64,000 nt of DNA, taken from contig JAWMAR010000136.1 in the NCBI GenBank assembly GCA_036785375.1, positions 1,612,001 through 1,676,000 on the forward strand, in the 5' to 3' direction. A program made the translations under genes and the position numbers. Within the stretch, counting starts at the first letter, position 1, and every line of letters begins with the position of its first letter. Of the stretch, positions 1-64,000 are shown in pieces. Below the pieces are notes generated by a model. That model saw only the letters and a list, made by a program, of their open reading frames with translations. It was not told the origin of the DNA and ran no database searches. This DNA comes from Leucoraja ocellata. Taxonomy: Eukaryota.

Positions 1-144
1 TTCAGACCCAATTTCCTCGAATCTTGGCCTGGTTTTGTAAAGCAGCATGTCATTTTTTCTGAAATCTGCATGTATAAATTTTCAGGTGTTGATATAGCTC
101 CATAGTTGTGGTGAAATAATACTATACATTCATGTTGAAAAGGT
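1..144 (-). CDS. Gene A candidate cytoplasmic exon (PFQHECIVLFHHNYGAISTPENLYMQISEKM...), runs off the window edge
   Basis: Branch-like CTGAC plus pyrimidine tract and cag at 147-145. Phase 2 matches the TM donor, and the frame is open to the edge. An alternative acceptor at 593 would give SLWWL*. Confidence 0.4.
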
Positions 145-879
145 CTGGGTGATGAGAAATATGGAGATGTAGTGGTCAGAACACATCACGCTTTGGTTAA
201 CAAAGGCCTGTACATTGCACTAGAAATGCGTTCCGCAGTCTTGAGGTTTTTTTGGGTGATTCCAATGCACTCTTGAACAGGAAATGCATGGGGGATGGTG
301 TACTTTAGCCTTAAGTGAAGCAATTGAAAAGAAATAGCAAAGCATTGACAATAAAGAAATGCCAGTGATAAGATTCACAGCAGGAAAAATATTCCAATGG
401 CATTGATGGCATTCAAGCTTCAATTTTACATATTGGTTTATTAAGCTAAGATAAGCTGTCACGCAGCCTAATAGTGAGAATCATATACGACATGGAAAAG
501 TCCAATCAAATCCAATCAATCCAATTAAATCAAATTGACTCCATATTATCCAGTCTCACTCTGCTGTCTCTTCTTTTTCAAAGCCACCATAAACTGTTAA
601 CAGCAAACAGGGAATTAGATTTTTTTTTCAAAATTTACTCTCAGTGAGTTTCATTTCAAAACTTTCTTGCTGCTCCCCTTGTGAAATGTTATGTCACTCT
701 CTCATTATTCAACTTTCCCTTTCATCCTTTTAACCTTTGCAAAGTTGACTAAATAAAAGGGCTTTTCCTTTCAAGTCTCTTCATGAATAATTCCACGTCT
801 TGGTGGCTTTGTGGAGAGTTGATGCTGCACTTTTTCCAGAAATGAATTTCCTCTCCAAACTTCCTCCCTAACTTCAGTA

Positions 880-2260
880 GGTCTATCTATCATCTATATA
901 TCATCTATATAATTAAAAGTGTCATCTTGACCACTGCCTGTCTGTGCTGTATATTGATTTTAGAAAAAAACGCTGTCATATATCGCTATGATTTTTGGCC
1001 ATCTTACTCACAGTCCTCCTCTGCTGAGCAGGTCCTGAGGATTTTTCCCATCAATGAAAAATGAAAAAGTTATGAGTGTTTAAAAAACCATGAGATACTC
1101 TCGCCTTTCAATCACCGCGATGAAGGTAATGCCCTTTCTGGGGGTGGGGGGGCAGGACTATAAAACCCCGGATGCCTGGACGTGACTCAGTCACTCTGCA
1201 AGATCGTGAGGGAGAGAGCATGACTCTCATTCTAAGCTGTGAGTCGGCATTTCTATTGCCATTGCCAACTGAACTGTGAGTCTGCATTGTACTTGCAATA
1301 AATGATTTGTTAGCCCTTAATGAAAATAAAATGAGTTGTTTGGCCTGCCTTGTGCTTGAAACTGCAATGGCAATGGAAGTGAAATGAAAATGCAATGAGT
1401 TGTTTGGCCTGCCCTGTGCTTAAACCTGCAATGGAAATGGAAATGAAATGAAAATGCAATGAGCTGTTTGGCCTGCCCTGTGCTTGAAACTGAAATGGAA
1501 ATGAAATGAAAATACAATGAGCTGTTTGCCCTGCTCTGTTCTTGAAATGGAAATAAAATGAAATGAGTTGTTTGGCCTGCTTGAAACCACTAATTTCAGT
1601 CCACAAGGCCCCTAATAGCCGAGTCACCAGCCGAGATATTCTCTCTCTCTCTCCCCCTCTCTCCCTCTCTCCCTCTCTCCCCCCCTCCCCCCCATGGATT
1701 GGTCTTTTCTCCTGTCACTCTCCGGGATGGTCCGCCACTTCCTGCGCCATCACGTCTTTACTGGAGCTGAGGATGGCCATCGGAGGTCTCCAAACGGACA
1801 ATTTTCGGACGGCCCGGAAGCGGACCGGCCCACCCCAGCCTGGCGCGGAGTCGGAGATGTCGCCAAATGGAGAGCAGGGACTCTGATCCTGGCGGAGGAG
1901 AACAACCATCAACTAGCACCCGCTGTGAATCCCCATCGCACCGCCAGCTCCCTTGCTGGCTCCTGTCCCCCTCACCCGTGATACCCCCTCTTCACCATGG
2001 CTCTTCCCTCTTTTCTCTGAGCTCTCTCCCCCCACAACCCCTCCCGCCCAAACACCCCCCCCACAACCCCAGTTCGTCCGCACCTCCCTCCCCCACCTCC
2101 CCAGCCCACACTACCCCCCCACCTTCACAAGCCCCGCCGCCTACCCACAAACCTCGCCAACAGCCCCCTCCCCGCACAACCACCCCAACTCACACCACCC
2201 CTTACCAACCCCCCCCCCCCTCCACAATCCCCCCACCGAACACCCTCTTTTACCTTTTTG
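880..2260. mobile_element. Non-autonomous Helitron-like element(s) with internal ~55-bp tandem repeat and C-rich low-complexity tract
   Basis: TCTATATAATTAAAAG-type start near 904, minisatellite at about 1320-1590, C-rich tract at 1990-2240. Boundaries approximate. Confidence 0.4.
1320..1590. repeat. Minisatellite, ~55-bp unit (gaaatgaaaatgcaatgagttgtttggcctgccctgtgcttgaaac...), about 5 copies
   Basis: Directly visible tandem copies. Confidence 0.85.
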
Positions 2261-2264
2261 TTAC

Positions 2265-2352
2265 CTATTTCGGAACAGGCAAAAATATATTATTGCCAAA
2301 ATGATGGCAGTAGTTAGGGGGACCAGGACCAGGGCATAAAGCCAAGGATAAT
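2265..2352 (-). CDS. Gene A exon 5: transmembrane (DYPWLYALVLVPLTTAIILAIIYFCLFRN)
   Basis: Acceptor ttttctttcacag in phase 1, uncharged ~23-aa hydrophobic run, donor AATAG|gtaaca in phase 2. Read-through would stop immediately (RNR*). Confidence 0.85.
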
Positions 2353-2751
2353 CTGTGAAAGAAAATTCAAGGTGTCAACTAAATGTAATGTTTCAGCTCT
2401 GAGAAACATAAAAAGTATAAAAAAATACACTGCAATCGTTTTACTATATTTGACAGCAGGGTACATATTTCTTTCAAAGAGACACACTGCCATTTATAAA
2501 CAAAACTACAGCACTCTAATGTTTAAATGTTCCAATTCTTCAATGGAAACACTATAAAATCAAAGCATTTGAAGATGACAGCAGTAAATCGTCTTTACTA
2601 CATATGATTTGTAAAATAAATAAAATATTACAATTGATCAATCACTAAGATCAATAAAAAAGACATTGAACTAATTAAGCTGAGGTGTTATTTGCTAAGA
2701 ATGATTCCACCTCAATTACCTAGGCACATGTATAATTACATTTCTATTTAC

Positions 2752-3069
2752 CTTTCCGTTTTGTGTTTATCGAGATACTTCTGTTTCTCCAGCCGTAGTC
2801 GTTTTTTGCCATGCACCAATACATTCCTTCATCTTTACGCTGGAAACGTATCCATTCTTTTGAACTGTTGAACCCGACTCCAGTTTGCAACGTTACATTA
2901 TGATTCTCCGTAGCATTTGTCCAGAAAACAGTGGGCACCGGATTACTATCTACGCGACAATTCAGTTCCAGGAATGAATCAGCAGCAACAAAGATGATGC
3001 TATCATTGATCAGTCGAAAAGTATCCACTGCTTTCAACCTGTATGTTATTAATAGATCTTGTGGTCCAT
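2752..3069 (-). CDS. Gene A exon 4: Ig C2/I-set domain
   Basis: Acceptor tctttaccgttag, donor AAAG|gtaaat, 318 nt, phase 1/1. YGPQ start, LNCRVDSNP..TVFW, DEGMYWCMAKNDYG. Confidence 0.9.
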
Positions 3070-3944
3070 CTAACGGTAAAGATAATGTACACTTTATTGT
3101 AGATTAAAGCAATGTGAAAAGAATTAACATGCAAGTAGACACAGAACAGCTATTTACAATCAAATTTTGCACTTCTGAAAGCTAATCATTCTCAAGGGGC
3201 CTCAGTACAACACGGACTGCCACTGAAGCCAAGTTGGAAAGAATCGAATACGTAACAAAAAGCTAAGCTTGTTCTTGTCTATGGAGAGTGAGGGATTGAT
3301 GCGGAGAGGAAAGGGGAGTGAATGCTAGAGCTTAATGAACCATTTGCACGATGAAAGTTGAGAATCTTCGACATTACGACTGGAGAAATGTAGAATTGTT
3401 CGATGGTTATACAGCTGGTAGTAACGAGATGAAGTGTTTGGTAAACGTAGCAAATGGAGGTCCAAATGCCTAACCGTTTGAAGAGTCAACCCAGTAATAT
3501 AATTCTTAGGTGATTTCCTTCACCTGTCGGAACACAGGTGGGTGTGGGGTTGTAAGTGATTTATACGGCTACCACAAATGATCACAGATACCCCTGCATA
3601 TGGTGAGAGTACTAGGGCCACCTGTGAAGGGAATGCTAGAGTAACTCAGCGGGCCAGGCAGCATCTCTGAAGAGGGAATGGGTGACGCTTTGGGTCGAGA
3701 CCCTACTCCCGCTGAGTTACTCCAACTATCTTCTTTTTAAACCAGCATCTGCAGTTTCTTCCTACACATGATAAGGGAATATTGTTGGTGTGGCCATGAA
3801 TAGAGGAATTGATATTGAAAACAAAGTTATTGCAGGACAGAGGGCTATGAACTCAAAGACCTAAGGTTAAGACAAGTACATAAGACGGGCATTGAAAATA
3901 GCGAGAAGAAGATACCACTCATTGCAATGAAGTACAAAACAAGC

Positions 3945-4640
3945 AGAGATGCAAAATACAATACAATACTATACAAAACAATACAATTTATTGTCAACGA
4001 AATTCTGTTTCCACAGCCATACAAACAAAGACAATTTCCTACAGACATACACACAATTTAATTCACACAAACAAGTCCCCCCCCCCCCCCCCTGCTCCCC
4101 ACATATACCACATTTAAAACTAGTATTTAAAAAAAACACCAACACTACATTTAACTAGACAAAAAATAAAAAAAAGACAGAAAGGCTGTAGGGGGCGCTG
4201 CAACGGGTGAGTCGCGCCACCAACCAAAGGGTGAAGTGTTGCAGGAGATGGATAAGGACAGAAGAAAGTGAGTTTTGGTGAAAGGGAACATAGAACCTCT
4301 GTGAGGCCGTAGCCAAGAAGTTTGGAGAAGGAGCAATTAGTTATATTTGAAATACTTTTATCAATGCACACACGCACAATGAGGACTTAGATGGCAAAAG
4401 TCCAATTCTAAAATAAATAGGATAGAACATGAATATGGAAGGGAGAGGGATGATGAATAATGATCCACCCTGTAAGTGTCATAAACTCTGATTGCGAAGG
4501 AAGGTTAGCTGGATTAGCTTTTAAGATTGCCTCAGTGGAGGTGGGGAGACACACACATAGGATTACCAAGAGATATCTATAAATAAGCTTCAAACTGAAC
4601 TGAGAATGATTCAAATCTGGGAAATAATCATCATAGTTAG
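3945..4640 (-). mobile_element. Degenerate L1/Tx1-like LINE 3' fragment
   Basis: Minus-strand remnants resemble an ORF2 C-terminal region. (AATAC)n tract near 3955. Confidence 0.4.
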
Positions 4641-4954
4641 AAGACAATTAGGGGCAGATTAATTAAAAGCAATTGAGAAAGGTGAATTGAAACTTTGGGT
4701 CTGAGTAACAGGACAAGAGAGGAAGGCAAAATAGAAGAAACCAAGAACAATATAAATGAGAGAAAATGTAAGTGATAAAACTAATGGAACTGGGTCAATG
4801 AACAGGTAAAGTAGATGCAGAAGACATTCAGTTAGACTGGTATAGATGGTGATGTACAGTGCATATCAGTTATAACACAACAATGTGCATACAATAAGAA
4901 TTCAAAAATTAGCAACCATTGAATACCACTTCAAAAGTTATAGATGATACTTAC

Positions 4955-5245
4955 ACATAATATTTAGTTTGATCGTATTTACAGCTGGCCGTCTAAAAAC
5001 GGAATGATTAATCTGACAACTGCAAACAGTTCCATTGTCTTCCACTCTTGGGACAATCTTGTAATGACTGGTGGCAACTAGTGTGCCATTCCTGTCTGTT
5101 TCAAAAGTTGGTGCAGTGATATTTGTAGAAGTGCATGTCCATGTAAAGGAGACATCCTTGTCGTACAATCCCTTGCCAGTGCAGGTTAGAGTGGATTCAT
5201 GACCAGCAACCAAAGTATCACTCCGTATATACATTTCTGGAAGAT
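4955..5245 (-). CDS. Gene A exon 3: Ig C1-like constant domain
   Basis: Acceptor tcttctctcag, donor ATGT|gtaagt, 291 nt, phase 1/1. TLTCTGKGLY..V.FTW, NGTLVATS, CSCQINH. Confidence 0.9.
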
Positions 5246-5625
5246 CTGAGAGAAGATAAAGCATAAAGTATTAAACTATATATCACACATTTCAATGTTA
5301 GTGAAACTTACTGACAGAGTAAGTTGTCCAAAATTCTGCTCTATTTTCATAGAGAATATGTTAAATTAATGATGTAGAATTATAAAAAAAATATAGCCCT
5401 TCTTTAGCTGAGACGCATCAAGGATCAAATATATGCTGGACCATTATAATATTACTCCATGGTCCTGGCAAAATGAGATCATGTATATCCAACAGACTCA
5501 CAGTCTTTTGGTTAGTATTGGCGATACTTGTAATGCACAGTAATGCACAGTAAAACATTTCAGTGAGAGAATAGTGGTAACTTGAGTTAATAATAATCAC
5601 TGTAGAAATTTATGGTATAGAACAA

Positions 5626-5856
5626 GAGATCCCAACCTGGGATAAATTTACCCCCAGAGGGTAAATTTCGCCTACCTAGGGGGTAAATTTGTTGAGTCTG
5701 GATTTTGTACATATTTTTTCTCATTGACTGACTGTGTTTGGTTCTGGCATACCGGTATCTGTTCATCATTAGTTGTTCATATATGTGAAATAACATTGTT
5801 ATGTGCTATTAAAGTTGCCAGTGGTAATCGGGATGAAAAAGGTTGAGAACCCCTGG
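5626..5856. mobile_element. hAT-type MITE remnant
   Basis: Right end ggttgagaacccctg (CAGGGGTTCTCAAC-type TIR) with a degenerate left counterpart. Confidence 0.5.
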
Positions 5857-6849
5857 TGTAGGAGATACATGCTGCTCTAAAACATACGTTAAATTGACTC
5901 TCACTTCTCAAGTTCAAAGCCCTGTAAGTGATGCACTTCAAGTGCTTATTCAGGTACATGAAATTTGGTGAAGATTTCTACTTCTTTTACCCATTCTGGT
6001 GATGAATTCCAGTCACTGCCACTGATTAAGTGAATTTATTTGTTTAATAAGGAATTGCAGATGCTGGAAAATCGAAGGTACACAAAAATGCTGGAGAAAC
6101 TCAGCGGGTGCAGCAGCATCTATGGAGCGAAGGAAGCTTCATAGATGCTGCTGCACCCGCTGAGTTTCTCCAGCATTTTTGTGTACGTCCAAGTGAATTT
6201 ATTTGTTCACAACATCAACCCAATTTTGTCTACCAGCTAAATTACATCTATGCTTCTAAGTTACTCCGGGCAACGAGATCCAAGTCCTTTCTGGTTTGTT
6301 TGTTGAGACCTCACATAATTTAATGCACTGCAATTTAATTGCTCCTCAGACTTAATTGTTGCAAACTAAGGAGACCAACCCTGCTCTGCTCTTTTCTCAC
6401 CCATAGCTATGTGGCTAAGCATAGCTCCAACGCCATCTATCAACTCAACAATGACACCATAGTGGTTAGCTGAATTAGGGGTGGTGATCAGTCAGTCCGC
6501 AAGAGAGAGATGGAACAACTGGTTGATTGGTGCTGCAACAACAAACTCTCACTCAAGGTCAACAAAACAAAGTAGCAAATCATTAACTTTGGAATGGTGA
6601 AGTCGGGCGACAACATGCAGTTTTTAAGATTGGGTCAATGGTGGAATGAGTTAGCAACTTCAAATTCCTGGATGATAACATCTCAGATGACCTCGCTTAA
6701 GCAGAGCACATAGCTGTAATCATGAAAAAGATCTACCACTGCCTCTACTTTGTTAGAAGTTTAAAAATTAATTGGGTCAATAATATTATTGATTTCATAA
6801 ACATAAAGTGGCGAGACTGGAGATCATCATGGTATTACAAATACTTTAC

Positions 6850-7197
6850 CATAAACCTGTATTCGTGTTCCTTGGCCCGTTTCATAAATTGGAGGGAAGA
6901 CATTTGGTACCTTCACCGCACAGATGTAGTCGTAAACAGAGTGACCAAACGATACATTTTCAATCATCAGTGATACTGTACAGTTGTTGAAACCACCCCA
7001 GAGGGGGTGAGGAATGCAGAGCGAGTTGTTCGTGTTGTAAGTAATATCAGCCCCTCCAGGCGATTTCCGATACCATGAAACGCGGAGCCAGGCATTCACA
7101 CTTCCATTATAACTAAACGTACAGTTTAACGTGACGGACTCGCCTCTGCACACTTTGACCAGACGTGGCTGGATCAAATTTGTGATTAGCGGAACTC
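6850..7197 (-). CDS. Gene A exon 2: IgV domain, germline VJ-type (CD28H/NKp30-like)
   Basis: Acceptor tattttccaccag, donor TATG|gtaaag, 348 nt, phase 1/1. Has B-strand Cys (TLNC), C-strand WYR, F-strand YIC and a J-like GQGTRIQV. Confidence 0.93.
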
Positions 7198-7248
7198 CTG
7201 GTGGAAAATAAATACATTTGTCAATGATACTCCCGTTAGTAGTTCAAT

Positions 7249-7987
7249 AGGGTGATTTCACCTAAGGTCAAATGAGCGTAGATCCCCCCTCACGTGACCG
7301 AAATTTTTTACTGGAGGACATCTCTCAGTTTGGTACATGTAAGTGAATGGGGAAACACGCACTTTCCCACCCGTTAAAAACATGGAAAACGGCCGATTTT
7401 TGAGCTGAAATTTTCTGTGCTAGTCGGGGTGACCGTAAAGCACAGCGACCTAAAATTTCAGGCAAAAAAAAAGATAGAAAGTAAGGTAATTACAAGAGGG
7501 AACTGAAGGTAGAAAGCAGTGGAAGTGAACAGCTGACATTTGCCGTGGTGATTTTAAGATCCAAAATATCGGGAATTATCGCGTTTGCTCGCTGAATTTC
7601 ATCAAAAGGAAGGCATTATTAACTTACTTTTGATGAAATTTAGCGAGCAAACGCGATAATTCCCGATATTTTGGATCTTAAAATCTCCACGGCAAATGTT
7701 TGCTGTTCAATTCCGCTGTGTTCCACCTTCAGTTCCCTCTTGTATTTACCTTACTTTCTATCTTTTATTTTGCCTGAAATTTTAGGTCGCTGTGCTTCAC
7801 GGTCACCCCGACTAGCACAGAAAATTTCAGCTCAAAAATCGGCCGTTTTCCATGTTTTTAACGGGTGGGAAAGTGCGTGTTTCCCCATTCACTTACATGT
7901 ACCGAACTGAGAGATGTCCTCCAGTTAAAATTTTCGATCACGTGAGGGGGGGGTCTACGCTCATTTGACCTTTGGTGAAATCACCCT
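7249..7987. mobile_element. Fully palindromic DNA-transposon MITE (~740 bp) in gene A intron 1
   Basis: Arms of about 365 bp (AGGGTGATTTCAC...GTGAAATCACCCT) around a ~10-nt loop near 7613-7622, flanked by AT on both sides. Confidence 0.9.
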
Positions 7988-8694
7988 ATAAACATCCACT
8001 TTACACACTGAACGAGGGATTGGTTTTCTAACGGAAACAATACTTAAAAGAAACGCATTCAAATCTGACGTTTTCAAACACCGATTCTCGCTTCCATGAT
8101 GGTTGCAAATGCCTTCTCTCAGCAGATTCGGTGGCAGGTGGCACCGTGATATTTGGACGCTAGAAAAGACACAAGTGGCTGGAGTAACTCGGCGGGTCAG
8201 GAAGCATCTCAGGAGCACATGGATGAGATGATTTTTCAAAGTTTGGAAAAGGGTCCCGACCCGAAACGCCTCCTATCCATGTTCTCCAGGGATGCTGCCT
8301 GCCTGACCCGCTGAGTTGCTCCAGCACTCTGTGTCTTCACTTGCAAACCAGAATCTGCTGTTCTTCGTTTCTACACCTTCGTAAGTTTCTTGCTTTGTGC
8401 TCTCTGATGGAGTTGCAGTGACCGAATTATATCTCAAATGTTTTAACTATTTGAATCTTTGCAGGCAATCGCAGTCAATGAAGATGCAAAACTTTTATTC
8501 CAACATTAAAGATACTGATTAAATGGAGACTAAATATTGTGAAGGGTTTCTCGGCCTTTGAGCAGAGATATTAATCGACTTGCTGTTTTAATAACAGACT
8601 AGCTCCTGAACTACCTATCGATGCAATATGCCACATAATGAAGATCCTCATCACGGCTCCTTGGCCCACAGATTGTCCGATCAACATAACTTGC

Positions 8695-8743
8695 CTTGTG
8701 TTCCTGCATGCAGGAGGAAAAGCAGCTTCAGGAGGAGTTGCAT
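8695..8743 (-). CDS. Gene A exon 1: signal peptide (MQLLLKLLFLLHAGTQ-G)
   Basis: ATG at 8743, hydrophobic 16-codon leader, phase-1 end at a GC donor (CAAG|gcaagt). Joins in frame to the V exon, giving TQG/VPLITNL. Confidence 0.75.
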
Positions 8744-8898
8744 CTTTACCCGATTCTGACCGGCCCTGGAAATGTTAAACTCTCCGCCCGCGGTCAGCTC
8801 CAATCGTGCAAATGTCAAGTGAGGATGATCCGTCCGCTGTGAACTCGCATCGCAGACGGAGAATATCAGAGACTGTGAAATGCCAGAGGGTGTACTGA

Positions 8899-8942
8899 GC
8901 AGAGGAAGTTACGTTCGAGCCGAAGGAAGTTTTCACTTTCCC
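8899..8942. promoter_or_regulatory. Candidate gene A promoter: ETS/PU.1 sites plus IRF element
   Basis: AGAGGAAGT (8901-8909) and AAGGAAGTTTTCACTTTCC (8923-8941; GAAAGTGAAA on minus), about 160-200 nt upstream of the ATG. Minus-strand TATAAAA near 9100 and CACTTCCTG at 9182. Confidence 0.5.
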
Positions 8943-11249
8943 TAGATTAATATCACTGCCTTTGTTCAAGCAAACACTGAGGATCTGTGTCAATGAAATC
9001 CACAGAGTGCGTGTTGGAAGAGAACGGAATCAAACACAATGTCACAGCATCTAAAACAGCTACCCCAGTCAATGCGCCGTCAGAGTGACTTCAGTGCCTT
9101 TTATAATTCGCTGCAGCAAGGTTGTCTTACTTCAAATAAGTTTCTTTCACCCATTGAAGCATTTTGATAAAGTTTAACTCTCACTTCCTGCACTGGCACC
9201 ACTGAAAAATGCTTTTTCCGCCCTTGTTCAACCTATAGCATTAGGTTTAAAGTGAAGGGGGAGTTAATAGGAATCTGACGGGCAACTTTTTTTACACAAT
9301 GACAAAAATGAGAGAAAAGGGAGCACAGGATTACCTGAAATTGCAGCACATGTAATAATCTAATTTTCATTGTTCATACTAAATTGTAGATTACCCAGAT
9401 GAGATCTGAAGTGCTGTTCTTCCAATCTGGATTAGACCTCACCATGGTCATGTGAAGGCCTAGGACAGACTGGTCAGTGTGAGTAGGAAGGGGAGATGAA
9501 AGGTCTGGCAACTGGGAAGACAGAATAGCCATTAGGGACAGAGCACTTCCACGAGGCAGCTGCTTGAACTACAGCTGGTCTCGCCGATGTAGAGGAGATC
9601 ACATCAGGAATACAAATTGAGTAGACAAAGTTGTAGCAGATCGTGAATCTACATCTGACCTGGAAATACTGTTTAGGTCACTGGATGGTAGTGAGGACAT
9701 AGATGTAGGAACAAGTGTAGCATCTCTTACGGTTGCAGTAGAAAGAGCTAGGGGGCAGGGAGAGGTGGGTGGGAATGTATAAGTGAATTAGTGAGTGGCA
9801 GAGGGAAAGCAGGAAGAGATGGGGTGGGGAAGATGTGACTGCTGGTGGGATCCCATCGCAGCTGGTGGAAAGGTAAAGACCAAGGGAATAGTATCTTTGT
9901 TAAATGGAGGAAATGTGAACGGGAGGTCCATCGACCACAGCAGAGGAGAAATCACATTTTGTGGAGGACATCTGAGATGTTATAGAGTCATAGGGTCATA
10001 CAGCATGGAAACAGGCCCATTGGCCCACCTTGCCAACATGTCCCAGCTACACTAGTCCCTCCTGTCTGCTTTTGGTCCATAACCCACTAAACCTGTCCTA
10101 TCCACGTACCTGTCTAAATGTTTCTTAAACACTGCAAGAGATAGTACCTGCCTCAATTACCTCCTCTTGCAGCTCGTTCCATGCACCCTCCACCCTATCA
10201 GGTTCCTATTAAGCCTTTCCCCTTAAACCTTATTACCTTAAACCTATGATGAAAATAACTTCACCAGAGCCTATGTTCTGGAAAGGAAAGTCTCTTCTTG
10301 AGAGTAGATGCAACAGAAAAGGTGACACTGAGAGAAAGGGAAAGAAAGGTGGACTTACAGCACTGTGGTGCTGGCTCGAAGTACCAAATGACCTCGACTT
10401 GCACCTATCTTCTTTGTTTACAAGAGACCATGTGGGAGGAAGACTTGTCAAGATCATTGTGGGGGTTAGTTGGACTATGTTAAATGTCAGTAGATTGTTA
10501 GTCTCCTGAGACAGTGACAGAGAGATACAGAAAAAGGGAGAGATGCAAGAAATGGCCCAACTGAATTTTAGATTCATAGGGAGAAGATCATAGTGAAGGT
10601 GATGAACAGAGTCATTAAAGTGTTTACTTGATTTTGACTCTACTCTTCTGTATTATATTCTTGGGTCAGATTGTGAACTAACCTCTTATATGGCATATGT
10701 GGAACTGCTCTGCATCTGTACACGGCCATATCATAACTATACGTATTGGCACAGTAGATGCCATTCCTATCTTTTCTACCAGTGCGCCACCTTGTGCATA
10801 AATTTAACATAGCAGTTATATGCTTAAAATACATTTGGTTTGGTGCATTAAATGTAATATAACATGGGTATAATGATAAAATATAATGTAAGTTGGCACA
10901 GATTTGGTGGGTCAAAGTGTCTGTTTTCACGCTGAATCTCTCCATGACGGTGACTACCTTTTGCACCCTATTTGGTGAAATATCTAGGCCTTTCCCAGTG
11001 GTGATCAGTTGTGAGAAATCAATGTACTCAAGTACGATGGCTCATGTGATAAATTGGCCCATTATTTGGTTGTCTTCTCTCACTGCTTTGCAGATGAAGA
11101 AGAAAGGCATTTATGTGGAGAAGCTAGATAGTCAGCAAGGAAGAACAATTCTACTTTGGAAAAATAAGGGTATCAAGCAAGAACCAATTACTTTCTTGAG
11201 GTAGCTAAAGTAAATACTATTTAAGAATTTAAGAAATAATTTAAGAATA

Positions 11250-12345
11250 AGGGCTAAGCCATTTAGAACAGAGACGACAAAACACTTTTTCTCACAGAGA
11301 GTTGTGAGTCTGTGGAATTCTCTGCCTCGGTGGAAGGCAGTGGAGGCCAGTTCTCTGGATGCTTTCAAGAGAGCGCTAGATAGGGCTCTTAAAGATAGCG
11401 GAGTCAGGAGATGTGGGGAGAAGGCAGGAACGGGATACTGATTGGGGATGATCAGCCATGATCACATTGAATAGCAGTGCTGGCTCGAAGGGCCGAATGG
11501 CCTACCCCTGCACCTAGTGTCTATTGTCTATTTATGAAATAGCTCCAGTGTTGAATTTGTTTTTTTATATTATAGACCATAGAAAATATAGCACAGCAAT
11601 ACTATATAATATTTTTTCATATGAATTGAAAATGTGTAGGGTGTGAATAGGAACAACATTCAATAATCTGGAAAAGTTGACAATCAACCAACTTTCAAAT
11701 TCCCAAGTGTGTCGGATAATCAGACTTTTACTTGGCTCCATATTTGTAGTTTTCTTGCTTTCAGAAAAACTGTTGCTACAGATGCTGCAGTTATCTGCAC
11801 TTTGATTTATGTTCTGAATCCTAGTGTAGTTCTTGCACCATCTGCTGGTCAAATATAAAACTGGATGGAGTTCAGAGAAGATTTACGAGGATGCTGCCGG
11901 GACTTGAGGTCCTCAGCTCGAGGGAGAGGTTGGAACTTTATTCCTTGGCTAGGAGCGTATATGGATGATAGATGATCTGATAGATAGATCGTATATACGA
12001 TCATGAGAGGAATAGATATGGTGAATGGACAGGATCTTTTACCCACAGTTGGGGAATCAAGAACCAGAGAACATATGTATAAGGTGAGAGAGAAAAGATT
12101 TTAATAGGAACCCGAGAGGCTACTTATTCACACACATGGTAGTGCGTTTCTGGAAGAAGCTGCCAGAGGAGGTAGTTGAAGCAGGTACGACAACAGTATT
12201 TGAAAGACATTTGGACAGGTACATGGTTGAAATGGTTTAGAGGGATATGGGCCAACATGGGCAGGTGAGACCAGTATAGATGGGGCATCTTCGTCGGCAT
12301 GGGTCAGTTGAGGTGAAGGGCCTGTTTCCGTGCTGTATGACTCCA
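11250..12345 (+). mobile_element. CR1 LINE 3' fragments (two)
   Basis: FFSQRVV..WNSLP-type coding remnants and CR1 3'UTR (gggccgaatggcct). Confidence 0.8.
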
Positions 12346-14074
12346 CGGCTCCACGGAAATTATGCCAATTTAGTAAACTCACCGGTATTGAGTTTAAGTT
12401 GAGAAACAAATAGCCAAAAACCTCCTTATATGGGCCTGGGATTGTTTGTAATGGAAAAATGTTTCTTAAGAATGTTGGATTTGAGAAGGTTGTCCAAAGC
12501 ATGAATAAATAAATTCCTCATTTGTCTTTATTTTAATGCCTCAGAAAATTGGTATCGAAATCAACTGGACATACGCACAAGCAGAAGAACACATTGCTCT
12601 CCATGTAAGAGCTATAATTGGAAATAATTCTACCGAAATAAGACCCTTACAAATGCATCAGTGATGGCTCCTGCATCCAGTGCCAATATGGAAATAGGTT
12701 TGATTTTGGGTCACCTTGAGTCGCCTCGGACAGTTCCAGAGTTGGTGGGCGATGACCTCAGGCAGGGTGTGTGCTTGATGAGAAGCATCTGATTCTTACA
12801 TGGTTACAATTGGGTTACAATTGGGGCCATGGATTCAGCGTGTAATGTTCACAGAGGCCACATAAGTGGAAGCTCGCAACCGGAAATGTCGCTTGTCCAT
12901 TACCACAGAGCTGCTGCCTGACCCGTTGAGTTATTCCATCACTTTGCGTTTTACTTAATTGGGATTGGTTCTCTGTAGATGAAATGTATTAATTTATTGA
13001 CACAGTGAATGTATTGGATCTGATGACACCATGAATTCAAGTAAAGAATGGATGAATCAAGGTATATGGGGAGAAGGCAAGCACGAGTTACTGATTGTGG
13101 ATGATCAGCCATGATCATAATGAATGGCGGTGCAGGCACAAAGGGCCAAATGGCCTCCTCCTACACCTATTTTTTTATGTTTCTATGTTTTCTCATGAGG
13201 CAATTCACGATGGATATTAAAAATGTGTATCGTCAAAGCAGTTTGCCTCAATTTCCGTACAATAGCTGGCTGTGCATTTTTCGACTCAATTTTTAAATTA
13301 ACACATCAAGGATTAGTCAATGAGCAAACCTTGAAACCACACACCTGACACCAGCTCAATGAACCATCTGTTACAGCTTTTTATCTTTAGAAAACAAACA
13401 CCTCTTAAGTAAAGCACAAAATGCAGGAGTAACTCGACAGTTCAGACAGCAGCTCTGGCGGGAATGGACTAGCAATCTTTTGGGTTAGGAACATTCAATC
13501 ATGTCTCAAAACTATATTTGATCTAAGGTAAGTAACAGATCAGATGTAATTTACAGCAGAGAAACAGACTCATGCATATTGGAGACAGAAGCAACAAAGG
13601 CTATACAAATGAATTAGTTCCTACCAAAGAAGTCCCAGTTGTATAATGTGGGAAAGTCTAACTTTGACCAGCCGACTCCTACTAACATGTGCAATTTACC
13701 CAGGATTTATTGAGGTTGTTAACATGACATTTAATATTGCTGATCACTGATTTCCACAATTCGGCATGGTGCAAAATAAGTCAATGCTCCTTTTAATCTG
13801 CTTAAGAGCAGCAATCAATAAATGCATTGTATATCACACACTCCTATGTACGTCAATCATTCCCTGCTTTATTATCCAGCTGTCGTGAGATTTCCAGTGC
13901 AAGCAAAATGCTGAGGACACTTACGCAACCTGAAAGGCCAATTTAGCTTTTCTCCGCAGATATTGCATGACTTGCTGAGTATTCCCAGCATTAGCTGGTT
14001 TTATTTCAGGTTACGAAATAAGTGGCAGGGTAATTATTTTAGAGTCATTCACAGGCCAATATTTTGAAAGTTTT

Positions 14075-14184
14075 TCTTGGAAGCTGCTAAATGATCTAAA
14101 GGAAATTGACCTCCCATAAACTGGACACCGTTTTATGGGAAGTCGTTATGAATTTCCTTCAGATCATTTAGCAGCATCCAAGGA
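14075..14184. repeat. ~110-bp imperfect inverted repeat (hairpin)
   Basis: cttggaagctgctaaatgatctaaaggaaatt...cccataaa pairs with tttatggga...aatttccttcagatcatttagcagcatccaag. Confidence 0.8.
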
Positions 14185-14609
14185 GCAAATCTTTCATTGC
14201 TGGAGGCCCCAGCCCAGTTGGTAAGTTGCAATATCTCTCAATATTTAGTAGTTCCAGAAATGAGAATTATGGAGGCAGTTGAAACACACAGAATACTGTG
14301 CCTTTGAATGATTTAAGTGACAAAAAGTACATTTCACTGACTGTTCTGACTCGTGTGAATTGAAACTGCTCGCTTCTCAGAACAGACGTTTCAGGTTGAC
14401 ATTCAAATATAACAAAACAATCCCACGCTGAACAATTCCCCAAAGAACATTTCAACTGCATTCAACCTGGGAGGCTATCAGGTTACTGACTTCAAATATC
14501 ACTTCTAAAACCCACACCAAAAGCACCTTGGCAGCTCAGGTTCTCGCTCTGAAACACTGTAAAATAACGAGTGATTCAAGGAAACAAGACTACCTTATTA
14601 GAAAATAGA

Positions 14610-15270
14610 AAAGTTTACGTAGGGACAGGAATCTTCTTGTGGCATTCTACGTCCAGCCATTAGTCACATGATGCAATTTGTAAAGGGGTGCGTACCTGAT
14701 ATAGCGCGGGGTTCATCATCATGGCAGGTCAAGCCTGTAACCTGCAGTGGTCTCAAATTCAGGCAAACATGCATGGGTTCAAGTATAACTCCTGGAATAA
14801 GGATTGTTGGAGTTAATGACAGAGTCCCTGAAATCCAATCATTTTCCTCATGATTGCAGATGCCAGCTCTGACACTAAGGTTTTTTTTCACGTGTGTACT
14901 GTTTATTGTGGGTGAAGGAGAGACACTACTGTACAGTGTTGCCGATATTAGTAGGTCATTTCCTCAGAGGTCTTTTCAAGTAATTTCCCATTTCTCAATT
15001 TTTTTCATAACCAGTGAGGTAATCTAAAAGAAGATGTTTTTTTCCAGTCATATATATTTCCTCAACTTCCAATACAGCAAAGTGTACAATGTCAATTTTT
15101 AATGTATGTTGACTCCAGGGCAATATTGGTGGACTGGTGAGTCTCCAAGTATTCTCCTTCTTAAGGAGATTCTTCAAATCTCCCTCTTAAGTTAAGAACA
15201 ATTAAAGACTTTCAAAAGCAATAGGAATGACACCAAGAAGTCCCAAAATAACAATACTATGAAAACTGTG
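14610..15270 (-). pseudogene. Possible decayed type II C-type lectin-like sequence
   Basis: Ordered frame-shifted motifs: hydrophobic VILGLLGVIPIAF, SEEMTY...HC, SELAS/NHEENDWI, CHDDEP...NC, WLDVECHKKIP. Confidence 0.25.
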
Positions 15271-15289
15271 TTCTCTACTGACATCATTA

Positions 15290-15535
15290 CATAGAAACAT
15301 AGAAATTAGGTGCAGGAGTAGGCCATTCGGCCCTTCGAGCCTGCACCGCCATTCAATATGATCATGGCTGATCATCCAACTCAGTATCCCGTACCTGCCT
15401 TCTCTCCATACCCTCTCATCCCCTTAGCCCCAAGGGCCACATCTAACTCCCTCTTAAATATAGCCAATGAACTGGCCTCGACTACCCTCTGTGGCAGAGA
15501 GTTCCAGCGATTCACCACTCTCTGTGTGAAAACTC
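15290..15535 (-). mobile_element. CR1 LINE 3' end
   Basis: FTQRVVNRWNSLPQRVVEA remnant with (ATAGAAAC)n tail. Confidence 0.85.
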
Positions 15536-18499
15536 TCTGCAAGGGACCCACAAAACAAATAGAATCTGACCAATAATTTCCAGCCAATTTTGAGAAATAC
15601 TTTTCATGACGTACTGTTCTGCTGGCATGGTTGTTGTTGGTGTGGACAGGAAACCACTGATTTGAGCTGATATCTAAACATCTCGAGTTGAATATGTTTC
15701 ACATCATTGTTATTTTTGATCACACTGCAATCCAGCGCTTCAAGGGCTTCCTCCAGTTGTTCCACCACATTAAACAAAAGAATGAATGTTAATTAAAATA
15801 GTTCATACTTTTGCTAACATGCTACAGTAGGAACAAAGCAACTTACGCTCCAATTGCATTCCAAGAAAGCCATCTGAAAGCACTTCACAAATCAGCAACA
15901 AATTGCTTTTGTGGAGTCGTCAATCATCATCAGCAGTGGTTGCTTCTTCTCTGTAGATGACAAGGCTCTCATCCACACTGGCTACATTTACAACACTGTT
16001 GTTCCCATGCTGTGTCCTCCCTCAAACATGGATAGAGTTCTCCTTGTCTTCACCAAAGAAATGTTATTGTTTTGTTTACTGGTGAGATGATGGAGAACTG
16101 TGCAGAGAAGGGTGGCCAGAAGCAGAATCATGTCATCTCATGTGGTTCAGCTTCTTAGTCAGACAGGAAGAAGAGTGAGAGACCGATAGTAATCAGGGAT
16201 TCAACTGTCCATGGCAGCCATTTGGAGGAAGTTGAGCAATCAGAAGTTGTGGTCTTCTGAAGCAAGGAGGATGAATTCCATTGTCCTATCTGGGACACAT
16301 GACAATAAACTCTCTTGACTTGAAGATGCAATGCATCAGAATAACGATCAATACCCTTGATGGGGAGATTTCTGTTGGGGTGGGTTTGAATATGCTTGGC
16401 AGGGGGATGGGAACCTTGGAGAGAATTCTGAAAGGAGAGAAACAAAACAGGACATGCAAGTTAGACAAGTATAAGTGAAATAAATAGGTACTGAAGCAAA
16501 GGCAATCAGCAAATTGGTTCAAAGCGAAAAAATATTCAAAAGATAAAATTAAAGGAGATATATCTCAATGCACACAGTATTTAGGTTTAGATTTAGGTTT
16601 ATTATTGTCAGGTGTGCTGAGGTACAGTGAAAAGATTTGTTTTGCATGCTATCCAATCAGATCAGATAATAGTATTCATAAATATAATCAAGCCAAATTC
16701 AGAAACAATAGGTCGAGCAAATGGGAAGATAGAGACTGCGAATACAGTTCCCAGCATTGTAGTGCATCAGTTCTAGAGACAACGTCCAATGTCTGAAATA
16801 GGGTCGAGGGGAATGGGCAGTATTCCTGGATGACACAGAAGCATGATAAGAAGTAGATGAACCGAATATTGGTTTGGTAATTGCCGATATGGAATTGTGA
16901 TTTCTGGTTGATAAAAGTTGCCAGCTTAATGTGCAAGGATATGCAGTAGGTAGAAGAGACAGCAAAAGATTTCCGCTTGTATTTCTGATTGCCTGAACCC
17001 AATTATTTTGCTTTTGATGGAAAATATGCGGTATTTCTGGAAATAGGCTAATGTTTATAGGGATGGTCGTGATGAAGAGTCTGCAACCTGAAACGCTAAC
17101 TTGTCCAAATATACAAGAGACTGTAGATACAGAAATATTGGGCAAAGTACTGGAGGAACTTAACAGGTCTGGTGACTTTCATTTCAGGACCATTCCACCT
17201 AAGAAAGTGTACGGACCTGAAAAGTTGCCTGTCCATTCCCTCTCAAGGTCTGCCTGAGACGCTGAGTTTCTCCAGCACATTTTGTTTTGTGTGGAGATAA
17301 GAGGAACTGCAGATGCGGGTTTATTGAAAAAGAAAGACAAAAAGTGCTGGAGTGACTCAGTGGGCCAGGCAGCATCACTGGAGAACATGAATAGGTGACA
17401 ATTTGCGTTGGGACTCTTCTTCCCGAAACAGCATCTCCAGTGTTCTCCAGTGATGCTGTCTGACCTCCTGAGTTACTCAAGCACTTTGTGTCTTTTTTTG
17501 GTGTTTTACTTCAACTGGATGCTCTTTCCACAGACGTTGTCCATGGAGCCACGTGCTTCCTGCATTTCTGTTAATGTTTATACAAAATCATGCTACACAG
17601 CTGTGTTTATTTTATAGGTGCCAGTTTGGAAAAGGCTTACTGATTACTTCCATTCACCCCCTTCAGCAGCCACAGACATCTCTCCAGTACAAGCCTCTCC
17701 CACAATAGATTAAACTGAATGTACGTCACTAGCATATTACAAATGTGTTAATAGCCTATAAGCATGAAAATAATAGGGTTAAGCATTGGTATAAACCAGT
17801 ATCTGCAGTTCCTTATTGTTACAGAATGACAGGGCGTGGAAGTGAGTGAACAGCTGTCAACTTAATTTGGAACACCCTCCAATTGCATTGACAAATTTAA
17901 ATAAATAATATCTTTATTGGTGATCTTCCGTGCAGCTTTGTTTTATTAGGACTATACTAATAGCCAATATTTATTTCATTAGAAAAAGCTAGAATAATAC
18001 TAAAATAGAGAATCGGACGTGGTGCAATATTAAAAACTTTAATTGAAGGGAAGATTTAAAAAATAAGCAGATGGAAATAAAGTGGTCAATAAAAGGGTGG
18101 TTTGTGAATGAAATGTGTTGGCAATCAGTTGTTGCTTTAGATAATGAAAAGCAGATTGAGATGACATATTTCAGTTAAAACCAGATACTCTGTTGATAAA
18201 TGAGGCATCATAGAAACAGAGAAAATAGGTGCAGGAGTAGGCCATTCGGCCCTTCGAGCCAACATCACCATTCAATATGAACATGGCTGATCATCCAAAA
18301 TCAGTACCCCCATTCCTGCATTCTCTTGATTCCATTAGCCTTGAGCTATATCTAACTCTCTATTGAAAACATCCAGTGAATTGGCCTCCACTGCCTTCTG
18401 TGGCAGAGAAGTATACAGATTCACAACTCTGGAATCTGCCCTCAAGTAAATTACATCGCGACAATGTTTCGAAAGGGAGCAGTAGAAGTCTCTCGATAA

Positions 18500-19058
18500 A
18501 GGGGCTGTCCCACTTGGGCGACCTAATCCGTGAGTTCTGGCGAGTTTGCCCTCGACTCATACTCTCAGCATGGTCGACACGAGGTCGTAGGAGATCTTTG
18601 TAACTCTCCTTCATGCTCGAGAGTAGTCCCCGTGTACTCGAGGCCTCAGCTGGGTCAGGGCATATTTTTCAACATTGAAAAATGCCCGCGAGTATAAAAA
18701 GGTCTCCATAGAAAAAATTGAATACTTTTTTTACTGGTAGGTTTAGTCGTAGTAGGTCGTAGTAGGTCGGCATGTTATTCGTAGGTAATCTAGGGTAGTC
18801 GAAGGTAATTGAATGTAGTCGTGGATAGACCATCATAGTCGAAGGGAGGTCGAAGGAGGTCGTCTTCACTCTCCACTATTCGGTGTCCAATTTTCCCGAA
18901 GTTAGTTGTAGCTAGTTGAAGCTAGTCTTCAACATAGTCGAAGGAGGTCGAAGGAGGTCTTCTACATAGTCAAAGGAGGTCTTCAGCATGACATTTTTTC
19001 AAACTCTCCTAATCTCTTCTAAACTCACCAATTAGGTTGCAGCAGTGGGACAGCCCCT
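18500..19058. mobile_element. PIF/Harbinger MITE
   Basis: TIRs AGGGGCTGTCCCACT / AGTGGGACAGCCCCT flanked by TAA target duplication. Confidence 0.85.
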
Positions 19059-20626
19059 TAACGCTGCCGCACACTAATCTTTTAACAACAGATTCATTCT
19101 TGACTCACTGGGACCCCACTCCATGCAACTTGGATTTCCACAATTTCTGCATCACAATACGACTCCACTTCAAAGGTGTGCAGCACATCGGAGAGTCCTG
19201 AAATCAAATTACACTTTTTACAGTCTTATTACGGAGGATATATAAACACAGGTATTGGACAAGCAGGTAGCAGATTCAATTTACATTAGAATGTGCAGTT
19301 TGCCCTTAAATCGGAAAGTAGGTTTTGCATAACTCTTCCTCATTGACCTTTAGCAAACAGTACTTCAACTCTCTTCTTACTTCCTGTCTGTATCCAGGTC
19401 ACCCATTTGATAAATGTTTTGGTCACTCGATGCCATAATGTTGACCTACTTTCCTTCTGTAATTAAAATAAATTGTAATTATAATTGCAATGAATTTATT
19501 AGCCAAGTAAGTAAGCATACAAGGATTTTGATTTGCCAACAGTCATACAAAAAAGCACCAAGATACATAGAACTACATAAAAATTAAACATAAACAGCCA
19601 CCACAATAACATATGAGAATCCGCAGGGCACACAGTAGAAGTGGAGACCCACAGCCATCAGTTCAATGTTCGAGTCACACACATCCGCTCCTTCACCGTG
19701 ATGTGACCAGAATTATTCTGACTGCTGTCACTCTCTCTACAGTCCCTGTCCGCCTGAACAGTCAGAAAACCGACCGCACTCACACCAGGCTCCGGGATGT
19801 CCTCATGGAGCCATGTCCCCGCAAATCACAGAGATCACGACACTCCCTCCGAGTTCCCACCAGTGTAGGCAGCAGGTCCATCTTGTATTTTTGGCAACCT
19901 CACAGTCCCCACTGTGATGGAAGGCAAATAGCTTATACCTTCTTTCTTCCTTTTCTCCAATGGTCGGGGCGATCGTAGCTCCCTCAATTGGGGCAGTCAA
20001 AGCTCCTACAGTTGGAGCTCTCCCAGTCGATCCCTAACAAAGGGACTGCCAGCTCCATGATGTTAATGCCGTAGTGTATGTAGATTTTAATTCAGAGGGT
20101 CTTCATTTTGAAGTCAGTTCAGGGGAAGTATGCATCTATAATGTTAGAACAATAAACGTCAATAACTTCTTAGTGTGTGCTCTCTGTTATCGACTAAGTT
20201 AACTACATGCCGAGTATAAACAAAATACTGCTTCAAGTCCATATTTCTAAAAGCTTTTTAAAATTTAGTTTAATTACTATTTCCATATGTATAAGATATA
20301 GTCAAAAATTTTGTTTTTGGTCAATTTCTTTTACAGTTGACCATCTTTATTAATGAAAGCACAGTCTGCCCAAAGACATTGCTGCAATGTGAATGGTAGA
20401 TAAAATTAATCTTAGGTTCCTGATATGACAATGAGCAGAAGCAATCACAAACTCACTCTGTGGCAGTCTGGAAAATAAATCAGATGCTGCGTGTGTTACC
20501 TACCTGCCTGCCATGTTGTGATAATCCCATAACTTTATATATCATTGGCATAATCACAACTGATCTAGACCAAGAACGGATTCAATGAGTTAAAGAATCC
20601 TTACAGCCTCACTGGACCTTCGAAAG

Positions 20627-21492
20627 CCGATTCCGATTCAGATTCCGATTCAGATTCAATTTTAATTGTCATTGTCAGTGTACAGTACAGAGACAACGAA
20701 ATGCATTTAGCATCTCCCTGGAAGAGCGACATAGCAAACGATTTGAATAAATAATAATAAGTGTCCGGGGGGGGGGGGGGGGGGGGTGGTGATTGGCAGT
20801 CACCGAGGTACGTTGTTGAGTAGAGTGACAGCGGCCGGAAAGAAGCTGTTCCTCGACCTGCTGGTTCGGCAACGGAGAGACCTGTAGCGCCTCCCGGATG
20901 GTAGGAGGGTAAACAGTCCATGGTTGGGGTGAGAGCAGTCCTTGGCGATGCTGAGCACCCTCCGCAGACAGCGCTTGCTTTGGACAGACTCAATGGAGGG
21001 GAGCGAGGAACCGGTGATGCGTTGGGCAATTTTCACCACCCTCTGCAATGCCTTCCGGTCGGAGACAGAGCAGTTGCCATACCATACTGTGATGCAGTTG
21101 GTAAGGATGCTCTCGATGGTGCAGCGGTAAAAGTTCACCAGGATCTGAGGAGACAGATGGACCTTCTTCAGTCTCCTCAGGAAGAAGAGACGCTGATGAG
21201 CCTTCTTGATCATAGTAGAGGTATTGTGGGTCCAAGAGAGGTCATCGGAGATGTTGACTCCCAAGAACCTGAAGCTAGAAACACGTTCCACCTCCGTCCC
21301 GTTAATGTGGATGGGGGTGTGCGTGCCGCCTCTGGACTTCCTGAAGTCTACAATGAGCTCCTTGGTTTTCTTGGAGTTAAGGGCCAGGTTGTTGTCAGCG
21401 CACCATGCTGCTAAGTGCTGGACCTCCTCCCAGTAGGCCAGCTCATCGTTGTTGCTGATGAGGCCAATCACCGTTGTATCATCTGCATACTT
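20627..21492 (-). mobile_element. L2/Rex1-clade LINE 3' fragment with RT C-terminal ORF
   Basis: YADD(T) at about 21490 followed by open ORF 20800..21471 (LALNSKKTKELIVDFR, FLGV.I, RLFFLRRL). (GAATCT/GAATCG)n tail. Confidence 0.88.
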
Positions 21493-22285
21493 CCATCACC
21501 ACACCTTATTCTTAAGGGGCAATATCTCATAATGGGTGATGGAAATTGATCCACAGTTAAAGTCAAGAGCGTTTATTTATCATCTCAACCACTTATGAAC
21601 TAGAACAATGAAAATCTTACTTGTGGCTGCATTACAGGCACATTACATACAATAAAAAATTATTGGCCTGCAGATTTTTGTGTCACCATTTGCCCACCCA
21701 CCACTGATGCTCACATCCATCCTCATGTAGTGTATAATGGAAACACAAGAGACTGGGGATGCTGGCATCTGGAGCAATAAACAAACTGCTGGAGGAATTC
21801 AATGGGTCAGGCAGCATCTGTGGAAGCAAAAGGATGGTCGACATTGCGGGTTGAGACTTTGCTGGTGTAACGTAATGTCTTTCCTTTGCAGTCAGTCGCA
21901 AAAAGCATTATTTAGTTATTGAAGGAATACATTCCTCCATTGCATGCAATCATAATTATCTTCCTTCTGACGTTGTGGAAGGCAGCGCAAAGTTCCATGG
22001 AGAATTGAAGAATCAGAAATCAACATGTAGCCATTTGTATTGGGGAGAAGGCAAATTTAAATGGACCTTGGGCTATTCTTACTAGACAATTAATGTACTT
22101 TTTTTTAACGGAATATGTTGAAAATATGTTTATTTTGTTCAAAATTTCATATCATAGAAATATATGATAAAAGTTCACCAATTTAATGAACAAAACAACT
22201 GGCATTCACATCAATATTTTCTGTCTTAAAATCTGTTCTAAGCGTTGCCACCACACCAAGGAACATGCTTAAATACCAGCATTTA

Positions 22286-22459
22286 CAGTGCATTCAGAAA
22301 GTAGTCAGACTTTTATTTTCAGTATTCAGTATTTTATTATGGGGTATTGTGTGTAGATTGATGATAAAAAAAAAATAATTTAATCAATTTTTGAATAAGG
22401 ATGTAACGTAACAAGATGTGGAAAAAATGAAGGGTTCTGAATACTTTCCGAATGCACTG
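22286..22459. mobile_element. Tc1/mariner-type MITE just upstream of the gene B leader
   Basis: TIRs CAGTGCATTCAGAAAGTA / TACTTTCCGAATGCACTG, TA on the left flank. Confidence 0.75.
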
Positions 22460-22594
22460 TGCATCCTTTCTAATTGTACGTGGTCAGATGTGTCTCTTCA
22501 ACCACTGTGACCACGATGAAACTGAACTGATCACGCGAGGATATAATGCACAAGAGAATTCTGTGACAGTTGGATATTGTGAAGTTTGAAAGAA

Positions 22595-22676
22595 ATGTAC
22601 CAAATTAAGGGAATGTTGGCAGGAAACACTTTATTGCAACTGATGGTGTTCCTACTGGAGCAGAGATACTCAACAG
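22595..22676 (+). CDS. Gene B exon 1: probable signal peptide (MYQIKG-MLAGNTLLQLMVFLLEQRYST-G)
   Basis: In-frame ATGs at 22595 and 22613, hydrophobic core, phase-1 donor ACAG|gtcagt. Joins in frame to GVPLITELTQP. Confidence 0.6.
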
Positions 22677-25199
22677 GTCAGTGTCTTGGTTAATATCCTT
22701 CTTTTAGCTTGTGTATTGTGGAATCAGCTCATAGATTGAAATGATCACAAAAATTTAACAAAAGCCAAAGTGTTAGGTGTGTGATTTAATCAGCCTGTGG
22801 GGAGATTTACAGAAGCTGATGATGGCTCGAAGCAGCTTAGATCTCCGGAGCAGGGATCTGAGCAGCTTGCCTCTATCTTGGCTGAGGCATCATGTCAGGA
22901 CAGTTGGAGAAGGTAGGTTGCCATTTTGTCAGTTCATTGGCTGTGGCTGCATGACTAAGATAATTTGCAATGCAAAATGTCTGAATTTTAATGAAAATTT
23001 GGTGAGATTTTATTTACTTGGTTGAACCTCAGAATGAATTAAAGGTTTGAATTTAATTAAAAACATTCAGATTATCCTGCTTTGAACAGAGAAAGCTAAA
23101 ACATGAGCTGTTCAATAATTGTGGGGGGAGTTTACAGATTTTACAGATTAAATGGCAAATAATTAATTAGGGTATTAATAATTAAATTAGTGAGCTATTA
23201 TGATGCATTTCTATGGAATTAATTTTTAAAGAAAACATTATTAATTTTAAACAATTTCACTGCGATATTGAGAGCATGCAAAAACCATTCACCAATAACT
23301 GACTGCTTCAAAAACCAGTACAGGAAATGTCTAATAAGAACAGCCTAAGGTTTCTGAAGAAGGGTCTCGACCCAAAACGGTCACCCATTCCTTCTCTGCA
23401 GATGTGCTGCCTGTCTCGCTGAGTAACTCCAGCATTTTGTGTCCACCTTCGATTTAAACCAGCATCTGCAGTTCTTTCCAACACACCTAAGGTCCATTTA
23501 GCTTGCCTTCTACCCAATCCAAATGGCTGCAGGTCCATTTCTGATTCTTCAGTTCTCCACAAAGTTGTGTGCTATCTTCCACAAGGAAGAAGAAAGTGGC
23601 TTTCCCTGAAGATTGAGATTTCAGAACATCGATCAGAGGTGATGATGCAATGCGAGTTTTACTTGTTATAATGTTGAGTGAAACAACATGGAAACAAACC
23701 CTTCACTTCATCAGGTCCACCCCAATAATAAAGATCCTATTCCTAAAATGATCCTCCTGTAAACCACTTTATTTGCCACATCAGCTACCCAGTCCCCATT
23801 CTATATTCTACCATTCATCTACACCCAGGGGACAAGGTGTGGATTAATGGTGGAATCATCTACCACTGATCTATATCCTGTGACCATTTAACCAAGTAAT
23901 CCACACTAATATAAAAACAAGAAGCCCATTGAGTCAGGCTGTATCCCGTGGAAAGTGAAACGGTCAATGTTTTGGGCCTTCAACTCTTTTATTAAAACTG
24001 CAAAAAGTTGTCAATGAAACATTGCCTTTATTTTCGCTGATGCTGCCTGACCTGCTTAGTTTTTCAAGCACTTTTTATTTCAGATTTTCAAGAACTTACA
24101 TGCAAATTCCAGACTCAAGAGGCTTTTATTTGTCGTGTGAACAATTTATGAATGGAACAATTACATTTTTACTTCAACAGGCACATTAAATGCAATTAAA
24201 AAATAAATGTACCATTAATTATTAGTGATTGAACTGATAATTAAAGTGGATCATAGTCATCTAAACAAATCATCCATAATCATGCAAAGTCCGTTGTAGG
24301 AAGGAACTGTAGATGCTAGATTAAACCAAAGATAGACACAAAATGCTGGAGTAACTCAACAGGACAGGCAGCATCTATGGAGAGAAGGAATAGGTGATGT
24401 GTATTGGCTGAGAGTTTAATTAGCACCAGGGACATTCAGAACCAGAGAAGGATTCAACTCCTGCTGCAAGAGAGTACAATGATTAGATATTTTAAGTTAT
24501 AATGTACATTTTTTCAAAAAATATTATGGCATTTATTAAAAGCTACAATAAAAGTTAGAAGTGGATATTTTTAAGGGGGTGATTGACAGATTCTTGATTA
24601 AAATGTGTGTCAGGCTATATATGCAGAAGGCAGGAGAAAGAGGTTGAGGGAGAGAGATAGAGCAGCCATGATTGAATGGCAGTGGTGGGCTGAACGGCCT
24701 TAATCTACTATTACTTACGAATTTATGATGTTAGCAGTCACTTCTGAACTTGAAGTAATTATCAGCCAAGGATCATAATAGCAACATTCGGATACCTCTG
24801 ATGGTGTCACAAATGAAACAAATTCAGGCAGAATATTGCATCACAAACCAACATAACATTAAATCTGAAAAAGGTAAATATATTATTTAAGAAAAATAAT
24901 TGATACAATGGAAAGCCAATCTTCAATTCAGACCCTCCTACCCTATCTGGTTTGATCTCCCCATCATCCACACCTTTGCCCATTGTACCATCTATCACTT
25001 GGTCTGAAGAAGGGTTTCGGCCCTTCGTTGCCTATTTCCTTTGCTCCATAGATTTAAAAATAATTGATGCAATGGGAAGCCAATGTTAAACCTGCTGAGT
25101 TTCTCCTGCATTTTTGTGTACGTGCCATCTGTCACTGGCAGGACCTGCAGTTCCTTGTTTCAAACAAATACATCTGGGCTGAGTATTGAGCTCTGTATT

Positions 25200-25929
25200 T
25201 TACAAAAAAACTACAAAACATAATAGAACAGAACCAGTAATTACATGTTGGTGAGAATAAAATAGTGGGTGGGCAGGGCGGGGATGGTAGTCGGTGGGCA
25301 GGGCGGGGATGGTAGTGGGTGGGCAGGGTGTAGACGGAACGTGCCGAGCGGCAGCAGCGGGTGGTTGGACAGGACGGGAACGGGTCGAGTGGCGGCTGAG
25401 CCGGAGTGGGCAGAGGGAGGGTTGGAGAGTCGGGTTGCAGGTGGCCAAGCAGTTTGGGCGGAGTTAGAGAGACACACACACACACACACGCACGCACACG
25501 CACGCACACGCACACACACACGCTGCAAACTGGTCCAATCGTCAAGTCAACGGGATCTAAACCACACCTGACAATGAATGACATGTGGAGGAATGTGCAG
25601 ATGCTGCTTTTTATGGTTGGAGGGAGGGAGTGACTGAGGGTAGGGGAAAGGAGAGGGAGGAAAAGGTGAGAGAGGGATTGGGGAGGGGAGGAGGAGAGGG
25701 GAAAGAAGAGGGAGGGTGAAGAGGAGGGGGAAGGAGTGCCTAGAGATGAGGGGAAATGAGCCGTGCCTGCGCAGTTGGGGGCTATGCGTGAGTGGTGCAA
25801 TATTGTGTTGGGGGGACGGGATGCATTGGGGGAACGGGTGAGTGGTGGAATATTGCAATGGGGAACATGTTGTGTTGGGGGACCAGGCCTCCCATGTAAC
25901 AGGTACCAAACAGGTCCCGCTTAGTCTAG
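25200..25929 (+). mobile_element. Non-autonomous Helitron-like element with (CA/CACG)n microsatellite
   Basis: 3' end small hairpin followed by ...ttagtCTAG at about 25929. G-rich low-complexity interior. Confidence 0.5.
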
Positions 25930-26636
25930 GTATTAAAATACAACTCTCAAATATTCAGATTGCCTTATAGTTCAATATTTGCTTTGGTTACTTTTATATT
26001 CAGTTATGTAATGAATACTCTATACCTTAATTCATGCATCCCTATTCAATATTCCAAATAATTTAAAATGGCTTCATTTCAATAAATGTTCATCAAAAAT
26101 TAATAATCCAATAAAATAAAAATACACCATAAATTTAAAAAATGCACAATCATATATATTTTAAAAATAATTGATACAATGGGAAGCCAATGTTAAACTT
26201 AGGCCCTCTACTCCCATCTGCTTTCATCCGCTCATCATCTGCCCCTCCCCTGGATCCATTTGCACATTCTCTGCTCCCCATCTGGTTCTACCGGTTGCCA
26301 ACTAATCCCCATCACATTCTCCCACATCCAACTACATACTGGTTATCTTTTCCAATCCCCCCAATGTCCTGTTGCATAGACTCACCCAAAACATATAATA
26401 CCTTCAGCCTCCCGAGATGCTGCTTGACCCGCTGAGTTCTTCCAGCATTCTGTTTTTGTCTCCAGTTCAGCATTGCTTTTAGTCTAGTTTTGTTTAGTTT
26501 AGAGATACAGTTTGGAAACAGGCCCTTTGGTCCACCAGGTTCGCGCTGATCAATGATCCCCTGGTGTTGTTTAAAGTGAGCTTCCGTGGGACTATTAATG
26601 GATGTAAAAATAACAAATTTATTTATGTTCCATCAG

Positions 26637-26984
26637 GAGTTCCGTTGATCACAGAGTTGACCCAGCCACGTCTGGTCAGTGTGTGGTGGAGCCAATCCGT
26701 CACGTTAAACTGTACGTTTACCTATAATGCAAGTGTGAATGCCTGGCTCCGTGTTTCCTGGTATCGGACATCGCCTGAAGGGGCTGATGCTACTTACAAA
26801 ATGGACAACTTGCTCTGCAATCCTCACCCCCTCTGGGATGGTTTCAACCACTGTACGGTATCACTGAAGATTGAAAATGTATCGTTTGGTCACTCTGTTT
26901 ACGATTACATTTGTGAGGTGAAGTTACCAAATGTCTTCCCTCCAATTCATGAAAAGGGCCAAGGAACAAGAATACAGGTTTATG
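26637..26984 (+). CDS. Gene B exon 2: IgV domain, germline VJ-type, near-copy of the gene A V exon
   Basis: Acceptor tatgttccatcag, donor TATG|gtaaag, 348 nt. Same Cys/Trp framework and GQGTRIQV as gene A. Confidence 0.93.
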
Positions 26985-29383
26985 GTAAAGTATTTCCAAT
27001 ACTATGATGATCTCCAGTCTCTGCACTCTATACAGGTTTATGATAAAGTATTTATATAATTCTGCAGAAATGCAGTTCCTATAGTATATATATTGATTAT
27101 ACTTACATATCATACCACATTTAGATACATTGACATAGATTAATAACACACACCATGGGAAGTCAGGCTAATTAATTGTAATTCATTCCAACCAAGAAGA
27201 ATAATAAGTAATTTACCAATGTTGATTGTGGAATTTTCAGTCAAATGTAGTCTGTGCAGTTATGTAGCCAAGGCAAAGGGATCATAAAATAAAGTTGGGG
27301 AAAGGTAGAAACACTGAGCAGCATAGGTTACAACTGTGTTAAGAGAAACAATTAAAGTTTATTTTTCCACAAATTCTGCCTGAGAGCTTGCAATAGTTTT
27401 TATTTTCAACTCAGATCTCCAGCATCTGCAGTTTTAATGAAAAGAATCATAGGTTAGGTATGAAGACTATCACTGAAATTAATTTTGTGCGTCTTTCATT
27501 GTTATTATCTGCTCCAAGTGTTGGCAGGATGGATACGATGGGTTTAGAGGGTTAATGGCCAGGCGCAGGCAGGTGGTACGAGTGTAGATGGGGAATATAG
27601 GTTAGCGTGGGCAAGTTGGGCCGAAGGGCCTGTTTCCATGCTGTATGACTCTATTAGCTGGTTTTACAATTGTTAAAATATTCCAAATATTTGGATTGCC
27701 TATACTTCAATACATGTTTAGGTTAAATTTATATTCAGTAATCTACTTGATAATTTAATAGTTTGTATGTTAGATACCTATGTGCACTTACACTTAGGTT
27801 GTAAGCTGTAGGCAAATGGGTCTAGATCCTAATCCTAACATTGTGGGGAATGGGTATGGTGGGCCAAAGGGCTTATTTCCATTCTGTACAGCACTATAAC
27901 TCTATAACCACCTCCAAAATTCTCAGTCATCACTGCTTAATCGACAAAGTTTGAAAGATTATTACCATGGTCTTTACATTTTTCTCTTCTCTTTGGCGGA
28001 TTATTCTCTCTCTCCTGCAATGCACTGACCCCCTTCATCAATACTGCCACGTCCCTTCTCGTCTTCCCTTCCCCATCCTTCTGCAGTATCTTCATCCAAG
28101 AATGTTACACTTTCTTTTTGGACATATCTCTGGTTTTCTTGTCACATTCTAATCCTGGGTGTTCAGTTGGTCTTTCAGGTCCAGGTTAAATCCATATCTG
28201 ATGTTAAATGCAGCTCTGTTTAGCCTGTTCACTGCCAATTTTCTTTTCACTTTTGGCCAATGACCCAAGTATACTCGGGGGTGGCACTAAACAGGTTAAA
28301 TGTGTAACGCACTCTATCTATTCCTGCGTAACAACTCTCTATTATTTGTTCTGGAAAAATGGATCACTGTCAATTTGTTCTGCTTCCTATAGAGATCCCG
28401 ACAATTATTCCTTCCTTGACCCTAACTCTACTCCTCCTCTCCTGAACAGTTGACCGACCCAGGACGTAAAGGATCTTGGCTCTGTTTGCTTCTCCCCTCA
28501 GTACACACAACTGAATGGTGAATAGGGTAAGATGTCCTGAGTGGTCAAGGCCCGAAATGTCACCTGTACCTTCTCCAGAGATGCTGTCTGACCCACTGAG
28601 TTACTCCAGCTTTTTGTGTCTATCTTCAGTTTAAACCAGCATTTGCAGTTCTACATTTGCTACATATGCCCTGAGAGGTCTTTGGCTTAATATCGATAAT
28701 ATCAAAAACAATAGTGGGAAAAGAGCAATGCAACCAAGACCTCAACAGTGGAACAGGCGGAGGATGATGGCTGTCCTTTGTGGAGTGTCACAACGGCTGG
28801 GAAGGTGGATGAAAGCTGCAATAGGAAAGGGTCTCCGGCCATCTTGGATTCCATGCCACTGGATCCTGACCCAGATCTGTCAAGGACTGTGGGGTGGCTG
28901 TCTGTGCACCAGCCTCCCCACGTTAAACAAAGTCACGCACAGGTGTCCTCCATATAGGGAATAACATTCTGGAGACACCCATAGTCAGCCATGGCCGAAG
29001 GGGGCCTAAGCAGAGTAGGTCATGCAAACTTTGTCAACATTTATCCAAGTTAACAATTAACAATAAAACTTATAACACTCATAGGAAGGCCTTTGTGTGG
29101 GTCTACAAGACATTGGTTATCACCAGGAAAAAATAATATTTCTGATTCACACTTACTGAAGTGGAATTGTTTTTAACATTAAAGATAGACACACAATGCT
29201 GAAGTAACACAAGGGGACAGGCAGCATCTCTGGAGAGAAGGAATGGGTGATGTTTCAGGTCAAGACCCTTCTTCAGACCTTTATAGATTGTGGATAAATG
29301 CTAACTAACATGCTTTGTTCTTTTTATTTAGCATGTAAGTATATAGCACAACATATAACTTTGTTTCATGTTATTTGTTCCAG

Positions 29384-29707
29384 TCCCAGAATCTACACCA
29401 AAAATTCTAATGACTCAGGGAGATTTAATAGCAGAGAAAGCATCTGTTTTGTACTGCCATGCATGGGGATTTTATCCTGAGAACATCACAATGCAATGGC
29501 AACATCCTCACAGAACTCAAGCTACAAAATCAGATGTTATTACCACAAAACTCTCCCCTTCCAGGAACTCTGATGGCACATTTAACGCAACAAGTCAAAT
29601 TAGTTTTACTCCCACCTTGCAAGACCACAGGACAGTCTGTACTTGTCAGGTTCTTCATACAACAAGCAAAGAGTGGATAATGCAACACATAACACTCAAT
29701 GTTAATT
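29384..29707 (+). CDS. Gene B exon 3: Ig C1-set domain
   Basis: Acceptor atttgttccag (alternative in-frame AG 6 nt downstream), donor AATT|gtaagt. C1 signatures LYCHAWGFYP..I.MQW, N.DGTF..TS, CTCQVLH. Confidence 0.92.
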
Positions 29708-30634
29708 GTAAGTATGTTCATTTAATGCTCTTTCATTACAATTTACAATTACGTACCATGGATCTACCTGACGTGGGCTAAGTTCTAAGTATTTAACTTT
29801 TAGCCTTTTAAATAACTAGGTAATGTCAGAAATGGATACATCAGTAAACTGTCCTCTCACCTTGATGTTTCAGTCTCAAATTGACTGTGGTGAAGGTCTG
29901 CTTGATCTTGTAGTCTTATACAATTTGGCCAGGATGTGGTGTAAAGTGAAGTGGTTCTCTCAAAATCCAAACTAAGCACTAGGGTGTAGGCTACAAGTGA
30001 GCACGTTCCACTGGATAACAATGCCAACATTGCTTTTCATGGACATTGCTGATGATTGAGAGTTAACAGTCTATAATTAATTGACTTTTTGAAAGGGACC
30101 TGCCTGGTGATTAATCCATGCTGATAGCTATGCAATGTTGTAAATGTACCGAAACAGCATGGCTGGAGACAATGGGATAGAACATCACCCAATGAGGCAT
30201 GTTGTCTCTCCTATTGATTCCTGTGAAGATTTATAGCCCGTGGATCACATTGCTAACACTTCTAATTGGTAACAAATTTCAACAATGCTTTTCTCAATCT
30301 CAATTGTTGAGTTAGCTGGAACATAGTGGACATTTCTAGCTATCCATTTTAGCACGGGTCTAGAGGAGGGATAAAACATTTGTCAGTGATAATTACAGTG
30401 ATTTAGGAATGCAGAAAGATTGAAGAAGATGGAATTTTACCAAGTTGAATGGAGAAAGTCAAGGAAGTTAATGCATAAAACTACAGATGTTGAAATCTGA
30501 AACATGAACCAAAATGTTAGAAGAACTCACCCGGTCCAGATGAAAGAGAAACAATAATTTGATTCATTGACCCTTCCTTGGAAATGGAGAGACTGGAGAG
30601 AGTTTAGTTTAGTTTTGTTTAGAAACACAGTATG

Positions 30635-30910
30635 GAAACCGGCCCTTCGACCCACCAAGTCCGCGCCTACCAGCTATTCCCACACATTAACACTATGCTA
30701 CACACATTAGGGACAGTTTACATATATATAATTTACATTTATACCAAGCCAACCTACAAATCTGTACATCTTTGGAGCGTGGGAGGAAACGGAAGATCTC
30801 GGAGAAAACCCACGCAGGTCACGGGGAGGACGTACAAATTCAGTATAGAGCACGTTACGTCAGGATCTAACCTGGATCTCTGCCATTGTAAGGCAGCAAC
30901 ACTACTGCTG
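30635..30910 (-). mobile_element. tRNA-derived V-SINE-type element (further copies about 41270-41550 -, 54470-54620 +, 61770-62030 -)
   Basis: Shared core ggagaaaacccacgcaggtcacggggag.acgtacaaac across the copies. Confidence 0.7.
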
Positions 30911-31092
30911 CAGTAATTCTACTGGAGTGCAGGGTTTACAGTTTTCAAAGCAGAGCTGGAGGGAGGAATGAGAGGCAAGACAATGGAGATAAGTTAAGAC
31001 AGGTCAGATATTAAGGACCATGACTGTTCAAATAAGCTGTTTGTGAAAGGAACATAAGGACACATTAGGAGATCAGTATCTGAAGTTGGAAA

Positions 31093-31607
31093 ACATAGAA
31101 ACATAGAAAATAGGTGCAGGAGAAGGCCATTCGGCCCTTCGAGCCAGCACTGCCATTCAATATGATCATGGTTGATCCTCCAACTCAGGATCCTGTACCT
31201 GCCTTCTCTCCATACCCCCTGATCCCTTTAGCCACAAGGGCCACATCTAACTCCCTCTTAAATATAGCCAATGAACTGGCCTCAACTACCTTCTGTGGCA
31301 GAGAATTCCAGAGATTCACCACTCTCTGTGTGAAAAAAGTTCTTCTCATCTCGGTCCTAAAAGATTTCCCCCTTATCCTTAAACTGTGACCCCTTGTTCT
31401 GGATTTCCCCAACATCGGGAACAATCTACCTGCATCTAGCCTGTCCAACCCCTTAAGAATTTTGTAAGTTTCTATAAGATCCCCCCTCAATCTTCTAAAT
31501 TCTAGCGAGTACAAACCGAGCCTATCCAGTCTTTCTTCATATGAAAGTCCTGACATCCCAGGAATCAGTCTGGTGAACCTTCTCTGTACTCCCTCTATGG
31601 CAAGAAT
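31093..31607 (-). mobile_element. CR1 LINE 3' fragment
   Basis: ORF with VQRRFTRLIPG..GLSYEERL..LGLYSLE.RRLRGDLIE.YKIL. Confidence 0.9.
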
Positions 31608-31914
31608 GCGTAATATTAATTCCGGAAGATTGCAAAAGTACCTCAACAGATGATAAGATGTTGTTCTAGTTTATGTCGGGCATCACTACTGGGAGTGGAG
31701 CGGCCACTGATGCACAGGTCAGAATAGAAGTAGAATTGAGAAATAAATTGGGAAGTACTAGGAAGCTGGGGATCACTACTAGACCACTGAGTGCAGGTGC
31801 TCATCAAAACTACCATTATATCTGCATTTGTTTCCTCCAATGTAGTGGAGACCAAATTGAGATAATCATATCCAGTACATTACATTGGACAAAACCTCAT
31901 CTGCCTCTTAATGA

Positions 31915-32262
31915 GGAAGGTTGTTCCCGATGTTGGGGAAGTCCAGGACAAGGGGTCACAGCTTAAGGATAAGGGGGAAATCCTTTAAAACCGAGATGAG
32001 AAGAACTTTTTTCACACGGAGAGTGGTGAATCTCTGGAACTCTCTGCCACAGAGGGTAGTTGAGGCCAGTTCATTGGCTATATTTAAGAGGGAGTTAGAT
32101 GTGGCCCTTGTGGCTAAGGGGATCAGGGGGTATGGAGAGAAGGCAGGTACGGGATACTGAGTTGGATGATCAGCCATGATCATATTGAATGGCGGTGCAG
32201 GCTCGAAGGGCCGAATGGCTTACCCCTGCACCTAATTTCTATGTTTCTATGTTTCTATGTTT
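31915..32262 (+). mobile_element. CR1 LINE 3' fragment, inverted relative to the copy at 31093
   Basis: TRGHSLRIRGKSF..EMRRTFFT..VVNLWNSLP and (TTCTATGT)n tail. Confidence 0.9.
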
Positions 32263-32939
32263 AATGAGTAATTCTCTTAATTAATGAAGGGTTTTGAAAG
32301 GGAAAATTGAGAAAGGTTATTGGCCAAAAATTAACCTGCACATTGCTAAAATCTAACAGGGATGTTCAAATGACACAAACTCACACAGTACTGTATACAA
32401 TTGCACTTCTTATCTGTCAACTATTAAGCTTGCAGCCTTCCTCACCACCACTGATCCAAACAAACCATCAAATCTTGAACTTTCATGGCAACTCTGCCAG
32501 TCTGATTTGCCAGTCTGATTTGCATTTACTTCTCATGGCCTTTGTTGGTTCTGAAGCCACCCATTAGGCCAAATGGTGTAGGAAAAGTATAACCGTGAAT
32601 TCAATGTCATGCCATTGGGGTGTAAGCTACCCAAGCAGAACATTAGGTGCCGTTCTTTCACTTAGTATGTGGCCTCACTCTTGTGATGGAGGAATGTATG
32701 GGCAAAATCTGGACTCTTGTTTTATGCCAACACTGGAGTAATTGGCCAAATAACCTCCACAATTTTATAAAACATTCAGTACTGTTAATCAAAATGGTAT
32801 TTCAAATATGCAAAATCTATTTTAAATAACAGGCTAAAAATGAGGCGCAAATACAAAGGGGTGACAGGTGGTACTTTCGAAGCTTTGTTGAAGCTGCCCT
32901 TGTGACTAATGCCGTTTCTTTTTCACTGTTCTGATTGAG

Positions 32940-33260
32940 ATGGTCCACAGCCAGCAATACAATACAGGAATTCTATTGCGCATCAATTGCAGCCTCTGCT
33001 CCAAGACATCATCTATGTTGAACCTCAGTCGTATCTTCAACTAAATTGTACCACGGACAGTAATCCAATATCCACGGTCATCTGGATGAAATCGGGAGAG
33101 CAAACTGAAAGGATACAATTGACTATTGGATTAAGCCATTCAAATCTGCAGAAAGAGAAGATCGATGATTCCTTCAATGGAAAGTATATCTGCAGAGCTT
33201 ACAATTCATATGGCGCCAAAGAATCTTCTGTGAGAGTATACGTGACATCAGATTGGAAAA
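32940..33260 (+). CDS. Gene B exon 4: Ig C2/I-set domain
   Basis: Acceptor ...ctgttctgattgag, donor AAAA|gtaagt, 321 nt, phase 1/1. YGPQ, LNCTTDSNP..TVIW, GKYICRAYNSYG. Confidence 0.9.
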
Positions 33261-33526
33261 GTAAGTACCGTTATATCGGTCAAATACACAATATTTTTCT
33301 AATTTGTTAATTTATAGAGGGGTGATGTGCAAAATCAGGCTCCTGTAACAACTGAGGCTCCTGCCAAATCATTGATATTCTACACTTTCCAGTAAGCAGA
33401 ATGACAATACATGAATACAATCGAGCCATCCACACTGTACAGATAGATGCATGATAAAGGGAATAGTGTGAATATGTTTAGTGCAAGATTAAGTCCAGTA
33501 AAGTCTGATAAAAAATAGTCCAAGGG

Positions 33527-33972
33527 CACAGCACATTTGGAAGAAATGAGACTCCTCCTAATAGACATACAAGACCAATTCTTAATGAGTTGGTCCCCAT
33601 TTATTGGTTTCTTGGATTCATGTGGAGCTACAGTATCGTGAAAATTAAAAGTTTCAGGTATGGGTGAAAGCCGATCGAGAACATAAAAAATCATCTCCTT
33701 GTGGCGATTGAATAAACTCCCTCCTGCTTTCTCTCCTCACTTATTTCTTTTCTTCATTATTTTCTTTATCTGCCTGTTACTCACACACACTAGCCTATCC
33801 TTCACTCTTTACTACCTCTTTTTCCTTTTTTCTCTTCTTACTTTTCTCTTTAAAAAAAAAGGAAGTTGTACAGAGAATGTAATATGTTAACATAATTTTG
33901 GGTACCTATAGAGAGGTACCACTGTATTGTACTTACTTCTAATAAATAAAATTATATTAAAAAAAAAAAAAA
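33527..33972 (+). mobile_element. 5'-truncated L1/Tx1-type LINE insertion with poly(A) and TSD
   Basis: ORF2 C-terminus HLEEMR..F..WSPFIGFL*, AATAAA plus poly(A). (aaaa)atagtccaaggg is duplicated on both sides. Confidence 0.75.
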
Positions 33973-34333
33973 TAGTCCAAGGGTCTCCAATGAGGTAGAT
34001 GGTAGCTTAGGACTGCTACCTAGTTGTTGATAGGAAGGCTCAGTTGCCTGATTTTGCCTTTGTGAATCATACATGAAGCAGCCTGAATTGCATTCATCTA
34101 TATGACCATCCACATTTCAGAGGGTAAGCACATTGTGGATGGAATGAATTAAATTCAATGAGAACAATCGAACATTGAAATTACAAATTAACATGTCTAG
34201 CCTAACGTGTTAGTGAGAACACAATTAATGGTATTTTTTTAAATATTCTAACGTGGTCAGATACGTCAGCTATTAAAAAAGAGTATATCACAATGTCTGT
34301 GCCAAACATGATGCCAAGTTAAACTGATCTCAG

Positions 34334-34495
34334 GTACACAAAATTGCTGGAGAAACTCAGCGGGTGCAGCAGCATCTATGGAGCGAAGGAAATAGGCCAC
34401 CCCTATTTCCTTTGCTCCATAGATGCTGCTACACCCGCTGAGTTTCTCCAGCAATTTTGTGTACCTTCGATCTTCCAGCATCTGCAGTTCCCTCT
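34334..34495. repeat. Palindromic Penelope-derived repeat (similar hairpins about 6050-6190, 17260-17500, 36200-36395, 40165-40335)
   Basis: aggtacacaaaattgctggagaaactcagcgggtg... paired with its reverse complement. Confidence 0.8.
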
Positions 34496-34789
34496 TGAAC
34501 ACTTAAACTGATCTCATCTGCCTGTACAAGATCCGTATCCCTCCATCCCCTGCATATCCATGTGCCTATCCAAAAGCCTCTATCGTAGCTGCCTCCACCA
34601 CAAGCCCTGGCAGTGTGTTCCAGGCCCCCACCACCACCATCACATTGTGCCAAAAAAAACTTGCCCCTCACTTCTCCAATAAACTTTCCCCCTCTCACTT
34701 TATGCCAACATTATACAACGAGTATACGGGTCTTAACTGCAATTTGAATGGATTGTAGTAAATCAATAACATTTGGATTCTTCCAATGA

Positions 34790-35440
34790 GTCTTGATTTT
34801 CTGATGCCCAGACCACAATCTGACAGCACCTCCTTCACAATAATTGTCAATATCAGTGCCCTGCAAGGATGCTTTCTCAGACCCTTACTGTATTCCCGAT
34901 ACACTAATGACTGTACGGCCAAATTCGGTTCAAAGTCCATCCACAAATTTGCAGATGACAACAGCGTGGTGGGCTGGATCATGAACAATGATAAGAAAGG
35001 AAAGATATAGAGCACTCAGTAAAATTGTGTTAGGAAAATATGGACAGAAGTCTACACATATTGACAATAACCTCTCCCTCAATGTTCGCAAGATGAGCGA
35101 TCTAGTTATCAATGTCTGAAAGTGTGGTGCAAAACATGGCCTATCGCCATCAATAAAGTAGAAATGGTTGAGATCTTAAATTGTCTTGCCTTTAATATTA
35201 TTAATTCAATGACTCTGATAATATATTATTTAATGACTCTTACAAACTTCCACAAAAGCACCATAGAAAGCCTACTGTTGGGTTGTAACACAGCTTGGTT
35301 TGGGAGCAGTTCTACCCAAGGCTGCAAGAAATTGCAGAGAATAGTAGATGTAGCCCAGACCTTCATACAGTCCAGACTTCCCACCATTGATCCCATCTAC
35401 ACTCCACTCTGCCTCAGAAAAGCAGCCAAAATAATGTAAA
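34790..35440 (+). mobile_element. Degenerate L2/Rex1-clade LINE RT fragment (similar copies about 6420-6760, 59800-60480; upstream part about 51277-52030 -)
   Basis: QGCFL.PLLYS.YTNDC...KFADD remnant. Confidence 0.75.
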
Positions 35441-36053
35441 CTTTGGCATCCTTCTTCACAGTCCGTGACCCCAGCAATCTTGATATCATCTGCAAACTAA
35501 CTATAACCATATAACAATTACAGCACGGAAACAGGCCATCTTGACCCTTCTAGTCCGTGCCGAACACGTATTCTCCCCTAGTCCCATGTACCTGCGCTCA
35601 GACCATAACCCTCCATTCCTTTCTCGTCCATATAACTATCCAATTCCAACTATCATGGGGTTTGTTTATGAAACTGATGTGCTACAATGCTGAGAACTAT
35701 ATTCTGCACTTTGCATCTTCTCCTTTGCTTTATTTACTGTGCTTGAGTTTGATGTGATTGTATTTATGTGCAGCATATCTGATCTGGTTTGATATCATCC
35801 AAAACAAAGCTTTTCACTGGACATTGGTAAACATGGCAATAAGAGATATAACCCTAGATGGGCTGGTACAATCCTATCTCACAAATTATGGCATGGAGAA
35901 TCTACAGCAGCATTAATGAGAAATGAATTTGCAATTCATGATATAAATACTGTACTGAATCGATACGCAAGGAAGGCAATTTAACTGATATTTGCTAGCG
36001 TTCTTTTATACTGATGCAAACCATAAGAAACCCTATTTTTTGTTGTATAACAG

Positions 36054-36131
36054 GTCATTTCCCTGTCCGATTTGTAACGGTGCCCATCTTCGTGACGACT
36101 GTGATTTTGTTACTGCTCTGCTGCAGGAAAG
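36054..36131 (+). CDS. Gene B exon 5: transmembrane (SHFPVRFVTVPIFVTTVILLLLCCRK)
   Basis: Acceptor tttttgttgtataacag, donor AAAG|gtaaat, 78 nt, phase 1/1. Hydrophobic run followed by CC-RK. Confidence 0.82.
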
Positions 36132-37214
36132 GTAAATTAACTGGTAAACAAACTAATGTGAAGCAGAAGTTTTAATAACTGTTAACATTCACTACTTAGG
36201 TAGATACAAAATGCTGGAGTAACTTGGCGGGACAGGCAGCATCTCTGGAGAGAATGAATGGGTAACATTTCAGGTCGAGACCCTTCTTCAGACTGTTCAT
36301 CAACATTTTATGTCTCCAGAGATGCTGTCTGTCCCGCTGAGCTACTCCAGTATTTTGTGTGTACCTTCGATTTAAATCAGCATCTGCAGTTATTTCATAA
36401 CATTCCCTGCTTGATGTGATTATTTATTTAAGTAAAATAATTTGGAATGACAAAATAATTCAAGGTACGATACCTATGGAATAAAGTATTCCTACGATGG
36501 TGAGCACCATTATTATAGTTGAATAGAGTGTGGCAACATGCAATAATCAGAGAGATGGCCCTACAAAAATGATGGATGAGCATTCTACTCAGTGTAGAAC
36601 AGTTGTCAAATTAAGTGATAATTTGAAAGGTTGATGGTAAAATTAAATATTAATCATGCAGAAAGTTGCAGATAATGGGCTGATTTTTGAAATGCAGAGA
36701 TTTAAACTAGAAAATTATGATTGAAAGAAGGAAATTGAAATCAACAAGCTGATCTTGCATGACATTGAAAAGTCACTAAGAGGAAGGATTCTTAAATGGA
36801 ATTTCCCTGGTGAAAATTTGGAACAATCAGCAAGGTTATACAAATAGCAGCAGTCAGCAGGATTGTGAAGGTGAAGGATTCTGGGGTGTTATTGCATCAC
36901 TGTAAACAAAAAGCACCACACATGTACTTGTCCAAATGCATTTTATACCAACATTTCAAAAACATTTGAACAGGTAAAGAGGTTGGAAATGTTTAGAGGA
37001 ATCTGGGCCAGGCAATTGGGACTACCTTGATGGGACATCTTGGTCAGCATTGATAGGTCGGGCTGAAGAGCCTGTTTCCATGTTTTACGACTATCAATAA
37101 ATGTGTCAAAGCATTGAATAAAACAAATGTTCTATATTATGAAAATCAGATTCCAGATGAAAAAAATGACGTATGGGAGAATTTCCCTAATAATATGTCC
37201 TTTTTATTGTATAG

Positions 37215-37239
37215 ATCGGGACTGCTTGCGCAAATGGAG
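37215..37239 (+). CDS. Gene B exon 6: short cytoplasmic exon (DRDCLRKW)
   Basis: Acceptor tttttattgtatag, strong donor GAG|gtaagc, open in phase 1 to 2. Confidence 0.55.
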
Positions 37240-39469
37240 GTAAGCCTTAAAATAGCATTTTATCCTTTTTATATAAATGATGGATGAACAATTTTTCTCC
37301 AATAATATGCATTAAGTAGTAAGCAAGTTTTCAACAGCAAGGAGGTAATCTGCAATGTGGATTTGAGGAACTCAGACTCAGGGTACAGTGAAAAGCTAAC
37401 TAGTGAGCAGAAAGACAATACATGATTACTATCAAGCCATCCACCGTGTATAGATACACAATAAGGGGAATAAGGTTTAGTGTAAGACAAAATGTTTTTA
37501 ACAGCAGGTTTTGGCTGAACCACAGATGAAAGAAGCCCATGGGGCTGGACAGAGAACATTGCAAAAGCCCCATCTGAAAGTAAAAAAGATTCAGATGAGA
37601 GATTTGTCAGATCACGGGCTAAGGTCAGCAGCGGCAGGTGCAAATAGCGAGTAATTATTTTACGGTCTTGATGATGGACAGCAGATGGAATTCAGAAAAT
37701 GTACCAAAAGTTGCAAACATTCACATTCACACAAGCTGCACATCACACAAGAACACATACAGGCCATTGGTCCCTTGCACCAGTTCAACTCTTCAATACG
37801 ATCATTGACTTGATCTTTTATCTCAATACAACTTTCCTGCATATCCCTTATTATCCCCAAAATCTCCCCATCTCTCTCTCAACTGGCTGAGCCTCCACCC
37901 AGGTAAGAATTCCAAAGACCTCTATCCTCAAGGTGAAGGAATTTCTTCTCCTTCCTGTCCAGACAGGTGACTTCTTTATTGTAGTTCAGAACATGCTCGT
38001 CTTGGGAAACATCATCCTCACTTTCCCATGATAATAACTTTTAATTTCTCAATGCAATCACAATGTACTACATATAATATAATAGGTATAGGCCCAGTCT
38101 GCTTAATGTCTCCTCATGACAATGCCACCATTCCATGAATCAATTACTCTCCCTTCATCACGCAAACCCTTTCTTGGATTGGGAAACCAGACCAGTACAT
38201 AATATTTCAGATGCAGTCCCACCAGACTCGTATGCAATTGGAACCAAATGTGTCTAATCTGGTTGTACTCAGATTCCCTTGCAATTAAAGCATTTTGTAA
38301 TTGCATTTAACTTCCGATGTTTCATTTATATACACATCCGGGTCATGCTGAGAAAACTGGAGGTAAACTGGGAGTAACATGGCCAGAAGTGCATAGCAGA
38401 TAAATAGAATGATAAAATGGAGGTTAACTGGATATCTTCACAGTGTCCAAAATTGATCCTGAGGAATCACTTGAAAGAAGTTTCAGAAGATAAATCATAG
38501 AATATGGGCTTGCCTTTGTCATTCTTTATAGTTGAAAATGCATTAAACTTTGGGTAGAATTTGCTTGTACTGATGTTCAAATTGGTAAATAACCTAAAAA
38601 AGTAAATGGATTGGGTGGAGTGACGGAGTGGGTTGTGTTTGAGGAAGAAGCTGAGAATAATCGCTCTGGATTTATATTCCTGGGTGGTTCTTAATTGAGA
38701 ATCACAGAATAATTTTGGAACTTATTCCTCACAACTTTGCTATTTTTCTTTCTCATTAGGAACTCAAAGCAACACAGGAACCAAAGCCGATTGGCCAAAA
38801 GTGACTCTTCGGAAAATGTTAACAGCCAAAAAGAGATCATAATTATTTCTGAATTCTGAGCACATGATAGTTTTACAGAGGCCAGTTGGATCTTTCTGCT
38901 AAGCTCTCTTGTAGAAACCCAATTTCCCGGTGTATCCTTGAAAAAAGTCTGTATACCTTGAGGAACAAGAGGATTTCTCTTTACACTTCCATCCCCCACC
39001 AGGTCTCATGGCCCTCCACTTTTTCCTTGAACAGAGCCCAATCCATTTCCCCTCCACTAACATTCCTCTCCACCTGGTAGAATCTTTCCATTCTTAATTA
39101 CATCTTTTTTGAATCCTTGCACTTTCTTCAAGTTAAATTTGTCGCCATGTGCTCCACCAATGCCTGCCCTTTTGTTGGTTACATCGAACAGTCTTTGTTC
39201 TCTGGCACCCCAACTCTTTCTCGGCAATCTGAGAATTGTCCTCACCCAAAATGTTGCTTATCCATCTTCTCCAGTGATGATGCCTGACCTGTTGGGGTGC
39301 TCCAACACTTTGTGTATTTTTGTTTAACAAGTGGATTTCATTTTCTTTACTAAATGTAACTTATCCATTCACCCCAATCTATTGGTCCCCCACAAATAAA
39401 TAATGTTCTCATGAGCTTGTGCTCTCAGCTGAAAGGTAATAAAGCAATGGCTTATTCTTCATGGATAGC

Positions 39470-40560
39470 TTTAGCATGGTGGCTCCAGCGAGCGCCGCTT
39501 TTGCACCCTCGAGGCACTGGAAAAGGGGGCACATGATTCTGGCCGCCGCCGGCATGAAACGGTGATAGAAGTTTACCATACCGACAAACTCCTATAGGCC
39601 TTTCACAGTTGGCAGCCTGGGGAACTGCCGGATGGCCTCCACGTTAGAGGGCAATGGGGTGGCGCCCTGCGAGGTGATGTTGTGGCCCAGGAATGAAATC
39701 ATGCAGAGTCCAAACTGGCACTTGGCGGGATGACGGAGTCGCGGAGCCGCTGGAAAAGCGTCCGCAGGTGTGCGAGTTGCTCCTGTTCGGAGCGGTTCAC
39801 GACCAGGATGTCATCGAGGTAAATGTAGATAAAGTTCAATCCCTGACCGACTATGTCCATTAGGCGCTGGAACGCCTGAGCTTCGTTCTTCAAACCGAAG
39901 GGCATGCGGAGCCACTCAAACAGCCTGAACGGGGTGATGGTGGCAGTTTTGGGCACGTCTACCGGGCGCACAGGGATCTGGTGATAACACCGGACCAGGT
40001 CCACCTTGGAGAAAAAGATGGTGCCCTCCAGATGGGCCGAAAAGTCCTGTCGATGTGGGACTTGGTAGCAGTCCACGGTTGTAATGGCGTTCAGGCGCCT
40101 GTGATCCCCGCGCCTGCAATTACATGCGTATGCACAGCCGTCTGGAGCGTGTGACATCATTTGAAGATGGACACAAAGCTGGAGTAACTCAGCTGGACCA
40201 GCAGCATCTCTGGAAAGAAGCAATGGGTGATGTTTCAGGTCGAGACTCTTCTTCAGTCTGAAAAGAAGGGTCTTGACCCGAAACGTCACCCATTGCTTCT
40301 CTCCAGAGATGCTGTCAGTCCCGCTGAGTTACTCCTTCATTTTCTGTCCATCTCCATTTTTCTTGGCCCCGCTCTGGGAGTAGAAGTGGGTGCGGATCCG
40401 GACCGCAATAGCCGTGAGCCCCAGGCTGAGTTCGGCGATCATTTGCCTGCTTCTGCTGCTGTTGAAGGTGAGATGTTGCGTCACATCAGGGTCTTGGGCC
40501 TGTCCCACTTTGGCCTTCAGTTCCACGACAGGCCGTTGGCGCGCGAAGATTTCGTTCACT
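39470..40560 (-). mobile_element. Gypsy/Ty3 LTR retrotransposon pol fragment interrupted by a Penelope-derived palindrome
   Basis: D.RRLNA.T..D.Y..P, FSKVDL...YHQIPV, KTA.ITPF.LFE..RMPFGLKN...FQR, YLDDILV. Confidence 0.85.
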
Positions 40561-43500
40561 GCAAGAATTTTGGAGCCTCACGCGATGTCGGGACCGGCTC
40601 CGCACAACTCCATACCCTTCCGCGCTTCTAAGTGGGACCGGCCCCGCGAGGCCATACAGTGCAACCACAGGCCCTTAATTGTGGAATCTAATTGACTATG
40701 ATACTGCCTTGAATGCTGATTTGGAATAAGGTGTAGAAACAAGGAACTGCAGATGCTGGTTAATACACTAAAGGACACAAAGTGCTGGAGTAATGCAACA
40801 GGTCAGGCAGCATCTCTGGGGAACATGGATAGGTGACATTTCAGGTCGACACCCTTCTTCAGACACATCACCCTTTCATGATTTTATGGTAATGGAGTGA
40901 ACCCAAGACTATTTGCACGTCACATTAACTTTTGCAGGTAATTAAAGTCCCAAGTCTGTGGCACATTGGGAAGGTTAGATTTTTACCTGCCAAAGAACAA
41001 AAAATGTTTTTGCCTTGATCTTGAGCCAGATTTGACAGTAAACATCATTACATGAAAAAAGAGTACTTGATTATCCACGTCAGTGTCACGGGCTCAGTAA
41101 TCGCTCCGTGCTGTGGAATGGATATTTTCCCCTTGCAGCTGTGCAAACCTTCTATTACTCAGATTATCTGGATGACCTTCCTTTTAAATTGGGAGCCTTT
41201 TTGCCATTTTTCTTTTTGCTTTCCAATACCCTTAAGCAAATCATCCGACTTTAGATATCCAATGTGAAAATAGGCCCTTCAGCCCACTGAGTCTACGCCA
41301 ACCAACAATCACCCCGTACACCAACACTATTTTACATACTAGGGACAATTTACAATTTTACTGAAGCCAATTAACCTACAAAACTACATGTCTTTGGAGC
41401 ATAGGAGGAAACCGGAGCACCTAGAGAAAACCCACACGGTCACAGGGAGAACCTGCAAACTCCGCACAAACGACACCCACAGTCAAGATCAAACGTGGGA
41501 CCCTGGCGCTGTAACGTAGCAACTCTACCGTCACGCCACTCTGCCGCCCTTCTGCTACATAAGAAAATAAAATGACTGGTTCATTAATGTCTTTTGGAGG
41601 AGGAATTCCCATCTGGCCAATGGAGCTCCAAACCCATAGCAATATGATTCAATATTAATTGCCTTCTGAAAACATCCAGCAAGCCAATCAGTTCAACGGC
41701 TCAGATATGGCTGCTTTAGTGACACGCGTCACCACTGACCATTGGCAGTGAATGCCACTTCCTGTAGATGCCTAAATAAAGGTTATGTAAATAAACATCA
41801 TGGAGATGCAATACCAAAGTGACTGAATTAATAAGTAATTATTCATACATAGAATTAGAGATGCAATTCTTCTTGAAAGCAAAATACTGCAGCTGCAGGA
41901 AATCAGAAGTAAACATGGAAAACATTGGAGATGCTCATTAGGTCAGGTTCTTCTTCTTATCGAGTCCACACACAAGATTAGAAGTTGTTCAGCCAGAGCT
42001 CGGCATCTGCATATAATGGTGTCTGTCTTGTCATTTCTTGTGCGTGATGGCGGAAAGATTGGTGGAAACAGGGCCGAGATGTGAATGCCTTTTCCTTGAC
42101 CCCGTAGGTCAGGTAGAAGCCACGGATCAAGAAACTGAACTTAAGTTTCAACGTAATGAACTCAGCATACAACAGCAGCTGTGGAGGGAGGAACAGAGGT
42201 CTTGGATTCTGAGCACTTCCAGCATTTCTTGTGTATCAATTTGAAATTGCACTTACCAGATCTACAAGTGAATTGCCATCGTATTTTAGCTGTTTAATTT
42301 TAGTTGAGCTAGATTTGGGAAATGATGACCAGTGTTAAAGACTGCTATTTACAGTCAGACTGAAAGCAATTTACGAAAACCGTACAAAAGCAATACAAAA
42401 AGCAAATGGTGTTTTATCTTTAATTTGGTAAATGACTAACATTGCCTGCCTAGATCGAGTAAAGGAGCAGGTATGCATTTCACTCTACAAATTCATTTTC
42501 ATTAATTAATCTGATGTTTTCATTAGATTTGGGGCTAGACATTGTGAGCTCAAACTGCAAAGGCTCGGACACCAGTCATTCAGTTCAATCGCAAAATTGA
42601 AACTGCACAGATGAACAGGGATACAGAACTCGTGAGATTTTGTCCAATTGTCTGTGCGTCAAAATCGAAACCACATTTCTTCAAGAAAATTATTTTTAAT
42701 TTAATCATAATTTGAGCAGAAGAAACATTTCAAACCTTTCCTACCGTGTGATTTGAGAAGGGAATAACATACTCATAGCGAGGTAGCATCTTTAGTTACT
42801 TTCAGAAAACGTTGAGAACTTTATCTGCCTTCAAGGAAACCATCAGTGTGTGTATAATGGAAAAGCTGCTGTGGTTATTTTCAAAGCATCATTTATTTTG
42901 CCCCCCAAAAAATTACATTTCACTGACTATCCAACACATGTTCGTGGGAATTCAACCTTTTTTGCCTTTCTTTTCAATAAACAAGATGCAACTTGAAACA
43001 TGTTGTGCCTCTTTTAGATTGCTCTCATTTCCTCTTTATGATCATTCCATTAGCACTTTCTGTCAAGATTGACTTCAATGCATCCATCATGTCTCACTCG
43101 TGAAATCATTTCTGGTCATAACTTACAATATTTGTAAAGAATACACAACAAAATGAGGATTTCGTTGTCTCTGTACTGTACACTGACAATGACAATTAAA
43201 ATTGAATCTGAATCTGAATCTGATTATATCATGATGCAATAGTCAACTGTCCATGAAATAATGTGACCCACAGGTCATCTATAAGAGATTGAGAGGTCTA
43301 TGAACTGGTAACCATGATAGAGCTACAATCTCTGGACTTAGTGCTGCCATTGAGCTCAGGTACTCGGGGTCACTGTGAACATAGGCACCAATTTTCCCAC
43401 TCCATAGTTGGGAAATCAATGAACCTTCCTTATCCTCGATTCTGCCAACCTCATTTTCCATAACCTCAAACATTTCTCTATCACCTCCATGGCAGCCACA

Positions 43501-44653
43501 GTCCTCGTGGAGAGATCTCTTTAGTGCCGACTGTCACTACAACAGAGATGAGAGGGAATTGGAGGGATTGTGGAGAATGGATGGGGTGCCAGTTCTTAAC
43601 TACAAAGGATTCAGATTAAGTTTATCAACATGAATGAGTGCAAATCATAAATAACAAGTTCTTAAAAGCCATTACCAATTGCATTTCTTTGGGGCACCAT
43701 ATTTGGCCTAAGTACTATGCATAATACCAAAAACAGCACACTAATAATTACATCTCATTTCCTGGTATTGAAGTACCAATTATAAACTGTTGGTTTACAA
43801 AGAGTACATTTAAGAATGCATTTAATAGGGGTTGATGCATCAACATTACACATAATTGAATTAATAGCCTAAATGTCTTTTGCATGTGACATTAATCACC
43901 ATCTAACTCAAAAGTAAATTATTATTAATTCCTTTATCATTCACGATTCTTAATTGAAATTATCAAGGATTAGAAGATAAACCATGTGGAAGGAACTGTA
44001 GATGTTGGTTTGTTTCTTCCGAGCAATTAAAGAGTTACTCTTCAGACAAAAGAAGGTAAGATGTTATAACATGACGTGTTCCAATTTTTAATTGAAAGTA
44101 GTAATTGAGCAGATGTGAATCTGTAGGAATAACAAGAAATGTACTAAACTTGTGGGCTGCGTTCTGTATCTAAATAATTTCTCTGGTTAGCCATGGATTC
44201 CAACATGGCTAGACCCAGTTAGCATGTGGTCTTTTAATGTAAAGTTTACTCCTGGCTTACTTTGCAAGACATTTTAAATACCAAATTGTCCCCAAGTGTA
44301 CAAATTCTCCATTAATTAAAAGCAAAATACTATGCATAGAATGTAAATCACACAGTTCATTCTTAGGTCAAAAACATTTACAGGTAAAAGAAAAAATATG
44401 AAATGCCATCTCAGGTCCTCTCTCCATAGACATTGTTCAAACTCCATCAATTTTGTTTACTACCAAGTTATCTTTTCAGCATCAGTTATATTTTACTTTT
44501 GCGATCTTATGTGCAACTTTAAAAGGCTTCATAGGAAAACTGCACTAAGTCTATTTCAGCAGAAATTCTACAAATTTCAAATTTACTTCAGCAGGTTTTT
44601 CAAAGTTAAAGATGACAGCAGTCTTTGTATGGTCAAAAAGAAAAACAAACTTA

Positions 44654-44983
44654 AGGGCCTGTCCCACTTACGCGACTTTTTCGGCGACTGCCGGCACCCG
44701 TCATAGGTAGTTCCAGATCGCCGAAAATGTTAAACTTGTTGAAAATCCAGCGGCCACCAGAACCAGGTACGACTCTTTGGGTGACTACTCACAACCATAC
44801 AGGCTTTACCCCGTGACACGTCGTCAGGGTGTCGCCTGTATGGTCGTGAGTAGTCTCCTAGTCACCCAAAGAGTCGTAGCATCTTTCTGGTTGCCACTGC
44901 ATTTTCAACATGTTGACAATTTTCGGCAACCTATGACGGGTGCCGGCAGTCGCCAAAAAAGTTGCGTAAGTGGGACAGGCACT
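44654..44983. mobile_element. Palindromic PIF/Harbinger MITE
   Basis: TIRs AGGGCCTGTCCCACTTA / TAAGTGGGACAGGCACT with TTA target duplication. Confidence 0.85.
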
Positions 44984-47900
44984 TTAGTGTTCCTCGCTGG
45001 GAAAGGCTGTGAGCTAAAATACTTTAAGAACCATAGCACACATTTATATTCAATCATGCCACTGCATCGTCTGAAACAATTCATATTAGCTCTCAAATGT
45101 TTTTAAGTTTCTAAGCACAAAAGTTAATATCAACAATGTTCAAAACATGCAAATTGTGCACATAGTTTAACAGTAATAAGTAAAGTACAAGTATTTAATT
45201 AAATACATATTATGCTTTTTTGGAAAACTGGAGAATAAAAGATTAATTTTCCAATTTATAATTTTAAATTTGAAGAACAGACATTAGGAAAGAATAAAAA
45301 TTGCATCGGGTACAAAACCAAAGCTTGTTTTGGTACCAGTCTGTCTCTTGGTGCTAATGGAAAATAGGTGCAGGAGAGGCTCTTGGCCCTGCACTGCAGG
45401 ATCAAATGAAAGAGAGAAAAAAAAAACCACATCTGGTCAGATCTAAACAATTTTTATTCACCAGATGTGGATTTTGATTCAGATTGGCAATCTGATTGTC
45501 AGGCTAAAGAAATGTGCACATCTGTTTGTAAACCATCACAATATTTTAAGCAAAAAAACAACGTTCATAATTTGGTCGGGGCAAAGTAAATAGCAACCTG
45601 CTGAAATAAAAAAGGCAGTCATCCTATTGATATTTACATTGATGTTGGTTTATTAATGCCATGTGTACCAAGGTACAGTAAACATCTTTGATTTGGTGCT
45701 ATCTAGGCAAATCACACCATACATGAGTGCATCAGGTAATGCAAAAGAGAACATAAACAGTGGTGTATATTGTGTTACAATTACAGAGAAATTGCAGATT
45801 AAAGGAAGTACATGAGCTGTAACAAGTAGATTGGAAGTGGTCCTTTCAAATGTTTGATAAAATTGATGAAGAAACTTTGTCAATCTGGTGAATCATGCTT
45901 TTAAACGTTTGTATCTTCTGCCCAGGTGCAAATCTGCTGGGTGTAGTACATGAACACCCAAGGGGGTGGGTGACATAATTCCACTGATCTGGTGTTCGTC
46001 TGAAAGGAGAATGTCATTGCTAGTGATTCTGGCTGGTAGTCCATTATAGCATGCAAGGTTTGGCAGAATCAAGTCTCTTTGTGGTTTCGTCTCTTGGCAT
46101 TCCTGATGTCTTTGTGATGGTACTACCTAGATTTCTTGTACACAGTTCATCCATTGTTTCCAGTTGGGGAACACCCAGATTGACATCTGTGACATGCAGT
46201 CCTTTAAACACTTATTGATGAACCCTGTGACAAAACCAGTGTACCCACTTAGGGCCGAGTGCTTGAACATGGACCAGTCCACCGACTCAAACAGTAACGT
46301 AGGAGCTCATGTTTAATCAGACAAATACTGTTCTACTTTCAATACCAAATCCTATTGATACAGTTTCTTCTTGTATGCAGGAAGGAAGAGCAGAGTCTGT
46401 AAGTCAGATGTGTCGCAGTGTTCGAGGGCATTTGAGCCTCTGGTGGGACATGACACGTGCTGATAGTATCTTGGTAGCTCACAGGTCGGCCTGGTCTAGC
46501 CCAAACATTGAAGAACAAGTCCTCAGGGTATTTCGTTTCAAGGCTATTGGTTGTGGATCACACTACGGAGATTGATTTGCAGAGAACCAGACAAAATATA
46601 TTCATTTTTTGAATTTGCTTTGACCTGCAACTTTATCACAAAAAAATGTAATTCCACAGATTTTAAATATTAATGCAAGAGTCTGTTCAGCTTCTGAAGA
46701 TACATTGATTACATGTTGAGAATGCAACAGGAGTGATTAGATCCCCAAAATCTCTATGTACATATTTCCAAGCATCTGTCCCAGGGAACATTACATGCAA
46801 CACGACATTAGAACTATTCTTAAATTCACCCGTGACAAATGCACAATTCACAACACACAGATACAGACATATACGAAACATGATGTCACAAATGTTGTTG
46901 TTGTTACTGTTACAATTGGAATCTGAGATTAAAACGTCACAACCATTATGAATTATCCATCACTTATCTCCAGGAAGATGAGATAAGATTATTTCTTCAT
47001 ACTTATTTTCTGATGGTGTAGTGTATAAATAGGCCATCCCCAGCTTAGAACCAACATTTGCTGCAACTGGGAATGCGATCATTAGACTAGGTACTCCGAT
47101 TCAATGGTGGGCTTGGAAAATGTTGATTATTTATGATTCATTTGTATGAACTTTTAATTTTAAGTAAGTCAGATCGGCACTTCAATGTTATCACATGATT
47201 TGATCAGTACAACTGCTGCATGTGAGCAAACTAGCATCCTTTACAGAAGATTAGTTTCATCACCATAACTTGCTTGTCCAGCCCCATTCCCAGAGTACCA
47301 TAGTTATTTGCTCTCACAGTTAGCACAGATACACTCAATCCAAGAGCAAAAATTACCAAATTTAGTTCACAAAAATATTTTCATTCGTATATTTAGAATG
47401 ATGGACAGGAAATAATGTCAATTCCAAATTAGAAATTACCTGAATTATTTTGGTCCTGTACTGTTTGAATAAATGTTAAACAGGTCTGTATACAGGACTT
47501 CAAATTTCCTTGTTGTGATTGGATAAATGTGAAGGCCGTAATCGCAGCACAATATTGAAGCAGAGAAGCAGAGAAAGTCTACTTACCCTTCTCCAAACTT
47601 GCAATATACCTCTGACTTGTGAGTTCAAAGAGTCAACATTTTTAATTTTAAGTTTTGCCTGCTTTGTTAAAAATAATGAAATTAATTTTACTAATTACAG
47701 TTTCATCTTTTAAAACAGAATGTCAAAAGACAAAGTTCGCCTCAAGGGGAAGTAGGAGAAGTAGTTTACCACAAACTAAATATTGCTGTATTGGCATTGA
47801 CTGAACCAAAAAACACATTCAGTGGAGAGGCTTGGAAAGACTTTTTAATGACCAATACCACTAACTATTGTCACTAACCATTGTTTTTGTAATTTGTATT

Positions 47901-48374
47901 TTTATATCCAGTACTGCATTTATATATGGCCCTCTGAAGCCTCACAAAATCAGAACTATTTTAAAAGATATTTTAAATTATTTGATAATGTAAAAATAAA
48001 TCTATCTCGTTAGTATACAATAAATGTCAAAACACTGTTCGCAGTATATGGCTTGTGACTTTAGGTAGTCATGGATGCTTAACAGTTAAATGCACAGAAG
48101 CATTACAAATCATAATTCATATCCAGCTGAAATGCCCTCTTATCACAATAGACAAAGGAATGTTCAATATATGGCCCAAAATGTCATGCATACAAGCTGA
48201 AAGTGTTACGTATTATTGCAACTTTTCAGGATTGTCCCTCAGATGACCATAATTGAAATGTTGCTGGAGCATGTTTTGCAAATATCCTCTTTATATTGCA
48301 CATTACTTGAATGGGAAATGATCTTTCAAGAACTGCAGGTTTTCAGAACTCGGTATCTCGCAACATTTGCGTTT

Positions 48375-48436
48375 CTACAAGAGGAATGGAAAATTCCAAA
48401 TGACCACAGCAAGTGGGAGTAGCAGCAAGAACGGAC
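48375..48436 (-). CDS. Gene C last coding exon: C-terminal hydrophobic GPI signal (GPFLLLLPLAVVIWNFPFLL*)
   Basis: Acceptor cttctattcttttcag, phase 1. Hydrophobic residues run up to the TAG with no cytoplasmic tail. Confidence 0.72.
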
Positions 48437-48844
48437 CTGAAAAGAATAGAAGTTTTGCATGAATTACACAAATTATTTTTCAAAGCATCTAAAGCACGTC
48501 AATGATAAACAATTAATCTGATGGTCGAATTCTTTACAATTTAATCATCATAAGGACAAATTCAATCGTGCATTTTCAGAGGATGAGTTGGGCAATTGAT
48601 CATTCCTGTTGTATGAGGTGCTTAGAGATTCGGCCTTGTGTTGCAATATTAATCATTTATTTATGTGAAGTGGACATCACTGTTATTCAATGACCACCCC
48701 ATTTGTCTCTCAGGATCCAGAAATGCTGCCTGCCCAACTGAGTTACTCCAGCATTTTGTGTCTATCTTAGATTTAAATCAGCATCTGCAGTTCTTCCCTA
48801 CACACTAGAATTATTTCAATCCTTCTCGTGAATGGAATTACATA

Positions 48845-49370
48845 GTTACATAGACAATAGGTGCAGGAGTAGGCCCTTCGGCCCTTCGAGCCAGAACCAC
48901 CATTCAATGTGGTTATGGCTGATCATCCACAATTAGTACCCCGTTCCTGCCTTCTCCCCATATCCCATGATTCAACTAGCCCCAAGAGCTCTATCTAAGT
49001 CTCTTTTGAATGCATCCAGTGAATCAGCCCCCACTGCCTTCTGAGGCAGAGAATTCCACAAATTTACAACTCTCTGGGTGAAAATGTTTCTCCTCATCTC
49101 AGTTCTAAATGGCCTACCCCTTATTCTTAAACTGTGGCCCCTGGTTCTGGACTCCCACTACATCGGGAACACGTTTCCCGCATCTAGCATATGTCCTTCC
49201 TCAAATTAGGAGGCCAAATCGGCACACAATACTTCAGGTGTGGTCTCACCAGGGTCATGTACAACTGCAGAAGGACCTCTTTGCTCCTTTACTCAACTCC
49301 TCTTGTTATAAAGGCCAGCATGCCATTAGCTTTCTTCACTGCCTGCTGTGTCTGCATGCTTACTTCCAAG
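48845..49370 (-). mobile_element. CR1 LINE fragments
   Basis: CR1 3'UTR and LVRPHLKYCV.IWPP remnant on minus. Confidence 0.8.
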
Positions 49371-50654
49371 AAATGATCAGGAATTTCCAGGAAGTCAATC
49401 TTTGATGATAAAGGCTCTGTGAAATATTTCCAAGTCAAATTGGTGCTTGACGTAGAATGAAAATATCAAACACTAGAGGGCATAGCTCTAACGTGATGGG
49501 CAAAGATTAAAGGAGATGTGCTGGGCAAGTTGTTTTTGTACACAGAGGGTAGTGAGAACACACTGCCAATGATGATAATAGATGCAGGTTGCTAGTGGCA
49601 TTAAAGAGACTTTAGAATAAACTCATGGATATGGAGGGATACAGATTATGTGCAGGCAGATAAGGGTTGGACTTGGCATTATGTTCAGCACAGACATTGC
49701 AGGCTGAAGGGCCTGTTCCTGTGTTCAACTGTTCTATGGAACCACAGGTGGCAGTGTCCACCATGGCCTGTTGCCCTCATTTTTTGTTTTGTTTGACGAG
49801 GTCAAGTGTTGACGCAACCTTGGTGAGGATTGCAGTGCATTTGTGAATCGCTTATGTTTCCGTTTTGGTGCATGCCAATAAGCAGGCGGATTTGTCCTGA
49901 ATATTATTGGACAGGTGGAGCTGTGTTCTGGCAAATGAATGATGTTCCATCAAAATCTTGACTTGTGGGTTCCAGATGGTGGAAAGTCAAAATATTGGTT
50001 AGATTGCAATAAGGGTGTACAGTTCTGGTCAGCATATGGCAGGAAAAATGTAATAGCTATAAAGCACGCACAGGATTCATTAGCATTGCTTGGAACTGAG
50101 TTATGTTGGTATATGGACGGATTAGATAGGCTGGGTTTATTATTACTGAAATTATCACATGAGGTTGAGACATGACCTTAATAACAATTATACAATTATC
50201 AGAGGCACATATACGATAGATAATCGGAAAATTTAACCCAGTGGAGCCCACAACTAGAGGGCACAGGTTTACGGTGAAAACTTTAAAGGAGATCTGAGGG
50301 GAAAGTTTTTTTACAGTAGTGCTGAAAATATGGAAGAGCTGCCAGGACATGTAATGGAGATGGATGCAATTACAATGTTGATAAGGCGTTTGGACAGATA
50401 CTTAGGTAGGAAACATATGAAGGAATATGAGCCTAATGCAGGCAAATGGGGTTAGCCAAGCAACATGGTTGGTGTGGACGGGGTAGGCTGGAAGGGCCAA
50501 CATCTGTGCTGTATCTTTATACAATTCCACAATACCATGAGAGGAGGCGAGAGTTCTGGAGTTGAATTACATCAAAGTAATTTGTAATTTCCCACATTCA
50601 ACAATGCTTTTTTTTTTGCGTGTTGAAAGATTAGCTAAGCCCTTACATTCATAC

Positions 50655-50699
50655 CTGCTGTTGTACAAATGCCATGAGAACCAGGTAACATTCTGCTGC
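50655..50699 (-). CDS. Gene C coding exon 3: stalk / GPI omega region (GSRMLPGSHGICTTA)
   Basis: Acceptor cttctattttattacag, donor GCAG|gtatga, 45 nt, phase 1/1, open. Confidence 0.7.
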
Positions 50700-51089
50700 C
50701 TGTAATAAAATAGAAGACATCAATCAGACAAGAATACTTGAAAGACATCACTTGAATTTCCAAAACACCAGTTCAGATTTCATAAAAGGAACATCGAAGT
50801 ATGAAATACATTATTTATGTTGGCAGAAAAGTCCATCACAGCCCTTGCTGAGCAAAACTTGTGCTATTCAATTGCCTTGAGCTTTTTGAAGATATGAAAT
50901 CTGTTTCAATCCAGTGCAATTGGCAGTGTTTTTGCTTTTCAAAATATCCTTTGTTTGCAGAATGATTATATAATATTTTTTAATTGATTCAGCTGAAAAT
51001 AGATTGGGCAGATAGCTGGAAATACATGTAGGTGGTGGATAAATCAGTCGTCTTAAAATGGACACAAGATGCTAGAGTAACTCAGCATT

Positions 51090-51272
51090 TCTACGGATGC
51101 CGTTTGGGTTACAGAACGCAGGGCAATCGTTCCAGCGTTACATGGACCACGTACTCTCCGGCCTCGATTCAGTCTACGCATACATCAATGACATGTTGGT
51201 AGCGAGCTCCAGCAAAGAAGAACACAAGAAACACCTCGGATTATTGTTTCGGCGTCTCAAACTTGAACATTG
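51090..51272 (+). mobile_element. Short Gypsy RT fragment
   Basis: RMPFGLQNAGQSFQRYMD.VL.GL..VYAYINDMLVAS. Confidence 0.8.
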
Positions 51273-54200
51273 TGCAATCACGTCCCTGTCGAAGCGGCCA
51301 TAGAAGTGATTAAGCTCCTCAAGGAAGGAGGCATCGCTGGATGTGGGGGTGATGTTGGTGGGTCTATAGTCTGTGATGGCCTGGATGCCTTGCCACATGC
51401 GTCGGGAGTCGGGGTTGTTGTTGAAGTGCTCCTCAATCCTGAGCTTATGGCAGTGCTTGGCCTTCTTGATGCCCCTCTTCAGGTTAGCCCTGGATGAACT
51501 GTAGGCTCGAGCATCGCCTGACCTGAAAGCGGTGTCCCGTGCTTTCAGCAGTAGTCTACCTCGCTGTTCATCCATGGTTTCTGATTCAGGAATATGGTCA
51601 CCCATTTGTGGGAGGTGACACTATTGATGGTGGAGTTTATAAAGTCCAGAACAGAGCATGTGCAGGAATCAATGTCCGTGTGGGAGTCAAGGGTGGCCTG
51701 GGCTGCAAACGCCTTCCAGTCAGTGTTTCCAAAACACTGCTGAAGTGTGGAGTCCGCTTCCTCTGACCAGACTTTAACTGTCCTCACAGTTGGTTTAACC
51801 CGTCTGATGAGTGGGGAGTACTTAGGGAGCAGGAACAATGAGAGGTGATCAGGTGGGGGAGGGGGACGGCTTTGTAAGCTTCAGCCATGTTAGTGTCGAC
51901 TTTGTCCAGTGTCTTGCCTACTCTACTGGCGAAGGAGACATGTTGGTGGAATTTGGGGAGTACAGTCTTCAGGTTGGAGTGATTGAAGTCACCCGCAACA
52001 ATGAAGGCTGCCTCGGGGTTGTGTTTTCATTCTGGGTCGGAGTGGAAAAATCTTTCTGGGCAGCAGAGGTTTTTGTGCCAAATCATTAACATGCATCTAA
52101 ACTAAATCTGCAGAAGAATCACAATATTACTCCCTAGTTCTAGCGCCTCAGAAGTTGCAAGGAGACCTGATACGGTATATAAAATTAAGAGGCACAGAAA
52201 GGGTAGACAGTCAGGACCGTTTTCCTCAGAGTGCAAACATTAAAGCCAGTGGGCATTGTTTTAAAGTGGGTGGGCCAAAGTTAAAAGATGTGCAGGGTGA
52301 GAGGGCATCTCATCTGCCTCCAGTATTTTTTAACATCAGAAATGCAATCTCAAACAATTATTTGAATTTTGCTGACTGTGGTAGTGGGACTCATGTGCTT
52401 TACTTGATCCAGTCAGCACTGATGACTCCTCTCAGCACTGGGAAGTTTACGCAATGAGCCCCCTCCTTTTACCACATTGCTTTCCAGCTGTTAAAATAGA
52501 ATGTGAAATATAAACCCTGCTTTATATGGCTGACTAAATGAACTGTTTTCAAGAGTGCATTTTCACAAACTGAAACTGTATTATAGGAATTTAAATTTAA
52601 AAGAAACAGGAAGGCAGACAGATTTCAGTTTCCAAAAACTTCCTCAATTTAACTTTACAAAATCTACAAAAGCTAGCCAAACTAAAACCCTTTCAAAACA
52701 ATTAGGCTTTGGACTGATCTCTTGCAAATTAGGATGGTTTAAATTAAAAATGAATATACTGGATACCAACTATGATTAGAAGTTATGAGTTAATGGAATA
52801 ATTATTTCTCAGTTGCTTTTTGTTTGAAAAAAATATGAATAGCAAGAAGCAAGTAGGGCAAAGATTTGTTTTGTGGCAAATTAGTAATGCAAATGTTCTA
52901 TTTATCATGATCCTAACAAGTACTTCCTGCATTTTTCTGGAGGTTAGAGTTATATTCTGTTTTTTACCATCTGTCTCAATTATTCAGATTCAATTTTAAT
53001 TGTCATTGGCAGTGTACAGTACAGAGACAACAAAATGCAATTACCACCATGCAAGGGGTATGAAGAAGGGTCTCAACCCGAAATGTCACCTATTCCTTTT
53101 CCCCAGGCATGTTGCTTCACCCGCTGAGTCACTCTAACATTTTGTGTCTATCTTTGGTGTAAACCAGCATCTGCTACATGTTCCATCCTGCATGTATGGT
53201 TATGGGATTTGGTGTGTGGGGAGGAATATAAACTTTCAGATATTATGAAGATTCACTTCCAATTTGGAACTGTAGGTGAATCTTCATGAGTGTGATACAG
53301 GCCAAATCTTGACAATAGGCCACAACGTTTGAAATTGTCACTTGGAGAAGAAATATCAGCTCTTGATATTAATAGTAGTGTAATAAGGCTTCACCATACA
53401 TTTCATCTGATCTAGTGCAGAGTGTAAAATGAGACATAAAAAAATAGAACAGTTCAGCACATTGGCCCACAATGTCCATTTTTCAAGAGAGTTTGATTTA
53501 GCCCTTAGGGCTAAAGGAATTAAGGGATAAGGGGGAAAAAGCAGGAACATGGTACTGATTTTGGATGATCAGCTTTGATCATATTGAATGGCAATGATAG
53601 CTCAAAGGGCCGAATGGCCTACTCCAGCACCTATTTTCTATGTTTCAATGTTTTTATGTATCCATGCCAAGTTAAATTAATCTCCTCTACGTCCACATGA
53701 TCCATGCCCCGCATATCCATATCCCTAGCTAACAGCCTCTTAAACGCCACAATTATATTTGCCTCCACCACCACCCATGGCAGCGCATTAGAGACGCCCA
53801 ACACTCGCTGTGCTAAAACACTTGCCCCATGCTTCTCTTTTATTTCTTGCCCCACTCACAGCACTATGCTCTCCAGGCTTTGAAATTTCCACTGAAAAAA
53901 TGTTCTGGCTGTCTACCCGAGCAAGGCTTTTCATAAATGTATACACTTCTATCAGGTGCCCCCTCAACCTCCAACACTCCAGGGAAATCAATTCAAGTCT
54001 GTCCACCCTCTCTCCCACACTCTAATCCAGGCAGAAAATTTGCACTTTAGGCAAATCAATCTGAAACACAACTCCAAAGTACACAATTGCACAGAGATGT
54101 TGGTGTTTTAAATAACTTAAGGATTATACACTGAACAACAAAGAAAAGTGTCCACTTTGGACCGGTGGCCATTTAAATGGTGGTGAGATAGAAATGCTAC

Positions 54201-56312
54201 CTCAGAAAAATGTTTAATTGTAGATATAAAGCAGGTGATGTTCTCTGCATATTTACTTAAGATGACTTTCTGACACAAAGATCAAGGAAGTAAACCGTAA
54301 ATATCACCTCCCCTCCCCCCCTGTGGTCTCACTGACTGTAAGTCACAGATTCACATGAATATCAGCTGATTTCTATTTGAATTTCACGAGAAACATCCTT
54401 CCGTAAACAAAGTTCAATGTATTATATTTAACTGTAATCACTCACTCTTTTGGCTGCTGCAGATTTTTTTTAACTGGGCGAAGCTGTTAGAGCTGCCGGA
54501 GAGCTGGGTTCAATCATGACTTGGGTAACGTTAGTGTGGAGCTTACACACTCTCCCCGTGACCGTGTGGGTTTAATCCGGTTGGGTTTCCCCCTTGTGTG
54601 TAGGCAGTGGATGAGAAAGTGGAATAACATGGAACTAGTGGGATAACATAGAACATATATGGGCTCTATCTGTGGAAAGGTGTGCTGCCACTGGAAAGGG
54701 TCCAGAGGTGGATTTTGAGAATGATCCCTGGAATGATTGGGTCAACATGTGATCAGTGTTTGATGGCAGTGGGCCTGTACAAGCTGGAGTTTAGATGAAT
54801 GGGAACCTCATTGAAACTTAGCCAACAGTGAAAAGCCTGGATAGAGTGGATGTAGAGAGGATGTTTCCACTAGTGGTAGAGTTTGCATAACCTTTGAAAG
54901 GAGACGAGGAGGAATTTCTTCAGTCAGTGTGTGGTGAATCGATGGAATTTATCACCACAGAAGGCTGTGCAGGCCACCAATGGACATTTTGAAGGTGGAA
55001 ATTGACAGATTGTTGATTAATACGGGAGTCAGAAGGCAGGAGAATGGGGTTGAGAGGGAAAGATAGATCATCCATGATTGAATGGCAGAGTAAGCTTGAT
55101 GGGCCGAATGGCCTAATTCTGCTCCTACAACTGATGAACTTATGAACTAGTGTGATCGGGTGATCGATCGTCGGCATAGACTCGGTGGGCTAAAGGACCT
55201 GTTGCCATGCTGTACCTCTAAACAGTTGTGTAAGAATGTGTCAGCTAAAATTAAACTAAACGTCCTTACAATACAGAGGACTTCCAGCCCATCAAGTCAA
55301 TAGCAGCTAGCAATCCTGTTGGTTCCATTTCCTCTACTTGTTTCCCTGCAATCTGTTCTCTCTCAGATGCGTTTTCCCTCCCCACTGCTACTACTACTTC
55401 CCCCCTACACCAGCAGAAATATATGGCGGCCAATTGACTCTCCAGCTCATATTTGAGCTGCCCAGAAAACAGAAGCACTTGGGGAAAGTCCATACAGTGA
55501 GAGATTGAAATGCCACAGAGTTGGTGCCAGAGATTAGACTCTTGAGTACAACAGCCTGGAATTCATGATGCAGCTTTGTATGACTTTAGTTAGGCCACAT
55601 TTGGAGTATAGAATGTAGTTTTAGTTGCTCCAATACAAGAAGGATGTGGAGGGTTTTGAAGGTTTACCTGAACGATGCCTGGATTAGACAGTATTAGCTA
55701 CAGGGGACTCGGATTGGACAAACTTGGATTGTTTTCTCTGGAACACCGGGGTTGTGGGGGGAACTAACAGAAGTATATAAAATTATGAGAGGCATAGATC
55801 AGGAAGACAGTCAGAACCTCCACCCCCCCCCCCCCCCCCCACCCCCACCTCACCAGGGTGGAAATGCACACTAGAGGCCATAGCTATAAAGTTACACATA
55901 GCGCATAACAATACAGCTAGAAATCTTTTTCCCAAGATCGAAAAGTCAAATACTAGAGAACGCATCTTTATGGTGAGAGGGGAAAAGTTTAAAGGAGATG
56001 TGTGGGGCGCGTTTTTTGTCTTTACACAGAGGGTGGTGAGTGCCTGGAGTGCACTGCTGGGATTTGTGGTTGAGGCAGATGTTCGTTAATGGCATTTAAT
56101 AGACTTTTGGATATGGCAACAAATTGGTCTGCAACTGAGGAAACATCAGCACAAACTTTTCAGTCCTGGAATCCAGCTATACTCCAGCCAATGCATAGAT
56201 GACACATGAAATTGATTTACTGCCACATATAAATCCCAACTTATGAATTGATTTTGTCATAATATTTGACTTGAAAGTACCTTAAAGCCACACCAATTTT
56301 TAAAACACCCAC

Positions 56313-56618
56313 CTTGTGTTACAAGCAAGCTAACTTTGCATTCAAAAGTGTTATCTTTTGTGTACAAGTAGGCAGTATAATTTCCAGAATCTGAGTATTT
56401 CACTTCTATAACAGTTAAGGTAATTTCTTCTTTGTCTACGTGAAGTTGAAATCCAGTACACCTTGGTTCGGGTTCCTCGTTTAAATTCTCATAGCAAATT
56501 GTTTCAGCTTTTTTCTGCCAGTATGCAATATAACTTTTATCTGTGATCTTTAATGAGTGTGGACACTTCAGCGATCCCGGTCTGCCGGCTATCAGGGTGA
56601 CTTTTAAATCTTTAATGC
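56313..56618 (-). CDS. Gene C coding exon 2: atypical IgV domain (B7/CD2-like)
   Basis: Acceptor tttgtttttaaacag, donor CAAG|gtgggt, 306 nt open: IKDLKVTLIAGRPGSLKCPHSLKITDKSYIAYWQKKAETICYENLNEEPEPRCTGFQLHVDKEEITLTVIEVKYSDSGNYTAYLYTKDNTFECKVSLLVTQ. Not in the ORF track. Confidence 0.88.
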
Positions 56619-56680
56619 CTGTTTAAAAACAAATACAAAAAGAAAACATTCAGCATTTTGAAAACACCCATATTTAATCT

Positions 56681-56715
56681 CAGTCTGAAGAAGGGTTTCG
56701 ACCCGAAACATTGCC
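56681..56715 (+). ncRNA. Minimal hammerhead ribozyme motif
   Basis: CUGAAGA-A-GGGU(UUCG)ACCC-GAAA-CAUU. Stem III is imperfect. Confidence 0.5.
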
Positions 56716-59222
56716 TATTTCCTTCGCTCCATAGATGCTGCCTCAGCCGCTGAGTTTCTGCAGTATTTTTGTCTACCTTCGATTTTCCAGCATCTGCAGT
56801 TCTTTCTTAAACATATTTCATTTATGTCTTGACCTAAGCAACTAATGTATAAGGAATGAAAGTTGGAATTTTATGTCCATCAGTTATTATTAGCCCAAAT
56901 CTGGAAGTAAAAAATTGTGCTTTGGGCAGGTGCAAAATGTATGCACCCAATTCCTGTTTCATCCGACCAATTAGAAACATGGAGCAGCATTTCTTGCTGT
57001 GCTCAGCTAAGATGGATTTGAGTTCTCACATGCTTTAGAAAAACTGGGTTGTGAAGTCATTTTGTGCAATTAAGATGAGACAGGAGAAATAATCCAAGCA
57101 ATTCTTGTGCAAAGCAATCATGGACAAAACTATGTCTCCAGTACAGCAATGTTTTAGTGTGTGCTTTCACTTATCATACAATTTAGACCACATGAGGTCA
57201 AATTCTGTGACATCAAATCATGTAATTGAATTGATTAAGGTATGTTAATTGTGGCTGGTCACACGCTGACCTTCAGTCACTTTAATCAAATGCTCAGCAA
57301 TTTCTAGAGGGTTGTAAACTAAAAGAACCGGGTAGGCCGGGAAAAAGCTAGCCAGCGAGAGCAAGCGGAGAGGGAGAGGGAGAGAGGGATGAGGAGGAGA
57401 GTGACAAGAGAGCTTGGGGGAATGATAGAAGGTGAGAAGTGAGAGATGGCACAAGGAAGGATGCAAAAAGGGTGAGAGAGATAGATCAGCCAGACAACAG
57501 AGGAGCTGGGTTTTGTCGGGAAAAAGTTATAATTAGAACTAGATTCAAGTCAACCACATACTGAAATAAACACATTTAATTTTTTGAATGTGGGCCAATG
57601 GAACTGAATTACTGGAGCACAGTTCCTTGCAAATATGTTATTGCCAAATTGTGCCGACATTTATTCCTGGAAAAGTCTTTGACAGTTTCCAGTGCTGAGT
57701 CTGCGTCATTTTGTTGGACTTCACTCTGCATTGAACATGGTATAAAATAGTTTGGATGGAACTGTGTGAAAATAGAACTGGAAGTAATCCATTCTCCCAC
57801 TTACGCCAAACACAACAATGAAGTTTAAAATAATTTAACTTCAACAGATTGGGATAGAAAACTGCCCTCTCTTTTACATGTAAAATGTGCAAACAGGAAC
57901 ATATTTGCAAAGAACTCCGCTCCAATAATTCTGTTCCTTTGACTTACATTTCAAATTTCTACTCAATTATTTTTAAATATTTTGCAATATTCTGAATGTT
58001 CTTCTGTTCCCACAAATAGCAAATTAAATAAACGAATTGCCTGTTGGTAAGTGTAACCAAGTTCCCATCATTTAAATAGTTTGTAAACTGAGCATATTCC
58101 AGGAACCCAACAAATGCAAAGTTCTCCCTTTGAAACCCAAAATAGAAGTGTTGTGTTTTCCGTATATATCTCCCGAGAGTTTTTTTCAAATTATACCATA
58201 ATAGCCTCCTTCATTTAGCAATAACAAATAATAATTTTCTACAATATCAAATAAAGTTACATTAACATCTTGCACTGAAATAACCCATTTGCAACTATAA
58301 TTACATTGTTATCCAACGTACTATTTCTCATAATTATAAAAAAATAATTCTACCCAAATATACAGGGACAGATTCACAACAAGAAAATATTAAATTGCAT
58401 TGACGCAGATGATGTTGTGGGCACAGAAACTATCTCATCGGAATACTCCTCTTCATTGCATCAATAGCATTGGATCACAATGGGTGCCGGCGAGGTAGGA
58501 TTTTGTGTTTACAGCTGCCCTACTGTGGCCTTCCACACATCTTAAAACAATTTCACAGCTCATTTGAAATCCTGCAATTGCTCCAAAGCTGGAAAATTTA
58601 GTACCCAGTTTGTTCCTAACATCAAAGAGCAATTTTAATCTGTTGTCATGGTGCAGGTTCAGTGATTCAGAGCTGAAATCTAGCATCTCGTGCACTGAAG
58701 CGCTAATTTAGATAATACAAGGAGGGTAATTCCAAACCATGGTAACTGACCAGAGGCAGGCCAAGCTGCCGCACTGCTATGGAAACATTAGATATCGTTT
58801 GTGTTGCTTCCTCATTTAGTGGATTATTTATAAATAAGGATTTAACTAGAATCTTGACACAGCAAAGATACGTTGAGTAAGTAAGCAGCCAGCCTCATAA
58901 CTGAGGAAATACACAAAATGCTTGAATAACTCAGCAAATCAGGCAGGTTCCCTGGAGAACATGGATAGGCGATGAGTCGGAAGAAGGGTCTCAACCCAAA
59001 AGGGCACTTGTCTATGTTCTCCATGGCCATTGCCTGACCCGCTGAGTTAATCCAGCATTGTGTGCCTTTCCTTGGTAAACCAGCATCTGTGGTATCTTGT
59101 ATCTGCGGCTTCATAACTATATCGATCGGAAATGATTACCTGTGACTGTAGGTACAACAACTTAAACTAAGAATATTTATCTGTCCACTTTGTTCCATCA
59201 GTTGCATCAATTCAATACTTAC

Positions 59223-59289
59223 TCTCAGAATTTACTTCCAGTATGAATGTTAATAAGATAACGTGGATGATACTTGGTAATCCACCCAT
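59223..59289 (-). CDS. Gene C coding exon 1: signal peptide (MGGLPSIIHVILLTFILEVNSE)
   Basis: Exon begins at 59301 after ttcctttctttgcag. ATG at 59289, hydrophobic core, phase-1 donor GAGA|gtaagt. Confidence 0.82.
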
Positions 59290-61333
59290 TTCTGTGGAAA
59301 TCTGCAAAGAAAGGAAATGGTTAAACAATGAAAAAATTCATCCTTGCCATTCTATATTCTGTAACACAGTGGCTGAAAATCAACAATGTGGGAACAATGG
59401 GTAGGAAGGAACTGCAGATGCTGGTTTAAACTGTAGATAGACACAAAATGCTTGAGTAACTCAGCGGGACAGGCAGCATCTCTGAATAGAAGAAATGGGT
59501 AACATTTCAGGTCGAGACCCTTCGTCAGACTGAATCAGAGGAGAAGGAGATATAGAGATAAGGAAGTATAAAATGTGAAAATGAGACAAAGGTGATATCA
59601 AGGGTCTCTTTTCTACATTCCTTAATCTCTGTCTCGTTTTCATACCTTCCACTTCCTTATCTCTGTATGCCCCTCTCCCCTTATGTCTCTGGTACACCAA
59701 AATTAGACTCCTATTTATTGACTAAAGCTCTGCCTTCAAAGCCATAAGAGCCCACACCCCCACCCACCCACACACCCACCCACACACACCTGTGCGGCAC
59801 AATGCGGCTCTAACTCCATCCACAAGTTCACAGATGACACCACTACGGAGTTACCAAGCAATCACGAGCAATGATGAGCTCGAGAGCTTAGTAACATGGA
59901 GTCAAGCCAACACCCTCTCCCTCAACAAAACCAAGTTGATAGTTATCGATTTCAGGAACTGTGGTGGAATACATTTCACAATCAGCAACAATGGTGCCAA
60001 AGTGGAAATGGTTGAGAACTTCAAGTTTCTAGGCATGAATATTATCAACAATCTGTTGTGGAATAATCCACATTGAAGCAACAGTATAAAACACACATCA
60101 ACACTTCTACTTCCTTAGGCGACTGCGGAATTTGGCACATCTCCAACGAGACTTACATACTTCTACAGATGCACCTCACACTATTGAGTTGCACCACAAC
60201 TTGGTTTAGGAATAGCTCTGACCAAGTACACAAGATATTGAAGATATGAAGATGTAGCTCAGGCCATCACACTGATCAGACATCCCAACATTAACTCCAT
60301 CTACATTAACTACATTGGGAAAGCAGCCAACATAATAAAGGATCTTTCCACCTCGGTCATTTCTTCTCCCCCCCCACTTCCAATTGGCAGAAGTTATGAA
60401 ACTTAAAAACACACACCATTAGACTCAAGAAATTCTTCCCCTCTATTATCAGCCTTTTGAACAGTGCATCCATAAGCTAGGATACAATCTCCAACCTTTC
60501 TCATTGTGGACATTGGACTTTTTCCTCTAAACTGTTGCATTATACTTCTGATCTGTTTATTCATAGCAGTTAGAGGGTTGTGGTGAAAGGTAGATATTCT
60601 GGCTGGACGCCTGTGATCAGTGGAGTTCTGCAGGGATCTCTGTAGTTTGCGAGGCATATAAATGACTCGGACGTAAATGTAGATGGGTTGGTGAGCAAGT
60701 TTGCTGATGACACCAAAACTGGAGGAACTGCAAACAGTGAGGAAGGCTGTCAGAAGATACAGAGGGATATAGATCAGCTGCAGAAATACCAGAGGAAATT
60801 TAACCTAAGTAGGAGGTGCTCCACTTCAGGAGGTTCAGTGGAAGGGGAAAGTAGTTTTGTTTTTACATAAAGAGTAATGGGGGGGGTCTGAAATGCATTG
60901 CCAGGGGTGTTGACGGAGGCAGTATTATAGTTGTGTTCAAGAGGCTTTTCGTCAGGTACATGGAAGTGCAGGAAATAGAGTGATATGGATCGTGTACAGG
61001 CAGATGAGATCAGTTTAACTTGGTATCATGCTTGGCACAGATATAGAGAGCCAAAGAGCCCATTCCTGTGGTGTACCATTCTATGTACAATGCTGTGAAC
61101 TATATTCTGCACCTGGTATCATTTACTGCATTTTATCTTTTGTACCGTGGGTGTTGCCAGATCGCAGAATGCCAGACTCGAGACTTGGTTTCGTATTCTT
61201 TCAACATTTACTCTAAAACATGGACTGCAAAATAATAACAAAAGCCACCTCTTTCCAGTATTTTCATTTCTTCATTGCCTCAACTCTTTGCCTTGTTATT
61301 TTGAAATGTCTCCACAAAAGCTAACTTACTTAC

Positions 61334-61438
61334 ATACTGTTGGATGCACACTAATCAGGCAAAGTCCTGACCTGGCTTTTGAGCGAGTGGACAGCTACGA
61401 GCTCACGGCAGCAGGTCGACTCGCATCCTTTCGAACTT
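61334..61438 (-). other. Probable non-coding 5'UTR exon of gene C
   Basis: Acceptor tttttctctatcctacag and donor AT|gtaagt. Stops in all three frames. Contains the short uORF MRVDLLP*. Confidence 0.45.
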
Positions 61439-62536
61439 CTGTAGGATAGAGAAAAACTTCAGTGTGGAAATAACTGTGCATCAGGCACCTAAATTCCAGA
61501 ATATTAATTAACAATGCAAGGAGGATAAGTATTAAAAAAGTAAAATGAACACCGTTCAGTGTGCAGTCAGAATCCAATCATCATTATCAACGGTGCGTCA
61601 ACACATTTTCAGTGCCATATGTACTGTCAGGTTGGGTTGCATGTGTGTCCAGAATGAAAGGAGATCATCTAACAATAGTTCCTAAATATTAAGTCTCTTT
61701 CATTCTCTCTCCAGTTACACTCTGATCTGCTGAATATTTTTAGAATTCTTTAGTTTAGAGATACTGTGCGGAAACAGGCCCTTCAGCCCACCGAGTCCGC
61801 ACTGATTAGTTATCCCTGCATACTAACACTATACTACATACACTAGGGACAATTTACAATTTTACCGAAGCCAATTAACCTACAAACCTGTGGGAGGAAA
61901 CCTGGACACCAGGAGAAAACCCACACAGGTCACGGAGAGAATTTACATACTCTGTACAGCCAGCACCCATAGTCAGGATGCAACCCGAGTCTCTGGTGCT
62001 GTAAGGCAGCAACTCTACCACTGCACTGCCCATAATTCTCCTGATAGTATTTTCATATATACAACCACTGCAAAATTCACTTTCAAATAATTAATTCCGA
62101 GAATCAAAATGCAACTAATTTAATCACAGTTCAGATCATAGGAAGTCTGCATTATCTTTCATTTTCACTATTGCTGACTGCTTTCAGAAATCAGTCTGCA
62201 ACAGGCTCGATTCTGAGGTCCACATTTACAGTTACAGTTTGTCATTTCCTGCTATTTTCCCAAATTAGATAAAAACAGCACAAGGGTAAAAGTACAGAAG
62301 ATAAAATGGGGGAGGGATTGGGCTGCAATGGGAACTTGATGGGAAATGTGAACTTGAATCCAAAGTTGCAGCCAAAATGTGTATTGAAAATGTGGAAGCA
62401 AAGAACTGCAGTCGCTGGTTAATACACTAACGTGCTGCCAAGAAGGGTCTTGACCTGAAATGTCGCCTATCCATGTTCTCCAAAGATACAGCATGCCCAC
62501 TGTGTTACTCCAGTACATTGTGTCCTTTTGGGGGTT

Positions 62537-62833
62537 ACACAAAAAAGCTGGAGAAACTCAGCGGGTGCAGCAGCATCTATGGAGCGAAGGAAATAGGCAA
62601 CGTTTCGGGCCGAAACCCTTCTTCAGACTGATCGGGGGCGGGGGTGGGTGGGGACAAGAAAGGGAAAAGGAGGAGTAGCCAGAAGGCTGGGGGATGGGAG
62701 GAGACAGCAGGGGGGCTGAGGAAGGGGAGGAGACAGCAAGGACTAACAAAATTGGGAGAATTCGATGTTCATGCCCCCGGGGTGCAGACTCCCCAAACGG
62801 AATATGAGGTGCTGTTCCTCCAATTTCCGGTGC
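62537..62833 (-). mobile_element. Penelope-like element 3' end (GIY-YIG C-terminus plus hammerhead-bearing repeat)
   Basis: Minus strand encodes RKLEEQHLIFRLGSLHPGGMNIEFSQF, followed by the repeat that recurs many times in this window. Degenerate copies near 9350-9800, 31620-31860 and 32590-32690. Confidence 0.75.
62596..62630 (-). ncRNA. Minimal type I hammerhead ribozyme motif (Penelope-associated)
   Basis: CUGAAGA-A-GGGU(UUCG)GCCC-GAAA-CGUU core with palindromic stem III. Confidence 0.6.
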
Positions 62834-63007
62834 TGTCCTTTTGGGTATTAGCCAGCGTCTGCATTTCTTTATCTCTACAGCACTGTGTTCTTTTGTTCAT
62901 TCAACCCTGATTTGTGGCTGTAATCCGTTACTAGACTAAAATATGCAACTTGTAGCAGGCCAGATAAGATTAGCCGGTCCACTTCTTCATGGTCACCAAC
63001 AGGCAGG

Positions 63008-63620
63008 AAGATACAAGATACAAGATACATTTAATTGTCATTTGGACCCCTTGAGGTCCAAACGAAATGCCGTTTCTGCAGCCATACATTACAAACAAAT
63101 AGACCCAAGACGCAACATAATTTACATAAACATCCATCACATTGCTGTGATGGAAGGCCAAATAAACTTATCTCTCCACTGCACTGTCTCCCCCCTCCCC
63201 CATATGTCAGAGTCAAAGTCAAATCCCAAAGTCAAAGTCAAATGGCGATGGCGATTGTCCCGCGGCCATTAAAGCCACGCCGGGTGGTGCGAGGTCGCAC
63301 ACCGGGTCTTGGTGTTAGAGCCCCCGGCGTGCGCTCGCAGAGTCCCGCGGCTATTCCAAGCCGCACGGGGCGGTGATGTCAGGCCCCGCTCCAGGAGCTC
63401 TTCGACCCCGCAACTCGGGCGGGAGAAGTCGCCGTTGCGAGAGCCCTGAAAAGCGGTCTCCCTCCAGGGACCCGCGGGCTCCCGGTGCCGCCGTCCGCAG
63501 ACCCGCAGTAGCAGCCTCCGACTCTCCGGTCGGGCCGCAGCAGCAGCAGCGCTCCTCCACTGCTCCAGACTCGGCCAGCTCCGCGATGGTGAGTCGTCGG
63601 CACCAGAGTCCCCGGTCTCT
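63008..63620 (-). mobile_element. GC-rich interspersed repeat, probably a LINE 3' end with (CAAGATA)n tail
   Basis: Tandem caagata tail followed by catttaattgtc, a CpG-rich body and overlapping spurious ORFs. Confidence 0.5.
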
Positions 63621-64000
63621 TCCATAGACAGAAAACAATGCAAAATATGGTGAAGTTGAACACATCAACACTTCTTGCTGTAAAGCGTTAAAAAATCGTA
63701 CAAATGAAACACAATTTGACATTGCCAGCATGACTTTAGTATCGTCTCATCCAGCTATGATTTAATATAAACATCATTCATTCCTATTGGAACCATTCCA
63801 AGATTTTAATTTGCAATTCAAGTTGGAGATCATTTCTGGGAAATCGGTTTGCAGGCCATTAAAGAAAATCAAGCTTTCAAAAACGTACATTTGAGTCTTA
63901 GAGTCAAATAGAGTCATACAGAGATATAGAACACACCTACCACAGATGGCAGCACCTTGCACAGGAAGCATTGTGAGAATGCAGTGAAAGAGACTAACTC

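Follow-up and report, generated by a model that had tools for sequence, protein, structure and literature searches.

A 64-kb stretch of the genome of the skate Leucoraja ocellata, the whole of which is called the window here, raises the question of what kind of receptor is specified by a gene (gene B) in which an antigen-receptor-like V exon is followed by two further Ig exons. Gene B extends from position 22595 to 38859 of the forward strand; the stretch reported previously ended at 36131 and thus lacked the tail exons. All seven exons (7/7) are open, with phase-compatible frames and canonical GT donors, and the D3 exon has a rare GAG acceptor. The gene probably encodes a type I membrane protein of VJ-type V/C1/I-C2 layout that is the likely activating partner of a likely inhibitory neighbour, A'.

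Features of the skate cluster (window positions unless stated otherwise).
Feature	Position	Strand	Evidence or remark
Gene A', ITSM/ITIM tail	G000:C136 ~1570376-1601300, upstream of window	-	
Gene A TM exon, uncharged	2254..2352	-	In-frame stop directly past TM
Gene A D3 exon	2752..3069	-	34% identity with B D3; Pfam
Gene A D2 exon, C1-set	4955..5245	-	26% identity with B D2; spliced reads from V
Gene A V exon	6850..7197	-	79% aa / 89% nt identity with gene B V
Gene A leader exon, GC donor	8695..8743	-	Identical to P0002 N-terminus
Gene B leader exon, phase 1	22595..22676	+	ATG, hydrophobic stretch, GT donor; predicted
Homogenised tract common to B and A (V exon plus ~50 bp of each intron)	26591..27043	.	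blastn
Gene B V exon	26637..26984	+	Pfam V-set; model pLDDT 89; motif table
Gene B D2 exon, C1-set	29384..29707	+	Pfam; PDB sequence and fold matches are C1 domains
Gene B D3 exon, I/C2-type, YGP...DSNP...YxCxAxNxYG	32940..33260	+	Pfam I-set/Ig_3; exon join
Gene B TM exon, Arg near outer end	36054..36131	+	Arg kept in 5/5 B-clade proteins having a TM
Gene B tail exon 1, predicted	37215..37239	+	Splice sites; matches P0024/P0025 tails
Gene B last exon, tyrosine-free tail and stop	38760..38859	+	42% identity to stingray P0024 tail

The V exon of gene B encodes a joined VJ-type V-set domain (Pfam V-set, 30.6 bits) ending in ...GQGTRIQVY, with the G strand (GQGT, GxG) in the same exon, the cysteines of the B-F disulfide, a second conserved Cys pair and an xFPP FG loop. 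Strict recombination signal sequences (RSS) were not found on either strand of the whole window, and the relaxed matches lying no more than 300 bp from the three V exons (1, 1 and 2) did not rise above the background of the window, 58 per 64 kb. D2 scored as C1-set rather than C2-set_2 (48.6 vs 20.0 bits in gene B, 30.5 vs 18.2 in gene A). D3 matched I-set (35.3 bits) and Ig_3 (34.9 bits) in gene B, and no C1-set match was obtained with Pfam for D3 of either gene. The preliminary description had proposed just this germline, non-rearranging V followed by a C1 and an I/C2 domain, and both the anatomy and the lack of rearrangement were borne out; three of its further claims, as seen below, were not.

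Gene B lies head-to-head with two paralogues, A within the window and A' upstream of it. Full-tailed A types of chondrichthyans carry three Tyr motifs, and the exons encoding such a tail map only once in the region, behind A'. Gene A is tailless because of the in-frame stop right behind its TM segment, which is also present on contig C4410. In one RNA run, four of five V-exon reads passed from the V end directly into the A-type D2 exon, and the A-type transcript is thus spliced. Across eight RNA run alignments of very low depth on the V exon, every V-exon read that carried a diagnostic base or splice was of A type, and none was assignable to gene B. The preliminary description had noticed neither the pairing of inhibitory and activating members nor the homogenisation of V exons described next.

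While the V exons of B and A/A' are 77-79% identical, their D2-D3 regions share only 31-32%. Between B and A the homogenised tract aligned with 87% identity over 453 bp (blastn), and identity in 40-bp windows was 0.78-0.97 inside the tract versus 0.38-0.62 outside. Phylogenies reflected this difference (AU p<1e-4 for the conflict between the V and D2-D3 trees). In the D2-D3 tree skate B grouped with the B proteins of stingray, sawshark and two bamboo/epaulette sharks (99/96), paddlefish B, a long branch, joined them (96/90), and the B group stood apart from all A types; in the V tree skate B fell among skate A types (98/97). The AU test rejected a single V clade of B types (p 1.1e-7; 2.9e-5 without paddlefish) as well as a single D2-D3 clade of skate A and B (p 5.2e-5). 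These conflicts bear the apparent signature of gene conversion of V exons between paired receptors. The V domains of the partners are only modestly closer than D2-D3 in sawshark (53 vs 37%) and paddlefish (38 vs 29%), and conversion would therefore be episodic. Between A' on C136 and A' on C4410 the ratio of non-synonymous to synonymous changes was 10:1 in V and 3:4 in D2-D3 (Fisher p 0.047), whereas the dN/dS contrast was not significant for A versus A' (p 0.19). Paired-receptor logic together with V-set gene conversion is described in PMC13358205.

Gene B might instead be a decoy or decaying copy, with A' as the only signalling member. The lack of B reads, the GAG acceptor and the change in B of a nearly invariant Gly of the V domain are compatible with this reading, and gene A shows that tailless copies arise at this locus. 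However, all seven exons are open, B D2-D3 is 65% identical to stingray B and 56% to sawshark B, and the TM Arg and the tail are conserved in rays, sharks and paddlefish. A decoy or decaying copy is considered improbable, and an activating role is preferred.

Homologues with the same three domains were found in chimaera, sharks, rays, coelacanth, paddlefish, gar, bowfin, elopomorphs (eels/tarpon) and osteoglossomorphs (bonytongues), so that the lineage-specific family suggested before can be dismissed; no member was seen among the named matches from tetrapods or most teleosts. Long-tailed and charged-TM pairs occur in coelacanth (P0175/P0054, ectodomains 97-98% identical), gar (P0172/P0171, the latter with Lys; D2-D3 99% identical) and paddlefish (P0084/P0177). 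All 31 V domains of the family have the GxG motif within a single VJ exon, while the F/W that precedes it in the J consensus is missing. In the FG loop, PP is found in most elasmobranch members and only IP in most bony-fish members, and PPP occurs in no member; V domains of chimaera and of many bony fish lack the PP motif. The family is as old as the jawed vertebrates, has a distinct VJ-C1-I/C2 layout and is apparently undescribed. No description of it was found in the literature searched; Ohta 2019 (reportedly on VJC1 genes), Flajnik 2023 (said to deal with UrIg), Cao and Crocker 2011, Fu 2019 and supplements may mention it.

The RefSeq auto-names Siglec-6/8/10/12/13/14 and MAG-like, besides CADM and VCAM, are mis-namings, but they raise the possibility of a divergent Siglec, with sialic-acid binding either kept or lost. 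MAG and Siglec-8 were the PDB chains that matched D2-D3 in a single stretch, and the ITIM and distal xEYSxV motifs resemble the tails of CD33-related Siglecs. In none of the 31 V domains, however, is the Arg essential for sialic-acid binding present after the F-strand Cys, at the position that we take to correspond to MAG R118 and CD22 R120, and the canonical B-F cysteines are kept along with the GxG strand. The V exons gave no match to Pfam Ig_CD22, and none of the 12 Ig_CD22 matches in the genome lies on the contig of the cluster. A conserved extra Cys, such as those forming the D1-D2 disulfide C37-C165 of MAG (PMC5150538), was found neither before the B-strand Cys of V nor after that of D2. 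The layout itself does not discriminate: CD22 d1-d3 (PMC5624926) and MAG Ig1-3 (PMC5150538) are V-C1-C2 in crystal structures and nectins model alike, which contradicts the earlier view that no Siglec has this domain order. Like CD22, MAG and the paired Siglec-5/14 and 11/16, the skate family combines a V-C1/C2-C2 ectodomain with an ITIM/ITSM tail or a charged TM, and V-exon gene conversion between partners is likewise found in Siglecs (PMC13358205). Taken together, a divergent Siglec is quite unlikely.

Alternatively, gene B could be a relic of the pre-RAG antigen-receptor precursor, which would make it a germline VJ-C1 gene of the UrIg, UrIg2 or PRARP kind. With these it shares a lone VJ exon that does not rearrange and is followed by C1, and with UrIg and UrIg2 also an occurrence in elasmobranchs. 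The age of the skate family, at least that of jawed vertebrates, likewise suits a relic. The best PDB sequence matches of V and V-D2 were Ig lambda chains and TCR V-alpha, and those of D2 were Ig C1 domains, among which UrIg2 ranked first for the exon of B; such matches are biased by the abundance of antibodies and by multi-domain scores, and repeats inflate PDB profile searches that use multi-domain chains. The Foldseek comparison that had been suggested likewise returned antibody and TCR V domains for the V model (E ~1e-6), but fold searches failed to discriminate families and could not tell TCR domains apart from those of PD-1 or the I-set (VIA fold search: IL18R-beta Z 13.0, TCR 11.8, PD-1 11.3). 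Further arguments against a relic are the missing J-consensus F/W and a D3 of I/C2 type, which sets the family apart from UrIg/PRARP-type genes, whose constant domains are all C1-set. According to PMC12227049, UrIg2 is elasmobranch-only, consists of VJ and nine C1 domains and lies in the antigen-receptor complex, whereas the skate family combines a single C1 with an I/C2 domain, bears signalling tails including an ITIM tail, and has members in bony fish. A precursor relic is thus unlikely.

The surroundings of the locus also bear on these readings. Its recognised neighbours B3GAT, GLB1L, LIM2 and IgLON point to the 11q25/19q13 paralogon and not to the MHC; with a crude exon finder, no MHC or TCR/IgH marker was recognised in 1.46 of the 6.25 Mb of the contig around the locus, which within this scope speaks against a precursor relic and leaves the proposed link to MHC paralogons without a marker. 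A search for the ETF family matched another contig (C61), and LIM2 is therefore the sole 19q13 marker found. LIM2 and an IgLON gene also flank the human CD33-related cluster, which counts in favour of a Siglec. A single-V gene also neighbours the cluster.

The locus lies in a nectin/JAM-type paralogon, which would suit an adhesion molecule of the nectin/CADM type with the same V-C1-C2/I ectodomain. Nectin-3/4 and CADM1 were among the Atlas structure neighbours, and the best fold match of D2 was Necl-4 (Z 11.1, rmsd 2.6, 98 aligned), tied with MHC C1; Necl-4, MHC, CD22, SIRP and nectin all fell within 1.3 Z. Where nectins have a PDZ/afadin-binding tail, the tails of the skate family carry ITIM/ITSM motifs or are short. 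The ITSM/ITIM tails, the charged-TM partners, the GxG G strand and the fast, homogenised V exon argue against adhesion, which we regard as very unlikely.

The best reading is a paired inhibitory/activating family working like SIRP or Siglec pairs. SIRP genes are clustered and comprise paired inhibitory and charged-TM members, and the skate cluster likewise combines ITIM-bearing and charged-TM members. Similar to SIRP-alpha/beta, joined-VJ receptors (PMC11599192) whose C1 was among the D2 matches, the skate proteins have a joined VJ-type V and a C1 domain, but their D3 is I/C2 instead of the second C1 of V(J)-C1-C1, their V domain is marked by a second Cys pair and by shortness of the C'-D region, and the TM Arg lies at the outer helix end. 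The proline FG loop and GxG at CTLA4-like spacing recall V domains of the CD28 family, NKp30 and PRARP type, although CD28 members have a single V (PMC11599192) and the skate family has three Ig exons. The V profile matched a CD28-like protein of paddlefish that bears the CD28X motifs (prob 97.9, E 3e-13) and V-C1 proteins of turtle (97.3) and skate (96.2); these three are nearly tied, so no orthology is claimed. In line with the preliminary description, there is no full-length match to SIRP, to the single-V NKp30/CD28H or to a true Siglec.

We infer the following signalling roles. A' would bind its ligand through the V domain, and SHP-1/2 would be recruited once TIYAVV, VSYADI and SEYSVV are phosphorylated. 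The ligand of B would be the same or a mimicked one, and B may signal via an ITAM adaptor that carries Asp and is of CD3zeta/FcRgamma type; two zeta-family adaptor genes lie above the Pfam cut-off in the skate genome. Tailless A could act as decoy or competitor. Repeated V-exon gene conversion would keep the binding ends alike, while bodies and tails have been separate since before the shark/ray split. By analogy with CD28-family and NKp30 V domains, the proline-rich FG loop likely contacts a protein ligand, and sialic acid is the less likely ligand.

A more far-reaching idea, which we consider doubtful, is that the VJ-C1 antigen-receptor-type head on a Siglec/nectin-type C2 body with an ITIM/ITSM tail is a surviving link between the two major IgSF lines. 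The locus between LIM2 and an IgLON gene would then lie on the sister paralogon of the human CD33-Siglec cluster and be the ohnologue of that cluster, and a single VJ-C1-C2 paired receptor of the earliest jawed vertebrates would be the common ancestor of Siglecs and rearranging receptors.

Non-rearranging VJ receptors are listed candidates for the target of the RAG transposon, and paired receptors of cartilaginous fish are poorly known. The present family adds a layout as old as jawed vertebrates to these receptors, with an activating/inhibitory split kept from before the shark-ray divergence and gene conversion limited to one exon, and it supplies skate, gar and eel genes with which ligands and NK/myeloid function can be tested.

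Gene B, located in a window (C136, 1612001-1676000) of the 3.4-Gb skate genome, comprises seven phase-compatible exons encoding a leader, the domains V, D2 and D3, a transmembrane segment (TM) and, in two exons, a tail; the predicted product has 425 amino acids. When the domains were searched individually against Pfam, V matched V-set, D2 matched C1-set better than C2-set_2 (48.6 vs 20.0 bits) and was thus not clearly C2, and D3 matched I-set/Ig_3. The G strand GQGTRIQVY is encoded within the V exon. These results bear out the preliminary description, which had proposed a VJ-type V domain joined in the germline. The reported lack of recombination signals was likewise confirmed, with no strict RSS in the 64-kb window and relaxed matches beside V exons at background level. 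The TM contains an arginine, the tail has no tyrosine, and D3 is preceded by a GAG acceptor.

Ten matches were listed in a genome search with the V exon, five of them strong (three on C136, two on contig C4410). C4410 (51.4 kb) matched the region of gene A and its upstream paralogue A' at 97-99% identity and is probably a second haplotype of it. The product of gene A, which lies on the minus strand head-to-head with gene B, is almost identical in sequence to a RefSeq protein of Leucoraja erinacea. On C136 and C4410 alike a stop immediately follows its TM, and an Amblyraja gene model terminates at about the same point. The sole copy of a long tail with TIYAVV, VSYADI and SEYSVV belongs to A' (upstream, minus strand). 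Among RNA reads of run X15 placed on the V exon, four of five passed straight into the D2 exon of an A type (A, A' or a relative); A-type genes are therefore transcribed and spliced without a J segment. None of the RNA reads placed on the V exon was attributable to gene B.

Canonical B-F cysteines, another conserved cysteine pair and GxG characterise the V domain in all 31 family rows, none of which has an arginine at the Siglec position. The V profile gave near-equal matches to three proteins, a CD28-like one from paddlefish that carries CD28X motifs and V-C1 proteins of turtle and skate; PDB sequence matches were lambda chains and TCR V-alpha. The structural comparison envisaged earlier gave, for D2, Foldseek matches mostly to C1 domains of Ig, MHC and beta-2-microglobulin; fold searches with the V model did not discriminate between families. 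In a VIA fold search of D2, Necl-4, MHC, SIRP, CD22 and nectin D2 were tied; MAG and Siglec-8 were the best PDB chains covering D2-D3 as one stretch. D2 of aligned family members matched both C1-set and C2-set_2 (14/14 each); C2-set_2 outscored C1-set in coelacanth, and the chimaera protein gave no C1-set match for D2 in Pfam. Two-domain V-C1 proteins from skate and sawfish (P0146, P0118) and turtle (P0165) have EIPPP or NKp30-like FG loops and are automatically named 'uncharacterized', 'Ig kappa-like' or 'tapasin-related'. Skate contig C424 carries at least nine clustered C1-set exons, 26-37% identical to gene B D2, which may form a multigene family of their own, of VJ-C1 or SIRP-like type.

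The V-C1-C2 layout alone is not unique because CD22 d1-d3 and MAG Ig1-3 share it (parts of PMC5624926 and PMC5150538); the unusual part is the VJ-type V atop this layout. The statement that the combination fits none of SIRP, NKp30/CD28H or Siglec thus holds for membership of the Siglec, SIRP and CD28 families but, as regards Siglec, not for the layout itself. The present family lacks the Siglec-type arginine and inter-domain cysteine, differs from SIRP in its third domain, and has more Ig domains than the CD28 family, described with a single V in parts of PMC11599192. Constant domains are all C1 in UrIg-type molecules (parts of PMC12227049), unlike here. A literature search returned no description of this family; Ohta 2019, Fu 2019, Flajnik 2023 or their supplements could mention it.

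By homology searches A types were found in rays, sharks and chimaera, and B types (relatives of B) in stingray and sawshark. D2 and D3 were present in 42 proteins of <620 aa out of 177 collected. A V-profile search against 1.84 billion representatives gave 212 matches; the best 150, which were listed, included 13 newly found D2+D3 representatives, all named, one from a shark and 12 from coelacanth, paddlefish, gar, bowfin, Albula, Megalops, Conger, Scleropages and Brienomyrus. No tetrapod or clupeocephalan teleost was among these 13 (150 of 212 matches listed). With three-domain relatives across rays, sharks, chimaera, coelacanth and several bony fishes, the suggested lineage-specific family was not substantiated. 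In epaulette shark, A and B share a single 57-Mb record, and the accessions of the two coelacanth partners are consecutive. A tandem pair of V domains is present in epaulette shark P0012, where the first lacks the F-strand cysteine. In sawshark P0022 an A-type ectodomain is joined to an arginine TM, which reflects either recombination that produced an activating gene or an artefact of the gene model.

A crude exon finder, which misses genes, was run over 1.46 Mb of chromosome and recognised, in order, GT43, GH35, LIM2, CBS-like, the cluster, a single-V gene, otoancorin-like and OPCML-like IgLON. Except for LIM2, the gene-level names B3GAT1-like, GLB1L-like and CBS-like are presumptive, as is the otoancorin/stereocilin-like label. 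Human 11q25 holds B3GAT1, GLB1L2/3 and OPCML, and 19q13.4 holds LIM2 and IGLON5 inside the CD33-related Siglec cluster. These two regions are paralogous to each other, and neither is known to be a major MHC paralogon. Among the neighbours that this crude finder recognised in the 1.46 Mb, none supports the link to MHC paralogons that synteny was meant to check; they presumably recall 11q25/19q13.4. The single-V gene is a separate IgSF gene present once in the genome. One of its exons encodes a hydrophobic leader, and a second is V-like: it scores 23.5 bits against V-set, contains a YWQK motif and lacks the F-strand cysteine. No additional exons were identified, and PDB matches were only weak (CADM/CRTAM, E about 0.05). 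SINE copies are numerous in introns and spacers of the window.

Features around the cluster on C136 (contig positions unless marked w, window positions)
Feature	Position	Strand	Remark
GT43 glucuronyltransferase (B3GAT1-like)	1290120-1306112		left of cluster
GH35 beta-galactosidase (GLB1L-like)	1346561-1358301		left of cluster
LIM2	1467969-1470284		left of cluster; sole LIM2 match in genome
CBS-like PALP enzyme	1537488-1555060		left of cluster
LINE/LTR retroelement fragments	w 20800-21495, 31185-32160, 39699-40328, 51177-52020		
Single-V gene	w 56313-56618 and about 59223-59301	minus	
Otoancorin/stereocilin-like gene	about 1738000-1825000	minus	right of cluster; weak Pfam match
IgLON exon, closest to OPCML	2142348-2142473	minus	right of cluster

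Genes B and A are identical at 79% of residues in V, 26% in D2 and 34% in D3, and their DNA similarity spans the V exon plus ~50 bp of intron on either side. In the D2-D3 tree (35 rows) the B proteins of stingray and sawshark, along with two from orectolobiforms, formed a group with skate B (99/96), which paddlefish B also joined (96/90). The V tree, likewise of 35 rows, placed skate B among skate A types (98/97). AU tests on 19 rows having both V and D2-D3 (chondrichthyan and paddlefish B), with groups chosen after inspection of the first trees and paddlefish B a long branch, rejected for V a B clade (p 1.1e-7) and skate plus sawshark B alone (p 2.9e-5), and for D2-D3 a skate clade (p 5.2e-5). 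The sawshark partners are 53% identical in V and those of paddlefish 38%, compared to 97-99% across the ectodomain in the coelacanth and gar pairs; V-exon conversion between partners is therefore episodic. Between A' on C136 and on C4410, non-synonymous to synonymous differences were 10:1 in V and 3:4 in D2-D3 (p 0.047); the contrast between A and A' was not significant (p 0.19).

The cluster anatomy fits a paired receptor. All five B-clade proteins possessing a TM have an arginine in it, and this genome contains two zeta-family adaptor genes. Against the paired-receptor reading stand the lack of B reads among the RNA reads placed on the V exon and the GAG acceptor before D3 of B. In such a pair, A' with its long ITSM/ITIM tail would be the inhibitory-type half and may recruit SHP, B with its charged TM and short tail may use an adaptor, and gene A could act as a decoy. 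The ligand would be a protein contacting the proline FG loop. Partner binding domains are kept alike by conversion in Siglec-5/14, 11/16 and PILR (parts of PMC13358205); by analogy, conversion would maintain the similarity of the A' and B binding domains, and the family may work in a manner resembling SIRP pairs and Siglec pairs.

Follow-up and report, generated by a model that had tools for sequence, protein, structure and literature searches.

An expressed single-IgV gene of a skate, likely GPI-anchored and a predicted ligand of adjacent V-C1-C2 receptors

Among lineages with antibody and TCR immunity, cartilaginous fish are the oldest. Several immunoglobulin families bear comparison with the gene described here. 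CD160 has a single IgV domain and a GPI anchor and is found on immune cells. In CD2/SLAM proteins an N-terminal V domain without the B-F disulfide precedes a C2 domain, and CRTAM/CADM proteins are V-C1(-C2)-TM, with CRTAM lying just upstream of JHY. CD200 (V-C2-TM) is linked to CD200R, SIRPs combine a VJ-type V with C1 domains, and CD47 is a five-pass protein.

The B7 family has V plus C domains, and the CD28 family has a single IgV-TM-cytoplasmic structure (PMC11599192). CDR3 motifs of the CD28 family place prolines before GxG, with a PPP or EIP consensus (PMC11599192). CD80 Tyr31 touches the MYPPPY loop of CTLA-4 (PMC7825301). A 2024 survey of cartilaginous-fish CD28-family receptors does not include the present locus in its main text, and none of its synteny blocks is JHY/BSX (PMC11599192). 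No description of gene C or of its receptor cluster was found in the literature covered, which included few subscription papers. UrIg2 (PMC12227049) is a different gene.

Gene C lies in a 64,000-nucleotide stretch of Leucoraja ocellata DNA (the window). It is a genuine gene of the skate/shark lineage, spliced and expressed. An earlier note on this DNA had read four minus-strand exons; AG acceptors are present at each and GT donors on the first three, all three introns are phase 1, and the joined frame encodes the proposed 159 aa. The product is identical to database protein P0002 (19 Logan contigs, the longest 3121 nt). The gene was called hidden, which is true of the ORF track only; RefSeq holds gene models of the orthologues. 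The features are:

61372..61438, minus strand: 5' non-coding exon of 67 nt with a 7-codon uORF and AG/GT sites, seen in X1 contig 6 and the X3 contig
59223..59301, minus strand: exon 1, 79 nt, with 12 nt of UTR, the ATG at 59289 and the signal peptide
56313..56618, minus strand: exon 2, 306 nt, the entire IgV domain (residues 24-124)
50655..50699, minus strand: exon 3, 45 nt, a 15-codon stalk with the candidate GPI omega site
48375..48436, minus strand: coding part of exon 4, 62 nt, a putative hydrophobic C-terminal propeptide ending in TAG
46280..48374, minus strand: 3' UTR of about 2.1 kb, from X2 contig 7 and read depth

The RNA junctions that the earlier note proposed as a check were found. 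Joints 50655/48436 and 56313/50699, which flank exon 3, are present in 7 of 8 RNA runs; X18, for example, has 22 and 25 raw reads across them and X19 has 17 and 11, while neither occurs in the single-cell run X16. Joint 59223/56618 is seen in 4 of 8 runs (20 reads in X19, 8 in X21, the X3 contig and X2 contig 7) and is absent, in X1, X18 and X22, among the 15 of 325 joints listed. X1 contig 6 joins the non-coding 5' exon to exon 1, and more 5' sequence probably lies upstream of it. Run X22 behaves as stranded, with a depth of 10.8 versus 0 in the first 3' UTR bin, which indicates minus-strand RNA. An ATTAAA at 46317 is likely the poly(A) signal. The RNA runs mostly represent a close relative or another strain rather than the exact source; X2 contig 7 differs from the window at 31 letters in 1935 nt of UTR and at none in the V exon. 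The joints were taken from raw RNA runs, and none of the runs listed in the index as containing the exon is recorded as RNA.

The motifs picked out by the earlier note (L.C.H...YWQK, DSGxY.A, and PGSHG with a hydrophobic end) are all found in the product, and the proposed layout of a single IgV domain with a signal peptide and a GPI-like tail is borne out. The signal peptide covers about residues 1-23 (N-terminal hydropathy 2.95), from a start common to four species, and cleavage would fall near residue 23. Exon 2 shows the hallmarks of the IgSF V-set: a B-strand Cys, a C-strand Trp, a D.G.Y motif and a nine-strand sandwich with C'. The domain has one N-glycan sequon, N102. Pfam V-set scores P0002 under the cut-off (E 1.5e-4) and the orthologue P0011 over it (E 7.7e-6). 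A fold search returned IgV domains throughout (Z 8.5-9.6, rmsd 3.1, 103 aligned residues), as generic ties, and a further one gave generic viral Ig proteins; together they yield no family call and no sign of viral origin. AlphaFold on the single sequence was unusable (pLDDT 42), and a six-sequence model had low confidence (58, pTM 0.44).

The cysteines of exon 2 are unusual. Cys41 (B), Trp56 (C), Cys64 (C'), Cys76 (C''/D) and Cys116 (G) are present, but Ala105 stands where the F-strand Cys is usual, so the skate protein lacks the canonical B-F disulfide. The F position is Ala, Gly or Ser in the skate, Rhinoraja and Mustelus, all three of which carry the G-strand Cys, whereas the bamboo shark (Chiloscyllium) orthologue keeps the F Cys and lacks the G Cys. 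This swap among orthologues implies a switch to a B-G disulfide, and the skate domain would be closed by Cys41-Cys116 (B-G) and Cys64-Cys76. There is a geometric precedent in titin I65-I70 (3b43), to whose G-strand Cys Cys116 aligns; a buried CysB-CysG bond is established there (PMC5766482). Unlike gene C, titin Ig domains are intracellular and I-set, and we claim no kinship. The same pattern tells against the suggested likeness of DSGxYxA to CD2/SLAM V domains: 6 of 6 aligned sequences retain the B-strand Cys, and the G-strand Cys takes the place of the missing F Cys, which leaves that comparison unsupported. The transcript also has no C2 exon.

By hand rules applied to the sequence, gene C is likely GPI-anchored at the cell surface. 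It has a signal peptide, small residues at omega and omega+2, a spacer and a hydrophobic end with no cytoplasmic tail. The candidate omega site is Ser132 (S-H-G, 50679-50677), where the last 27 residues, as a propeptide, would be exchanged for GPI. The last 32 aa are uncharged, and the best 19-residue stretch (hydropathy 2.13) has 0 residues beyond it. Three orthologues likewise close with a hydrophobic run that reaches the stop, and their small-residue omega candidates lie 22-28 residues before the end; the rules give similar results in P0003 and P0011 and weaker ones in P0031, and the Mustelus candidate has a poor spacer. Alternatively, the protein could be held by an uncleaved C-terminal helix, its last 19 residues having the length and hydrophobicity to span a membrane, or exist mainly as a different isoform that has a genuine TM and a tail, since the read tables hold 310 and 49 joints beyond those listed. 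We consider this very improbable. No charged stop-transfer or tail occurs in gene C or in 3 of 3 full-length orthologues, the stretch contains Pro and Asn, and a small-residue omega site lies at the usual distance. The joints listed include no alternative and, in particular, none leading from the V exon into another Ig exon or into one for a TM and tail, the outcome that the earlier note had named as contrary to its model. A weak search for a longer homologous protein gave 0 of 7993 candidates.

Among GPI-type single-IgV proteins, a close analogue of gene C is Thy-1. Both have a signal peptide, one IgV domain on one phase-1 exon, a GPI-type tail and about 160 aa. Gene C differs in its cysteine pattern, its extra 45-nt stalk exon and the lack of a significant profile match; solved Thy-1 is absent among 27 PDB matches at E<=10. 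The comparison made in the earlier note thus stands as analogy and not as orthology. The true skate THY1 is a separate V exon at G000:C34:1009065-1009442 (PDB Thy-1 match, E 7.5e-10), upstream of USP2 and C1QTNF5. This THY1 aligns to gene C with an hhalign probability of 6% and is unrelated outside the E-F strands.

An alternative is that gene C encodes a Thy-1-like adhesion or raft protein with some other partner, its receptor neighbours being incidental in a chromosome block full of Ig genes. Architecture and size fit, and by language-model features Thy-1 is nearest (Atlas clusters at 0.95-0.96, 15 of 30 matches, ranked first). The best partial profile matches include IgLON D1. On contig C136 gene C lies past JHY and a BSX-like homeobox gene, among adhesion genes of 11q24-25 type with an IgLON exon 270 kb off, so its role may be non-immune; THY1 and NECTIN1 (C34) and the IgLON gene (C136) belong to one ancestral block. 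The gene to the right of the window looks otoancorin-like by eye, and Pfam and PDB searches with it gave nothing useful. Against an adhesion role stand the separateness of real THY1, fast change of the V domain and a passing complex model (both below), which favour a receptor link, and we regard it as rather unlikely.

Other families were compared too. CD160 is absent among 27 PDB matches at E<=10 and 41 at E<=2, where fast divergence could hide a match, and presumably sits in a different genomic block. CRTAM is a weak top match (E 0.046; Foldseek ranks 2-5), but its architecture differs, as does that of CADM, and a motif search over 100 kb upstream of JHY found no CRTAM V exon, so gene C could in principle be a relocated CRTAM orthologue. 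CD200 and CD47 are not matched beyond weak V-set scores. The CD80 likeness noticed earlier in L.C.H...YWQK is real but weak (E 0.001-0.02): the CD80 profile matches gene C at E 0.0013, the C-strand YW(Q/K)K aligns, and CD80 is the best single-domain whole-V PDB match of the bamboo-shark orthologue (E 0.015). Titin, contactin, IgLON, pIgR, CRTAM and CD4 score level with CD80, and the fold search has CD86, ICOSL and B7-H6 among its ties (Z 9.0-9.3). Gene C does not belong to the B7 (CD80/86) family by architecture, as its V exon splices to a stalk and a terminal exon, with no C domain, TM or tail.

Gene C adjoins three V-C1-C2 receptor genes, predicted from exons, of which one has an ITIM-like tail, one is tail-less and one has an Arg at the membrane edge:

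26639..36131, plus strand: neighbour B, predicted from sequence, with V 26639-26986, C1 ~29359-29778 and C2-type ~32939-33307
36054-36131, plus strand: TM exon of neighbour B, with Arg at its outer edge
2254..7195, minus strand: neighbour A1, predicted from sequence, with V 6848-7195, C1, C2-type and TM exons
G000:C136:1570400-1600396, 12-42 kb left of the window: A2, a tandem copy of A1, with three Tyr-motif tail exons

Tails are assigned to these receptors by position alone. Tail exons of B were looked for and not found, and in A1 an in-frame TAA six residues past the TM leaves the protein tail-less. Gene C is convergent with gene B, as the earlier note had it. The V-domain FG loop of the receptors reads YxC-x8-PP-x4-GxG, with PNxFPP invariant, in 5 of 5 copies. 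It resembles the CDR3 motifs of the CD28 family but is neither the PPP nor the EIP consensus (PMC11599192), and the V-C1-C2-TM exons of A1, A2 and B set them apart from CD28-family members. A search for skate CD28 by the MYPPPY pattern found no Ig exon among 28 of 38 matches. The arrangement is also like CD200-CD200R and SIRP: one cluster unites inhibitory, activating-like and tail-less receptors, and a gene for a putative ligand is linked to it.

We modelled the V domain of A2, the sole receptor used, with that of gene C. The complex reached an ipSAE of 0.69, against 0.01 for the best of 3 controls, which were unrelated proteins and none of them IgV. Separate runs share at least 92% of their contacts, and partner pLDDT is at least 86. 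In microbial calibration, 51 of 78 solved complexes attained this mark, as did 2 of 108 mismatches; for eukaryotes the figures were 39 of 65 for solved pairs that lack a similar complex and 2 of 126 for unrelated pairs. Among blind neighbours, 7 of 44 passed. The model adopts the CTLA-4/B7 geometry, and the pass may come from the predictor having memorised CTLA-4/ICOS-B7 structures or those of other IgV-IgV complexes. With 39-42 contacts the interface is small; it centres on Y55, whose counterpart in the alignment with CD80 is the Tyr of the RIYWQK strand. Interface residues are neither significantly more conserved nor more variable than the rest of the domain, both in identity to Rhinoraja (12/18 versus 57/83, p 1.0) and in residues kept in both sharks (3/18 versus 20/83, p 0.76).

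Sequence change concentrates in the V domain. Orthologues occur in one ray, Rhinoraja (LOC144608712), and two sharks, Mustelus (LOC144479844) and the bamboo shark (chiPu_0001670), unnamed or 'uncharacterized' throughout, in keeping with the earlier description of the protein. Identity between skate and Rhinoraja is 69/101 in the V domain versus 54/58 in the signal peptide and tail (Fisher p 3e-4); immune surface proteins often change fast. Residues 65-75 (C'-D loop) hold most of the differences and indels among Logan variants (6-7 of the 9 differences in P0007 and P0008), and 9 of 11 differ in Rhinoraja. A GPI-anchored or shed decoy, or a pathogen-facing receptor, whose C'-D loop is under pressure from microbes or viruses and which soaks up ligand would account for this loop and for the annotated Mustelus isoform P0013, which lacks the hydrophobic tail. 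Pathogen-driven decoys usually expand, however, and gene C is single-copy in the genome: the paralogue search gave 2 matches among 54 candidates at E<=1, gene C itself and an unrelated V exon (E 0.19). A V-set family search of the genome was dominated by antigen-receptor loci (150 of 1893 scored). The loop variation may be relaxed constraint, and we hold the decoy explanation to be improbable.

We give about an even chance to gene C being an expressed, likely GPI-anchored single-IgV protein that serves as a ligand of the adjacent paired receptors. That it is an immune ligand, as the earlier note had suggested, is probable; the link to the neighbouring receptors is our addition and comes from the complex model. 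The AGFCC' face of gene C (I53, Y55, Q57, T62, Y65, Y106, Y108) would meet the receptor FG loop (PNxFPP) in trans, with the receptor on another cell, as B7 meets CD28/CTLA-4. Gene C has no cytoplasmic part and so cannot signal by itself. Engagement of A2, through its Tyr-motif tail, would damp the receptor-bearing cell; B, whose TM edge carries an Arg, might use an adaptor to activate; and tail-less A1 might buffer. The modelled pairing of an AGFCC' face with a proline FG loop that leads into GxG resembles B7 with CD28/CTLA-4/ICOS (PMC7825301; PMC11599192). Unlike in B7/CD28, gene C lacks IgC, TM and tail, the receptors are V-C1-C2, and receptor and ligand genes are adjacent.

New here are the cysteine switch, the adjoining receptor trio with its CD28-like proline FG loop and the complex model that passed. 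The F-to-G cysteine switch, which occurs naturally among the orthologues, is a compact case of how a disulfide is rewired when the IgV domain is extracellular. An orphan GPI IgV protein with a testable candidate receptor next to it would add a receptor and its ligand to the early record of costimulation and of paired receptors. Somewhat short of an even chance, in our view, is a linked elasmobranch checkpoint module, in which a GPI-anchored, single-V, B7-like ligand with a B-G disulfide faces an adjacent trio of inhibitory, tail-less and activating receptors through their proline loop. If real, this module would amount to an offshoot of CD28/B7 logic that takes the form of a paired-receptor system.

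Gene C is a real gene. Its four minus-strand exons lie exactly where the earlier note placed them. Their splice sites are AG/GT, the three introns are all phase 1, and the joined exons encode 159 aa from the ATG at 59289. Used by itself as a database query, the V exon retrieved a Logan protein (P0002; 19 contigs, longest 3121 nt) of 159 aa with full-length identity to gene C, and a RefSeq ‘uncharacterized protein’ from the ray Rhinoraja longicauda, 79% identical. Among the listed joints (the 15 best supported out of 325 and out of 64), the exon 3/4 and 2/3 joints were seen in at least seven of eight RNA runs and the exon 1/2 joint in at least four; none of them turned up in the single-cell run X16, of which about 1 in 100 was read. 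A single 2615-nt RNA contig covers every coding exon plus a 2.1-kb 3' UTR. An extra non-coding exon (61438-61372) is joined upstream of exon 1; it carries a 7-codon uORF and lacks an in-frame ATG. The RNA comes mostly from a close relative or another strain, and its V exon is identical. By genome search gene C is single-copy in 3.4 Gb. Copy numbers should be read with caution, as this assembly seems to contain uncollapsed haplotypes: many genes occur in duplicate, either on different contigs or in inverted pairs.

The protein comprises a hydrophobic N-terminus, one V-set domain, a stalk of 15 residues and a hydrophobic end; its last 32 positions contain no charged residue. By hand rules the sole omega candidate is Ser132 (S-H-G), giving a 27-residue propeptide, and the tails of Rhinoraja and the bamboo shark Chiloscyllium punctatum fit a GPI signal as well as the skate's; that of the shark Mustelus asterias fits less neatly. 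GPI anchoring, as in Thy-1 and CD160, is therefore likely on these rules. Mustelus also has an annotated isoform lacking the hydrophobic tail. A non-GPI anchor or another main isoform is unlikely. A search for longer proteins found an extended form in 0 of 7993 candidates (weak evidence). The earlier note held that splicing to another Ig or TM-plus-tail exon would refute its single-IgV GPI reading; no such joint occurs among those listed.

The B-strand, C' and C''/D cysteines are invariant in six of six aligned sequences. Skate, ray and Mustelus have the G-strand cysteine and lack the F-strand one; Chiloscyllium is reversed. The G cysteine of gene C aligns with that of titin I65-I70, where the available part of PMC5766482 shows a buried CysB-CysG bond, and we infer a B-G disulfide in gene C. 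Confidence in the AlphaFold model is low (pLDDT 58). Between skate and Rhinoraja, identity is 69/101 in the V domain versus 54/58 in signal peptide and tail (p 3e-4); the V domain thus changes faster, mostly at residues 65-75. That gene C is a pathogen-facing decoy is unlikely.

A skate/ray HMMER profile run against 1.84 billion representatives gave 21 matches. Three are short and full-length (Rhinoraja, Chiloscyllium GCC23276.1 and Mustelus LOC144479844), and 18 are long multi-Ig proteins matching only partially; a wider profile with 4618 candidates recovered the same four clusters. The family appears elasmobranch-only so far as profile searches see; with skate-shark identity at 34-37%, orthologues in bony fish or chimaeras may have escaped them. 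RefSeq/GenBank already hold the orthologues, nameless. A literature search, with most subscription journals outside its reach, found no description of gene C or of the receptor cluster beside it.

Features around gene C and on contig C34 (G000, source assembly; L, sequence pieces; the window spans G000:C136:1612001-1676000)
G000:C136:1570400-1648200 (L024-L027 and window 2254-36131), receptor cluster A2/A1/B with VJ-type V domains
L030:6381-6686, PALP-family exon between a BSX-like gene and the receptor cluster
G000:C136:~1746000-1796000 (L010-L014), minus strand, multi-exon gene, otoancorin/stereocilin/mesothelin-like by eye; Pfam and PDB searches gave no confirmation of this likeness
L073:9065-9442 = G000:C34:1009065-1009442, plus strand, true THY1 orthologue, V exon, with a USP2-like gene downstream

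To the left, outside the window, are JHY (Pfam E 2.6e-14), a homeobox gene that we read as BSX and the PALP-family exon, presumably CBS-like; an IgLON exon (OPCML/NTM, E 1.4e-15) lies 270 kb to the right. From human gene order we take the region to be the 11q24-25 block, where a CBS paralogue would fit the 21q/11q paralogon. A motif search of the 100 kb upstream of JHY turned up no CRTAM V exon. Contig C34 carries HSPA8-like, CBL-like and NECTIN1-like exons with THY1; its HSPA8 is two tandem intron-containing HSP70 genes (C34:4643854-4663486). No HSPA8 follows the BSX-like gene on C136 (L039), so the human BSX-HSPA8 adjacency is broken here.

Because Thy-1 clusters ranked first in an Atlas feature search with the bamboo-shark orthologue (0.95-0.96, 15 of 30 matches), we sought the true THY1 locus. 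On C34 a C1q-domain exon comes after a USP-family gene, the two taken from gene order to be C1QTNF5 and USP2, and the 200 kb upstream include a V exon for which Thy-1 is the best single-domain PDB match (E 7.5e-10); the last exon of this THY1 gene was not found. Gene C matches this V exon over 28 columns only (probability 6%), and we reject gene C as THY1. PDB searches with gene C and its orthologues gave weak tied matches only (CD80, CRTAM, IgLON, pIgR, CD4, titin), fold searches tied across IgV domains, and membership of Thy-1, B7, CD2/SLAM and CRTAM each failed on tested features. A Thy-1-like adhesion protein with a partner other than the adjacent receptors is a minority possibility.

Those receptors, encoded by three V-C1-C2-TM genes whose V domains share 78-88% identity, directly adjoin gene C. 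Downstream of A2 are three spliceable exons with motifs TIYAVV, VSYADI and SEYSVV, which by consensus we take to be ITIM/ITSM-like. In A1 an in-frame stop falls six residues past the TM, at a codon that reads CAA in A2; B carries an Arg on the outer edge of its TM, and a search for its tail exons found none. With tails assigned by position and splice sites, the members would be inhibitory-like (A2), tail-less (A1) and Arg-bearing (B), a cluster apparently not described before. The V FG loop (YxC-x8-PP-x4-GxG) is near the CD28-family motifs in the available part of PMC11599192, with no exact match there; the family members it describes are single-V, unlike A1, A2 and B, and lie in other synteny blocks than gene C. 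Contig C4410 (12312-29961; L084, L085) holds two further receptor V exons, one equal to A1 and one 91% identical to A2, probably the other haplotype, which would imply receptor polymorphism. Intergenic-looking sequence (window 10213-11041 and L023:742-1524) is duplicated with A1/A2, which marks a recent ~19.6-kb tandem duplication. A gag-pol-like open frame of >1150 aa from a Ty3/Gypsy-type retrotransposon (L026:6539-10000 and L025:1-765) sits between the A2 TM and tail exons. A V exon unrelated to gene C (L002:1423-1830, contig C535; Pfam V-set E 1.8e-12; YTCIFHTYPNG) is presumably TIGIT/CD200/CD96-like.

The A2 V domain, the one receptor domain modelled, was predicted in complex with the gene C V domain at ipSAE 0.69 (0.69, 0.70, 0.69), against 0.01 for the best control; controls were unrelated proteins, with no IgV decoy. 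Runs agreed on at least 92% of contacts (39-42 contacts, partner pLDDT at least 86). The pass mark is reached by 51/78 solved microbial complexes versus 2/108 mismatched pairs, by 39/65 eukaryotic solved pairs without a like complex (12/29 small-interface) versus 2/126 unrelated pairs, and by 7/44 blind neighbours. The modelled interface sets the receptor PNxFPP loop against gene C I53, Y55, Q57, T62, Y65, Y106 and Y108. Y55 aligns to a C-strand Tyr of CD80, and CD80 Tyr31 touches the CTLA-4 MYPPPY loop (PMC7825301, available part). The likeness is double-edged, as the pass may stem from remembered CTLA-4/ICOS-B7 structures. The interface residues gave no significant conservation signal (p 0.26-1.0); Y55, Y65 and E115 are retained in both sharks, and the receptor loop core in five of five copies.

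The model supports binding of gene C to A2, short of proof; if it holds, gene C is like B7 in binding. The reading we favour, at an even chance, is that gene C is a GPI-tethered ligand whose V domain would engage the neighbouring paired receptors in a CD28/B7-like geometry. The A2/A1/B cluster deserves study of its own.
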